Source of the DNA: Marsupella aquatica
Taxonomy: Eukaryota > Plantae > Marchantiophyta
Direction of reading: 5' to 3'
DNA length: 64,000 nucleotides
Assembly: GCA_973895155.1 (NCBI GenBank)
Contig: OZ316893.1
Span: 12,602,359 to 12,666,358 of the forward strand
The position numbers were made by a program, and so were the translations under genes. This document shows positions 1-64,000 of this stretch, piece after piece; the stretch's first letter is position 1; each line of letters opens with the position of its first letter. A model generated the notes under the pieces. That model searched no databases. It saw nothing but the letters and a program-made list of their open reading frames with translations, and was not told the origin of the DNA.

Positions 1-3000
1 GCGAGCTTTTTTGGATTTGCGAATGAATGATGATGCTGCAGTCATTGACGTCTTCAGGTCTTAGATTGCGTATGGCTGAAACATTGGACAGTTTTCAGTT
101 CCTGTAAGATCAACTCGAAATGCTCGACGTCGGTGGCCTGGAATAATCTGGAAGCTAGGTTCTGCGGATAAAACTTCGCTTATCTTGGATAATGAGCTCA
201 TTCGTGCGAGATCAAACCTTTTTGACTTGGACTTCCGCTGCCCACCTTTCAAAGTGCACGACCCTGGTAACTTTTCGATCATTATCTACGCAACGAGCCA
301 CCTGCATTTTACAGACGGAGGCTGCCTCGGTCTGTCGAGAAGCTCGTTGTACCAGCGTCGTTCTCAGATGTGCTTCCGGTCTCGTTCGGAGTTAGTTTGC
401 AAGTATCTAGCTAGATGGTGATGACCTAGAAAGCTATTCTGTACGCGTTACAACAGACTTCTCCAAGCTTATTGTCTTCAGATATTCTTCGGGCTGCTGA
501 TACCTGAGGACTTGAAGAGGCTCTTCCTCGCATGAGAAATGACGCTGTCGTTATTGGACTCTGATTGGACATTCGTATCATATATGGCAGCCGTCTCCTG
601 TAAACTGTACAGGAAAACAGCCTTAAACCCTGTCAAATGCAAGCACGGAGTTTATTGGCTTCTGATCACAACGTGCTAACATCCTAGCCTGCATCGATCT
701 TAACAACATCCTACTTTTGGTGACACCACTGAAGTACGTTAAGCTCTTGTCAGTCTGCACAATTTCAATTCGCTACTGGCTCATTGAGGTGAAGCAACAC
801 TTTCTTGGCTTCCTATTACAAGGGAGTCCTGACATGACACCGGCTAGGCCCTGTACGTCACTGTGAGCGAAATCCAACCCCACATTTTCTTTCTCTGGAT
901 CAATTCTCTGTTTCTTCCTTGTCATTTTTCCTCGTTCACAAATCCTTTCGAACAGATTGTTCACCATATTCACGTAAGCGCTTCAGACTCTCCTAGCTGA
1001 ACTGCGTGCCTCTTACCGTGGTGTACTTCAAGATCACGATATCTACCCTATAGACCCTAAACTTCTTGACATTTATTGAGACTGTCAATTGCAGTTCAAT
1101 CTTTTACAATCAAGCAAATCAGTTCTGCTGAATGAATTGTACCCCACGCACTGAGTGTTTCCACTTTTTAGATCGAAAGTGAGTTCGATCCAGAATTCAA
1201 TGGTGTACAAAGATGTTGCACTTGAAGTGATTGGGTTGGTCGTTCGTCTCGGCTGCGAGAGACTGCTCGATACCGCCGAAACTGTATAGCTGCAGGCATA
1301 CGATCCAGCTCAGCTAAAATTTCTTTCCATGCCTCATTTTAGTTGACAATAACTGCATATTTTACTGTTTTTAAGAAATACTCTGTATAAGGAAATTACT
1401 AGCTTTGTGCACATGAGGGGAATTATGAATACAGTCTTCACCTCGATATCTTCCTCTGACCTAGAATTGGGGACCCCATAGACAAACTAGATAGCCAATA
1501 GAATTATTTGCATAGTGGCGTGCTGACCCTAAACTATAGCCAATAGAACCTTTATGAGTAAACCTTACTTGTACGGTGGTTTTATTACACCCTAATGATT
1601 GACAGTTGGATTAGGCGGTGATCGATTGTCATGTTCTCGCTACAAGCTATCTCAGCTCGGGAGTAGCTGGAGAGCGATACATTTTCCGCTTTCAGTCGAG
1701 GCCAATTATCTCTACTCTCTATGTGCGTCACGTACTCTTGCATAACCATTTACGATTTCACAAGGCCAGAAAACCCCGCGTAGCTACTGTAGCTGTACGT
1801 ACCCTCAAAGTGCCAGTCATCTAGAACCCTAAATTAAAGTTTCAGAAGCTCGCTGTTGTCGCATTTGAAATTTTGCTGTGCAGGTTTAAGATTTGATTGT
1901 TTGCCCTCACAATTCTGGGGATTGCTGTTTCGCAACAACGAATCTGTGCAATTGGTTCAGCAACGTCTTATATTTACATACCAGAGCCCGCCTTTGGTAC
2001 CTAGGAATCCAGAATTTTATGGCACTCGAGCGAAACAACTCTTAGAGTGGTCCATAGGATTCATTAGCAAAGTCTGATAGGAATTGCCATATAAGCTCCC
2101 GGTTTGGAAAGGAGACCCAAAACTTCGTGCGTAAACTAGTATTATGGAAGAAGCCTAGCTTTTTCGTTCAATTCATCATTGAGGTTCTCAGATATCGCTG
2201 AAAAACCTATCTACTACCGTGACAGCACAAAAAGTTTCGTACTATTTCCCTCCCGTATCTCCCTTCAAGGCTGGGAAAAGGCTTTATTCCTGTCGCGGGT
2301 AGGAAATTTTCTCTGCCTGAGGATCTATTGGCATCCATGAGGAAGTGAAGGTAGTACGACTAGACCCAGCTGCACAAACATTTCCCTCCTTCAAATTAGC
2401 ATGGGCATATTTTTCCAGCTGTCGAATTTGTATTCGCACTCAAAAGGCCATGGTTATCTGTATCTAGAAGTGCATGTGAATCCAGCATGCTAGGAATGAT
2501 TTTGACGAACATGATTATCGAGTATACAGAAATTATACTCATGAAATATCTTTTCGGGGGGCCATGTGTACGTATTATTGTTCCGATGGTCATTGTTAGC
2601 CTCATGTAGAAGTTGCTGTGCGTATATTGCAGACTGAATGAATTCGTCCGACCGCGGTTCGAATATGAGTAGACAGTACAGAATCACTGTAGGTTAATTA
2701 AGAAACAGGCCAAATTATGTCTGTCATCCATTTTGCGCTGCAGTGTTGACACACGTACCGGCCCTTGGGGGGGAGTGGTAGTGGGACCTTCTTGGAATTC
2801 CTGTATAATTATGCGGTCCCTTTACTCGGCAGCAAAGGTTGCCATATGTTTGAAAGGTACAGCTACGTAAAGATCGGCATGGACGATGTCTTTGGGTAGG
2901 GCATGAGTGACCTATATCTGTCTCCAGCATGGGTTTTCTTCCCTATCATACGAATCTTCAGAGGTTGCATATGCACGGTTTGAGTTTTTATGATGGTCTC

Positions 3001-6000
3001 TTGAGAAGATTGCACTGGAAATTTGCCACCTGTCAATTGCTGGCTTTCGTGACAATAGCGATTGACTGCCTTAATTAGGCCCATAAAGATTTTGAATGCT
3101 TATTGAGGAAATTTGGATGGTGATAGGCTCTGGATGAGTCACAATCTATAGAAAGCATGATCTTCGGTGGAATTTCCCCAAATCCTATCATCATACACTG
3201 AATAGACGTAGAATATTCTGGAGACTTCCAGTCGATCGCTTCAATCATGTGAAGTTGCCAATCTCTCAAGGTCATCGTGAAACCGAGGTTCCCCGTGGAA
3301 GGTGAAAATTTGCCAGAAGCGACTGTAATTCTTTCTTGTTCTCGGAGCGAGGAAGTCAATAGCCGACCCACCGAAAAATTCCTAGGAGCAAATTGATCCA
3401 TGGTAAATTCATGATTCCGTTACTCTTCTGTGAACCCTTCGTTCCCTATCAAGTTGTTTACACAGCCTTTCTTCGATTGAAGCCTGTTCAGTGGAACACG
3501 AAAAGCTTGTTTGGAATTAGGTTAAACAAACACCACGATATGTCAAGGAAATACAGTACGGGGCACTAATCGACGCTGTACTTATTGAAAAAGTCTGTAG
3601 TGGTCCTGCGGCCTGAATCCTAGGAAAGAGCACTACGACAAAGCAAGTTGATGTATGAATATTTCCAATATCCACAGCAGAAGAAAAGAGAACTTGAAGT
3701 ACCATTATTGGTACAAGAGTGAGTTGATGATACTTTCTAGTTTCGGCTTATATGTATATTCTGAACTCGCCCATAGAGTTTTAATCCAAAAATGAAATTA
3801 ACCTGCAACAATATTAAATAAGCCGGTAAAATTTTGGACCTATTCTCGTGAAAAATTAATACATATATAAACAGGTAGAACCCTTCGTCATGTAAAGGCT
3901 GCTTTTGGGTAGAATATCTGTCAGGTACAGATTCCCTATTTCCCTCATGCAATCCTGTGAAAATATCCGCGACGGTTGATGAACATCACCTGAGATAGAT
4001 GTGGAAATGCAGGAAAATGGTTCTAATGTGGAGATTTTATGGTTATTGATGAGCGTGATTCCTCTTGAGACCTTTTAACTGTACATCTCAATTTTCGTTT
4101 CTTCCGTAGTATAGAGTAACATTTAGAAACGTTATGCTGTCAACTGTCTGCAAGCCTTGAGCTGTCTGTCGAGAGTTGAAAGTGTTTTCGTTGAATGTGT
4201 CTATATGAGTTTTCCTGTCACGCCCGTTGAAAAACTTTCAGCATGATCACCGCCTACTTGTTGGCATAGCTCATATTCCTTATCATTTTAGCAATCGTGT
4301 CGTCATTCACCATGTAGTCACAGAACAGCTCGATTACAGCTCTCTGTACAGGGTTAGAAAGTAATATTATGGAATGGTTGCGAGTGGATTTTGTCTGTTT
4401 CAGTGGCATGCATTTACTTGAAAGGAAGCATACTTTTGTAATCATACTCATCCTCCAACGATATCTTAATGCGGAAATACAGAGTTTCGCCGAACCTTTC
4501 CTTGATGGAAGTGTTGTTGCCAGATCCGAGCTGTTTTGTCTGGATTAATTGCAAAAAGGTGTGCTATTCGTCCATTCTGTCCAAAAAATTACTTAAAAAA
4601 TGCAACCAGAAAAGCTACTTTGGCGAAGTCCGTCCATGATGGCAGCTTCTTGTGTAAACGGTTCTCTACATAACATTCAATATTAACTGTCAGTACGCTT
4701 TTGTTTCGGCCTGCTAGAGTGACAAGCATCTTAGTACGTTTCATTGCCCAATTTGAACGTTCGTGTCAACATCATCGGCACTCTCGCGCCCTCAAAGTGA
4801 CTGATCATCACTGGACTGCAAAACAGCTGCAGTAAGACAGATTATCAAAGGACCTCCGAATTGGGACCAGTAAATTGTGGGTACAGCCAAGCCATTAATA
4901 TCGGTCAGAAACGGTATATTTGAGATTTATGGATAGCTCTCCATTGTACTCCCGGTGTGAACTCGGTTTGTTCCAGATTCACTTGTATAAATCCCTTAGA
5001 CACCTATGGAAAATAGTGTACGTTGTATGAAAATAAGTCAAATTCACTTCTCGTTCTCTAAAAGGACATGATTTCTACTGGTACCTAACCTAAGGAGACA
5101 ACTTTTACTTTTTTACTACTTAGTTCTTTCTAGATATCGATATACTGATTTGGATTTACAAATGAAAGTTCGAGGTCGCACTGTCGCTAGGAGTGAATGG
5201 ATATATTAGTACGAAAAGGAAAGTGCAGTGCCTAGATTATTGGTGTCAAATGGCCAGAAGCTTGCCTAGCAATAGGCTCCTTGGGCCGAATTTGGGTGAG
5301 TTTGTCATTATGCTATGGAAAGCAATTCGGGAGCAATTCAGAGATGCCAAGGGCGAATTTCCAGGTCACTGACCTTTAAATTGGCAGACACGGAAAAAGT
5401 TCTTTAAATGGTAGTGTCCACTCATTGAAATGGGCATTGAAACCAGAATTGACGATCAAACAGACAGCATGGCTTAGAAATTGAGGTGGGAGGTAATGAC
5501 CGTCTAAATGCTGCGGTTATGTGTCAAGTGAGTGTAAAGTGAGTGTAAAGTGAGCAGTTGTGCTACACTTTTGTTTCAATTTAGTTTGGTTCAAGGTTTC
5601 GCTAGTGGACTTTCTTTTTTGCCTTGAAAGTTCTCTAGTGGATTTTTTCGAGTGCGCTTATTGAGTGGAGTTGGTTAGGTTCTGGACAGGGCTTCGGCCT
5701 TCCAGCGTTTAGAGTATGGATCGTCCGACTTTAATTAAGCTTCAGGGCCTTCACATTTTTTTATACTGGAGTTTGGTTGCTATCTTCTACGCAGGAATTT
5801 GTCTTGCAATCTTTGAAAGTACTGCTTGGTCCTAAGCTTCTTGAGTGCAGCTAGACCTTCAGCTAATGCGGTGAGGTCGAGGTTCTGGACATGAGTTCAA
5901 GTTGCTTTCTAGAGTAGCTCAGATGTAACATTAGTTGCGTGGAATTGGGCTCCAAGATTCTTGAGTGGATAATTGGCGTTGGGCCTCTAAACCGAGTTCG

Positions 6001-8279
6001 GTTCTCCAATTTCGTCAGTGGGTGTCCTGCTTGGTCTGGACATTCGAACATTAGATTTAGAGTACTTAGGCGCGCAACCTTGTTTGGTCATGAGAAACGA
6101 ATAATCCTGCACTTAGTGTTTCCTATGAACAAGTGGCCACAGCGCCGATTCTAACTAGTGTCCACGGAGGCAAGCCCAAGAAGTCTCAGAGATCAAGGGT
6201 GGCTCTCAACACTAACATCGTTTTTCGCTGGGCGATAGGCTCGTCAACGTTGAGGTCACATTGCATGAAATGGCGCCTGTCGGACCCTTTGGAAGCTATA
6301 GTTCCAAAGAAGTAGATCGAGTAGCAGTACAGATTTGTGTGAATAGTAGTTGCTTGACGACAAATCACTATTCACACAAAGCCATGAACTCATTTCAATT
6401 AGCCTCGCAAATTTAATTTTCAATCGTCAATTTCTTATTCACATGGCTCCTCTCGTCGGCCGTGTGAGTAGCTCCACATATGTTCTACATATTTTAAGTA
6501 TCGGTTCCCGAGCCCGACCAGCGAGTGATCATCGGCGCCATAGAAAAATTTGCAGATACTGCATGTATGAGTGGAGGCTTGGCAGATTCGTTAATCAGTC
6601 ATCGGAAATCATAGGTGCAGGTTCATTTTTGCCAATCCACTGCCCGCCAGAATGTACCAACCAGAATGCAATTCACGAATGAAGGAAGATTGCGAAGCAT
6701 CGAGTACAGCTCCACCAGCAAACGCAGACTAGAAAAGTACTCCGGATATTTCTCACGACCTTCTTCAGTTTTTCCCTTTTTGCCCGTGCGATCGGCCAGT
6801 AATCGCTTTTAGTTGCCACCTCTCCACGTGTAGCATTTCAGATGAATCCTATTCGCTCGACCCGTTGGAAAAATCTCGACTGTCTGGCAGGCATGCTGAA
6901 TACGCCACGCTCTCATCTGGTACGGGTTAGTGTAACTTTTCGGATGAAATCCATTGGTTCGACCCCTAGAAAGTTCTCGATCGCCTGGCAATCTGGCATG
7001 TACTGGGTCGATATGCCGCGTTCTCATCGGGTACGGGCAGGGTTGGGACCGTGTGGTAGGTTCGTGACATTGCGGTAGGTTTGGGAAGTCCGAACGTATC
7101 TATGTTGGAATGTGCATCAAAGAGATGGAATGAATCTATGGAGCGCCTTTCGTTTTCGGGCGGTGTGATTGTGAGTGCGAGTGTGATACAATACATTCGC
7201 GTCTTCGTTCACGCTCATCCATCATCAATCCAGGCACACCAAACTTGAGACGCGATGCGCCCACCAATGTGAGCTTGCAACAAGCGAAGCTGCGGCGATT
7301 TGGAGACAATCATCATAGGTGACAGTCTGCTTTGCAATGCGGGTGCTGTAGTACGTTGCGGGGGTGCTTCATTGGCCAGCGACGACGGCTTGGATTGCTG
7401 TAAACTTCTCTCGAGCTTCGTTTAGATTGATTGATACTCCTGGCCTGCAGTATTTGAACCGACTTTGGGATCGCTTTGCTTTGAAATTGTGTGGTTACTG
7501 GCATTGGACGATCGAGCGGTCTTGACTCGATACGCTCAATAGGAAAACTTTGCGCGTTGTAGATCATATTTTTCGACTCTTTATCACCTGGCCGGCTGAG
7601 GATTGCTGATACTGTGGCAAGGATATTGAAAACGTGCAAGGTCAGAAAAACCGTTCTACCTGAGGGTCTCCCGGGCCCCGATCTTAAGCGATCGACTGGA
7701 TGCGACTAGATTTTTTTTGAACCAGGTTACAGTCCTGTTGGGTACATCCCGCTTTTGTTAGAAATCACGATGGGCTGAATTCGATCAGATATTGGATGTG
7801 TGCGCGTGCGCCGAAACAGAAGCAGGGCAACGTACTTGTTTGAGGTGTTTGTGAGAACATCCCTTCTGCTCCTCATATGAAATATATCATTGTAAAACGC
7901 AAACTTGACAAGAACAATATCGACTTACGCCAATGCCTATTTTCGTCTAAAGTTGCTTGAGGAACTCCTCGACACCTATCACAGATAAGGAACATCGCAC
8001 AGCGATCTGTTAACATGCCGGCCTTGCCAAAGGCATGAAAAGGACGTGAGGCCGTGTGCCTCGCGGACTCGTGAAGTATTGTACAGACGTTGCACTGTTT
8101 TGTATCAAACTCGCTGCCTCCAGCACATCTGTGTCGTTATCGACACCTCCACAGGTCTACCACGTCTGGCAGTCGATCAAGCAATCGTTTACTACCAATT
8201 TCTGCTCTGCAGGACACCTCTTAACCCCCTGTTTTTTGGTCTCGTTAATTAGTGCAGATTGGTAGCTCTGGCAGGAAAC

Positions 8280-11200
8280 ATGCGGCATTTGAAGACTACA
8301 AACGTTGGAGACGACGCTGATACGCAGGAAGTCTGTAATAGGTCACGGATAGAAGCTATTGGCCCTGTTGGACGACGGGCGCAACCAGAAGTTGGAGTTT
8401 CGGCTTCAGATTGGGACATAAGAAGACTGCATGTGGTTCCCAAGGACTTGCCTGTCAGTAGATTGCTGTGCGAGAATGCCTGGAACTCACTCACAGATTC
8501 TCAAAAGCATTTCGTGCATCATTTTGGGCGAGCTTCGTGGGCGGGAGCTCGAATATGTGCTCATCAGGTATCTCAGGTAATGCCTTCGATCAACAGCTCT
8601 CTTGCTTTTTCTATATTGCTGGCATGCCCCTAGAAACTGTTTTTTGGGTTATTACTACTACGGATGTCTTTAAGCCCAGAGAACCGGGGAGCTGGTTTCC
8701 TGATTTCATCTTGCTTATGATCACAACTTATGAACTTAGGTCCTCGACGCACAAATACGAACTGCTTTAGACTTCATACGTTTAGAAAACTCCCAGATCA
8801 AAGTCAAACGCAAAAGCAATGTTGTCAATAATTGAGGAGATAAACCGGCTCTAAGACCAGAAACATTAATGACGACCTTGGACTATTCCTTTACTGGTCA
8901 TCACTCTCGTTGACCGAGTAGAGAACTTTGCCCTAACATGTACCTCCTACTGTGTATTTAACTGTGGAAACCTTCGCCTTTTGTACGCGGTGTGACTATC
9001 TCTTGGTCCGACATCAACGGCGAGTACCATCGTGTAATTTTGTTTGCCGATGTATGCCAAGTGTACGAGTAAGTTGATAGCCTCTTGTTGGCACCAGCCA
9101 CGCATGAGAACTGGATCATGTGATAAAATTAAATAGAAAATAGAAATAAAGCATATCCTTACGTCTAGGATAATGACGGTCTGGTCGACCGTTACTAGGT
9201 TGTAATGGGACGACCAGGTTCTGACATAGTTGTGACCGGCGGTAGCCGGGAGCGACTGTGGAGGAACCGGGGAGGGCCAGTACAACGTAGTAACGGACGA
9301 CCGAGATCGTTATTAACGTACGTAATCATGGTTTTTAGTCCATATTACCGGCTGTGACCAGTTCAATCAATCGGGAACGTCGATGCAGTGCGAGCCGTGG
9401 CAGCGGGGTAAAGAAGGAAAGGGGCGCCTAGCTCCTCATTCAACATTTCGAATTGTGTTTGAGCTTTGGGCGGAGGCGACAAGCAGTAGCACCCGATTTG
9501 AGTTTGAGCTTCGTGCAGACGAGCAGCAGTAGCTGCCAACGATGAAACGATCAATAGCGCCAATGGAGAGCTTGAATGCAATGGAGATCAATGGAGCGAT
9601 GGAGATCAATTGAGTACAGTGGCAATGAGCGGGGAATGGCAGCATCGGGTTCAAATTTCTTTCAGCCAAGAATTGCTAGTTTCTTGGAGCGGTGACTGGC
9701 AGATGACAATCTTGTTTCCATGCAAGTTGATGAAGGAATGGCGAGTTGCATGGAGCGGGGAGTGACCGATATCCTTTTTGAATTTGTGTTTGTCTATGCG
9801 AGTTGCAACAGCGCCTTGAAGACAGTTGAGTTGCATACAGTCGAGTTGATAGAAGACTCTCATTCGCTGTGTACCTACAATCTTTTTAGTAACTATGTTA
9901 GCCCAGGTCGAGAGTTTGGTCTCATTCTCTGAAATACTAATGTCGATAGCACCCATGTTTGCTGGATGTGAAGTCTTGGACGAAGAGATGGCGGACGTGA
10001 GTGGGGGAATGCAAGTGAGTGAGAGCATTGTTAAGGACGTGAGTGACAATTCAGGGACAATCGACAGAGCAATAACCGATGTTGAAGAGCACTGGAGCTC
10101 TGAAGACTCTGATTTCCTATTAGTCGATGAGTTGATCGCTGGTGAGGAGATGGATGTAGATAGTCCTGATTTATCAAATGTTTTTGATGAGTTATCCAGA
10201 GAGAGTGCAACAGTCAATATCGTCACTGTTCTTGCTGAGAATTGTGTAAACATTCCTAACGACGGACAGATCGAGGCTACAGAGGCAACAAAGGTAAGCA
10301 TGCCAGGGCTGCGGGCGCTCCCCGACCCTGGTTTAGCAGATGCAGGGAAAGGAAAGGAGAGACTTCCTTCAGAGAACAATGACAAGTGGGCCTCGAAGCG
10401 AGCTAACGACCTGAGGAAAGGGTTAGGTTGGGACATGTCTATAGGTTTAGGAGACTTGCCATTGAGGCAACTCGATGAGTTATTGAGTAACCTATTTTCC
10501 AGAGTTGTTAAGGTCGATGGGACACCTTATCCCTCATCCACGCTTATGAACATGTGTAATGGATTCAATCGGATCATCAGAAGAGCGAGTGACATCAGGT
10601 CCTTGACAGAACAGACAAATCTAGTTGAGAGAGACTTCAACATAAACTCTCATCCAGCATTTGCAAAAACGCGGATGGTTGTCGTTGCTGCAATAAAAAA
10701 AAGCGCGAAGGAAGGACTAAACAAGAAGAGGCTGAAAGTGAGTATTACTTGATTCATAAGCCTTTCGCACTTACTGTATTGTTTAGTCCTTCCGCATACT
10801 GTTCTTTTAATTGAAGCAAAATCATCTGGCACCGATGGTAGTGCAATAGGTGCATTCTATGTAAAATCTTGTTGAATTCCTACCTCCAGCCGCAAATGCT
10901 TTGTGCTCACTCTAGGCGACCGATAATCTTTGAGCTCCTTCGCATAGGCACGTCACTCAAGGTTGGTTTCCTGATGCACTGGAGGGGAGTTCATTGACAC
11001 GAGGTTTAACTCCCGACAGAGAGCAGCTATCAGCTATCAAAATCGGTCTTGTCTAAGTCAGAAATGTGGAGAGCTTGTCCGAGACCGAATGGGGTCATCT
11101 CAGACAATTAATAGACCTTCTGACTTGGGAGTCATCCGAGAACAACGTTCAGGGCTTAAGCTACGATGTTTCTGCCAAAGATGTGGCTCGGTGTCGTACT

Positions 11201-14200
11201 TAACAGGGACTTGTGAGGACGCAGCTGACTCAGTCTTCCCAGGGTCGCTCATCCTTTGATTCCCTGTTCTCAATGTATCGATATACTAGAATTAGCAATG
11301 TGCACCACTATTCTCAATTTGCTAAGTCACAGACTTCAATTCACTAAAACAAAATAAAATCTAATCGTACGCAATGAGTGCCCGACTGAGTGGAACAACT
11401 GGACGTGATGATCGATCCCGACTGAGTGGAACAACTGGACATGATGATCGATCGACTCAGCTATTCTGTGACCGCAAAGCTTGTAGGGGGATGGTCCATC
11501 GACTATCTGTCCTGGCTTTTGCCTGTGTTCTGGAGTTAGAGACTTCAATGCACTGTCTGATTTCTGATAGACTTTTGGTTGTGTTTTGTTGCAGTCGGAA
11601 ATACTGACGGAAGAACACGAGAAAGCAATTTTGGCAGACATCGACCATCAAGTGACATCAAGCCATGGATGCCAAAAACGTTTGGCATTTTTTTTCCTTG
11701 TCAGGCTCGGTATTCGTGGAGGCATGGAACTGTGGAATTTACACAGAGATGATATTATTGTCTGCATTGATAGGTCTGGGAAGGAGTATGTGAAGTGAGT
11801 GCTCGATTGAAACCATGAATGAGTTTAATTGTTTGATGTTATATTTCCTCTTTCTCAAGACCCGCCCTGTGAGACTTCCCTGTAATAGAGCCTATCCACG
11901 GGAGAATGGAACCTGCGGCTGACACTCTTTGGTTTGCGCACTCTTTCTAAGAGTTTTACTGATGTTCGTGTGGCAGATTTGAGGAGCGATTAAGTAAGAA
12001 CAACAACTATAGCATGGATCGTTACAGTGAAGAGCAATTCAGAAATGTTTATCATAGTTACGAAGATGATTTTGTCATGACAGTAACACAATATAAGCGT
12101 CATCTGCCATGCCCTGAGGAGACAGAGAAGCCTGATTTGTTTATGCAGGCTATAACTAACCCTGTTAGCATTGTGTGGTACAATAAGTGTCAAAAAGTTG
12201 GGAAGGGGGCTGCAGGAGGTTGGCTGAAGAATATGGCGTTACTTGTGGGATTGCCCCCTGAAATTTTTACAAACCGAAGTGGGAGGGCAACATTAGTGAC
12301 GCGCATGGCTGCCAAAGGAGTGCCTGACGAGGTAGGCATGGCCATAACTGGTCATCGCAGTACTGGAGGGTACAAGAGATACGATAGAACTCAAAAGTTG
12401 AAAATGGAAGCTGCAGCCTTAGTCTCCTCAAGTCCGAATGTGGATTATGGACAGGCACTAGCTCACGTGTCAAAATCTTTCGTGGAGGAGGAGTTAGTCG
12501 GTTCCTCTACAGCTTTGAAACCCTTGATTGACAGGGTGAGTGAGAAATTCAACATGCAATTGGCGTTGCAAAATGGAGTACAGGTGAGTACGTACTGGAT
12601 TTTGCAATCTATCACTTCCGAAAAATTACGGACTACCGCCTCATTTCGATAAGAATAACCTGTCTACAATTCTTCGTGAAGTTTGAACTACAAGAAAGAA
12701 TTGTCGATCTTCCATGAATGCATCGATCTCTCAGCGGTCCAAGAAGTGAAATCGGCACGTCGCGAGGCGACAGAAGGATCTGTCTCTATCTCTGTCTCCG
12801 ACCTTGTTTTTGACTCGCATAGTTTTTCAACTTGTACATTTTGTGTCTTGTTCGTCCTTAGGGGTTTTAGTGGAGAGGGGAAGAGCATCGCAGCTCTGTT
12901 TTCGGAAAGGTGTCTTTATGTATTATTGTCTGATTGTAAATTTGTGTTCAGCCGGAAAACAATGTCTAACCGACTATACCAGAATTGTTGACCAGAATAA
13001 TTATCTGTTTTTCTTCTTGGATTATAGGGATCGAACACACCACAGAAGCAAGAGTTGGCAATAACACAGAACAACCAGGTGAGTTGTTGGTGAGGTGTTA
13101 GTAGTGAGGCTCTGTGTGGTTGGCATTTCAGACAAACGCCTGTCTTGAGGCATCGCCGTCAAGACACCTTCGCTCTTCAAAAGATTTACGTCAAAAGAGC
13201 TCTTCAAAAGTGTGTATCTATGGCTTCGGTCAATCTGCTCTGTGGTTTTTTTCTTGTGTGTGTCCACTTTACCTAGTCTCGGGAAGAGTTGGCGGTCGAA
13301 GAGAGTAGGAGAGGGGAGAGAGCTCAAGGTCATGTCCATGCAAACAGCGCTATGGGAGGTCGGTGGCTGGTGTGACCTAAATCAAGACTCGGACTGGCTC
13401 TAGTGTCTGTCACATGTCAAAATAGGGCTCGTTAGGTTTCTGGTGTGTTTCTCTCCGCTTCGTTTTCATCTGGAAAGGATAGGAGGAGATGGTGTTCTTC
13501 CTCGGGGCAGGGGCTGTAGGGTGGCTGTGATGGAGCCTCGCTTTTGAGCTTATTCCGTGTTAGTGGGGCGAGTTTGATACCTGGGACTTCACAGCTAACT
13601 TTTGTCGGCAGTAGTACCGTGTTCCCTGATGTTTCCATGAGGGAAAGGCTATTCAAAGTTTTCATGTCTGCTGACAGTGTAGTATTGCGCTTTTAAGCGC
13701 AGGATTCCTTGTACGTTCGGTTTTAGGCACGGGTCTATTTGGTTCCTTTAATTGGAAGGATTTGGTGGTGTGGATTGGAGCTCGGTAGTCCGGGTCCTTC
13801 CGTTCTTCCTTTCATATTACCTTTCAGGAGTCTGCCTTGCAGTAGTCTGGTGATTTTGATTAGCTTGGTTCCCAGTGCATCGCGTCGAGCGGAGATTTTT
13901 TTTGTTGTCTCAATAATCATACATGTCTCAGCTATAATATCTGCCGTAATCATCTAGTGATTTCAAGTAGATTTTGTTTTCGGATTGACCTACTTGTAAT
14001 TGACTTCCATGTTTCTTCTTTTTTGTGTCTTTCTTTCCTCAGCTCTTCAAAAGATCGTGTGTGCTATTACGTCCTTATTCTGAACCAAGCCCCTAAATTG
14101 TGATCGACTTGGCTGGGATTGTGCAATCGAAGTCATAGTGACAGTTGTGTGAAAATTATAAAATTAGGGTAAGATTTTGCCTTGCTCGCCCCGGGTAGCC

Positions 14201-17200
14201 TCGTAAAACTACGACAACCATTTTTGAAGTCCAAAGAATAAAGTAAGGCAGGTGCAGAGGGAGAGTATGTGACCCGAATGAAATTGCCCCGTAGAGCTTA
14301 TTAATTAATTTTGTACTTTTGGCTATTCTCAACAGTCAAACTCAAATGCTGTGAAGGTGTTGCAGGCAAAGAGGGACGAGTCAGAAATTCCTTACTATGA
14401 TGATGGTTTTGACTACGAGAGTGAATTTGCCAAGGATCCGATCCTTTACAAACGAATGTGCGGGAGGGCGTTTAAAAGGCCTAACGTGTCTGTGAAGAAC
14501 AGCTTGACAGGGAACCAATTTCACAATTGTTCCGTCACAATCAAGATTGTGCAGCCTACTAAGGAGGAGGAGGAGAAGGAGAATATGACATTATGAATTT
14601 AGACTTTGGCAGTGAAGAAGTCAGATATGATAGTTTTGACAATAAAACTTTAGGATTAGCTCAATAGACAGATCATGAATCTGCGTAGGTTTGATAGATT
14701 TGGCAATAAAACTTTAGGATTAGCTCAGTAGACAGATCATGAATCTGCGTACGTTTTCAGTTCCTATCTACTATAATAGGCCAGACAGATGAGTCATGTA
14801 TGACATGTCACTACAATTTAAAGTGTAGCAATGAGGCCTACAAATAAAGTGAAAATTTCTTCAAAAAATGTTACTTTCATTGGGCATGAGTCTCACAAAA
14901 TCTGTCGTACTTGTTGTCCACTATTCATTGACTGATGCCACCTACTTCCATGCGCTGGCTGCACCTTTCAAAATTGAAAGATATTGTGTCAGGATGTAAA
15001 TTTACACAAAGACATTTTGTCAGGACTCAAAATTACGCTGTCAGGAAGCAAACTTATAGTGTCAGAAAGCAAACTTACGGTGTCAGGCAGTAAACTCACA
15101 AGAAAGTGGTTGTGTCAGCCACCAACATTATGCAAATGGTGAGGTCCGCCAGATCCTTTCACCAGACGGTAACATGGACTATAGACCAAGATTACGGACA
15201 GTGTGACAGATGATCCTCGAGGCTACCAGCCAACAGCTAATACTTTTCCTATTATGGAATGTTCATTTTGTTAGCACCAAATGAACACTGAGCTTTTACT
15301 CTGACACCTCAGCGTTCTACATGAATCAAGATTACTGTAAATCGGTCACTGCCTCACCTGCTATTTGAGCTATAATAATTATGCGAGATTATGTGGACGT
15401 AGACCCCGAAAAGGAATGAGTGCTCGCAGGTAGTTATGCCAGAATTAGTATCGAAAATACTCACGGAGAATTGACTGGTTACAGGAAGGTCCAGATATTT
15501 TGCGGATCCTCCTCCTTCTCTTATCATCAACCGACCTCGAGGACTTGAAGAGGAGGAGCGAGTACGTAGGAGTGTCGCAGAATGAGTGGAAATACTTTGT
15601 TGCTTATGCAACCTGCTTTCTGACAAATTTAGGTAGAAATCTGCAGTTGAGATATTTGATTATATTCCTCCCACTTCCAGATCTAGATTTGTGAAATGTG
15701 AGTAGTCTTGTTCTAGCTTCTTGTCTCAATGATTTCTGCTGTAAGCAATCTGAGCCTACTTTTCAAATTTTAATCGTCAATGTTTCTTGATCGATTTTTC
15801 TACTATCATTCTGAGAATGCGTTCTGCATTATGTGGTCGCAGAAGTACCATCGTCAATTCTTCAATCAAAGACCATTGCCGAGCTGCTGGTACCGGATTC
15901 ATGCAGCTGTGGAATTTTAGTTAGGACTTAGCTTTATTTTTGGCTGTGCTGATTGCAGGCAACTATATTGCTTTTGGTGATCTAAAGATCGTTCCCGGTA
16001 TAAGGGAGGAGAAGTTTGACGCGATAGTAAGATCATGTCCATTACAGGTACAATTCGTCTGCAAATAGAGTCATTCTGCGTTTTCTCAGTTGCGGGATGA
16101 AATGGACCGTAGAAAGTTGTTATTATACATACGTGGACAGGATTGGTATTCATACACCGACGGGCAAATTGTATTTGTCGATTCGAGTACCATTCAAGAT
16201 AGACGTCAAAAAAGGTACTTGGATTTGAGGGCCTAAATTCTGTATGTAACAGGAGCAAAAGAAGCGAACACTGGTTTCTCTTTGGGAGAAGACACGTCAA
16301 AGAATCTACTCGCTACTGCCTGGTAAACTATCAGTTTCACGTTAGAGGCAAGACTCGTTTGCAAGTTTTGCAAGGTACCTTAAAATTCATGATATATATA
16401 TTATGCATTTGATTGTGAATGTGTGCGATGGTGCTAGGCATTTCTAGTTTGACCAATTAATTTACAGCTATATAACGGGACCCTAAAGTTCTTGTTCGAC
16501 TAAACTTGCTAGACTCAATTGTGAGCGAGCTTGTGCATTGAGGTCATTTTATCACGCGTTGATACAAAACCGCTAAAAATATTTTGGTATCGATCAGGGG
16601 AAAGAGTTCTCGGGTTTCCACCAGGTGGCCGTACGGCATACTACTCCGAAGGCATCACAGCGGAGGAGGTCAAACTTGTATCGGTATGCACTTCTTTAAT
16701 TTTGCCTCGGCAATTATCGTCTTAGCTATCTGTTTAAGAGGTTCATTTCATTCGACAAATACAACTCAGTTCATAAGTTCTCTCATCGAATTTGAAATTT
16801 CGGCTAGCGGGTCCTTCATTAATTTCAGAACATGTTTCTGTCATTAACGTTTCGTTCATCGTTTCAGGAGTGGATGAAGCAGGAGGGGATGGAACCTTGG
16901 AATACAAGGATCTGGCAGAGAGAAAGCTCTGGCAACTATGGTTCGCTCCCCGAATATGATCTTCGGATTGCATCTGCATTACAATTTCCAACTAAGACAT
17001 CTGTATATCAGGTCTGTGCCTGACCACACAGCTTTTTCTAACCGACGAATAGAAACTTCAAGCCCTCGCATGCCTAGACGAGTAACTTATTTCAAAATTG
17101 CATTTAGTTGTTCGAGAATCTCATCATGCATGCATCGACAATGTATCTGTAACGGTTAGCTTTCATGTACAGAACAAATGCGTTATACACGTCGTTTACG

Positions 17201-20200
17201 GAGATTTCGAAGAAGACCTGAAAGAGGTGGTCACACATTTGAAAGAAGCTGTTCCTTATGCGGAGAGTCAGGCGCATCGTGAGATTGTTGAAGGGTAAGA
17301 ACCTGTTGTATGTTTCCCATATGCTTTCTCTTTGTCTCTAGGAGTGGTCGTTCATTTGATTTCTAGTCACCTTCGTCTTGGGACGCATATGCGAGTCGCC
17401 GAGAACGTGGTTTGATGGCAGTTGATTTATGTATTGCAAAGATACCGACGTGAGGAACGCCTTTAAGTCATCGAATCAATCCTTGAAAGTTTTGAAGCCC
17501 CACGGCGCTTTTACAGATTTTCATGTCTGTTCCAAATAGTGTAGGATCCATTGTCTATATCGGTTACAGATTCTTCTAAGATTCATTCTTTGCCTACCAG
17601 TCGTTGGACTGAGTAATTGTGTTAAGGACAAATTGACCTTGTACGCGACTCTGTTATGGGCCTCTCTTCCACTGCAGCTCGTAGATTGACACTCAAGGAG
17701 CCTTAAATAGTTTTTAGTCTCGTGGAGATGCGTGATCGAGATGTTGTCTTAAAAAACTCAAGCAAGCAGACCGATGTGCTGGTTAATATGTTGTTTCCAT
17801 GTATGGTATATTATGGTCTCAGAGGTGAAACAGATGATTATAGCAGGTTTTAGTGTGGGAAAATCTCTAAAATGTATTCAATCTATCCTAGAAACGCACA
17901 TGGATTCTGTTATGTAAAGGGATTGCAGAAAAATCCCTTGAACGTCGACAGTCGACCACGCCTTGACGTCGCCTTATTACTGAAAACTAGAAAAGGGTGA
18001 TCTGAATTGATGTTTCTGTATAATCATTTTTAGATGTGGACTCGGCAGTCAGCTGCTGACTGCTCTTACGGGCTCTGGCTCTCGTTTCTTTTTTCTATTG
18101 TAGGTTGTGCTTCTTGCTGTGAAGTCGACGAAATCTACACCTACTTCTTCAAATGTTGTTGATTTGGATGGCACATGTCGTGTGCAGCTTCATCTGCTAC
18201 ATCGAGACAGGATCGATCGAGAACCACAAGAAGTGCCAGGAGATCTGGCTCAACAATCAGAACAATGTGTTAGTCGAATTTCATCTGGGGTGAGCCTGAC
18301 AAGTTCTCTTACCCCTCATCGTGAGGAAGGTCCATTTATCATAATGAAGCGTAACTGACAGTGTGAATACAGTGCAGATTCGGACTGCAAAATTGTCTGA
18401 ACGATTGGCAAATGGTGCTGCACATACTACAGCTGGCACAAAATACGATGACGCAGAACAAGAATTATTACCTTTGTCTTCTTTAATCCAACCTCTTGTT
18501 ATATTGATATCCACAGATTTATCGAAACGTACCGTGATCCTGGCGGTTGTCGAGCAGAATTCGAAGGATTTGTTGGTTGTGTCGACAAGGTATGCAGTAC
18601 AACTGTTCCTAGTAAATTTTAACCGCTTTTTGTGGGATTAAGCAATGTTCTGCTCTCCATGGAAATATATTTGAAACAGGTGAAGATGACTTTATTGCTC
18701 CAATCACTATCCATGAAAGACGCACTGAGGGACAAAGTTGGATTGAGGGAGAGGTTCTATACCTTGCCACAAGCCTTCGCAATTTCATGGATAGGAGGCC
18801 AGAGCGCGTATCGTATGCAAAACGCGTGATTCTGATAAGTTGCTTTTGGATCTATATATTTATGTATTGTTTTCGTTGTGATCTAGGTTGCAACCGAACA
18901 ATTCTCCTCACTGATTGAGAAAGCCGATGTGCTACTGCCTCTTCTCCCATGGCCAAAAGATTATGAAGCCGATAAATTCCATTGTCCTGCACTAACATGT
19001 ATTGAGGTGGGTTACTGGAACCCTAAATTTTATGGAACGAAGCTCGCTTTCCAAATGTCGCTTTACTGTTTCCCAAATTCAAAGTATTACAGTTGATCGC
19101 AGTCAGAAAAATTGGATCAAGAAGCCATACTTCACTCACACGTTTGCCTGTATGGAAGGTCTTTTTTTACGCGAATGGGACGGTTCCGGCCGGTATGAAC
19201 CTTCCAAATTACGAAAGTGTTAGAGAGGTAACTCGTAAAGCGATTTCCCTTAGTGTCTGTAAATGGGAGTTTTTATGATCTAGCCGCCGTGATGAGATAA
19301 GTTCTAAGCGTTTTTTAGCCTCGGAAGTTCTCAAACGAATAAGACAATGACAAGATTGCATCTATACTAAGTTAGCTGAATCCGATGTGAGGCACACTTG
19401 TTCACGTATACATTCGTTGATCATGTGACAGTTGTACTTGAACGAGCACTGTTCCAGTTACTGAACTATGAAACTCTTTCTTTCATTAGTTGGGGCTCTA
19501 TCACAACCATTTCATAGTAGTGAGTTTGAGCCTTATGGATACATGAACGATATCAGAATTTCATCGTAGACGACATTAGTAGCCAACTGACATTCCACGA
19601 TATTAACCTGAGAATTTATAATAGATCAAGCATCAATTTGAGGAAAGCAAATATAATTCTGTGGAGATATGATGAAAATTGAATGCGAAACATTGCGTCC
19701 AAAGTCTTAATTGTAATTTCAAACTATGAGATTTTCAGTGGCCATCGTGGATTTGTTGTCAGAAATATGGTTCGAGAAATTTTTGCCTGTCGAATGTCCT
19801 CGAGTCTCACAAAACCAATTCAAAGGTTCTTATTCTTTACCTCAGCCGTGATCTTGTGCGTGTTTGGCCGAAGCTCTTGCAACCTGTGGATGATTTCAGT
19901 CGATCAGGGTAGCTATGCGTGCATGTTTCACGCCACCTTGTCGAGTCAGAGGACTTGACTTTGTAATTTCTGCTGCATCGGATGAGTATTGTGTTACATG
20001 TGGTTGAAGGTTTCATGACAGCTCTGCATGATTGCTAGTGCGAACCTGGTGCTCGTTTTAATAGCTGAGTTAAGGTTTGTGCTGCTGAGTGTCTGATTTT
20101 GTTGTATCGATGCTGCAGACAACGTTCCTGGAGGAAAGAGACGACAAATTGTACAGAAGTACTCAACGAGATGTCTTCATTGTTCAGCTGGCATTCCATG

Positions 20201-23200
20201 AGCTCCTTGGTCATGGCTCTGGAAAATTATTTACACGAGATAGCGGAGGTGATTACAATTTCCTTCGTGGAACGGTAATGACGATTACCACCTTTATGAG
20301 GGGGGGCTAGATTTTAGGGTGAGAAGAAGGTACCGTGAAAATGATGGGCGGCTTGTGGGTATCTTTGATTCCCAACAATTCTAGATTTTATTTGACCAGA
20401 AAGAAAATCGAAGGCGATGTACGCTGAGATGAGGTCACCTAGCTTTTGATTTGGTAGACAGGAGATCAATCCACTTCTCAAGAATTACAAACATTTCAGA
20501 AATACAAAGCAGTGTTATGAATTGGCAGCGGAAATAAATTCCAGAAATTATTAAGGATAAAATTGAGCTCTGGAAAGAAATATCTTGATGAGTGGATTGG
20601 ATTGAACTTTATGGATAGGGAAACAAAACGAACTCATTCAAAGGTCACTAATTTCTTGTAAAGATGCGTAGATAGGTAGAAATTTGACACACGAGTCAAC
20701 AATTAATTGTTTATCATAGTTAAGATTAAGATAGACGTAGGTCAGCTGATCCTCACTGGGAAATCTTCCAGTACTTGGTGATGAACGGATGAGTCTTTGC
20801 ATTGATCCCTTGGTCCCTATCTTCCTCCGTGTGGCCTGATGAAAAATCCTGTGGAGTATATTAATTGATAGGAAAAGAAAAAAGGTTTTCTGGCATAGCC
20901 TTCATGAATAACTAGCTGTTTGATAACGTAATAATTAGTCTTGACCTCTCTTTAAATATACCTAAGTAAAATAATAATAATACATTCATCATAATTAAGT
21001 TTTCAAACAATAAAGTTTAGAAAATAAATTCTTATCAATTTGACTAGACGGATGAATGTTTTTGAGTGTAACTTAAATAAAATCATTGATTGCACGCTTT
21101 GTCATATTCTCCTCGGTTTATTTTGAGTGGTTGTGTTTGATGATGGACTCCTAAATTTGACACCAGTCATGGATAATTTATCAATAACGCGTCTAGCTAC
21201 TTTCTTTCCAGAGCGCCTTAAGTGTCTCATGGTGTCAACGATTTTCTTGTATGGCGTGTTTTGGCTGTGGCAGGTACTTCATCCGTTCACCGATGAGGCA
21301 GTGGTGACATGCTACGGGCCAGGTGAAACTTGGAATTCAATATTTGGGCACATTAGTGCTGCCTTCGAAGAATGCCGGGCCGAGTGTGTGGGGATATATC
21401 TCAGTGCAATTCCCGAGGTGAGTGATATAGTACTGGAACTTTGCCAAGAGCTTGTCAGTCCAGACACGCCGAAGTTTTAATCTACTTAAAACTTCAGTAC
21501 CGTAGTGGACCATGTCTTTGTAAGGGGTTTTACTTAGGTGCGTTTCCAATATTGACAAGATTGATACGTATCATTCCGAAGCGATGACTGATGGAGAACT
21601 TTGCATGTGGGATGTAATTCGGAGGCTCTCGAAGTGTTTGGCCTTGTAGAAGGGGAGGGCGAGGACATCATGTACATCAATTGGTTAATGATGGTGAGGA
21701 CCACACATTCCTCAGGACATGTAACGTGTGTAAACAGAGTGACTCCGTTGCAACAGATTACTCCTTATCTGGTTTGTCTGTCATTTACATCACGATCCTT
21801 ATTACCTGCCAAAATGTCTGTTCTGTCAGAAAAGTGCCAGGGTCAAAGTTACCAACTTTCTCCTTTCAATCACCAACTGCTGCTTCTGATCGGACGCATG
21901 TTGAATTGCTTGATTGCAGGCGAGGGCTGGACTGTTGGCATTGGAATACTTTTTACTTTCCGGTAACTGGACACAGGCACACATGCAGGTAATCTCGGGA
22001 TCTGCGCAAAGTACATAACATCCTGATTGGCCATATATTGAAGTAAAATTTTTAATTGTGCCAACAGTTTACACATGAGCTTCGATAGCCAACCTGCAAC
22101 AAGAAGCTTGTGAGTGAACTTGCAAGTAGACAATGGACAGATGAAGACGTAACACTGATCTTGAAGGAACGATTCAAGATTCCAAATATCTTGGCATTGT
22201 GAGCAGATGTAGTCGTATCCTCTGTGCCCACTTCATTGGAATTGGTGAGCACAAGCTTCAAAGAATGTCCTGTCTACTAAGCAGATGGAGATTTTGCTTA
22301 AGTGGAGAGTGGACTTACTACACCGCTCTTGCTTTAAACTTTACACAGATCAAATAATTTTCTAAGGTGTCCTTCAAAACATTTCTGGCAGCATCTGGCA
22401 GTATTAGGAGCACTGTCCTGGTCAATTTTGGCATCGGCATCACATTGCCTTAGTTTCAACCATTAAGATAGACCGGCAGATACCATGATCATCTTTTCTG
22501 AGTTCGCTTTCTTCCATGATTGCAGGCACGGTTTGGAATTCTTCGTACTTTGTCAGACGCATCTGCTCGAGACGCAGAGGACAACCGGGCTCGAGGAGTC
22601 GAGAATGGCAGTAACTTGTTGGAGATCCTAGAGCAGGGCCCTGGCGATCTCGTGATACGCTTAAATCGAGATAAGATCAAGACGGTGGGTTTGCCTGCCA
22701 TTCGAGGCTTGTTACTGAAACTGCAGGTCTACAGGTCTACCGCGGATGTACAAAATGGAAGCTCGATGTTTATAGAGGTTTGTGCATATATTTGACTCAG
22801 TAAACAGTAAAGGTTATCGGAACGCTTTCAGGGTCCTTCCTGGGGTGCTGGATACTTGAAAATCTAGGAGACCGGTCTAAATCGGGGCAGTGGAGGAGAA
22901 CAATTGGCGCTCTTGTTTCTAAATGTTTTGTCCAGATATCAAGATTGTTCACTCAAGCAACTTTGTTCTGACTCTTGCTGTGCAATTAACTTGTCATTGC
23001 TTGCAGCTCACAACTGTACCCCCAGATATGCTAAAATTACGAACATTTGTACTTGCAAACAAGAAGCCGCGGCCGATGTTTGTCCAAGTAAGTCTCTTTT
23101 TCTTTCTCATGTTCTACAGCGTGAATTTATCGTATTTCCGAAATTAAAGGCAAGGATTCTCGAATTAGCTTTGTCGTCAGGTTGGAATTTGTCTTCTTCC

Positions 23201-23846
23201 TTCTAAATTCAATATTAAGGCTCGAAAGAATTACCATCAAAATAATTGTACACTCAAGCCTTTGATTTGTAGTTACCGTTCCTACAAGAAAAAGTTCATT
23301 GTCGTGTTAACTTCGTAGATTCTATATTAAGGCAGGGTATGGCTTCTGTATAGAGCAAGTTTAAATTAAGAGCCATCAATCCAATTCCATAATTATGCTA
23401 ACATTTGCAGGGCACTTCGACTTAGGTATTTTGTGACATAAAAGTATAATGCACGGATCTCACTTTTAAAGAGCCTAGAGTATGACTCCATTGAATGGGG
23501 TATTTCAGACTTCCGGCAACTTCCTACAGTATTGACGACCTCATTCTCCAGAGTCACTAAGTCGAGGCATATGCTCTCGGTTCCTACTTTCTAAAGGCGA
23601 TGATCCAAGTGACGGGAGCTTGATATGAGTTTTGTGCTCTGCCTGAGTTTTTACTGTAGAAAAGAAACTATCTCCCAAGGTACAAAACCTTTCTACTGAC
23701 AAGAATTCATATTTTGCCAGATGAACACGAAGGTGGTTGAAGCTGACACCGGTCCCCGAGTTTTGATTGAAGACTCGGAACCAACCGCAGTGGGACTCAT
23801 CCAGTCATTCGTTAACCGCTTTCAAGACTGGACTTCAAGCTTGTAG
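8280..23846 (+). CDS. DPP3: Dipeptidyl peptidase III (peptidase family M49), 19 exons
   Basis: Exons joined manually in phase: 8280-8576, 15485-15632, 15959-16047, 16253-16322, 16598-16683, 16868-17011, 17173-17294, 18188-18289, 18517-18589, 18887-19006, 19159-19227, 19763-19825, 20119-20274, 21274-21417, 21625-21693, 21920-21988, 22526-22777, 23007-23087, 23721-23846. The product is collinear with animal/fungal DPP III: GNYIAFGDLK, GFIETYRDPGGCRAEFEGFV, PAGMNLPNY, zinc motif HELLGHGSGKL, EECRAE, QAHMQARF. The start codon is uncertain, and exon 15 appears to use an unusual GAG acceptor. Confidence 0.93.
9159..9325 (+). repeat. 167-nt imperfect hairpin at the left end of the YR element
   Basis: Arm 9159-9240 pairs with arm 9245-9325 around a GGTA loop (CCGGC-GGTA-GCCGG), with only a 2-nt and a 1-nt bulge. 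Confidence 0.9.
9895..14596 (+). CDS. Tyrosine recombinase, DUF3504/Crypton-type, spliced
   Basis: In-phase GT-AG exons 9895-10737, 11595-11794, 11977-12583, probably 13028-13078, and 14366-14596. Motifs: KVDGTPYPSSTL (N-terminal Crypton/ZMYM-like), LGIRGG (catalytic R), SKN (K), FTNRSGRAT (HxxR box with R for H), ITGHRS (H), YKRY (Y), and C-terminal FHNCSVTIKI resembling Crypton tails. The true start codon and the small 3' exons are uncertain. Confidence 0.85.
11375..11455. repeat. Short tandem duplication (2 copies) in YR intron 1
   Basis: CCCGACTGAGTGGAACAACTGGAC(G/A)TGATGATCGAT occurs twice in succession. Confidence 0.85.
14625..14755. repeat. ~65-bp tandem duplication downstream of the YR stop codon
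   Basis: CAATAAAACTTTAGGATTAGCTCA(A/G)TAGACAGATCATGAATCTGCGTA occurs twice; it includes AATAAA. Confidence 0.85.
14987..15118 (+). repeat. Subterminal array of six TGTCAG-cored direct repeats
   Basis: TGTCAG starts at 14987, 15018, 15039, 15060, 15081 and 15113. Most copies continue roughly as TGTCAGGANGYAAAYTTA. Confidence 0.85.
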
Positions 23847-24158
23847 CAGGCAATCGTAGGTCATCATCATCTGAAGGACATTTAGCTGGACGATTTGCAC
23901 CTCATCACAACACAAAGGTTGGAACATTTTCTAGTTCAGAAAACCCAACAATGTGGACATGTCGTCCTTCGATCATTGTTTCCAATTTCTAAAATAAGCT
24001 CAAATTATTCTTGAATTCATTATATGTTCGAATTTCAGGCAAGTATGAGTACAATATAACTTGCTGGTGGGTGGTGATATACAAGCCTGATTCTATCATA
24101 TTTCCTCCTGCCAATTTAATTACTGAGCCAATCCTTAGCTACGTCCTATCCATGGCAC

Positions 24159-24281
24159 TGCCAAGTGTGAATCATGAGATCATGTTCCCGTGTGAATAAT
24201 CAAGATTGTGCCCTCCATCAGATGCCAAGTGTAAATTAGGAGATCATGTTTTGTGGAATTATCAAGATTGTGCCCTCCATC
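24159..24281. repeat. ~63-bp tandem duplication
   Basis: TGCCAAGTGT...GAGATCATGTT...ATCAAGATTGTGCCCTCCATC occurs twice. Confidence 0.75.
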
Positions 24282-25196
24282 CATTTAGCACTTGTCGCTC
24301 ATAAAATGTGGACATCTCATATAATTGTGTTTTTTGTTCATCCAAGTTTATAGAGTGCCATTCAGAGTGAAACGTAATTGGTGTGTTGGGAGAAGCAAAC
24401 TATAGATACCTACTTTGTTCTTTCTTGTCTCAAAGCTCATCTTAGCTCCTTCCATGCTGGTTCGAGCCGGTTCCTTTCAAATTGAAACAAAATTGATGGG
24501 TTAGGACTTGCGAGCAGCACTATAGCTGTTTGTTTTTTATTATCTCATAGCTCATCGAGCTCCTTTCGATATCCGGAAGGATTGTTCTCAAAAAGTTATA
24601 CCTCTCCTTCCCTTTTCGGGCACCTTTTCCTTCTGTTTACATCTACTTTCAGTCCTTCGGTCTTGGTTGATTTCTGTATCAATCTTATTGGTCATTTCTC
24701 TGACTATCTATCTAATTAGTTTGGGGGACCCACATCTTATTAGTTTGTGGACCCATGTTTTAAATGTGCGACAAAATTAGCGAATTTTCTCTCTCACAGG
24801 TCATTGGAGTTCATTTTCCACTTGATCTAGCTCAAGCATTACCCTAGCTTGTCTCATCATGGATGTAAACCAAGCAAACCTTTTCTTATTTAATTATGCA
24901 CTCGGGGGATATCCCATATCACTTGTGAAATTTTGGGGGAATAAGTCAACAACAACAACAAAATTGATCAGAATTTTTTTACTCCAAATTTAATGGAATA
25001 TTCTTAAAATATTTTTAAGTTTGATTTTAAAAAACTATATTATTTTTATAATCGTATCATTCTCAAAATTGAATTAAATAATCCTAATGTTCTTCATCAA
25101 CAAAAATTTAAAAGTCGTTCACTAAATTCAATAAAAAAAATTATATATTTAGTCACGTAGGATGAGTTTGAAGAAAATAAATGAGTACCATGGGAT

Positions 25197-25336
25197 TATG
25201 CATGACTCAATATAATCTGGTGGCACTTCAAACCAATCATTTTTAATAATTAGCAAGATGAGCTCTTATGCACGTCTCAATATAATCTGATGGCACTTTA
25301 AACCAACCATTTTTAACAAATGGCGAGATGGGCTCA
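25197..25336. repeat. ~70-bp tandem duplication
   Basis: TATGCA...CTCAATATAATCTG(G/A)TGGCACTT(C/T)AAACCAA...CATTTTTAA...AGATG(A/G)GCTC occurs twice. Confidence 0.75.
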
Positions 25337-27942
25337 GAGTACTGGCTCGAGCTCATACTATAGCCTCGAGACTTAAGAGGCTTACAAGCTTGGTCCAATT
25401 GTCATCTTTTGACTATGTCAAGATTTTTTACTCTATTATAATTGGATTTTTATTTACTACCCGATTGTTCAATCTAAGGCATGTCGGACTTTGCCATTAA
25501 ATTTGAAACTGACTATCAGAATTCCAACCCAATCACCGATTTAGGAAATGTTGGATTGCTTGTCCAGGCCAGAACAATTGGACTGTTTGGTTTGATTCTT
25601 CTCTGATGCTAAATGAGCCAAAGACCCCTTTTTGAAGAAAAGCTTATTATAAGCAAGTGTTCCAGATCAAGTTAGAATTGTAAATTGTCATTCAATACAA
25701 ATTGGAAAATTTTTTATGTGCATTTTTATGATCTTTTGTTGAGTTATGGGGAATGAAGTGGAAAGGTGTTTTCATGACGAAAGTAGGTGAGATATTCCAA
25801 GTTTTGCAAGACGGGATGATTGTTTCGAAGTGCTAGGCAATGGGATTCATATTTGCAATCCAATTACAATGGGATTTTGGTCCAATTGTTGGTGAAACAG
25901 ACCTAGTTTGATTGTTTGAGGATTGGATAATGTGATTCAACTCTAGATTCAACTTAAACCAAAACATCGGGTTAGTGAACGGAGGGTTAACTCAATGTAT
26001 ATTTTGGGATCAATTTTTAAGTACATTGTCACTAAATTAAGATGTTTGAAATTTACAATACTTCCACTGTTTTATTCATATTCACACATATGCCAAAAAA
26101 TTTGTATGTAGTTGTTCTGATTGCCTTGGTGAACTTATCATCCATATTATTTTTGTAATTAAATACAAAAAGAATCGTGGTAGTATTGTCAACAAGACAT
26201 CTTTAAATTAGTGGCAAAGTACTTTAAAGTTGATTTGGGATACCACGACGTGTGATCCTAGCCTAATATAAATAATCCTATTTATAAATAAAATATTCTA
26301 GAAGTATTCTTTATTTTCACTATTAATTACCTATTTTACTTTTAAAAAGTATATATTAAAGAATATTTTATAACTTTGAGATTATAATACCTTCTTTTAC
26401 CTTCTACATACTTTTAAAGTTAGTTAATTTCCATCCCAAATATCTATTTTAAATCACACATGGTTTCTACAGTTTTTGGTAGTTACCCCTTTCCAAAATT
26501 CCTGGCTCCACAACATGCCATGTCATCATGGCACGCTGCAAACACGAAGAGACTTGTTTTTGGATAAAATTAAGTTATGTATTCGTGTTTGTGGCAACTT
26601 CTTTGTAAAAATTGGGACGCCATGCCATAAAAGAGAATATAAAAAACCTGACATGCAAATCAAAAGATAAAAAGATTAAGTCAAAACTACTCCCATAACT
26701 GTTTTATTTACATTTTTGAGTTTTTCAAAACATACAATAAATCATTCTCTAAAGTAAAAACTTCAAATGTCTGGTCCGTTATGTCTTGGTAGAGGAGCAC
26801 AATCAAAGTAACGTAAGTAAGTCTATTGGTGTGTTAGTAGACTTCTCTGGAGCGCAATCAAAGTAACATAAGTAAGTCACTCTATTGGTGTGTTAGTAAT
26901 GATGCTTGGCAAAGCAGTGTGTAGCTAGCGTCGTATTTTGTTGCTTGAGGAGTAGAGGATTCTCTGGTATGCTGCTTGGCAGAGAGTGTGTAGGGTTTAG
27001 GGCAGACATATGCCTTTCGTGTACATATCATTGGTGCCAAATTTGTGTATTCCTTGACCCTTTGAGCACTAATAGGAAAGCCTCTTTATCTCAAACCTTG
27101 CACCTATTTCTGGATGGGATCTATCATAGTTGTATCTCTGACATACACACTCCGTAGGTAAAAAAACATGTGCCCATTCTTTCCTAGTTTTTACAAAGAG
27201 TCATTTTTGGCACCTTTTGTAAGTGCAAAAAAGCCCAAATGCTTTTGCCTAATGACAGTCTTATAAGTGCAAACCCTTGACCACTATTCGTGATGACTTA
27301 TTCGTAAGCTCACAATCCCATGAATGACACATACTGATTAGTGCAAGGCATTTTCCAGGGCATTTCTATAGAGACAAAGTATGCCTTATGGGATAGGGGA
27401 TCATAAATAGTGTCGATGTACAATTAGGGTGGCAATCACAAGTATGCCATTGTTTGATAGACTCCCGCCCGGGTCCTCACTTCTTTTCTTCCGGGCTTTT
27501 TAATTCAACTGGGGAGAAGACTTTAAAAAATTGTTGAAAAAAATAGGGTTTTTTAATCCAATTTTGAGAATTCTAAAAACTATAGGGGTTTTGAATACCA
27601 AATTTGAGAATATTCCTAGAATATTCCTTAAAGTTCATGGTTAAAATAATATTTTTTAATTTATTTTATTAAGTTATAGGGTGTTTATTACTTGAAAACT
27701 TTCAGGTGATATGGGACCTTTCCTAGAGTGAAGCCCCCGAGGATAGACTAAGGGCCATTGCACATGGACACGCTACAAAATATTAGTAATAAATGCACAT
27801 AATCCATCTGTAAAAATGCAAAACTCCATAATTGTGCACTTATCACGTACTAGTGCAAACCCACATTAAGTTTACATCCAGTGCGTCTCCCACCAATAAA
27901 TGCACAACTCCATAATTTTGCGCTTATCATGTAGGGAAAACT

Positions 27943-27988
27943 CTCTCTAAGTGCACACCCAATAGTGATGAGTGTGCACTTAGAGAGA
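27943..27988. repeat. Inverted repeat/hairpin
   Basis: CTCTCTAAGTGCACAC ... GTGTGCACTTAGAGAG with a short spacer. Confidence 0.8.
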
Positions 27989-28343
27989 AAATGATTGTAC
28001 TATATTTTGTGATTGATGGACCTAAGTCTATGAATGCTAATGTTCTTCAGCTGCAAAAACAGTGGATCTGGACATTCAACATTAGCGCAATGCTTACAGC
28101 ACTCCGTAGTGAGGCGTAGAAAACCTGAGTGGAGCAGGATACCCTAATCCATGAAAGAGAACAGTGGCATAACTTACAAACATTGGCACCCCCCCCCCCC
28201 CCCCCAAGAACTAAGTTGCCACATTCTATTTGAGCCCCTATAATAATATATTGTTTCTTTAAAGGTTTTTGTGCTCTCATCTATGTTTACATTAAGGTAG
28301 TCAGGGCTTCCATTCAGTTTTTGGTTCACTCATACCCTGACAT

Positions 28344-28684
28344 TGTTGAGCATAGATGACAATCGCAATGGCAAGCCCATGAACCATCTAACGCACAAGA
28401 GTCGACACAGAGAGATACGTGGTTCACCTCCACATGAGGCTACATCCATGGGAACACACATGAGCTTTACTACACTCTAGGCCGACCGGCGCAAGCATCC
28501 ACAACGCAAGCTCTGTCTATCTCTCAACTAGCTCCGTAACAATGAGCCTGAGTTTCCACTCTCCAAGCAACCACCGCTTGGTTATAGAGTGTGCACAACA
28601 TGACTAACCTAACCAAGTCTGCGACTAAGGTTAGCCTTAGCTACAGTACAGTCGTAACTCTAGACCTAAGAGTAAATCCTAACA
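28344..28684. mobile_element. Probable solo LTR (Copia-like), 341 bp
   Basis: Starts TGTTG and ends TAACA (TG...CA with a short inverted terminus). Contains ACGTGGTTCAC, reminiscent of plant Copia LTRs. Flanks GACAT/GACCC match at only 3 of 5 positions as a TSD. Confidence 0.5.
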
Positions 28685-29253
28685 GACCCAACACTTTTCT
28701 CAAGGATTCTTGAGGGAACTTAAAACACAATGTGTTGACATTACTTAGAATCATTCCTTTCACTCATGAGAATACTTTAAAAGCGGTAGAATATGAAGCC
28801 CTTGGTTTCTCTCTAGGAGATAACAAAGTTTAAAAATTGAGGGGGCTGCCAAAATAAATTTAAAATACTATAGGATACCAAAAATTAAAGGGGTCCAAAA
28901 ATGAATTAAAACTCTATATGATACAAAGGATACCCCTTGTTGTACACTCAAATAAAAATACATGATACAAAAATATAAATAAGACAAAACATGAAAAGTC
29001 GGATTCACCGTATAACAATATTCACCAGCAAAGGTAATTCAGGCTAGTAACTTCAAACAGAGTACTGAATTTTGTTGTCTCCGTGTTGACGATCGTAAGT
29101 AGGGGTCCAATGCTGATGTAAAGTCACAAAAGGTCAAAACCGTCCTGAATCCGTCCATCAATCAATCAATCAATAGCCCATAAATCAATCGCCTTCACAG
29201 CTTCACTCCTCCACTCCTTCAGGGTCTTCGTCTTCATGGCGTGACCGCGTAAA

Positions 29254-29399
29254 CGACCGACCACATGGACAGCTACTGTGGTTAGAACCCAGGTGCACCG
29301 CACCGCAGTGTATCAGCTATGGTAAATCGACTGACCACATGGACAGCTACTGTGGTTAGAACCCAGGTGCACCGCACCGTAGTGTATCAACTACGGTAA
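29254..29399. repeat. 74-bp tandem duplication upstream of MED15
   Basis: GACCACATGGACAGCTACTGTGGTTAGAACCCAGGTGCACCGCACCG... occurs twice, near identical. Confidence 0.9.
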
Positions 29400-30278
29400 C
29401 CCGCACGGGATCCCATACACCCTCCGATCTCTCGCCGGACTGTATCTAGCGGTCGAGAAGGTAATGCCTCTGGGAGACAACGGAGCCAACACGGCAAAGG
29501 CACCTACTACGGTAGTCCCGTATAGTAAGACCAAGGCCTCCCCCTCTCGGTCTCGTCCCCCGCCCGCGTCTTCTTATCTGGAAAAAGCTTTTTTCTGGAC
29601 TCGAGAGTCACCGCTTGTCTTCTACGCTACCTTGTGTTTCGTTCGTTCGTGAGCTTTCGTTGAGAGGGAGCGGTGGAAGCGAGGCGGAGAACATCGTGAC
29701 GAACCCACCTCCACCCCGTCAAGTTTTTCCTTCCGGCGCAAACGAGAGCAAAAAATTATGGACATTCTTCGGCGCATACGTGAGAATTATGGACATTTGG
29801 TTTGTGGATGAGCGCTGGAAGTCCGCCAGAGCGCGCCGTTGTCAACCACGAAACTTTTGGTCTCGTATAATCATCGCTTGGGTTTTCAAAAGGACTTGGT
29901 TAATTTGTAGATGAGCGCTGGAACACCCACCAGAGAGCCGTCGTCCACGCGGAAATATTTGTTGTGGAACAATCGCACGGGTTTTGAGCGGGGGGCGTTC
30001 CTCTCTCCGGCGGACTTCATTTCCCCTCGTGGATTGAAGAGGTCGCAGCAATTGCACCTGCCGGAGTGTGTGGATAGTCTAGTGAAGTGTAGTGTGGTTT
30101 GAAGTTCTGCCGAGAGGGGCGTTTCCTTCGTTCAAGGATTATTGTAGCCCGACGGGGGCGGAAGGGGCGGAAGGAACGGGCCTCGTTGATCGAGTGGTGC
30201 TTTATGTGAAATCTAGCTAGTTAGGGCCTTAGTTTTGTGTTCGCGGATACGGAATTATAGTATTCGTCGTAAGCGAAA

Positions 30279-31621
30279 ATGGACGCCACCAACAACAGTA
30301 ACACCTGGAGGTCGGGTCTGGCTCAGGATTCGAGGCAGAAAATTGTGAAGCGCATGTGAGTTCCTTGCTCTTGTACTGAAGTTTAGACATCGGTACCGCT
30401 TCTCTGGTGGATACTGTTTCGCGTTGAGTGCACGGAATAGTGGAAGTTTTCCGTGAGAGGTGGCCTATGTTGAGAAGAAAGTGAAGCACATTCAAGTGCG
30501 CAACTGGTACTGCAAATGAAGCACTTCTGCTACTAGAAATCTGTTACTGACGAGAGATTTGATTGGAGTGCAGAATGGACACCCTTCAGAGACATATGCC
30601 ACCCACAGGACAGGAGAGCATGGGAGAGCTTTTGAAGATTGCTTGGCGGTTTGAGGAAAAAATATTTCATGCTGCAACCGACCAGGTCACACCCTCCAAA
30701 TTCTTATACTTAGAGCTTAATAATTTTAAGAGAGTCCGAGTGAGTTGTATCTTGTTTGTATCGTGCCTTGATTACAATTGGCGTAGCTCATATTCTGCTG
30801 TGACTATTCCAACTAACGAGCTGACCTGTTCCTGACTGCTTTCTCTTACAGCAAGACTATTTGCGGAAGATCTCCTTAAAAATGCTCTCCTTGGAAACAA
30901 AGGCCCAAGCCGCTCCAGGCCCTGGCATTCAAGCAAGGCTGGGAAACCCCTCAGGCGTTGTCAAATCACTCGACCCAGGTACGGATGTATTGTGACATGT
31001 CGGAAAGTTTCCAAGCCTGACCTTTTGTTAACATTTTTCCCTTTTTTATACTCGGCAAAGCCGGGTGGAAAAGTGCCCTCGTCTGTTAAGTTTGATGTTT
31101 ATGTTTGTCGCATATGTTATGGAGTAACTCTCACATCGAAACATTATGCTTTAGCACATATCCTGTGTAAGTCAGACTTAAGCTTGTAGCCCCTTGTGAG
31201 CCTTACATATAAACATTTGCCTTACGGCACCCTCTGTCTCCTTGGTAAAGGTATTTGTCCCTGTCGACAGACAGAGGGAAAGAACTATAGCTTGCTAATG
31301 CCCTCACTAGCTCGGGAAGATGCTCCTAGTTCTCACGTGTGGCCTTGAATTTGTAGGTCCTGCAATGTTGATGCAGAATCAGCAGAATTTGAGTAATCCA
31401 GTCCAATTACCTGGAACAGTTCCTGGGCAGGTACAACAGAGACAACAGCTGCTCGCTCAATCTCTTCAGAGTAATCTCAATGCAAATGCCATGCAAAGCT
31501 CCTCTGGCTTAGGTTCAAGTCTTTCAAATATGACTGGAATGCCCCAAGCTGCCCTTTCAGCCAATTCAGGGCAAAGCATGATGCTCAATGCCCAGAGGAT
31601 GGCGATGCACCAGCAGCGTCA

Positions 31622-31652
<31 letters not shown>

Positions 31653-34494
31653 CAACAACAACAACAACAACAAACACAGCAGCAACAACCCTCACAGCAA
31701 CAGGTATGTTATGTCTCAGCAAGTTTTGCAAATGGCGAAAGAATTGAAGAAGTCTTGCAGCAAAAGGGCTTCTAATTATGATTATGTCTCACTTTCCAAA
31801 TAAATAATCTACAATGTTGATCCCTCATTGTCTTGTGATTAGAAAAAACACTAAAGGCGGTAGAAGGTAGGATTATGGATCGAATTCTGTTTCCAGGAAG
31901 CCACAAACTTTTAACGAAACTTGATTTTTTGGGTCGGTCATATCATTTTGTTGATCATCAGGCTTCAGCCCAGCAGCAGAACTTGCTCTACCAACAGCGT
32001 CTACAACAGCAACAGCAGCAGCAACAACAACAATATTTGAAGGCAAAAATGCTGCAACAACAACAACAACAGCCATTACAGCAACAGGTGCTCCGTTTTT
32101 GTTTCTAATGCTTCCATGAAAGTGCTTAAGACCAGCGAAGGAAAGTTAAGAGCCGTCTGAATAGTGTGCCCGATCAATATCTGGCACCTCATGAGCAGAT
32201 TTATGTTGGCTGTTGTATGTGATAATGTCAGCTTAGTTATAGCTGCGTACTTTCTAACATAATTACTGTTTACACCCACCTAAGACTTATCAAGCCCTTT
32301 GTGTGTTAAATTCTGTTATTGCTTGGAATGGGGTTTTCCAGGTAACCCCTCTACAGCAGCAGCAGCCCCAAAGTCAGTTGATGTCTCAAGCAAACAATGT
32401 TCCTTCAGCACTTCAACAGCAGCAGCAGCAGCTTATACAAGCACAACTCTTGCAGCAGCAGCAAAAACAGCAGCAGCAGCAACAACAACAGCAACAACAG
32501 CAACAACAGCAACAGCAGCAAGCACAGCAGCAACAACAGGTGACACTGTGTTTAGTTGTGATCCCTTTCGGTAGAGACTACATCTCTGCTCGAGTTTCCC
32601 TACTAAGATTTTCTCTGTTTTCATTTTACTGGAGGAGCAGCAGGTGCAGCAGCAACAGCTCACAGCATTGCAGTCTCAGCAGTCTCAACAGCCGAACGCA
32701 ACTCAGCAAGTAGGGCAGCAGCCGCAGCAGCTCCAGCAACTCCAATCTGCCAACCAGCAAGCACAGCAGCAAAGGCTCCAACAACCAGGTAGGAGAGGTT
32801 AATTGACATATGCTTATCTAAAAAGATCATAAAGAAAAAGCCACTTTAGGGGCCTAGAAGCGGTTATGTCATGCGATCGTCAAGGCAATGGACGTAGGTG
32901 CAGAAAATAAGTTCGACTCGGTAACATGACTTTGCGAATGCTTCGTTTACACCGTATCTGTCGAGAGCCTCAGGTAGTATTGAGGGAAAAGCAAAGATTT
33001 AAGGTGTGTCGACAAGTAAGTTGACATCAGAGTGGACATCCTTCAATAAATGTCTTCTCATGGCGTAGCTATCTGATGTGTTGGCTCTGTAAATACACGA
33101 CTTCAATCACAACTTACGACGTAGGTATGTGTTGGACTCAAGGAAATCAGAAGTCTTGGCCTAGACGGCTCTAGTATGATTGTCTGTTGTGTATGCATTG
33201 TAGTATAGGAGAAACCAGGGTGCAGGAAATGGATGTTCAGCACTGCATAGGAAGCAATAGAATGTTATAAGTTTGATGGCAATCCATGTGACAAATCTCA
33301 TGTCCCGCGCAGGTGTTTTGAATCAGCAGCAACCAATCATTTATGATATTCAGAAGCACCAGAAGCAGCGTGCCTTTCCCGAGTCCTCCACTGGTATTGG
33401 CATTGTTCGCTCTGATCATTAGATTTTTGAAAGCGATCAATGATATGAAATAGCATTGTCCTTTTGTTAGAAGCTGCGTTCGTGGCTGAAGATGATGGTC
33501 TGGTGTTCTGAAGATTTTTAGTTAAGTTGGACAGCCTTTCGAACGCATTTGGAAATTTTGAATTTTTTTCTGGTGTTACAGCCTCTGTCGATTCGTCGGG
33601 CCACTCTGGGGCTGGTTTGGATCAGCGAGAAGTTGTTTGGCCAAAGGCAAGTAATTTTTGGTCGTAAGGTTTTTCCTTTCGAACTTAGTAATAACTGGAT
33701 TGAATGTACTGAGCTTGCTTTGCCGGACCTGCAAATTTTGACGAATGACTCATGTTTAGTCATGTCTCTTTCCAGTTGCAAGTGCTAAAGGACAAATACC
33801 TGCAAGATATGAAGGAGCTGTATGGTATGCTTACACAAAGGAGCACCATGGTGAGTTTGTCTTCCCATGATTACGGAACTGTAGCCTCGTTTTGCTAGTG
33901 TTTTAGGATTACTACCAGGGAATATGCTGAGGTACCGCACATCTAGTGAGATTTTCGGCGAAGGCTGGTCGTTTCGCCTGTGCCAATTAGTTACTCCCCT
34001 GTTGTATTTCGGGCACAATCATGGTATCTTTCAAGATTAGATGGCTGAGATAGCTCAAGTTCCATTCTGAAGTTGCCTAAGTTAGAGGCTGAAGTAGCTC
34101 AAGGGGGATTAGTATCCCCCTCATAGTATTGACCAGCATGTTCACTGTTGGAGGACTTAACATAACAAAGAAAGTTTGTTTCAATGTGCCAGCCAATGCC
34201 ACCCGAGCAGCTGCAAAAGCTTAAACACTACAAAGATGTGCTTCAACGCATGATTCCCTATTTGACAGTACCGAAAGAGCGAGTGCCTCGGGAATTTAAT
34301 CAAGATAAAGTAGAAGCCTTCGAGAAGCAAATTGTAAATATCATGGAGACTTTCAAGCGACGAAGGCAAACACCTCTACAACAACCTGTACTGCCGGCAC
34401 AACAACAACTGCAACCCAATCAGATTCCACAACCACCACAGCAGCAGCAGGCCCAGCAGCAACAGCAGGCTCAACAGCAACAGCAACAGCAGGC

Positions 34495-34526
<32 letters not shown>

Positions 34527-34555
34527 AGCAGCAACAACAACAACAGCAGCAGCAA

Positions 34556-34599
<44 letters not shown>

Positions 34600-37500
34600 A
34601 CTCCTCTCTCAAATCCAGCAGCAGGACAACAAGCAAATATCACTCTCGGGTAGTGGCCAGCCCACTATATCAACTCTCCATTCCAACAGTTTGTCTTCCA
34701 TACCGCAAAACATGGGACCTGCTGTACAGCAACCAGGAATGTCTTCCTTGCAACAGACAGGAGGAAATGCAGCACAAACTCATGCACCTAGTACGTTGCA
34801 GACGAGCGTTAATCCATCACAGCAAAGTGTGGTTCCTTCTCTGCAGCCCAGTGTTGTTAATACGATGCAACAAAATGGGATAAGTACTCAGCAACAAAGT
34901 AATGTCAACCCCCTGCAACAAAGTGTGGCAAACTCTGTTCAGGCATCGGGAACCACTGCACTTCAACCTGGTGTCAATAATTTACAGCCGCAAAGCGCAG
35001 TCAATGCCTTGCAGCAACCATCAGGTTCCAATCCATTGCAACCAAGCGGAGTAAATGCGCCGCAACAAGCTGGCTCTTTGCAACAGCAACAGTTGTTGCA
35101 CGTCCAGCAACAACAACAACAACGGTTGCTTAAAGATCAGGAGCAGGCCAAACAAGCACTCATTCAAAGACAGCAGCAGCAGCAGCAACTTCTTCAACAA
35201 CAACAGCAGCAACAACAGCAGCAGTTGCAGCAGCAGCAGCAGCAGCAGAAGCTTCACGCGCAAATGCAAGCCCAGCACTCTCAACAGCTTCCAGATTTCT
35301 CTGGTCCTGATGCCTTTAAAGGTGATAACAGTCTGAAGGTCAAACAAGGGGTTGCTAAACAGGTTTTACTTCAGCAACAGCAGCTGAAGCAAAGGCAGGT
35401 TTTCCAGCAACAAATGCTACAACAACAAGAACAACAACGGCAGCAACAGCAGCAACAGCAGCAACATCTGAAAATTGGTTCACCTCCAATGACTTCACAG
35501 ATGGTTTCCTCACCTCAAATCCTGCAAGCTCCTTCTCCACAAATATCGAATTCTCAGCAAATGTCTCCCCAAACAGACCATCAGAATTTCACAGCACCGC
35601 AAGTTACCAAGGTCGGTACTCCCTTACAGGCTGCCACACCGCCGCTCAAGACACCTTCCCCGTCCATGCTACCAGTTGGTTCACCAGCCGCTCAGGAAGA
35701 AATTGATGTGAAAATTGGCACACCTGCCAACTCGACTCTAGGCACTGCTCAAAATCTTCAATCCACCGTTGCAACGCCAAATAATGTAGTCGGTATCGGG
35801 ACACCTGGACCCTCAGTGTCCCCACTGATGGTTGATTTCTCTCCAGGCCCGGCAGCAACAGGAGTCCCTCAGGATGGAATGCTAGGTTTTTCGCCTGGTA
35901 CGCCTCTTGTGGATAAAACAAACATGGATCCAGTTGAACGTTTGGTCGCAAAGGCAGGTGCTCTTATCCATGACTTAATCTTCTTGTTTATTCAGGGAGA
36001 CTGTGATCACCACTAGTCAGCTATTACAGTTTAATTCACCCGAGCCTCTCTCACACTCGTCAGAGTGGCAGTGCCTCCTCTGGCAAGGTTATTCGGGATT
36101 GCTAATGACTAGGTTTGTCATGAGTCTGCTATTGAAAACAAATTTGGAGCTGTCGAACTGACTAGTTCAATCTGGGTGCGATTCTGTAATTATCTGGCAG
36201 CCGCTAGATTACTTTCTTTTAGGTGTCTTGCTTGATTTGGAGAGTGTCAGTGATGAGCAGATGTCAATTCTCTGCATATGTCTCAGTTTTAGTCTATTTC
36301 GAGTTTTCGGTGTGGTTTGGTTGCTGAAACATTGTCAACTGGTGTAGTAGTTTCCTTAAAAGGATCGATCTCCTTACATGGGAGTTGCCTCGTTGCAGGT
36401 TGATTCTATGCCAGCGAAAGCGTTGTGTGCAGCAGTCGGAGAGCTATGTGCTGTCGTCAGCTGCAGTGATAAGCTCGGAGTTTCTGCACCTGGAAATGGG
36501 TCCAGAGCTGCAGTTGGGGAGGATCTATCTTCTCATACGAGAGCAAGGTTACAATCCAAGGTCTGGGTGAATCAAGATAGTAGCAACCCTGTAAAGAAAA
36601 AGTCACGCAGGATGGATTCTGTCGCATTAAGTCTTATTTCTCAAGATGGGTTTGTCGCAAACAGTCTACCCAGGGCAGAGGGCTTTGAGTTGGAGACGGT
36701 ACGCTCAATAGTTCCAAATTTCCAAAGCGCCAGAGTGAAGGTACGTGAATCTTAAGACACCGTTTACGTTTTTACATACTGTTAGTTTGTATCTTTATCC
36801 TTGTTGGATGTACTCGAGAGCAATATTTTTGCCTGATATGATGTGTAAACGATAGTCTTGTTTCCTTCTTGTCATCTTCTTCCAGCATACTAGTTCATTC
36901 TATGAGAGATCTAGACTTACTCGAGGGCACTGGACTGCAGATCCCTTTCCTGTAGGCCTCGCATGTTTGTTGTCCGTAGAGTCTACTGGCGCTGGGTTTT
37001 TTCTTTTATTCATTCTTATGTCGGGAACTCTTAGGTTTGTTCACAACAGGAGTACGTGTGCTAGGAATAAGCAGGTTTCACAAATGTCCGCAGGTGCCCC
37101 TAGCAGTAAGAGAGGAGATACGGCACATTAACGACTGTCTCATAGATACCGAAGTGGAGGTCAGTTACGAAGGCTCAGAAGAAGCTGCAGCGCAAGGAAG
37201 GGAAGGTGTGGTCGTGAATTGCGCCTACAAATGTGTTGCAGTGAGTCCTACTGTGACTCCAAACAAAATGGTAAGGACAACATCCCAGGCTCACTCCAGC
37301 ATTTTGCAAGCTCCGGGCTTCTACCGTTATTTGTCGTCGAACTTTTTACTGAAAGCATGGAGTTGCAGAACAGGAATAAGTGTCTTGCATAGTTGAAATA
37401 CTTGTGGATCTGCATTCTTTGATTAAAGGTTGCTATCGTGTGCAGATTGCACTTCCTCGTGTATGGTTTCTCATTCCTCCAAGCTATCCTCAGTCATCTC

Positions 37501-37965
37501 CGGTTTTCTGGGCTGATTATATGGCTCCAAATGCTAGGTGCGTTTAAGCCCTTTTATGGAGGTTTGTGATTAAGTGCGCAGAGTGGAAATAATGGGATGC
37601 CTTAGATCCCTTGTATCCATCCATGTGTAGTACTCTGAGAGATACCATCACACATTTCAAGCTGGAGTATGCTCTGGTATTCAGATGCTAGGAAATGCTG
37701 CCATTCATAATTCTTTCCGTGTTGTAAGCCCAATTTCTGACCAGACCGTCAATTTTCGTCGTACAGCTTTCCTATTGCATCCGCAGCCAGGGAAGTTTTT
37801 GTCAAGGAGCTGAGATCGTTGCCTGCACCCGTCTCCCTGAAGGCCATAGCTGCTTGCTGGGACAGATGCGCACGCAACGCCCTTGCAGATTCGTCAACTT
37901 ATCAAGGAGGTGGAACGTTGAGTACAAATATTGGAGTATGGGAGTCATATGTAGTAAGTGCATAG
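30279..37965 (+). CDS. MED15: Mediator of RNA polymerase II transcription subunit 15 (plant MED15a-like; KIX domain, poly-Q, C-terminal domain), multi-exon
   Basis: Exons 30279-30355, 30574-30685 and 30852-30978 give MDATNNSNTWRSGLAQDSRQKIVKRIMDTLQRH...IAWRFEEKIFHAATDQQDYLRKISLKMLSLETK (plant KIX domain). These are followed by poly-Q exons, a large exon ~34193-35953, SAPGNGSRAAVGEDL, IPPSYPQSSP and a terminal GGGTLSTNIGVWESYVVSA*, all matching plant MED15a motifs. Confidence 0.92.
34440..34600 (+). repeat. CAG/CAA trinucleotide tract encoding poly-Q in MED15
   Basis: Visible (CAG/CAA)n run. Further tracts at ~31611-31690, 32003-32085, 32415-32540 and 35170-35250. Confidence 0.95.
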
Positions 37966-40900
37966 GGAAGACTGAGCAAAGTAGGAGATTACAGTTAATA
38001 TGGTTTATACCCAAATTGGGTGAAGGTCTAGTAAACAGACGGCACTTACTGAAAATGAAGCGAAGCTCAAGTGCGGAAGTAGCTTTAACTTCTTGTTCAG
38101 TATGGTTGGAGTCCCTCCTCCATAAAGCAGTGCTGCCCTTGATTGGGGCAAGCCAGCAAGGGTCACAGAGCATGATACTATTCCAGACTTCTCTGGAGTA
38201 GGGATGCCTCGAATCTTCCAATCTGTCAGTGATCGGAGGATGGTACCCGCAGTGTACACTGATTCTATTCCATTTTTTTTCTTATCTTAGAAGGTCTGAT
38301 TTGGAACTACACAGTCGAGACAAAGGGTGTAGACTTTTCCAAAGGTAGGATTTCAGATATATCCCAGGAGTTACTTGTTCGCCAAAGTGGTAATGATGCA
38401 GTACGGGAATGTAAATATTACGAAAAGAGAAGTCTAGGTTTATCTGTGGGGTGGTCTCACTCACTTGTGTTAAGGATTTGATACTCTTATGAATGATTTA
38501 TGTTCATGTTTCTCACTATCCTCAATGAATGCAAATTTGACGGATCGTGCGATGTGGAGTGTATGTTTAATGAGAGTGTAATTATTAATGATTTTGGTTC
38601 GAGTGTTGAAGCACCCCTGTCCCTCATCACGACCTGGATCCAGCAGGTAGCACAATTTATAGGAGGTTTGTCCTGAAATTGTGGAGGAAGATGTCATAGT
38701 AGAAGATGGCAGCGAGTGGAATATAAAAAAGAAGCATTTTGGGACGCGTCCCCCTTTTTTAGTGCTGCTGGTGCTTTAATTCACGGTAAACCCGTCCCAT
38801 TTGCAACCTGGGAAAGTGCAGCAGCCCCTTTCTCTTCGACCTCCTTGAGAGTTGGAAATGGCAGCCCACGAGTGCTTGATGATTATTTTCTTCGGCTACG
38901 AATCTGAAGTTAGGAGATGAGTTAGTTTGTGTCAAGTTTGTTTATGTGAGTGGACATTGTGATCTTCACTCTCAAGTTGAAAGTCCTTCATATTTCAGAG
39001 GAGGGTTTTAAAATTGGAAATAGTGATGTCAGAGCCAGTGTCCCAACCTGTAACTGCGGCGGTGAAGAGTTTGACTCTTCACTTTTCGAGGAAGGCAGAG
39101 GCTAGAACATCCGCATTTCAAAGCATTTCGTACATTGCGAAGTTTTGGACATCCGAGCTCTCTATTCGAATTTCAAGGTTCTCATTCGCTTGTCACAAAA
39201 ATCTGAAAGAAAGCAAAATTTCACATCAAGAATTTCAAAGGGATTTAGGCAATTTGGGGAGCTTGTAATTGGGAAAAACATACACCATTACAAAGGGTGG
39301 ACCAATGTGTGAGGACCCGACAAAGGGTGGACGACGTGGAATGGTAACCTCATGGAGTCCAGCGCCAAGGAGTCCAATACCCAACTAAGCTTTACTCACC
39401 CGTGAGCTCAAAAGCCTAGTAAAGGTCAAAAGTAAATCGCCCTGGAAGGTCATGAGTGTCCAAAATTTAGAAATCTAAGGAATGCTTGAAATGGATGGAC
39501 GGTGATTTTCTGCTGACAGTGAGTGAGGAAACTAGAATTTTGTTCTAGCCCTCGGGAAAGTCGACTGGCAGGTACCTTTTTCCCCCCCATTGCCCCCTTT
39601 TTTCTTCTTCTGAGGACGACAAATCATCCTTGAGACCGACCCCACCTTCGTCGCTGTTGCCCAGAAACAACAATTTGCTATCTCTGCTGCTGCACATTGA
39701 CGGGTATCTCTCCATCATCATCATCCTGAGAGAGTTTCTGCTGGAATGAAGAAGTCATCTCATCAATCTTTGTTAGACTCCGCAGCTCTCAATCTGCTTC
39801 TCGTTCGAAATTTGATGATTGCAGCAACTCTGTTCTTTCTGGAATGTGAACTTTGTCTAATGGGAACTTCGTGCACAGCCTGTCGCGGGGGCTACTTGGG
39901 TATGGGAGGGTCCAACCTACTCAAACTTGGCCACTCTTTGATTCTGAGTCATCAAGATAGAAGGATAACGGTACACATACTCTTGGATACATGATACTCT
40001 TGGATAAGTGTAGTGTGTATTATTACTGCCTATACTGTGGATCATTTCCTCTGGCTCTGGCGCCCACTTACCGTCTGCTTCCATTCCCAGCCACTGCCAA
40101 ATTTAATATCTCCTTTCTGGAGAGAGTTCAGCTTTCGAATTCCAGAAACTGACAAGAAAAAGGACAGTGTGACACTCGAACACGGTGGAAATTGAAGAAA
40201 ACATCTGAATAAGAAGATAGACAGACTGATGTCTTAGAGAATCTGAAGCCTTTCGATTGGAATTGGAATCACTTCAAGTTATTTGAGCTACATCGTAGGA
40301 AAAAATGGATCATTAGTCTCAAGAGACCCATGCTAGGTTGCACATTATGGTAGATCTAGTCGTCAAGCTGAGATTGGACGATCCGTAATTGAACAATGCG
40401 AATTCGTTCAAACAAGAAATTGCAACCAAGTCTATGGACGTACAGACGTTCAATCATTTTTTTTTGCTCCTGTGCCTTCCGTCTGTGTCAATTCGAGGCG
40501 TTTACATGTACTAAGCTTCTTGATGACTTCCCATCATCAAGAATAGGAAATATAATCAAACTCTTAGGATCAATTACAACATTACAACTAGGTTGCAATT
40601 ACCCTGGCTTTGGCCTCAACTGAATTCTGTCCAGATCCTAGTGGGCCATCATTCCTCTACTTCAGAAATAGATTGAAATAGGTTTTCACTAGGAGGATCC
40701 ACTTGTGCAATTGAAGTGGGGTGTACTTCCACATACATGTTTGGCTGACATATGGAACTAATGAGCCTATGCAAAAGCTTAGAAGAAAACACACCCTGAA
40801 GCGACAAAAGAGGCTAGATGGCAACAAAAGAAAACAAGGGTTTTGGAACAAGATCCTGATATATACCGTTTTCTCTTCCCTGTCACCCTTTCCCTGCACA

Positions 40901-43652
40901 GACGTTCTCTTTAGTCCCTAGAGCCCTCACTATGCTAGGGAATAGTTAGAAACATATGCTAGAAACATCTTTTAGTGTATAGTAGCCCCCTGGTAACGGG
41001 ATATTATGGGCCATAACCCCAGAAACGGCTTTAATTAATAAAGTCAAAATTTTAGGGGTTACTATTGTTCAGTAGCTCAATGCCTGTCCAAAAAGAAAAA
41101 AGCAAGACAATCCGGGTTGGATATAGTCAGCATAGGATTATGGGTAAAAATATCAGGTGCTGTTGCAGTTGCTAAATAAAGAACACTGAAGGACAACAGC
41201 AAAATGAACTGGAGGGTAAAAACTTCATGGACATTTGAATATAGGAGTCAGGGTGCTTTGAATAAAAATAGATTGTCCATAAAAAGAAAATGTGCTATTT
41301 CATTTGATGAATACTCCCATAATTTCTCCCATAATTTCTTACCCCCCACCCTGCATTTCCCCACCACAATTGATGGGCCAGGACTAAAAAGGAAAGGGGT
41401 AGCCTCCCTGTCCTTTTTGTCTCCCCTGGTCTCCCCTGGTCCCCCCTGGTCCCCCCTGGTCCCCCCTCCCTATTTTCCCCCTGTTTTCTTTCCTTCCTTT
41501 TGGATGTCTAAAACAACTCGGATAATGCCTTTCACAGTTGGGATTTGAAATGTGATCTCAGGTAGCTGACCATTTGCAGCATTTTCAGTTAGTTTATCTG
41601 TCTGATAGTGAGTCAGTGATTGTGCCCAAACTACTTAGGGGATCATTCACAAAATTAAAGCATCCATTTTCATTTGATTTATAATATTTGGTCATCTCGT
41701 TGCTCATAAAGAATGGAGCCCATGATCTAACAAACAGTACCTCTCAAACTTAATATTTGATCATTTCCTTGCTAATAAAGAATGGAGCCCATGATCTAAA
41801 AAACAGTCTCAAACTACGACTCAAACTTTGTCAGGTAAATAGATTGGACACCAGAGAATATGTTGGAAACGTACAATTGATATTAACAAAAATCCAGAAG
41901 CTATTAAAAACTGCCTGGACAGGTTTGCCAAATATCAATAAGTGCTAGTTCACAATTGGTTGGGGCGCTTGAAAAACTTGATTAGAGTTCTTCACAAATT
42001 AAAGTGAAACTTCATTCTCAAATGGAACTAGCTACTCCATTTTTATTTTCAGTGTAAACTGTGAATGATGACTCTACCTAGTCCATTGGGATGCATGGCC
42101 GGTCATACTGTCTTGGTCTATCTGGGCTTCAGTTTTTGAGCCCTTACTGCTTGGGATTAGAAATGAAATGTAGAAAAACTTTGTAGGTGAGAAGTTGGAA
42201 GCATAATGCCCTTTATGATGTTTTCATTTCCATTTGTATTTTTCAGGATATTCTGGGAGCCTAATTAATGCCCAGTCAATATTTGGATTGCCTCTTTAAT
42301 AAGATTCTACTTATTTTGAGAGCATCATCCCTTGGCATTTTTGGGTTCATAGGCAGCCTTGCCCTCATTGTTTGCTGATCGCCCAGGCTGATCGCTTCCT
42401 TGTTGAGGATCGGCCTTTTTAAGTTTCATCTCTTATGGAGGTGAGGAGTGTTCGCTCCCATTTCAGGTTTATTTGCGCAACACACGGTCCTCACTACCAG
42501 ATCTTGTACGCGCTTGCTGCATTACCTTCTTTTCATGAGTTTTTATCCTTGGACCCTCAGTCTCCATCTTCAGGCTGACCTTGTTGAACGTAGACACACT
42601 TTCACCCTCTCTAGCATCCTCGCCAAGGCACCTGAAACGGACTGAGCTTGGAAACTTTCTTCTAGAGGCCAGAAAAGGCGCTGGAGGGTGGCTTAAGGCC
42701 AATCCAACCATCCCCCATCCCCCATCTGTGGATGTCTTTAGAGGAATTCTCCACCGCCATTCATCTTTGTGGGACTACCCTATCCTCTTCTCGTAGGTCT
42801 ACTCACTTCATGCACATGTGGGAAGCCTTGTGACACCATAGAGGTCTATCGATCAGCTTTGATGCACTTTGGGAGACAAAACCATAATGATTCATGATAC
42901 TATGAGAGATGCTACTGCTCAGGTTCTCTCTGGGTCTTTGGTACACAAGCGGAGGGAGGTGATGCTTGAACTACCTGGTCCTCCACCACAACGATTACGG
43001 GTTGACTGACCATGGTCGGTGATGGTCGGCGTACTTTGGCAGAAGTTGTAGTAGAAAACCCTTTGCATCAGGACCGCATTGAGTTAGCAGCGGCATCCTA
43101 GGCGGCCACGACATTGAAGGACTGAGGCAAAATATGCCACTCGAGCTTCATCAAATTCCTTCCTCCCCCTTGCTATTGAGATTTCCGGGCGTCTTCATCA
43201 TCAGTTTGATGGGCTCCTTTAACAGGCTGTTCGTGACATTCACAAACGGACCCCCACTATCCATCTTGACCACACACTTTCGTCAGTGCATTTCAGTTGC
43301 CTCACTGACAAAGTGCCCAAGCTTGCATCATTTATAGTCGATCCCTCACAATAGGAGCCAGTGTGCATCCACCAACACTAGCCCCCCTAGAGGACATTCC
43401 TGTCCCACTTGCTTATTTAGTTAGGACATTAGATGTGGCATAATTATAGCTCTTGTCACATTATTTTTCCAATGTGAACACTAGTAGCTCAGTTTGCACT
43501 CATGCTGATTGACACCCTTCTGTTTATTGTCTTCAGATTTTTAGGTATTTGTTTGGTTTTTGTCCTCTTTGGACCTCTTTTTCTTTGGACCACTTTTTCT
43601 TGCCTTTCATTGTACTTTGGTGGCTAGTTTCTCTTTTTTACTAAAGCTGGAA

Positions 43653-44248
43653 AATTAGTTCGTGGACCCCTTGACTAATTGATAGTCTAGTTATCACAAA
43701 CAGTTTTCAAAATCAGGCCTTTTTGGTACATGCTACCAAATTCTCAGGCTACAAGAATCAAAATTCAATTTGTGACATTTGCAATTAGATGAATGTCTGA
43801 TCAAATGAATTGTTTAAGTTCGTTGAGTGTTCAAGTTTGGACCATGGCTAGCAGTTTACCTTAATTGCAAAGGGCCGGAAATCTTACTCCAGGTGCCAAT
43901 TACCCTTTGACAAGGAAATTATCAAGTTAGTTATTAGTCATTATTTATTATATGAAAAACATTTTTTTATAAATCTTTGAATTTAAGTTTTAAAATTGGA
44001 AATGTAACTAAAATGGTTACATAGTGCCAGTTTTAACTGTCTTGCTATTTACATTTCTAATTTTTTACTTTTCTTTTTACGGCATGGCGTCCCAAAATTT
44101 ACACTCAAATTGACACAAACACGAATGATAACTATAAGTTTGATTCACAAAACTGATGAGTCTTGTTTGTTGCGATTGTTATTGACGTGGCACAATGTGG
44201 TGCCAGGAATTTTGGAAGGGACCTCTAGTGGGGTCCAGAAAGAAAATT
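43653..44248. mobile_element. Non-autonomous TIR element, copy 1 (GGACCCC-cored termini)
   Basis: Left AATTAGTTCGTGGACCCC, right GGGGTCC. Segment 43915-44236 is highly similar to 54763-55080. Confidence 0.6.
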
Positions 44249-44317
44249 CTCTCACTTAGGCCTTCAAGCTAGTATTGTAATAAAAGTCATGTTTCCTGAG
44301 CATTATGGGCAATGAGC

Positions 44318-44630
44318 ATTATGGGCAATAATAGCCCCTCAAAACTGGACCTAAACTCTTGTTTTTGGGGGCATTTTTATATCCCATGTACCTCTAAAAA
44401 ATACGTTAGTATATACAACAATAATTAACTTTTATGGACCATCCTTGGAATCCCCCCAAATAGACCATGCCAATTATGGGCAATAATAGCCCCTCAAAAG
44501 TGGAGCTAAGCTCTTGTTTTAGGGGGCATTATTATATCTTATGTACCTCAGTCTAAAAAGTACTTTAGTATATACAACAATAATTAACTTTTATGGACCA
44601 TCCTTGGAATGCCCCCAAATAGACCATGCA
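44318..44630. repeat. ~155-bp tandem duplication
   Basis: ATTATGGGCAATAATAGCCCCTCAAAA...TATGGACCATCCTTGGAAT.CCCCCAAATAGACCATGC occurs twice. Confidence 0.85.
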
Positions 44631-45890
44631 TGATGCATGCCATAGAAAACTACAGTACAATAATCTCAGGGGTCTAATTATATGGAGGCCTCCCATCAGT
44701 GCAAGGTTTAGGGTGTTTAGGCCTCAAACCCTCTAATTGTGAGAATAGTTTTTAATTTTTTAACTCCTATGAAATTGAATATTCCAAAAAATTGATCAAA
44801 TTAAAGACCCTAAGTCTCAAATTTGGATTTAAATACCATACTGTTTGTTTGAGAAAATTCTTAAATCTTCCCTTAGAACAAATAAAACGACCTTATCTTT
44901 AGTTGCATGTAATATGCCAGTTTTTGTTTGTAGAAGTTTAGGGGTGTGGTGTAACTTGGGGTGTGGTGTCCTAGGCCATGCATTGCTTGGGGAGGTCCCC
45001 TTTAGATATGGCCGGCTTATTATTATTCAGTTGTGGTCGTTGCAATGTGCTCAGCTCAGCTCAAGTCTATTCTACTCTACTCAGACAACTCTGATCGGAT
45101 CAGTGAGTTGAAGAGCTCGATCCATCATCACGTGAATGATGCGTTCAATTCTACTCCCTATAACGATGCAGTACAAAAAGAGATCAGTGATGCTTTTCTT
45201 GTATGACAGAGGAGTGCAATGTACGTGATCGCTCCAGTTGGTTGCTGCTTTGCTCCATAATTAGTCAGTCCGAGGTCTGGCCGAGGAGTAACCGAAACTG
45301 ACACAATTGAATTGTTAAGAATTCGGTAAAAATATAAAACACAGGCAAAGAAGAAAAGCCGCCAATTCATTAGGGTGTCTCAAACCAGGCCCTCTGCAGA
45401 CTTTTCTCATGAACGATCTGCTGCAAACTAAAAATTTTAGTGACTGAAAGGCTGCAACTTCTGCTGTTGAGAGTGTCAATGCTGCGCATTCATTTGATTA
45501 ATTGAAATGTGCATGCTGCTTGGTTGCGAAGTAGTGGATGCGTTCAAAAATGCCTTTCGAAATGTCTAGCCCGTACGTAGCCGTTGAATTGAACTCAACT
45601 TGGACGGCATAGTGCCACTCATGCCGTATGGTGAACCCAGAGGCGGGTCTTGTGACCCATCTCAAATCAAAGTCCCATCCAGTGATATTTGACTATGGAG
45701 ATAAACGACGATTTGCTCATGACCCTGGATGTATGTTTCCTGTCACTGCAGCCCTGAAATTATTGGGAAAGTCCAGGTTCGAGATGCCACGGCTAATATT
45801 TGTGGAAAGGAATCTTGAAATCAGGTCAGGAAGTAATCCAGAAACGTACGCATCTGCACTTCTGCAGGTCCCTCAGTCTCGAGCTAGGGC

Positions 45891-45891
<1 letters not shown>

Positions 45892-45925
<34 letters not shown>
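45892..45925. repeat. (TA)n microsatellite
   Basis: Directly visible. A shorter one lies at ~55108-55124. Confidence 0.95.
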
Positions 45926-45927
<2 letters not shown>

Positions 45928-47194
45928 CTGCAACGTAGGAGAGGATCGATTCAAAGCATTTCACGTAAGAATCTAAGGTTTAACCTTTTGCAGAGAGGTA
46001 CCCCAAAACTATATGTTGCTGTTGTTCGAGATCCTACTTTTTGGGTTCTCCTTTAAATGCTGTTTGACACTTTTCTCTTCTGAGTTTGTTTCTATAGGCA
46101 TCTTTTTGATTGAAGTGGTTGGGCAGTTACGCATAGGGACAGATTCCTGGGCATTACAGTAAAGCAGTTGACAAGAATTCCAAGCTAACAGAAATCGCCC
46201 ATGTGGCACGAGCTAGTAGTCCCAGTCCATTTGAGTCTGTGAGGAAGAAACGTTGTTGACTCGCTCAAGATTCCGCAAATCAGACGAGACACCATCGTAA
46301 GTTTCGTGGGAAGAAAACAAATGATAGGATTATGGAGTGTAAAACAAGTTTTCCAGCAAATCTCTTGGGGGTGGAAAGTCCCAGGCGTTCGAGTCACTGG
46401 GTCTGAGTGAACGATAGAGTAGTTGTAAAAGTTAAACTCAAGCAAATATAAAGTTCGTCAGGGTGGAGCATGATAACTGCTGTCCACGAGGATATGCTAG
46501 GAATATTTTTTATTTTAATTTAGTAGATTACTCTAAACCTATTCGATCTTCCCAGGCTAGGAGTGCCAACAGATTCTAGCTGATACGTCCCGGGCTTGGT
46601 AGTAAACTGACTAAATAATGAGACAAATGAGCCAGAATTAGCCAAAAGTGGCAAAAAGGTTTTTCAGAAGGCTACTAGAAAGTCTAGTATTCCTGGTAGA
46701 CCCGCCCCCTGTTCTGTATCTATTTTTCAATCTTGTCCATCCTTTCTTAATATATGTTCAATTATGTTAAATTGACATTACATATATGATTGAGGGATAC
46801 CTAAAACTAATCTATCTCTTCCCAAGAGTGTGATTAATAAACTCTTTAATTAACAGTTATAACTTCTCCCATTTTAACTACTTCTCACAGTTTTGTTTTC
46901 TAAGTTTATGTTTTGAGTGACTTGCCTTGCTGACTAAAGTCATTATGAGAGAAACATGAGAAGTCCACAATTTTTTGATTAATACATAATCTTTTAGAAC
47001 TTAAACAGTTGCATATTAGAAAATTGACATGTGGATATAAGAGTGGGGAAACTGCGCAAGTCATCCAACATTAATTTATTCTTGCTTTAAGGATATTCAT
47101 AAAAAAATAGTACTAAACAGAAATAATTAAGTTTTCTACTTGATATCAGAATTATGGAGAAGAAAACTATAAGACAAGCTTTTTACTTCCTTTT

Positions 47195-47545
47195 GGGATC
47201 CTCACACCTTTACTTATTTTAAACAATTTTTCTTGCTAATCTATTTAGACATGATAGTTGTCAAAATTTTTGAATACCATTAATTTGGGGAAGGTTCCTA
47301 AAAGTTAGATCAACCTTATCAGGAATTGGTATTATTTATGTACGAAACTTTCTTTGCCACTTTTTACAAGCTTTCTGAGATCCTCACACCTTTAGTTAGA
47401 TTAAAGAAAGTTATTTCGCTAATCTATTAGATATGATACTCTCTTCTAAAAGCTTTTAATATCATATGTGGAAGGTTGCTAAAAGTTACAGCAACCTTAC
47501 CAGATATTGATATTTTCTCTCCCAGAAAATTTCTTTGCCAGTTTT
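47195..47545. repeat. Diverged ~180-bp tandem duplication
   Basis: GATCCTCACACCTTTA...GCTAATCTATT...GGAAGGTT.CTAAAAGTTA...CAACCTTA...TTTCTTTGCCA occurs twice. Confidence 0.7.
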
Positions 47546-50500
47546 TATGAGCGAGGGACACTACTGGGTTGCCTGTGCTTGTACCTCACAGTTTGTGGTA
47601 ATAAACCTCTATTTCCAAACAGGAAAAAGGGGCAATAAATACAAGAGGATCGAATTATACACCACAGAAAAAAACTACAATAGTTTTTTGTCGTAGGAGG
47701 AAACAAAGGAAAAAACTCCTGAGTATTTCCAAAAGTTTTGGTCGAGGGCTTTGGAGTACACGGGAGTGTTCGTTACGCACCGAACAAGATTGGAATGGCA
47801 GTAAGTGTGCAGTGCGGAGTGTGAATGGTTTGACCAAATCCCCGGGATAGATTATAGACAAGACTCACAAAGACAAAGAATTGACGGGATGCCGCATTAA
47901 TTCCCACCAACTTGACCCAGCTATTTGCTTCGCCGATACCCCGAAATAGCATGAAAGATGCTTAGCCCTGGACTGACTGAGAATGATTAGATACTGCCAT
48001 CATTAGCAATCGGTGACAAGAAAGGCATTGTCGATAGAAATGACTGCGGATGGTGTTGCCAAATGGTGTTGTTCCAATTGGGCTAAGAAAGTAAGAGATT
48101 AGAGAGAATCGAGACATTGGGGGATCTATCACTAGCAGTCCAGTACGTGACTGACAAGAAAGTAAGCCACGCATTGAGGAATGATTTGTCCAAGGCAGTT
48201 AATCCGTTACAGGACGTGCAAATTATGCTGCCAAATGGTGTTTCTCCGTTGCTCAGTTGTCAGAAGGACTTAATGTAGCTTCTTCGTAAAACTACCTCAC
48301 ATTCTCACACGATTGCACCAGTTGGGTCGCAAGATCGCATCATTTCTCATCTTTTATTAGATTTCTTCCTGAGTAAAATTTCAGTTCGGACACAAATCAA
48401 AAGAATAGAATTGACACAAGCTTGAATCGACGGCTCTCGAACCACGCTACCTAAGCTTAGGAGCGGGGAATGATTGTGATTCCGACCTTGCTCTTTTTCA
48501 CGTAATTATGAGATAACCATCTCTCCCTACTTGAAAGGAAATTGCGGAAACGGGTTGTCAATGTACGTATTAAGCTCCATCCCGGGGCAGATTGTAGGTC
48601 AATAGGTACTGCATTGAGTTTTTCTCGATTTCATCGAATCGAGTCCAGAGTTCATGGATGTCAACTGGATCTCCAAGAAGGCAGAATGATAGTAAGTTGT
48701 TCCTTGGGGGTATTGCTCTTGACTTGCCGTCCTTCACGTCTTTGTAGGATTTATGTGGGAGATGCGTGGAAAATATCGATGTGCACATCTCGCAGAGCAA
48801 ATTTGTAGGCGAGCTGTATATTACTATTGGCGTTCCGTTTCGTGTGGAAACACTTTCGCTGGACTTGAACCACCATCGTTTCGCCATGTAATTATGCTCT
48901 CCTTGTTACTCTCCCGGTTAGTCTGAGCGGGCGTGTCTATCATATCCCAACCGGTAAGTATGAAACAGCTCGGCAGATCTAACGGTCCGGAGAGTCTGAA
49001 CCAAAGTAACAGCCTATGAGACATTTTCTTTGCTAACAGGAACCGCACAGAATCTGCTCTACATGATCATCTATTCGCACGGTTCTCCTTAAGCCTATAA
49101 TAATGGCATTTCATGAAAGGAATTAATCTCAAATCTGAAATCCTTATCTACCTGGTTGCATGTAGAGTTTGTTAAATAAGTGCTAAATAATCATTCTACA
49201 CAGCTGTGCCAGAGCACAGAGGCCTAGCTAGGAAACCATCCACCAAACTTGAATCTCCTGAATTAAGAATAGATGGACCACACCCAAGACCACAACGATA
49301 CGGGCAAAAATACAGATATGAGCAAGCTCCTGCCCAGTGAATTTAGTCATTTTTGCTTTCACAGAACTGAGTTGACTTACCTGATTTGATCATTGGAAGC
49401 AAGGGGGAACCTTACAAAGTCACTTATCCAAACTAGGTGCCGCCATGAGAGGCTTCATCTTGAATCTGCCCATCTACTGATGGACATCATACTCAATGCC
49501 CGGAGTTCTCAATGACTATCATATTTGTGTTGTGTATAGTACGTGTATTTCATTTGTGTTAGTAAAGCTAGCCCTGTCAGGAGCTAGGACACAAGGTCCT
49601 TTTTTGGGGTGCTTTTCAGGCACCATTGCCCTGGCTTGTGAATGGGACTCGGAATGGCTTTAGGGTCTTTGGAGCTGGATTCACTTTTCTTGTTTTGGGA
49701 ATTTTGGCAGCTAAAACCTGCCCTCCCCGCCCCCTTAGTTCACACATATGCCAGGAACGAGTGGCCTCGAGTTTATGCATGCTTGTTGTGTAAATGCACA
49801 TCTATCATGGAAATTTCATCAAGTATACATCGTGTATGGAAGAATTTTTCGAAATGTTGCAGAAAGAGTACCCAAGAGGCTCAATTATCTTATAACAAAC
49901 ACTACCACCGCGAACCATCTTCCAACAATGGTCACCATGCAGGCGTAAGATGGCCACCGAGGAGACAAATGGATTTGAATAGATCTGATTTCAAAGAAGA
50001 ACAATCGAAGATGCAGGAGAATTTTTTCTCATCCGGCCGGAGTAAGGTATGTTTTATTACAAGTGAGCCACAAAAGATCTACGTATGGACTCTATCTGAC
50101 CACTGGCCTAAACTCTGGAAGGAACCTCAAAAATCTTGCTTGTTATTTCCTTCCCTGCTAGACATTAATTACGTACAAGAAATTAACACAGCGTCGATTC
50201 AGTGCCAGTTCATTTGAAGTACACATTTAGGCTTTGGCTTAGCTCTTTCTCTGCGGACACCGATGGGTAGCCGAACATAAGCATTATCTTGGAAGCGCAA
50301 CGGCCATTTAGGAAGCTTTTCGAGTTTGGTACACAAGAATTAATGTGAAGCTCTTTTGTAGCATTGACATCAAAACTGACCCTCAATGCAATCATGCTGT
50401 TCCATGTCGATGGTAAAAAATGATATCGACCTGGATGCTACCATCTGTCCTCTGACTGTGGCCCAAAACATTCAATGACCGACCTACAAGGTCGAGACTT

Positions 50501-50637
50501 ATTTTGCGTTTTTCCTCGCCGCGCGCCAATGACACCGTACCCTCTCCATCCGGGGTTCATGGATGTTCATGGAGATTTTGATTCGAACACGAAGAGTATG
50601 ACGTTTGACATCCGTTCGTCGAATGCGAACTAGCTAG

Positions 50638-52401
50638 CTAGCAAACTGGTACTGTTGATAGCTCTTGTGTTTGGCTCCACAAAGGTTCTTGCGGAAGAAA
50701 ATCTGTAGAGGGGAATGGAACCCCGGGGCTACGAAGACTGTCGGAGATTGAACGAAAAATGCCGGGGCTTGAAAGCGGAAAACATTCTTGTTGGGAGAGA
50801 TACGAGGTACCCTCACATTCCATCCATGTTGAACCAGCACTAGGATGGCCGTTGAACACATTCACCCTGGCCTCCTGTTGCCGGAAGGACGATGCATTGA
50901 AAGACGCACAAACAGAAGGATTTTGGCCCGAGGAGGACAGAGGCAAGCGATTAGCAGCAGACGATGCCTGCTGCCGAAGGATGGAGCTTGAACCAGAATA
51001 CCGTGAGCTGTGCAAGTAGTCTTTCAAATTCTTGGTCAGGTCGCTGTACACAGTGGAAAGTGCTCCTTGGAATCCGGTCAACAAGCCACCGTCCAGCTCT
51101 GCTGACGGTAGCGCACTGAGCTGCCTCATTCCATCAGCGTTATCTTGCTGCTGCTCTGAATTCACATTGTACACAGGTGCAGCGCGACCCATTCTCGGCA
51201 CACTTATTTCAAGGTCTCCAGACGCAACCAGACCGGTAACCACATTCGTGAACTCTCCTCCGGCACCGGTGTTGTAATTTTCTGCACCATATGAAAAAGC
51301 TCGACCAGCAGACGACGATCCAGAGACGCATCTATTGTCGCCACCGTCATAGATCATTTCAGCAGCTGCCGCATTACGTTTTGAGGGTAACTGGGTATAC
51401 ATCTCAATGAACGCCTTCGTAAACTTCTCTTCCGTGTCAGGCGTTCCCAGTTCGGCTGTGTTGCCTGTTGACGGCCTCCCGCACAGTCGGTCCGATTCTC
51501 CAGCTTGCTGATGGTGTCGCTCCTGAGCACCACCTCCTGTGATGGAATTCATGGCATTTAGAGAGAGGGGATGAGAGAGTACTGAGGAAGTTCGGTCTGC
51601 TTCCAAAGTGTAGCCCATTGCACTGTTGTGAGGAGAGTGAGAGTCCGGGTCATCGTCTGGTTTGGGATACAGCTGCGCAGCTTGATGATACATTTCGTGA
51701 GTTGTAGTGCGGTAGTCTGCGGGATTGACATCATTCGAATTGAAAGGATTTGTTTTGGCAGCAGATGCAGCCTTAGCGCGTTGCAGCAGGAGCCGAATGG
51801 CCTTTGACGGGTGCTCTGATCTTCCGTCCTTCGGAAGACCAAAGTTCGTACGAGTGTTTGATCCACGCAAAGCACGAGCTGCTTCGTCATACGCTGCTGC
51901 TGCATCTTCGGCGTTGTCGTAGGTTCCGAGCCACAGTCGGATGTTCTGCGTGGAATCCTTGATCTCTGCTACCCATCGTCCCGAGGGCCTTTGTCTAACG
52001 CCCACAAATCTCCTCGTTTTCGACTTCTGAGCCTTTCCTCCCGTCAACTTCTTCATCCCAAGTGTGCCGACTGATAATCTAGACGGGCTACTGTTTCCAT
52101 CGGACAGTTCCGGTCCTGCAAAGCCTCCCTCAGCACGATCTACACTGTTGAACATGTTGTCATCGTCATTGACTACTGCGGGCTCCTCCTCACCATGATC
52201 ACCCTCTGAGCAGCCGGTGAGTGCTGACTGTCCCACTTGCTCATCGCTTGCCTCTACGCTGCTCTCCATCGTAGAGTTTGCGTTCCAGGAGGACCTGACA
52301 CTCGTTTCAGTTTTTGCTGTTGCTACGGGTGTTGCTGCTGTTGGTGTCCCTTCACAAAGATCCTCTCGATTTCGTAGTCGTGTAAAATTTTCAGTCATCA
52401 T
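50638..52401 (-). CDS. AP2/ERF transcription factor, RAP2.11/ERN-like (ERF group V), single exon
   Basis: 587-aa ORF with the AP2 domain RFVGVRQRPSGRWVAEIKDSTQNIRLWLGTYDNAEDAAAAYDEAARALRGSNTRTNF, the signature of the RAP2.11/ERN clade. Confidence 0.9.
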   Translation of the reverse strand: MMTENFTRLRNREDLCEGTPTAATPVATAKTETSVRSSWNANSTMESSVEASDEQVGQSALTGCSEGDHGEEEPAVVNDDDNMFNSVDRAEGGFAGPELSDGNSSPSRLSVGTLGMKKLTGGKAQKSKTRRFVGVRQRPSGRWVAEIKDSTQNIRLWLGTYDNAEDAAAAYDEAARALRGSNTRTNFGLPKDGRSEHPSKAIRLLLQRAKAASAAKTNPFNSNDVNPADYRTTTHEMYHQAAQLYPKPDDDPDSHSPHNSAMGYTLEADRTSSVLSHPLSLNAMNSITGGGAQERHHQQAGESDRLCGRPSTGNTAELGTPDTEEKFTKAFIEMYTQLPSKRNAAAAEMIYDGGDNRCVSGSSSAGRAFSYGAENYNTGAGGEFTNVVTGLVASGDLEISVPRMGRAAPVYNVNSEQQQDNADGMRQLSALPSAELDGGLLTGFQGALSTVYSDLTKNLKDYLHSSRYSGSSSILRQQASSAANRLPLSSSGQNPSVCASFNASSFRQQEARVNVFNGHPSAGSTWMECEGTSYLSQQECFPLSSPGIFRSISDSLRSPGVPFPSTDFLPQEPLWSQTQELSTVPVC

Positions 52402-54248
52402 ATCTGCTTGCCTGCCGGCAATCGATTTATGTCACTTGGGAGAGCAAGACAGTCCTTCGATATTACCGGACGTAGGCTTCAGAGGATTAATGAATGTGCT
52501 CTGTGGGCTCTGCGCGGTCAAGCCAGCAAACTAAAATACTTGTCAAGATGGGCACCCCGGGAAGCACAACGCATTCAATGACGCGTCGATCTGCACCCGG
52601 GCAGGGTGTCAAGAAATTTAGCTTGAAAGATCTACAAAATTCAGGGAGAAAGGCACTGTTACAGTGTCCGTACTTCTGCCCGCGCCCTGAATAAAGATCT
52701 CCCACAGTGCTTCCATTCTTTTGTCCACTTTGAAAGCGACGAGGACAGACTACTAGTACTTACAAGTACTGAGAGCCATTGACTTTCCACTGGTAGACGC
52801 TAGAAGATTGAAGATTGAAGGAGCTAGGGTTCAACTCAGCCGTTGTCTCGGGTTAAAGGAGAAGATGCTAAGAATATTCTTCACCATTAGATTAATTACA
52901 TATGGCTATGTCATCTCCCTAGATTTAAAGATTAGCTCCAGATTCTGGCTAATGGGGTCGGTGGGCTAGGCCCGGGGCTAGGTGTTAATGTCGCTAATGG
53001 AAGAGAACAAACCAAGTAAATTTTGGCCAAAAAGTGGCGGCGACTCTCCACTGAGGTGGAATCTAACAAATTTTAGCCACGAGAGAAGAAAACGCTAGTT
53101 CAACTTCGTCTATATTACAACCAAGGACGAGTTCACGAGATGACTTGCTTTATAGAGTGCGAAGTTCAAGACTTAGGTGTCAGTCTCACCCAGCTCCACG
53201 GAGTCAAAGACAATGCCGAACTAGGGCATAAACATCGAGATTTCATGCGCTGACTGACAATGACAACTCGCTAGGAAGACAAACCCACTTCTCGTAAACA
53301 AAATAATGCTGTCTTTTCCTTCGATACAATCTGAAGAAAAGTCCCTGTCTTCAAAACCAGCGTGTCGACGGTACTCGCTCCTCATTCTTGTGCTACATGT
53401 ACAAATTTCTTTCGCAGCATTGAACTAACACTTTAGAGTCGCCACCAGAACTGGTCTAGCTTGACTTCCTTCTGCACTTGAAAGAATCATTCTAGCTCTC
53501 AAGCAGGGAAGTTAGCAGTACCCAATTTAAAGCCCAAAAGACAATTTGGCCTAGGTTTTGAGAGTCGGCTTATTCCTTCCTTATATCGAGTGACGTCGAG
53601 GACGAGAATCCGGGTAAGGTTCTGGATGAAGTTTGGAAATAATCTGAGAAGCGCCTTCAGGGTCCAATGCCTTTAATTGGCAATTGGGTTCTTTTCCTCA
53701 TTCTCCATGCTCAATTAATTCCAACACGACTACAAGTGCGGAATGCAAGTCAAATTTGTCCCACTAAAATTCAGGTCCCGATAAAGGTAAGGAAAAATAA
53801 GTTTCAATGTCCCAATTAAACCTGCTCGAAAAATTCCAAATATGAGAGTAGAAAATTTGTCTCTACAGTCATCGACACCTTTGGTCCCGTTGATACAAAA
53901 TAGGAACGACAAGTGTGTCTGGCTAGGATGCCTATTTTATCCAAGGCATATTTGCGTTCAAGTGAGCATCGTTGTCGTGTTGTGAGATCTGATGATTGAC
54001 TTGGCTTCCAAGGTTCTCATGATTGACTTTTGTCAATGAATATTTCATGTGGTCTTCCATCGTGCCAGCCCGCCTGCCATTGAAACTTAGTTTTACGTCT
54101 CTAGATACTAATTACTTCTTTCGTTGACGGGGCACTGCTTCTTGTTTTCGCGACATCGTGTGCTCTTTACTTTTGTCATCAGCGTAACCAAGCATATTTA
54201 CCCGCACTAGAAGTAGAAGTGTCCTACGGATGACCTCTACACATGAGA

Positions 54249-55090
54249 AATTAGTTAGTGGACCCCTTGGCTAATAAAATAGGGGAAGAGTCGATCTGAG
54301 CTGTCTCCATTTTTTATCTCCGGAAATCTCGTCTGTCCATCATAATGACCAATCTATGGCTCAAAAGAAAGATCTCAAATAAATCTATGGATGGGTTCTG
54401 TCCGTTTTGCAAATGGGTTAATATTTTTCAAATGAAAAATTAAATAAATCCAAGCTTTCCTAGTCGTCGATTTTGTTAATTTTACAATCTTTGCCGTCCA
54501 TTTTGTAATGCCTCTAGAAATCTTATTCATCCATGTTAGAAGGCGATCTAGGGTGCAAAAGAAAGATCTCAATGAGATCTACGAGTGGGTATTTTTTGTT
54601 TTGAGAATTAGTAAATAGTTTTGAGTATAAAATTCGATGAACTTTCAAGATTCCAGCCATTCCTCCTCCCCGATCCTGGATTTCTATGTGCTCTTTCCAG
54701 CATTAATGGCCCTACAATACGAGAGGTCCTTATATACCGGGAGTTATGGTTTAACAAAGAAGTTATCAAATTAGTTATTAGTCATTATTTATTATATGAA
54801 AAATACTTTTTATAAATCTTTGAATTTAAGTTTTAAAATTGGAAATGTAACTAAAACGGTTATATAGTGACAGTTTTAACCGTCTTGCTCTTTGCATTTC
54901 CAATGTTTTTACTTTTCTTTTTATGGCACGGCGTCCCAAAATTTACACCCAAATTGACACAAACACGAATGAAAATTATAAGTTTGATTCACAAAACCAA
55001 AAAATCTTGTTTGTTGTGGTCGTTATTGATGTGGCACGCTGTGATGCCAGAAATTTTGAAAGGGACCTCTAGTGGGGTCCGTAATTAATT
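54249..55090. mobile_element. Non-autonomous TIR element, copy 2 (MITE-like, ~840 bp)
   Basis: Imperfect TIRs AATTAGTTAGTGGACCCC and GGGGTCCGTAATTAATT. The right ~320 bp is shared with the copy at 43653-44248. Confidence 0.65.
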
Positions 55091-57090
55091 AACTGGTCTC
55101 TTTAAATGTATATATATATATATATGGCACTTGGCCCCACCGGAATGTTATTTCTAAACGTAGACTTGTTCCCACCGACTCTTTCACGCAGTGAGCATTT
55201 CATCCCGCCCAAGCAGAGTTTTGACTGAAGAATTTCAGCTCCTGAAGTCGAAATTCGGCTAAATTTAGGGAGACAAAACTGTCCCAACAACTATAGTCGT
55301 TCACCTACAACTAGATGTGCTGTACGTCATAGTGCCAACATGACCGACAAGATTGTAGAGTGAACAACGATTCAGTGGCCTGTTCGAACTATATGATGCC
55401 AGTCTGAATGGGACTCCAGAGAGAGATATATCCCGTCCCAGTCTTGCTACATATATTTATTACGATGATGTCAACAATACAATCTATGCTGAATAGGGTC
55501 AGATTATGTGTCGTTTGCAGTTCTAATTTGTCAGTATATATGATGCTCTACAAGGAGAGCCATCTGTTGGAGCTTCTCAACTTTCTCCTTAATCTGTGCT
55601 CAGCGGTTATAGTAATAGTTGCGGCATGCTTAAGGTTCAGGTTCAGGGCTAACGGCAGATGAGACTTTCATTACTGTCGTATCCGTCACAGGAATATAGC
55701 ACGTCACAAAGAAGAAAAATAAGAAGCGAGCTTTCTGGACCAGCTGGTTCAACGTCCAAGTTGTGCATAAGTTGCAATTCAATATATGCAGTAACGAAAG
55801 AAGCTAGTTGGGAAACTATGCTCTCATGCGCAGAGGATCGCATACGGCAGGTGTATTAGACTCGCTAATCGCTTCCCTGTGATTCGTGAAAGGCCCATTG
55901 AATACAATTTAGATAGCTAATTAATTATTGGCAGAGTAACACATACATTTTATATATGTACAACCACACTTGTCATATTGTAACGTACTTCCTTTTTAAG
56001 AATATGACCGAAGAAACGAAGATCCCGACGACGTGAAACTGTCTATGTTGCGAGGAGAATCAACCTTTGAAATGTCCTTCACCTCTGAAAAGACATGATT
56101 AAATCTTGTTTTTTAAGACAGTATTACTATTATTCATTTGGTAGACATATATGCAGGGACATACAGTCGTCTCAATTCCCAGAACGATACAGAAAGTGTG
56201 AAACAATCATCATGGAGCATAATACTTCAAGTCAAACCGGGCATGAGAACCCCAACTTAAATATATGGAAGTTGACACAAACACCAATGAACATTTGGTT
56301 TTGCTTTATAAGCCGGATCTGAGTAACTTATGTAAACTTCCATAAAGTGGAATATGGTTATATGAAGTTAAACCACAACTCGGGGTATATAAGGACCCCG
56401 AGCCCTGCCCCCCGCTCGTGCCACTCTGCCCGTTGGGTCAGAGTGTCGTTCAAACCCGAGGGACTAACCGGGGTCAGCAGGGCCGTTCCCCCTTCCCTCC
56501 CACCAGCCCTAGAGCGCGAAAAGCTGCCCCTATGAGCTGCTGGCCTCCTGCGAGCTGCTGGCCTCCTCTCGCACTCCTCCCTCCAAGCTTTTGGCTGCCA
56601 TAGCCCTGTTCGCCTTGCCCATGCTCGCACTCCTCCCTTCAAGCTTTTGGCTGCCATAGCCAGCCACAGTGTACCCATGCTCGTTGCGCATCGGCTGCCC
56701 CTAGTTGTTGTTGCCACTGAATCGATTTGTTGCTGAAGCTGCTTCATGAAACTCGCTGCTTCTTCAAGTCGCTGCTGTTGAGGCTGTTGCTACTGAGGCT
56801 CGCTACTGCCTCCCAGCTGAATGTGTGGCCTCCTTCCTTCAAGCATACGGCTGCCATAGCCAGCCACTGACTGCCTCTGCTCGCTGCGCCCTCGGCTGCC
56901 TCTGCTCGCTCCGCCCTCGGCTGCCGCTGCTTGCTATTCTGCTGAGTCGATTTGGTGTTTGATCTCGCTGCTGAATCGATTTGTTGCTTCAACTCATTGC
57001 TTGAACTCGCTCACACCTCGTTGCTGTCTCCCTCCAAATCTGAAATTGCTCATACCTGGTGCATTATTGGCTGCTCCAACATTGGCTCCT

Positions 57091-57290
57091 GCAACATCAG
57101 CTGCTGCAAGCTTGAATAGCTTGATTTGCTCTCGACAGGGTGCTGCTGCGAGTTGCTGCAACATCAGCTGCTGCAAGCTTGAATAGCTTGATTTGCTCTC
57201 GACAGGGTGTTGCTGCGAGTTGCTGCAACATCAGCTGCTGGTAGTTGCTACAACATTGGCTGCTACAAGCTCGAATAGCTTGATCTGATC
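57091..57290. repeat. 67-bp tandem repeat (~3 copies) inside a GCT-rich low-complexity region
   Basis: GCAACATCAGCTGCTG recurs at 57091, 57158 and 57225. Confidence 0.85.
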
Positions 57291-58012
57291 TTCATAGGGT
57301 GCTGCTGGGAGGAAGGACCGGTTTTTGTTCGATTGAAGGCTGCCATAGGTTCATGAGCTGCCGGTCGGAGGACATACTTTTCTTGGAGGAGAGGCATCGG
57401 CTGCTGCTCAGCTCCTGCTCAGCTCGGTTGTTGAAGGACCGGAAGCTTCAATCAAGGCTGCTGCTCGGCCTACTCCTGTTGTTGCTTGACTGTTGCTGCT
57501 GGTCGGCTGCTTCTTGGTTGTTGCTGCTGCTCGGCTGCTGCTCGGCTGCTACTTCGCTGCTGCTCCACTGCCACAGCTAGAGCTTCATTTTTCCAGGGCC
57601 CTCTATTTCTGCTCGCTGCTGCTGGTTTTGAAGTCGCTACTCATGGCTGTGAGCTCACTTCTCCTCCGTTGCCATAGCAAAAGCTCCGTTTTGCCATAGT
57701 GCACAATATTGGCCCTGTTTGGTGCTCGCTGCTGCTCGGCTGCCGTACATAGCTACTGCCATTGCTGGAGCTACCTGGTTTGGTGATTGCTCGATGCTGC
57801 TTGTTCCTGTTGCAGCAAGAACTTGCTACTGCTCCTTGTTGCTGGTTTGTTATTATTTCAGATCGATTCTCGTTTGGCCAAGCAAAGCTTTTCGTGGCGG
57901 AGGCTTCAATTTTGTTGGCATTCAATATACAATCGTGAATGTGGTACATTTGATAAAATTCTGAAGCTTTGGGGATATTGAATTTCTCACTCTAATTTCT
58001 CACGGCAAGAAG

Positions 58013-58411
58013 ATGGCACCAGTTAGAAAGTTGAAAGTCATGTTCACTGAACATGCAGATGGAGTTTACAAATTGTCTTGGCAGGATCCAAATCATGTTG
58101 AGGGTTCTCCGCCCACTGTTCGGACTGTCACATTGCAAGAGGTCCAAACAGATTTTCCAGACTTTTGCAATGTAGTTAGACAATGTCATTCTGATCTCAA
58201 TCCAACAGTTGCGGTAGAACAATTCATCTTGTGTGCTGCATACACTTATGCAGAGACCGTCATGAGAAGAAAACGATTTCAGGTTTACACTCACTTGGCC
58301 TATGTGGCAGGCTTTGCCGATAGAACTAAGTTTCCTGAAGCAGTCGAAACTTGTGTGAAAGAAACTTGGCATGATGAAGGGGAGGAATTTGTAGGATTCC
58401 TCCCTAATTAG
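58013..58411 (+). CDS. KolX-like accessory protein of a Kolobok transposon
   Basis: C-terminal RKRFQVYTHLAYVAGFADRTKFPEAVETCVKETWHDEGEEFVGF resembles the KolX/P2X7-tail pattern R..AYR......G...R..LP.CV...IR..FP....Y.GF. It lies tail-to-tail with the transposase. Confidence 0.65.
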   Translation: MAPVRKLKVMFTEHADGVYKLSWQDPNHVEGSPPTVRTVTLQEVQTDFPDFCNVVRQCHSDLNPTVAVEQFILCAAYTYAETVMRRKRFQVYTHLAYVAGFADRTKFPEAVETCVKETWHDEGEEFVGFLPN

Positions 58412-59524
58412 TTAGAGACATTATGGTGCCAAAGTTGATGTTCTCCTTGCAATTTGCTACACTACTAATAAATGTTCTTGCAGAACAACTCCTGCTGGCT
58501 GGCAGCATAAGAGGTTCAATTCCTCTTGGGAGTACATTCTATAGCACAAAATGCCATTCATAGTCATTGCCAACCTTATGGAAGAGTATAACTGATACTG
58601 GTTGATGCATGACAGAGGTGCCAAATTCCCTTTGGGAGTCTTCACCTTATTGACATACTTCACTCTCCGAGTCATTCTGCATTTTTGCTTCAGTTTATTT
58701 CAATGTTCTTTTCTCCCCTTTCAAAAGGTGTTGAAATACATACACTCTATAGTTTTAGTGGTAACATCTCATACAAAAAAGGGAAACAACTCCAATTGTT
58801 TGTTTGGCCATGAAGAGTCTCCCAATGTCACATTTTCCACAAAACTAGGCAAAGAAAACCAATTATATTCCACAATTTAGGGGTTCTTTTGTTCGCTTTT
58901 TATTTAGTGGTGGCCAAGTTATAAACTGAGTCTAATTCATAGGACTTCAAAGCACAAACCCCCCCCCCCCCAAGCAAACCACAAATCAAGTAAAGACTCC
59001 TAACCATATAAGGCTGTTTGGCCATGATAGACAAAAACATGACATACAAGTCATTTTATATAAGTACAAAAACTTGACATAGCAGTCAACATAGTAACAT
59101 TGTATCCCTCCAGTCTGAGGATGGTAAACACTCGAAAATGGTTGGAACACTATGGGTGCCAGGTCTCGGCCCTTCTCATGGAAATTATCCCCTGCAACAT
59201 TGGTATGGAATAAATTAGCATAGAGGTAACATAAGAGATACCCTAAATTACAAGATCCATTCCACACTAGGTTTTCGAATGCAAAAAAATCCTGAACAAT
59301 TCTTCACTCACATGAGATATGTTAGCCGAGGTCTTATATGGAGGTCTCGCTCCATATGTACGCTGACTTTATCTGGACACAATACTTGGGTGGTACTATC
59401 TCCATAGGATGTCATGAAATCATCCTACAACAAAAACTCAGTACAATATATTAGAATTATCATGAACAAGCGCTATATCCTTACATTTCCTTGTACCAGT
59501 CAAATTTAGTCAGTATTTTTTACC

Positions 59525-62500
59525 TCATGGACATGACACTCCATAAATGCGCTCACTTGTAGCGTCCTTCCAACTAGTGGTCCGGTCCACCAATACTCTT
59601 GTTCGAGGAGGGCGCTCCCTGACAGCAGTATTCACGGGTGTGCGAGCATATACCTTCCAGACATGCCTTCTGATATTCTCGTTCCAATCCATGGCAGCAC
59701 AACACAAACGGGCCTCGTGACTGGCTGAGAAATGAATGCGCTTTGTCGCATATTTGCCCATCACGAAATGGTAAGTCTCTGACATGAAATTCTCCCGGGC
59801 CATGGTATAAAACCTCATCTTCTCGGGAGTAATGTATTTTTTCAGAAACTTCTGCATGGCCTTATGAGTCTCGCCACATACATGTACAAAAAAAAATCAA
59901 TAATAAGTCGTGCATAACATGCAATCTTGCTTACCTAACCAAGTCACATTTCACAACAGAATTACATAAGTCAACACAAATTTTACCATTCTCATAGTAA
60001 CGGTCAAGCTGGATGGCCCCAGGCTCCTCAAGATGCTGACATGGTCGATCAGAAAATCTCGCACATAATCTGTGATCGCCGGCCCAATGATCACCACAGT
60101 TACCCAACTCAAAGGCCAAGGATGCAGCATCTCCCCCACTGCATAGTGGACATTCCAATTACTTAGTCTTGTGAAATAATATGTAAGTTACCCATCCCAC
60201 ACTTAGTACACCTACAAATGTAAAACCTCAAAATTCACACCCTATCCAATATTATGCATACCTGCTCTTACATCGCCGACAACATACGTAGAACCATGTC
60301 TTCAACTTTGTGGCAATGTTGTGTTGAGACAGCTCTGGGTACTTGAGGCCACGTGTTGCAATATGTATCAGTTCTCTAGGTGGCAACCCACGCATGTCCC
60401 CAACTTTATGGACCAGTGCCTCCTTCCTAAGGGCAGAGTACCCTCTCACACCCCTAGCCTTCAACCAGTCCTGCAACTTCTTAGCCGTAACTGCTTGCAA
60501 CTCAGAACGGGATGCAGCTGTATCAATGTCAATGGTCACAGTGTAGGTGGCACTCACCATCTTCTCCACAAACTTCTTGATAAGGTTTTTGGCTTTATGC
60601 CACAAGTCTTTCTGGTTCCGCATTCCCATGTTCTCCACAATGTTATCAATAGTGGCCTTGTCGTCATGGATGACCTCAGTGATAGAGATCCCTGCCTCTC
60701 TCAAATTATCTAGTGCCCTTTGAGTACCCTTGTCCTCCATGTGCCAAGCATTTCTCTCTTCTCTCCTGGTAATTGTAACCATCTCAATTACCCTATTATC
60801 TTCAACATTGAGGAGAGAGGTGGTACCATGATAACCGCTCCTCGAAGAATCCCATCGAGTATCTAAGTACACCACTAATCCAGGGTCTGTCATTACAAAG
60901 CATACATACAAACTATGAGAACCAGATCAAACCAAAAAATTGGTAAGAAGAGCATGACCCTTGAGTACCCAAAAAAATCAAGTAGGATTTATAACGGTCA
61001 ATTACTTACCAGTGTTAGTTGCTCGGCTCTGCTCAATGTCATCCTTTAGCTGCTGCCACATATGACTTTTGTTTTCATTCCATTGTTGTTTTACACCTGC
61101 TATCCATCCACCCCGAGGACGTCCACGACCACTTTGAAAGTCGTGCCAATGAGCTGCAGTGGGAACATGTAAGCCAATGTGTGCTACAACAGCAGCCAAA
61201 GAGGTATAGGTGAGGCCTGCACAAAGGGTGGAATGATACAACTGGGGGGTAATCATAGGAGAAGACCTCCCAGGCTCATTCTCGCCTGTAATATAAGTCC
61301 AACCATGACCAACCTCCCCACATCCAATGTGAATTGACCAAAGTTGATGCAACTCGGTCACTCGCTCAACTCTTGGAGTCCTCAAACATCCATGTATATG
61401 ACATCGAGGTAGTAGCCTGTCCACAAAAGTAGCCACCAGGTTGCGATCAAAAAATGCAATTGTAGCTGGAAGACGAGGTGCTGCTCTACGAGTCGGTTGT
61501 GTGTCCGGAGATCCTGTAGGCTGAGAGTCAGGAACTAGAGAAGGCAAAGGGTCAACGGTTGGAGCCGCTCCTGTAGGTTGAGAGTCAGGGACAATGGATG
61601 GCTCCTGGTACAAGAAACCCACAAACTTGGTGGTCAAACATTTTCTCTTTTGTTTATAATTATAAAAAAATGAACTTTGATACTAGAGTGGTGGAAGGAG
61701 AGGATTCATACTTGTAAGTCTCCCTCATCCACATTGATGTTTGCTCCTAAAGCCACAAGAGTATCTGGATCATCCTCGCGATATAATTCTTCATCTTCCG
61801 CATCCGAAGCATATTGCTCAGCAATGTCCTCCTCCAAGAGAATATCATCCAACACATGTGACTCCGTAGCATCCTGGACAATGTTATTGGAATCATAGAT
61901 GATACAAGAACTTTTGAAAATAATACATTTTTATTCTGGGAAGTGTCATAACACAGGTCTATGGTAATCCAAACCCTAAACATGACCCAATAAATAAAAT
62001 CATAGTTTAGAATAGTGTTTGGCATTATGTATGATAATCTTATGGTTTATAATCTGTGTAACCTAATTGTAGTGACCCTAATTTTATGGTTGGGTTTAGG
62101 GTATTATATTAGATAAGTTATATATGTGTGCCCTAAATATAGGTTATAAGGTGTACCCTAATTTCATGATTTAGTTTAGGGTATTATATTAGATAAGTTA
62201 TATATGTGTGCCCTAAATATAGGTTATAAGGTGTACCCTAATTTCATGGTTTGGTTTAGGGTATTATATTAGATAAGTTATATAAGTTAGATAAGTTATA
62301 TATATGTCAAAACTATGAGTACATGGAACTAATAACTATAAATGAGTAATTGAGAGAGTGTCCGCACCTGATATGGTCGTGAAGGCTGACCTGGATCCTG
62401 CTGAGCGGTGGGCGATGGTACTGCCTCAGGCGGAATTTGAGCTGCCTCCGCTTCTCGCCATGCCCGAAGCTCTTGAACCACGGGTCGCACTCGATCGAGC

Positions 62501-62733
62501 AGCCATGTCACAACGGTAGAGTGTGTTGTGTCTGGTCCAAGCAAGCCTCGGAGGTCCTCCCACTCATCCCACCGTTCAAGTGGGACCCGGATTTCTGGCT
62601 TGGCATCCGGTCTCCGTCTCTTCTTGTAATCTATATCATCACTCGGATAACGCTGTCTAGGTGGACCCCCTCCCCTTGGGCGACGTTTCCGCCTCCCATC
62701 TGGGAGATCCGGGGGCTGACCCCCGGTGTTCAT
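59525..62733 (-). CDS. Kolobok-type DDE transposase, six exons (possibly defective at the last acceptor)
   Basis: Exons 62733-62368, 61873-61712, 61604-61010, 60886-60262, 60138-59987 and ~59874-59525. Motifs LDTRWDSSRSGYHGT, MEDKG, EVIHDD, KDLWHKAK and SETYHFVMGKYATKRIHF...ARLCCAAMDWNEN follow the Kolobok transposase pattern. The last exon is preceded by TG rather than AG. Confidence 0.8.
62075..62300. repeat. 80-bp tandem repeat (~2.7 copies) in transposase intron 1
   Basis: ACCCTAATTT...TTTAGGGTATTATATTAGATAAGTTATATA recurs at 62075, 62155 and 62235. Confidence 0.9.
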
Positions 62734-62735
62734 AG

Positions 62736-62767
62736 AACCCTACCCTAACCCTAACCCTAACCTCTAA
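62736..62767 (-). repeat. Short telomere-like (TTAGGG)n run directly 5' of the transposase ATG
   Basis: The + strand reads AACCCTACCCTAACCCTAACCCTAACCTCTAA. Confidence 0.85.
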
Positions 62768-63096
62768 GAAAATACCCCTAACCTCTACAACAGAGACCGA
62801 ATGCCAAGCCAAACCCGGTAAAACAAAAAATAAATTGACAAAAATAAATGAATGGGCAAATCCAAAGGGAAAGAGAAGAGAAGAGAAAAGAAAAAGTACC
62901 TTGAGAAGTCAATTTGCAAATGAGGCATTGTGTACCCACATTGCCCCTTTTGCCCTCATGCCCCTCCTCCCCACTGCCTGGTACGTACACCTACTGAAAC
63001 CCTAGGAAGACCTTCAGGTGGCGGCTGTTTTATCTGTTTTGGCTCTATTTTGGCACCCCCATAGGGAGAGCAATCACGGATGCAAAACATGCACGG

Positions 63097-63169
63097 TTTC
63101 CACAGCAGGATTTGAACCTCGAACCTGCTGCTTGGGAGGCAGAAGCACTAACCAGTGAACCAAGAGGAC
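63097..63169 (-). pseudogene. Degenerate tRNA-like sequence (SINE head or pseudo-tRNA)
   Basis: The minus strand has an A-box-like TGGTTCACTGGTTAG, the arm CTGC-CTCCCAA-GCAG (CCC anticodon position) and B-box GGTTCAAATCC at tRNA spacing. The acceptor and T stems pair poorly. Confidence 0.5.
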
Positions 63170-64000
63170 TCTTCAGAGCATAGCTACTATCAACTATAAA
63201 TAAAGTCATCCGAAAGATAGCAATCCTAACCGGCCCAGGCGAGGCTCTTGTTGGACCTGCTATGGGCGGATGCCCGCACAGGTTTCTTCACCCGGTCGCC
63301 CGATAGTACTCCGGGCCACCTGTCCCTGCCCGACCTGCCCGAAAATTCAAATTTCAAATTTTTGGGCTTCCACCAATCACATTGCTTGGATAGTTTTTTT
63401 CATTTTTTTCACTCATTTTTCACTATTTCAAGATCTGGTTTTTCCTGAGACGTAGATCTAGGAGAGACCTCCATTTTGAGTCATAGATTGGCTCATTTGA
63501 CGAACGGACGAAAATGATCAGGCTCCTGATCGGAGGGCTGCGGAAGGGCGCTCGTCCGCGGACACCACAATCGCATTTTGGGAGTGACTACTCCGGGTCA
63601 CCCGGAGTATTTTATACAGTGAAAGGGTCAAAACAATGAGGTACACGAGGTTCATACAGTGGCATTATACCAGTATACGACAATGACGTAAAAGGAAAAG
63701 GCCAATTAAACTGAGGCAAAGTGACCTGAATCTGTTTAATTATCATTTATCCATTCGCCTCCCAACTTGTCTGCCACGCGCGGCTACCCCCTTCCCCATG
63801 AAACTTAATCCGCCTCTCCCCAGGATTTGTAGCTTAAGTTGTAGCAGTCTGCTCTTATCCGCCCCCACAACAGATTAGGTCCTTTCAGCGCTTCGAGAAC
63901 GCGGGGGAAGTGGGCGGAGGCTATAGCAAAAAAATCACTTTTTTCCTCTCACTCAAGCGTGCTTTTTGTTGAAAGGTCCGAGAAAGCGCAAAGGGACGGA

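What the first reader, a model, noticed from the sequence alone, without database searches (positions are those of the whole stretch)
9159..15196. RT-less tyrosine-recombinase element whose internal sequence is complementary to its own circle junction
Seen: both ends carry TTACG. Joining right end to left end gives ...CAGACGGTAACATGGACTATAGACCAAGA-TTACG-TCTAGGATAATGACGGTCTGGTCGACCGTTACTAGGTTGTAATGG. The reverse complement of internal 9277-9358 reads ...CAGCCGGTAATATGGACTAAAAACCATGA-TTACG-TACGTTAATAACGATCTCGGTCGTCCGTTACTACGTTGTACTGG. So one internal segment pairs with both termini, 6 kb apart, and switches partner exactly at TTACG. Known: this is the geometry of the internal complementary region (ICR) of DIRS retrotransposons, where it serves reverse transcription. 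As I know them, Cryptons have only short terminal direct repeats and sometimes subterminal inverted repeats. Here the gene has spliceosomal introns and no RT, so an RNA intermediate is unlikely. Inference: one strand folds so the ICR splints the two TTACG ends into a duplex-like substrate for the YR, as in integron attC or CTX-phage attP folded-strand recombination. Alternatively, a transcript of this region acts as a guide/splint RNA. This is the best candidate for an undescribed system in the window.
Basis: partly seen in the sequence, partly recalled or inferred. Interest (0 to 1): 0.93.

Follow-up and report, generated by a model that had tools for sequence, protein, structure and literature searches.

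The report
Plant Crypton with self-pairing end junction
A multi-copy jumping gene, likely from a seedless land plant, encodes only a Cre-like recombinase and carries beside its left end a mirror copy of the joint its two ends would form; only one DNA strand is predicted to fold well there, so it likely moves as a folded single strand, as bacterial integron cassettes and CTX phage do.

Summary
Observation confirmed. 9159-15196 is a multi-copy element with TTACG at both ends, and public contigs place its borders exactly there. It holds one intron-containing tyrosine recombinase (YR) gene related to DUF3504/CryptonA, with relatives in liverworts, a moss, ferns and lycophytes, and no reverse transcriptase. 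Segment 9245-9354 is a mirror copy of the right-end/TTACG/left-end join. Its left-end half closes an 80-pair hairpin; 29 more bases match the right end 6 kb away. New evidence: all 20 non-Watson-Crick positions of the hairpin are purine-purine or G.T on the + strand (p about 2e-6), the skew described for integron attC sites. Diverged copies mostly keep or restore the stem. Best reading (0.5): the folded + strand is the recombinase substrate, with one strand exchange finished by replication. Rivals: an RNA hairpin or splint (0.2), or a second protein-binding site in duplex DNA (0.2). Not shown: any circle, empty site or single-stranded form, or covariation between right end and mirror copy across families. 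It is a Crypton with an end design I did not find in print, not a deleted DIRS.

The parts
9159..15196 (+). Whole Crypton-type element, 6038 bp
   Evidence: run X1: flank contigs end at 9188 and begin at 15167, i.e. 30 bases inside 9158 and 15197 (31-letter words). Loose ends before 9159 in 4-5 contigs in each of three runs. Depth of identical inner contigs 57-70 against 14-20 in flanks.
9159..9163 (+). Left TTACG direct repeat (predicted crossover core)
   Evidence: sequence
9159..9240 (+). Left terminus = 5' arm of hairpin; 2-nt unpaired offset at 9164-9165 next to the core
9241..9244 (+). 4-nt hairpin loop
9245..9325 (+). Mirror copy of left end (3' arm), ending in CGTAA 9321-9325; single unpaired purine at 9303; tandem GA/AG mismatches facing 9212-13, 9223-24, 9234-35
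   Evidence: kept in diverged copies
9326..9354 (+). Extension complementary to the right end (24 of 29 Watson-Crick)
9895..10737 (+). YR gene, first mapped exon (start codon uncertain; N-terminal/core-binding part)
   Evidence: tblastn with P0001
10738..11594 (+). GT-AG intron, 857 bp (inferred from homology, no RNA seen)
11595..11794 (+). YR exon with first catalytic Arg (11715-11717)
11795..11976 (+). GT-AG intron, 182 bp (inferred)
11977..12583 (+). YR catalytic exon: Lys 11996, Arg in place of His 12275, Arg 12284, His 12353, predicted catalytic Tyr 12380-12382
   Evidence: His+9 spacing for the Tyr is recalled
14402..14596 (+). Last coding exon (C-terminal tail); small exons between 12584 and 14400 not resolved
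   Evidence: tblastn with P0001, E 5e-7; stop at 14594-14596
14987..15118 (+). Six TGTCAG copies, four on a 21-bp period: likely accessory protein-binding array
   Evidence: chance about 3e-11
15163..15191 (+). Right terminus, partner of 9326-9354
15192..15196 (+). Right TTACG direct repeat
   Evidence: sequence

Best explanation
This is a multi-copy Crypton-type DNA transposon whose + strand likely folds so that the internal mirror copy pairs with the joined ends and would give its tyrosine recombinase a duplex-like site made from one strand. Shown: borders, TTACG repeats, YR gene, mirror copy, one-strand skew, conservation of the stem in diverged copies. Inferred steps: (1) when the + strand is single-stranded or extruded, the left end folds on its mirror and the free 29-nt extension captures the right end, aligning the two TTACG cores; (2) the YR exchanges one strand, releasing a + strand circle; (3) in the circle the junction and mirror form a stem of about 110 pairs; (4) the YR joins the junction strand to a duplex TTACG target, the 2-nt offset beside the core blocks the second exchange, and replication finishes the insertion. 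The other donor strand keeps the element, so copy number would rise.
For: All 20 non-Watson-Crick positions among 80 facing pairs are purine-purine (14) or G.T (6) on the + strand, none pyrimidine-pyrimidine or A.C (two-sided p 1.9e-6, or 1.5e-5 counting each tandem once). Dispersed inverted repeats in the same window are balanced. 14 of 20 are transversion-type, although changes among copies are mostly transitions (p 0.0015). The joined region folds at -70.1 (+) against -53.4 (-) kcal/mol as DNA. The same skew marks the recombined strand of attC sites (PMC5027507), and CTX attP(+) is two inverted sites folded into a stem (PMC3442271). In 40 of 89 variant rows shown, 6 turn a reference non-pair into a Watson-Crick pair, 14 give G.T on +, and four column pairs have both-side changes. 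None of the 11 listed indels touches 9159-9197 or 9287-9365, so the core offset and the 9303 bulge persist. YR fold: Cre-like, DUF3504-like. Active Chlamydomonas Cryptons both excise cleanly and gain copies (PMC9977147).
Against: No circle junction and no empty site among the 15 of 32 joints shown; contigs drop rare forms. The skew fits an RNA fold as well (RNA -140.2 vs -106.6), and the three tandem GA mismatches recur every 11 nt. The right-end pairing shows no strand bias among its 5 mismatches, and its covariation across families is untested. All four both-side changes are transitions, one at CpG, and were tied to contigs only by depth sums; two were resolved, one ambiguous, one unresolved. 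5 of 40 variants break a pair outright and 3 give uncompensated A.C. One diverged copy in all four runs lacks 9197-9742, mirror included. The first 45 bases are covered about five times deeper than the mirror arm in X1, so many relatives may lack or differ in it. The model's nearest solved folds are Cre, with integron integrase far lower. Starships, another eukaryotic YR group, are reported to use a circular intermediate without any hairpin mentioned.
Confidence: 0.5

Rival explanations
1. The fold works as RNA: a transcript from the left end forms the hairpin and either regulates the YR gene or splints/guides the two DNA ends; in the extreme a full-length RNA is copied by an RT supplied in trans.
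For: The favoured strand is the sense strand upstream of the YR gene. G.U pairs and tandem GA mismatches on an 11-nt period suit an RNA helix; RNA fold -101.5 (+) vs -67.0 (-). Longest perfect run is 9 pairs, which could limit dicing (inference).
Against: The right-end partner lies about 570 bases past the stop codon. Mismatches between mirror and termini are kept, which templated copying of ends would erase; DIRS extensions are described as theoretically 100% identical (PMC3266345). No precisely intron-less copy among the 15 of 32 joints shown. No Rfam match at E <= 1.
Confidence: 0.2
2. No folding is needed: the mirror copy is a second, inverted recombinase-binding or accessory site in double-stranded DNA, and the element moves by the ordinary Crypton duplex circle.
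For: YR sites are inverted arms around a short core (PMC3212892). The extension in diverged copies keeps blocks rather than the whole sequence (loose ends, read by eye). A TGTCAG array at the right end points to protein-binding sites.
Against: A duplex site gives no reason for a 20 of 20 one-strand skew, or for pairing that runs 80 pairs up to a 4-nt loop, far beyond the 11-13 bp arms of a YR site.
Confidence: 0.2
3. The mirror copy is a functionless relic of a fold-back or inverted self-insertion of a circle junction, kept alike by arm-to-arm conversion.
For: The mirror is an inverted junction adjacent to the end, as such an event would leave. One copy lacks it.
Against: Kept in several families 80-90% alike and in three organism labels. 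Neutral decay or conversion would give strand-balanced, mostly transition-type mismatches; the opposite is seen.
Confidence: 0.07
4. It is a deleted DIRS-like retrotransposon that has lost gag and RT/RNase H.
For: An internal region complementary to both termini and overlapping at the junction is the DIRS hallmark. One of 53 relatives scanned (P0081, an Adiantum nelumboides gene model) carries a partial RT domain.
Against: The YR is DUF3504-like, fills the element and has introns. No ITRs; mirror at the 5' end; 5-bp core. P0081 lacks the catalytic end of the YR, its sister Adiantum proteins lack RT, and its RT piece looks Ty3/gypsy-like by eye (recalled), so a fused gene model is likely.
Confidence: 0.03

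Closest known systems
Crypton DNA transposons, nearest the CryptonA/DUF3504 group (Kojima and Jurka 2011, PMC3212892; Glomhoppers, PMC13465315)
   Same: YR as the only enzyme, short terminal direct repeat (5 bp), introns, DUF3504-like fold, no C-terminal GCR1 domain.
   Different: Terminal hairpin plus mirror copy of the junction. Those papers report short direct repeats only, no terminal repeats for animal CryptonA/I, and no identifiable repeats for Glomhoppers. Land-plant clade; His of H-x-x-R replaced by Arg (Lys in 16 of 24 aligned rows).
DIRS1-like retrotransposons, internal complementary region (PMC3266345)
   Same: One internal segment complementary to both termini and overlapping at the circle junction; YR integration.
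   Different: No RT/RNase H or gag, no ITRs, mirror at the 5' end and continuous with a hairpin, 5-bp not 3-bp junction, 17-25% structured mismatches.
CTX phage attP(+) (PMC3442271)
   Same: Two inverted copies of the site on one strand fold into a stem; distortion next to the crossover region.
   Different: CTX uses host XerC/D and a packaged single-stranded genome; its site is masked after integration. Here the element encodes its own YR and one of the two sites exists only after end joining.
Integron attC sites (PMC5027507)
   Same: Imperfect hairpin with unpaired bases near the core; purine and G.T enrichment on one strand.
   Different: attC is read by IntI; here the stem is longer, sits at a transposon end and is completed by the far end. 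No IntI relationship beyond the shared YR fold.
SE elements, strand-biased circularizing integrative elements (PMC9345347, abstract only)
   Same: YR elements that release a circle of one specific strand, giving copy gain.
   Different: Bacterial, four genes with two YRs; no mirror copy mentioned in the abstract.

Membership tests
Crypton superfamily | YR is the only transposition enzyme; no RT | tested here: met
   (39 frames, no family at E <= 0.01)
Crypton superfamily | Short (4-6 bp) direct repeats at both termini | tested here: met
   TTACG at both borders
Crypton superfamily | No terminal inverted repeats or long direct repeats | tested here: met
   no left-end/right-end inverted pair among the 25 longest of 39
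Crypton superfamily | Interspersed copies with common borders | tested here: met
Crypton superfamily | Excision to an extrachromosomal circle (proposed, not demonstrated: PMC13565253) | not testable with these tools
   only contigs available; no junction among joints shown
CryptonA / DUF3504 | DUF3504 (PF12012) domain | tested here: inconclusive
   No Pfam hit for window exons or P0001. Atlas: DUF3504 clusters score 0.98, TM 0.76. Relative P0006 hits below the curated cut-off. Plant rows are set apart from canonical DUF3504 rows, SH-aLRT 99, quick tree without outgroup.
CryptonA / DUF3504 | R-H-R-Y tetrad | tested here: not met
   R, R, Y present; His position is Arg here and Lys 16, Arg 5, Gln 2, gap 1 of 24 rows. 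Filed as CryptonA-related, not CryptonA.
DIRS1-like retrotransposon | RT/RNase H and gag | tested here: not met
DIRS1-like retrotransposon | Inverted terminal repeats | tested here: not met
DIRS1-like retrotransposon | Internal region complementary to both termini, overlapping at the junction | tested here: met
DIRS1-like retrotransposon | ICR at the 3' end with a 3-bp junction | tested here: not met
   5' end, 5-bp core
Folded single-strand YR sites (attC, CTX attP(+)) | Imperfect hairpin carrying the crossover core, with strand-skewed unpaired bases | tested here: met
Folded single-strand YR sites (attC, CTX attP(+)) | Recombinase cleaves the folded strand and exchanges one strand only | not testable with these tools
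   needs biochemistry
Folded single-strand YR sites (attC, CTX attP(+)) | Enzyme is IntI or XerC/D | tested here: not met

The most novel reading that the evidence does not exclude
A lineage of Crypton transposons in seedless land plants moves replicatively through a folded single-stranded DNA circle, a eukaryotic counterpart of integron and CTX phage recombination. Its mirror copy of the junction would then be the DNA-level forerunner of the DIRS internal complementary region, inherited when a Crypton gained reverse transcriptase.
Probability: 0.35. Interest if true: 0.92.

Novelty: new variant of a known kind. Interest (0 to 1): 0.78.

Why it matters
A 2026 review states that the Crypton transposition mechanism has not been demonstrated experimentally (PMC13565253), and active Cryptons both excise and gain copies, which the duplex-circle model does not explain (PMC9977147). 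This element offers a defined substrate of about 230 nt, a predicted active strand and near-identical copies, so the question becomes testable with oligonucleotides and one protein. If the fold is the substrate, single-strand recombination by a tyrosine recombinase would extend from bacteria to plants, and the DIRS end structure would gain a plausible origin. It also points to Cryptons in land plants, which my searches did not find described.

Tried and rejected
No whole genome is held for this window, so other copies could be read only through contig tables. DNA of related elements was not obtained. The search for related loci found no relative in metagenome contigs (120 pattern hits, none confirmed) or viral contigs (225, none). 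A degenerate motif gave 0 viral, 13 metagenome and 11 genome loci, and none of the 24 matched any of 167 proteins by tblastn. No RNA holder was listed. Pfam gave no YR family for window exons or P0001; Rfam gave nothing. One diverged copy looked 3 nt shorter in both arms, but the letters shown do not support pairing there, so I did not count it. Depth-sum assignment of variants failed for most left-arm rows because only 8 contigs per run are listed. The careful tree did not finish; the quick tree is cited, 49 of 146 candidate rows passed the length filter, and it has no DIRS outgroup. A recalled lead, that vertebrate Eulor repeats (Eulor5/6 are Crypton-derived, PMC5753468) are self-complementary, was not confirmed. 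Two searches for plant Cryptons were swamped by unrelated papers and are weak evidence of absence.
Full report
Observation. TTACG stands at 9159-9163 and 15192-15196, and its complement at 9321-9325. The join of right end, TTACG and left end aligns to the reverse complement of 9264-9354 at 78.5% over 93 nt (E 2e-15 in the window), while the genomic flanks do not match. Each half beats 1000 shuffles: 44 against a best of 32 for the right end, 50 against 30 for the left end. The pairing continues to a 4-nt loop, so 9159-9240 and 9245-9325 form a hairpin of 80 facing pairs (z -8.8), and 9326-9354 extends it with 24 of 29 Watson-Crick matches to 15163-15191. In a circle this would be one stem of about 110 pairs.

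Borders and copies. Four public runs from two studies hold 94-97% of the sampled words; one may be the source of the window. In run X1 the flank contigs end at 9188 and start at 15167, which with 31-letter words puts the shared sequence at exactly 9159-15196. Inner contigs with 0-1 differences lie at depth 57-70 against 14-20 in the flanks, which suggests three or four near-identical copies; depth is not a copy number. Four to five contigs in each of three runs run on unlike the window before 9159. Diverged families at 80-90% identity share 9159-9327 and diverge after it, and a fifth run under a third organism label has 6 contigs on the left end. Among the 15 of 32 joints shown there is no circle junction, no empty site and no precisely intron-less copy. 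One diverged copy, seen in all four runs, skips 9197-9742 and so lacks the mirror arm.

The gene. Exons 9895-10737, 11595-11794 and 11977-12583, joined at two GT-AG introns, give 550 codons without a stop, 52% identical over 544 residues to a Calypogeia fissa protein, P0001. A tail exon matches at 14402-14584. The introns are inferred from homology; no RNA run was listed. Pfam names neither protein, but the Atlas places P0001 with DUF3504/phage-integrase clusters (0.98; TM 0.76), and its model matches Cre recombinase best (E 6e-7). R, K, R, H and Y are present; the His of H-x-x-R is Arg here and Lys in 16 of 24 aligned rows. A library search gave 561 relatives at E <= 0.001. Of 30 looked up, the named ones are from Calypogeia, Marchantia, Riccia, Ceratodon, Adiantum, Diphasiastrum and Selaginella. 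In a quick tree of 49 rows the plant rows are set apart from canonical DUF3504 rows (SH-aLRT 99, no outgroup). No family at E <= 0.01 was found in 39 frames inside or overlapping the element. Of 53 longer relatives scanned, one Adiantum gene model carries a partial RT domain; I read it as a fused model, but did not test that. The host is likely a seedless land plant: an AP2 gene lies in the window and the nearest YR is from a liverwort.

Evidence for a one-strand fold. The hairpin has 60 Watson-Crick pairs and 20 other positions. On the + strand all 20 are purine-purine (14) or G.T (6). Strand-symmetric decay makes that unlikely (p 1.9e-6; 1.5e-5 counting tandems once), and dispersed inverted repeats in the window are balanced. 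Fourteen of the 20 are transversion-type, against 35% transversions among copy variants in run X2 (p 0.0015). Three tandem GA/AG mismatches recur every 11 nt, and two bases next to the core are unpaired. The joined region folds at -70.1 against -53.4 kcal/mol as DNA and -140.2 against -106.6 as RNA, + against -. So the + strand is under selection as a single strand, but the energies cannot tell DNA from RNA.

Variation among copies. One search shows 40 of 89 variant rows. With the partner unchanged, 6 turn a non-pair into a Watson-Crick pair, 14 turn a pair into G.T on +, 6 into A.C (3 of these have a compensating partner change listed), 5 break a pair, 7 alter an existing mismatch without making a Watson-Crick pair, and 2 are unpaired. 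Both-side changes appear at 9210/9275, 9237/9248, 9211/9274 and 9206/9279. Depth sums place the first two in the same contigs, the third in one of two solutions, and leave the fourth open. All are transitions, so this is modest support. None of the 11 listed indels falls in 9159-9197 or 9287-9365. One loose end after 9325 matches the complement of the window's right end at 13 of 22 places in register, including three of the four places there at which the window's own mirror does not (counted by eye). That shows shared constraint, not pairing, because the right ends of those families were not seen. Against a universal design, the first 45 bases are covered about five times deeper than the mirror arm in X1.

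Mechanism. I favour a folded + strand DNA substrate (0.5). The mirror would align the two TTACG cores, the YR would exchange one strand to release a circle, and the folded junction would integrate at a TTACG target by one exchange and replication. Every catalytic step is inferred by analogy. CTX attP(+) is two inverted sites folded into a stem, recombined by one strand exchange (PMC3442271, passages). The recombined strand of attC is enriched in purines and G:T pairs (PMC5027507, passages). SE elements release one-strand circles (PMC9345347, abstract). An RNA role (0.2) fits the skew and the 11-nt period, but not well a partner beyond the stop codon or the kept mismatches. A purely duplex second site (0.2) does not explain the skew. 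A relic (0.07) and a deleted DIRS (0.03) are weak.

Comparison and novelty. Cryptons are described with 4-6 bp direct repeats only; animal CryptonA/I were reported with no terminal repeats, and the supplement lists direct repeats, two TIR cases or none (PMC3212892: passages, section 8, supplement 1). Glomhoppers were reported without identifiable repeats (PMC13465315, passages). The mechanism is undemonstrated (PMC13565253, passages), and active elements excise yet gain copies (PMC9977147, passages). The DIRS ICR has the same logic but lies at the 3' end, with ITRs, RT and a 3-bp junction (PMC3266345, passages). DIRS have been proposed to derive from a Crypton plus RT (as cited in PMC6681497, passages). 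Starships use a circle (bioRxiv 10.64898/2026.09.21.753150, passages). Searches found no Crypton with a mirror junction, and 9, 22 and 57 none in land plants. The library lacks most subscription papers, Goodwin 2003 and Repbase entries were not seen, and such ends may be noted there; PMC5753468 (passages) did not mention structure. Four unchecked notes of this scan report the same layout in YR elements of other genomes. I could not test them and do not count them as support, but they suggest the design may be widespread.

Verdict. The feature is real and conserved. It is a Crypton, related to but not filed in CryptonA, with an end design not found in the papers searched: a new variant of a known kind. 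Interest 0.78, because it makes an open mechanism directly testable.

Noticed in passing
window 10710-10724 / 10779-10793: Perfect 15-bp inverted repeat, 54 nt apart, enclosing the first intron's donor site at 10738; could affect splicing of the YR gene.
   Followed up: no
window 9150-9158 and 15197-15210: Flanks of other copies end in TCA before TTACG in three runs (weak consensus); the window's right flank holds GACAG and TGACAG, close to the inverse of the subterminal TGTCAG motif. Possible target preference beyond the core.
   Followed up: partly
window 9161-9166 (loose ends): Other families join the left end at 9166 after AAGTA instead of TTACGTC, suggesting sister families with a different core.
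   Followed up: no
window 9191-9203 (loose end at 9204, run X5): One diverged copy has a short stretch like the plant telomere repeat (recalled) in place of part of the left arm.
   Followed up: partly
window 11381-11453 and 14628-14756: Tandem duplications inside the element: 36 bp x2 in intron 1, 64 bp x2 after the stop codon.
   Followed up: no
window 60252-61682, - strand: Two ORFs; the downstream one has weak Atlas likeness (0.85, lead only) to clusters with the Mutator family PF20700. Possibly another DNA transposon.
   Followed up: partly
window 43906-44236, 54750-55080, 26488-26660: A 330-bp repeat in two copies 90% alike, with a partial inverted third copy.
   Followed up: no
window 50638-52431 (-) and 31311-36016 (+): Host genes: an AP2-domain ORF and a long glutamine-rich gene resembling Mediator subunit 15 (recalled, not tested).
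   Followed up: partly
window 45889-45928, 27942-27988, 47458-47514: Short palindromes of 40-59 nt outside the element.
   Followed up: no
proteins P0028, P0062, P0069, P0077: Marchantia, Diphasiastrum and Selaginella relatives; P0028, P0062 and P0069 show degenerate catalytic ends in alignment A2 and may be domesticated plant Crypton genes.
   Followed up: no
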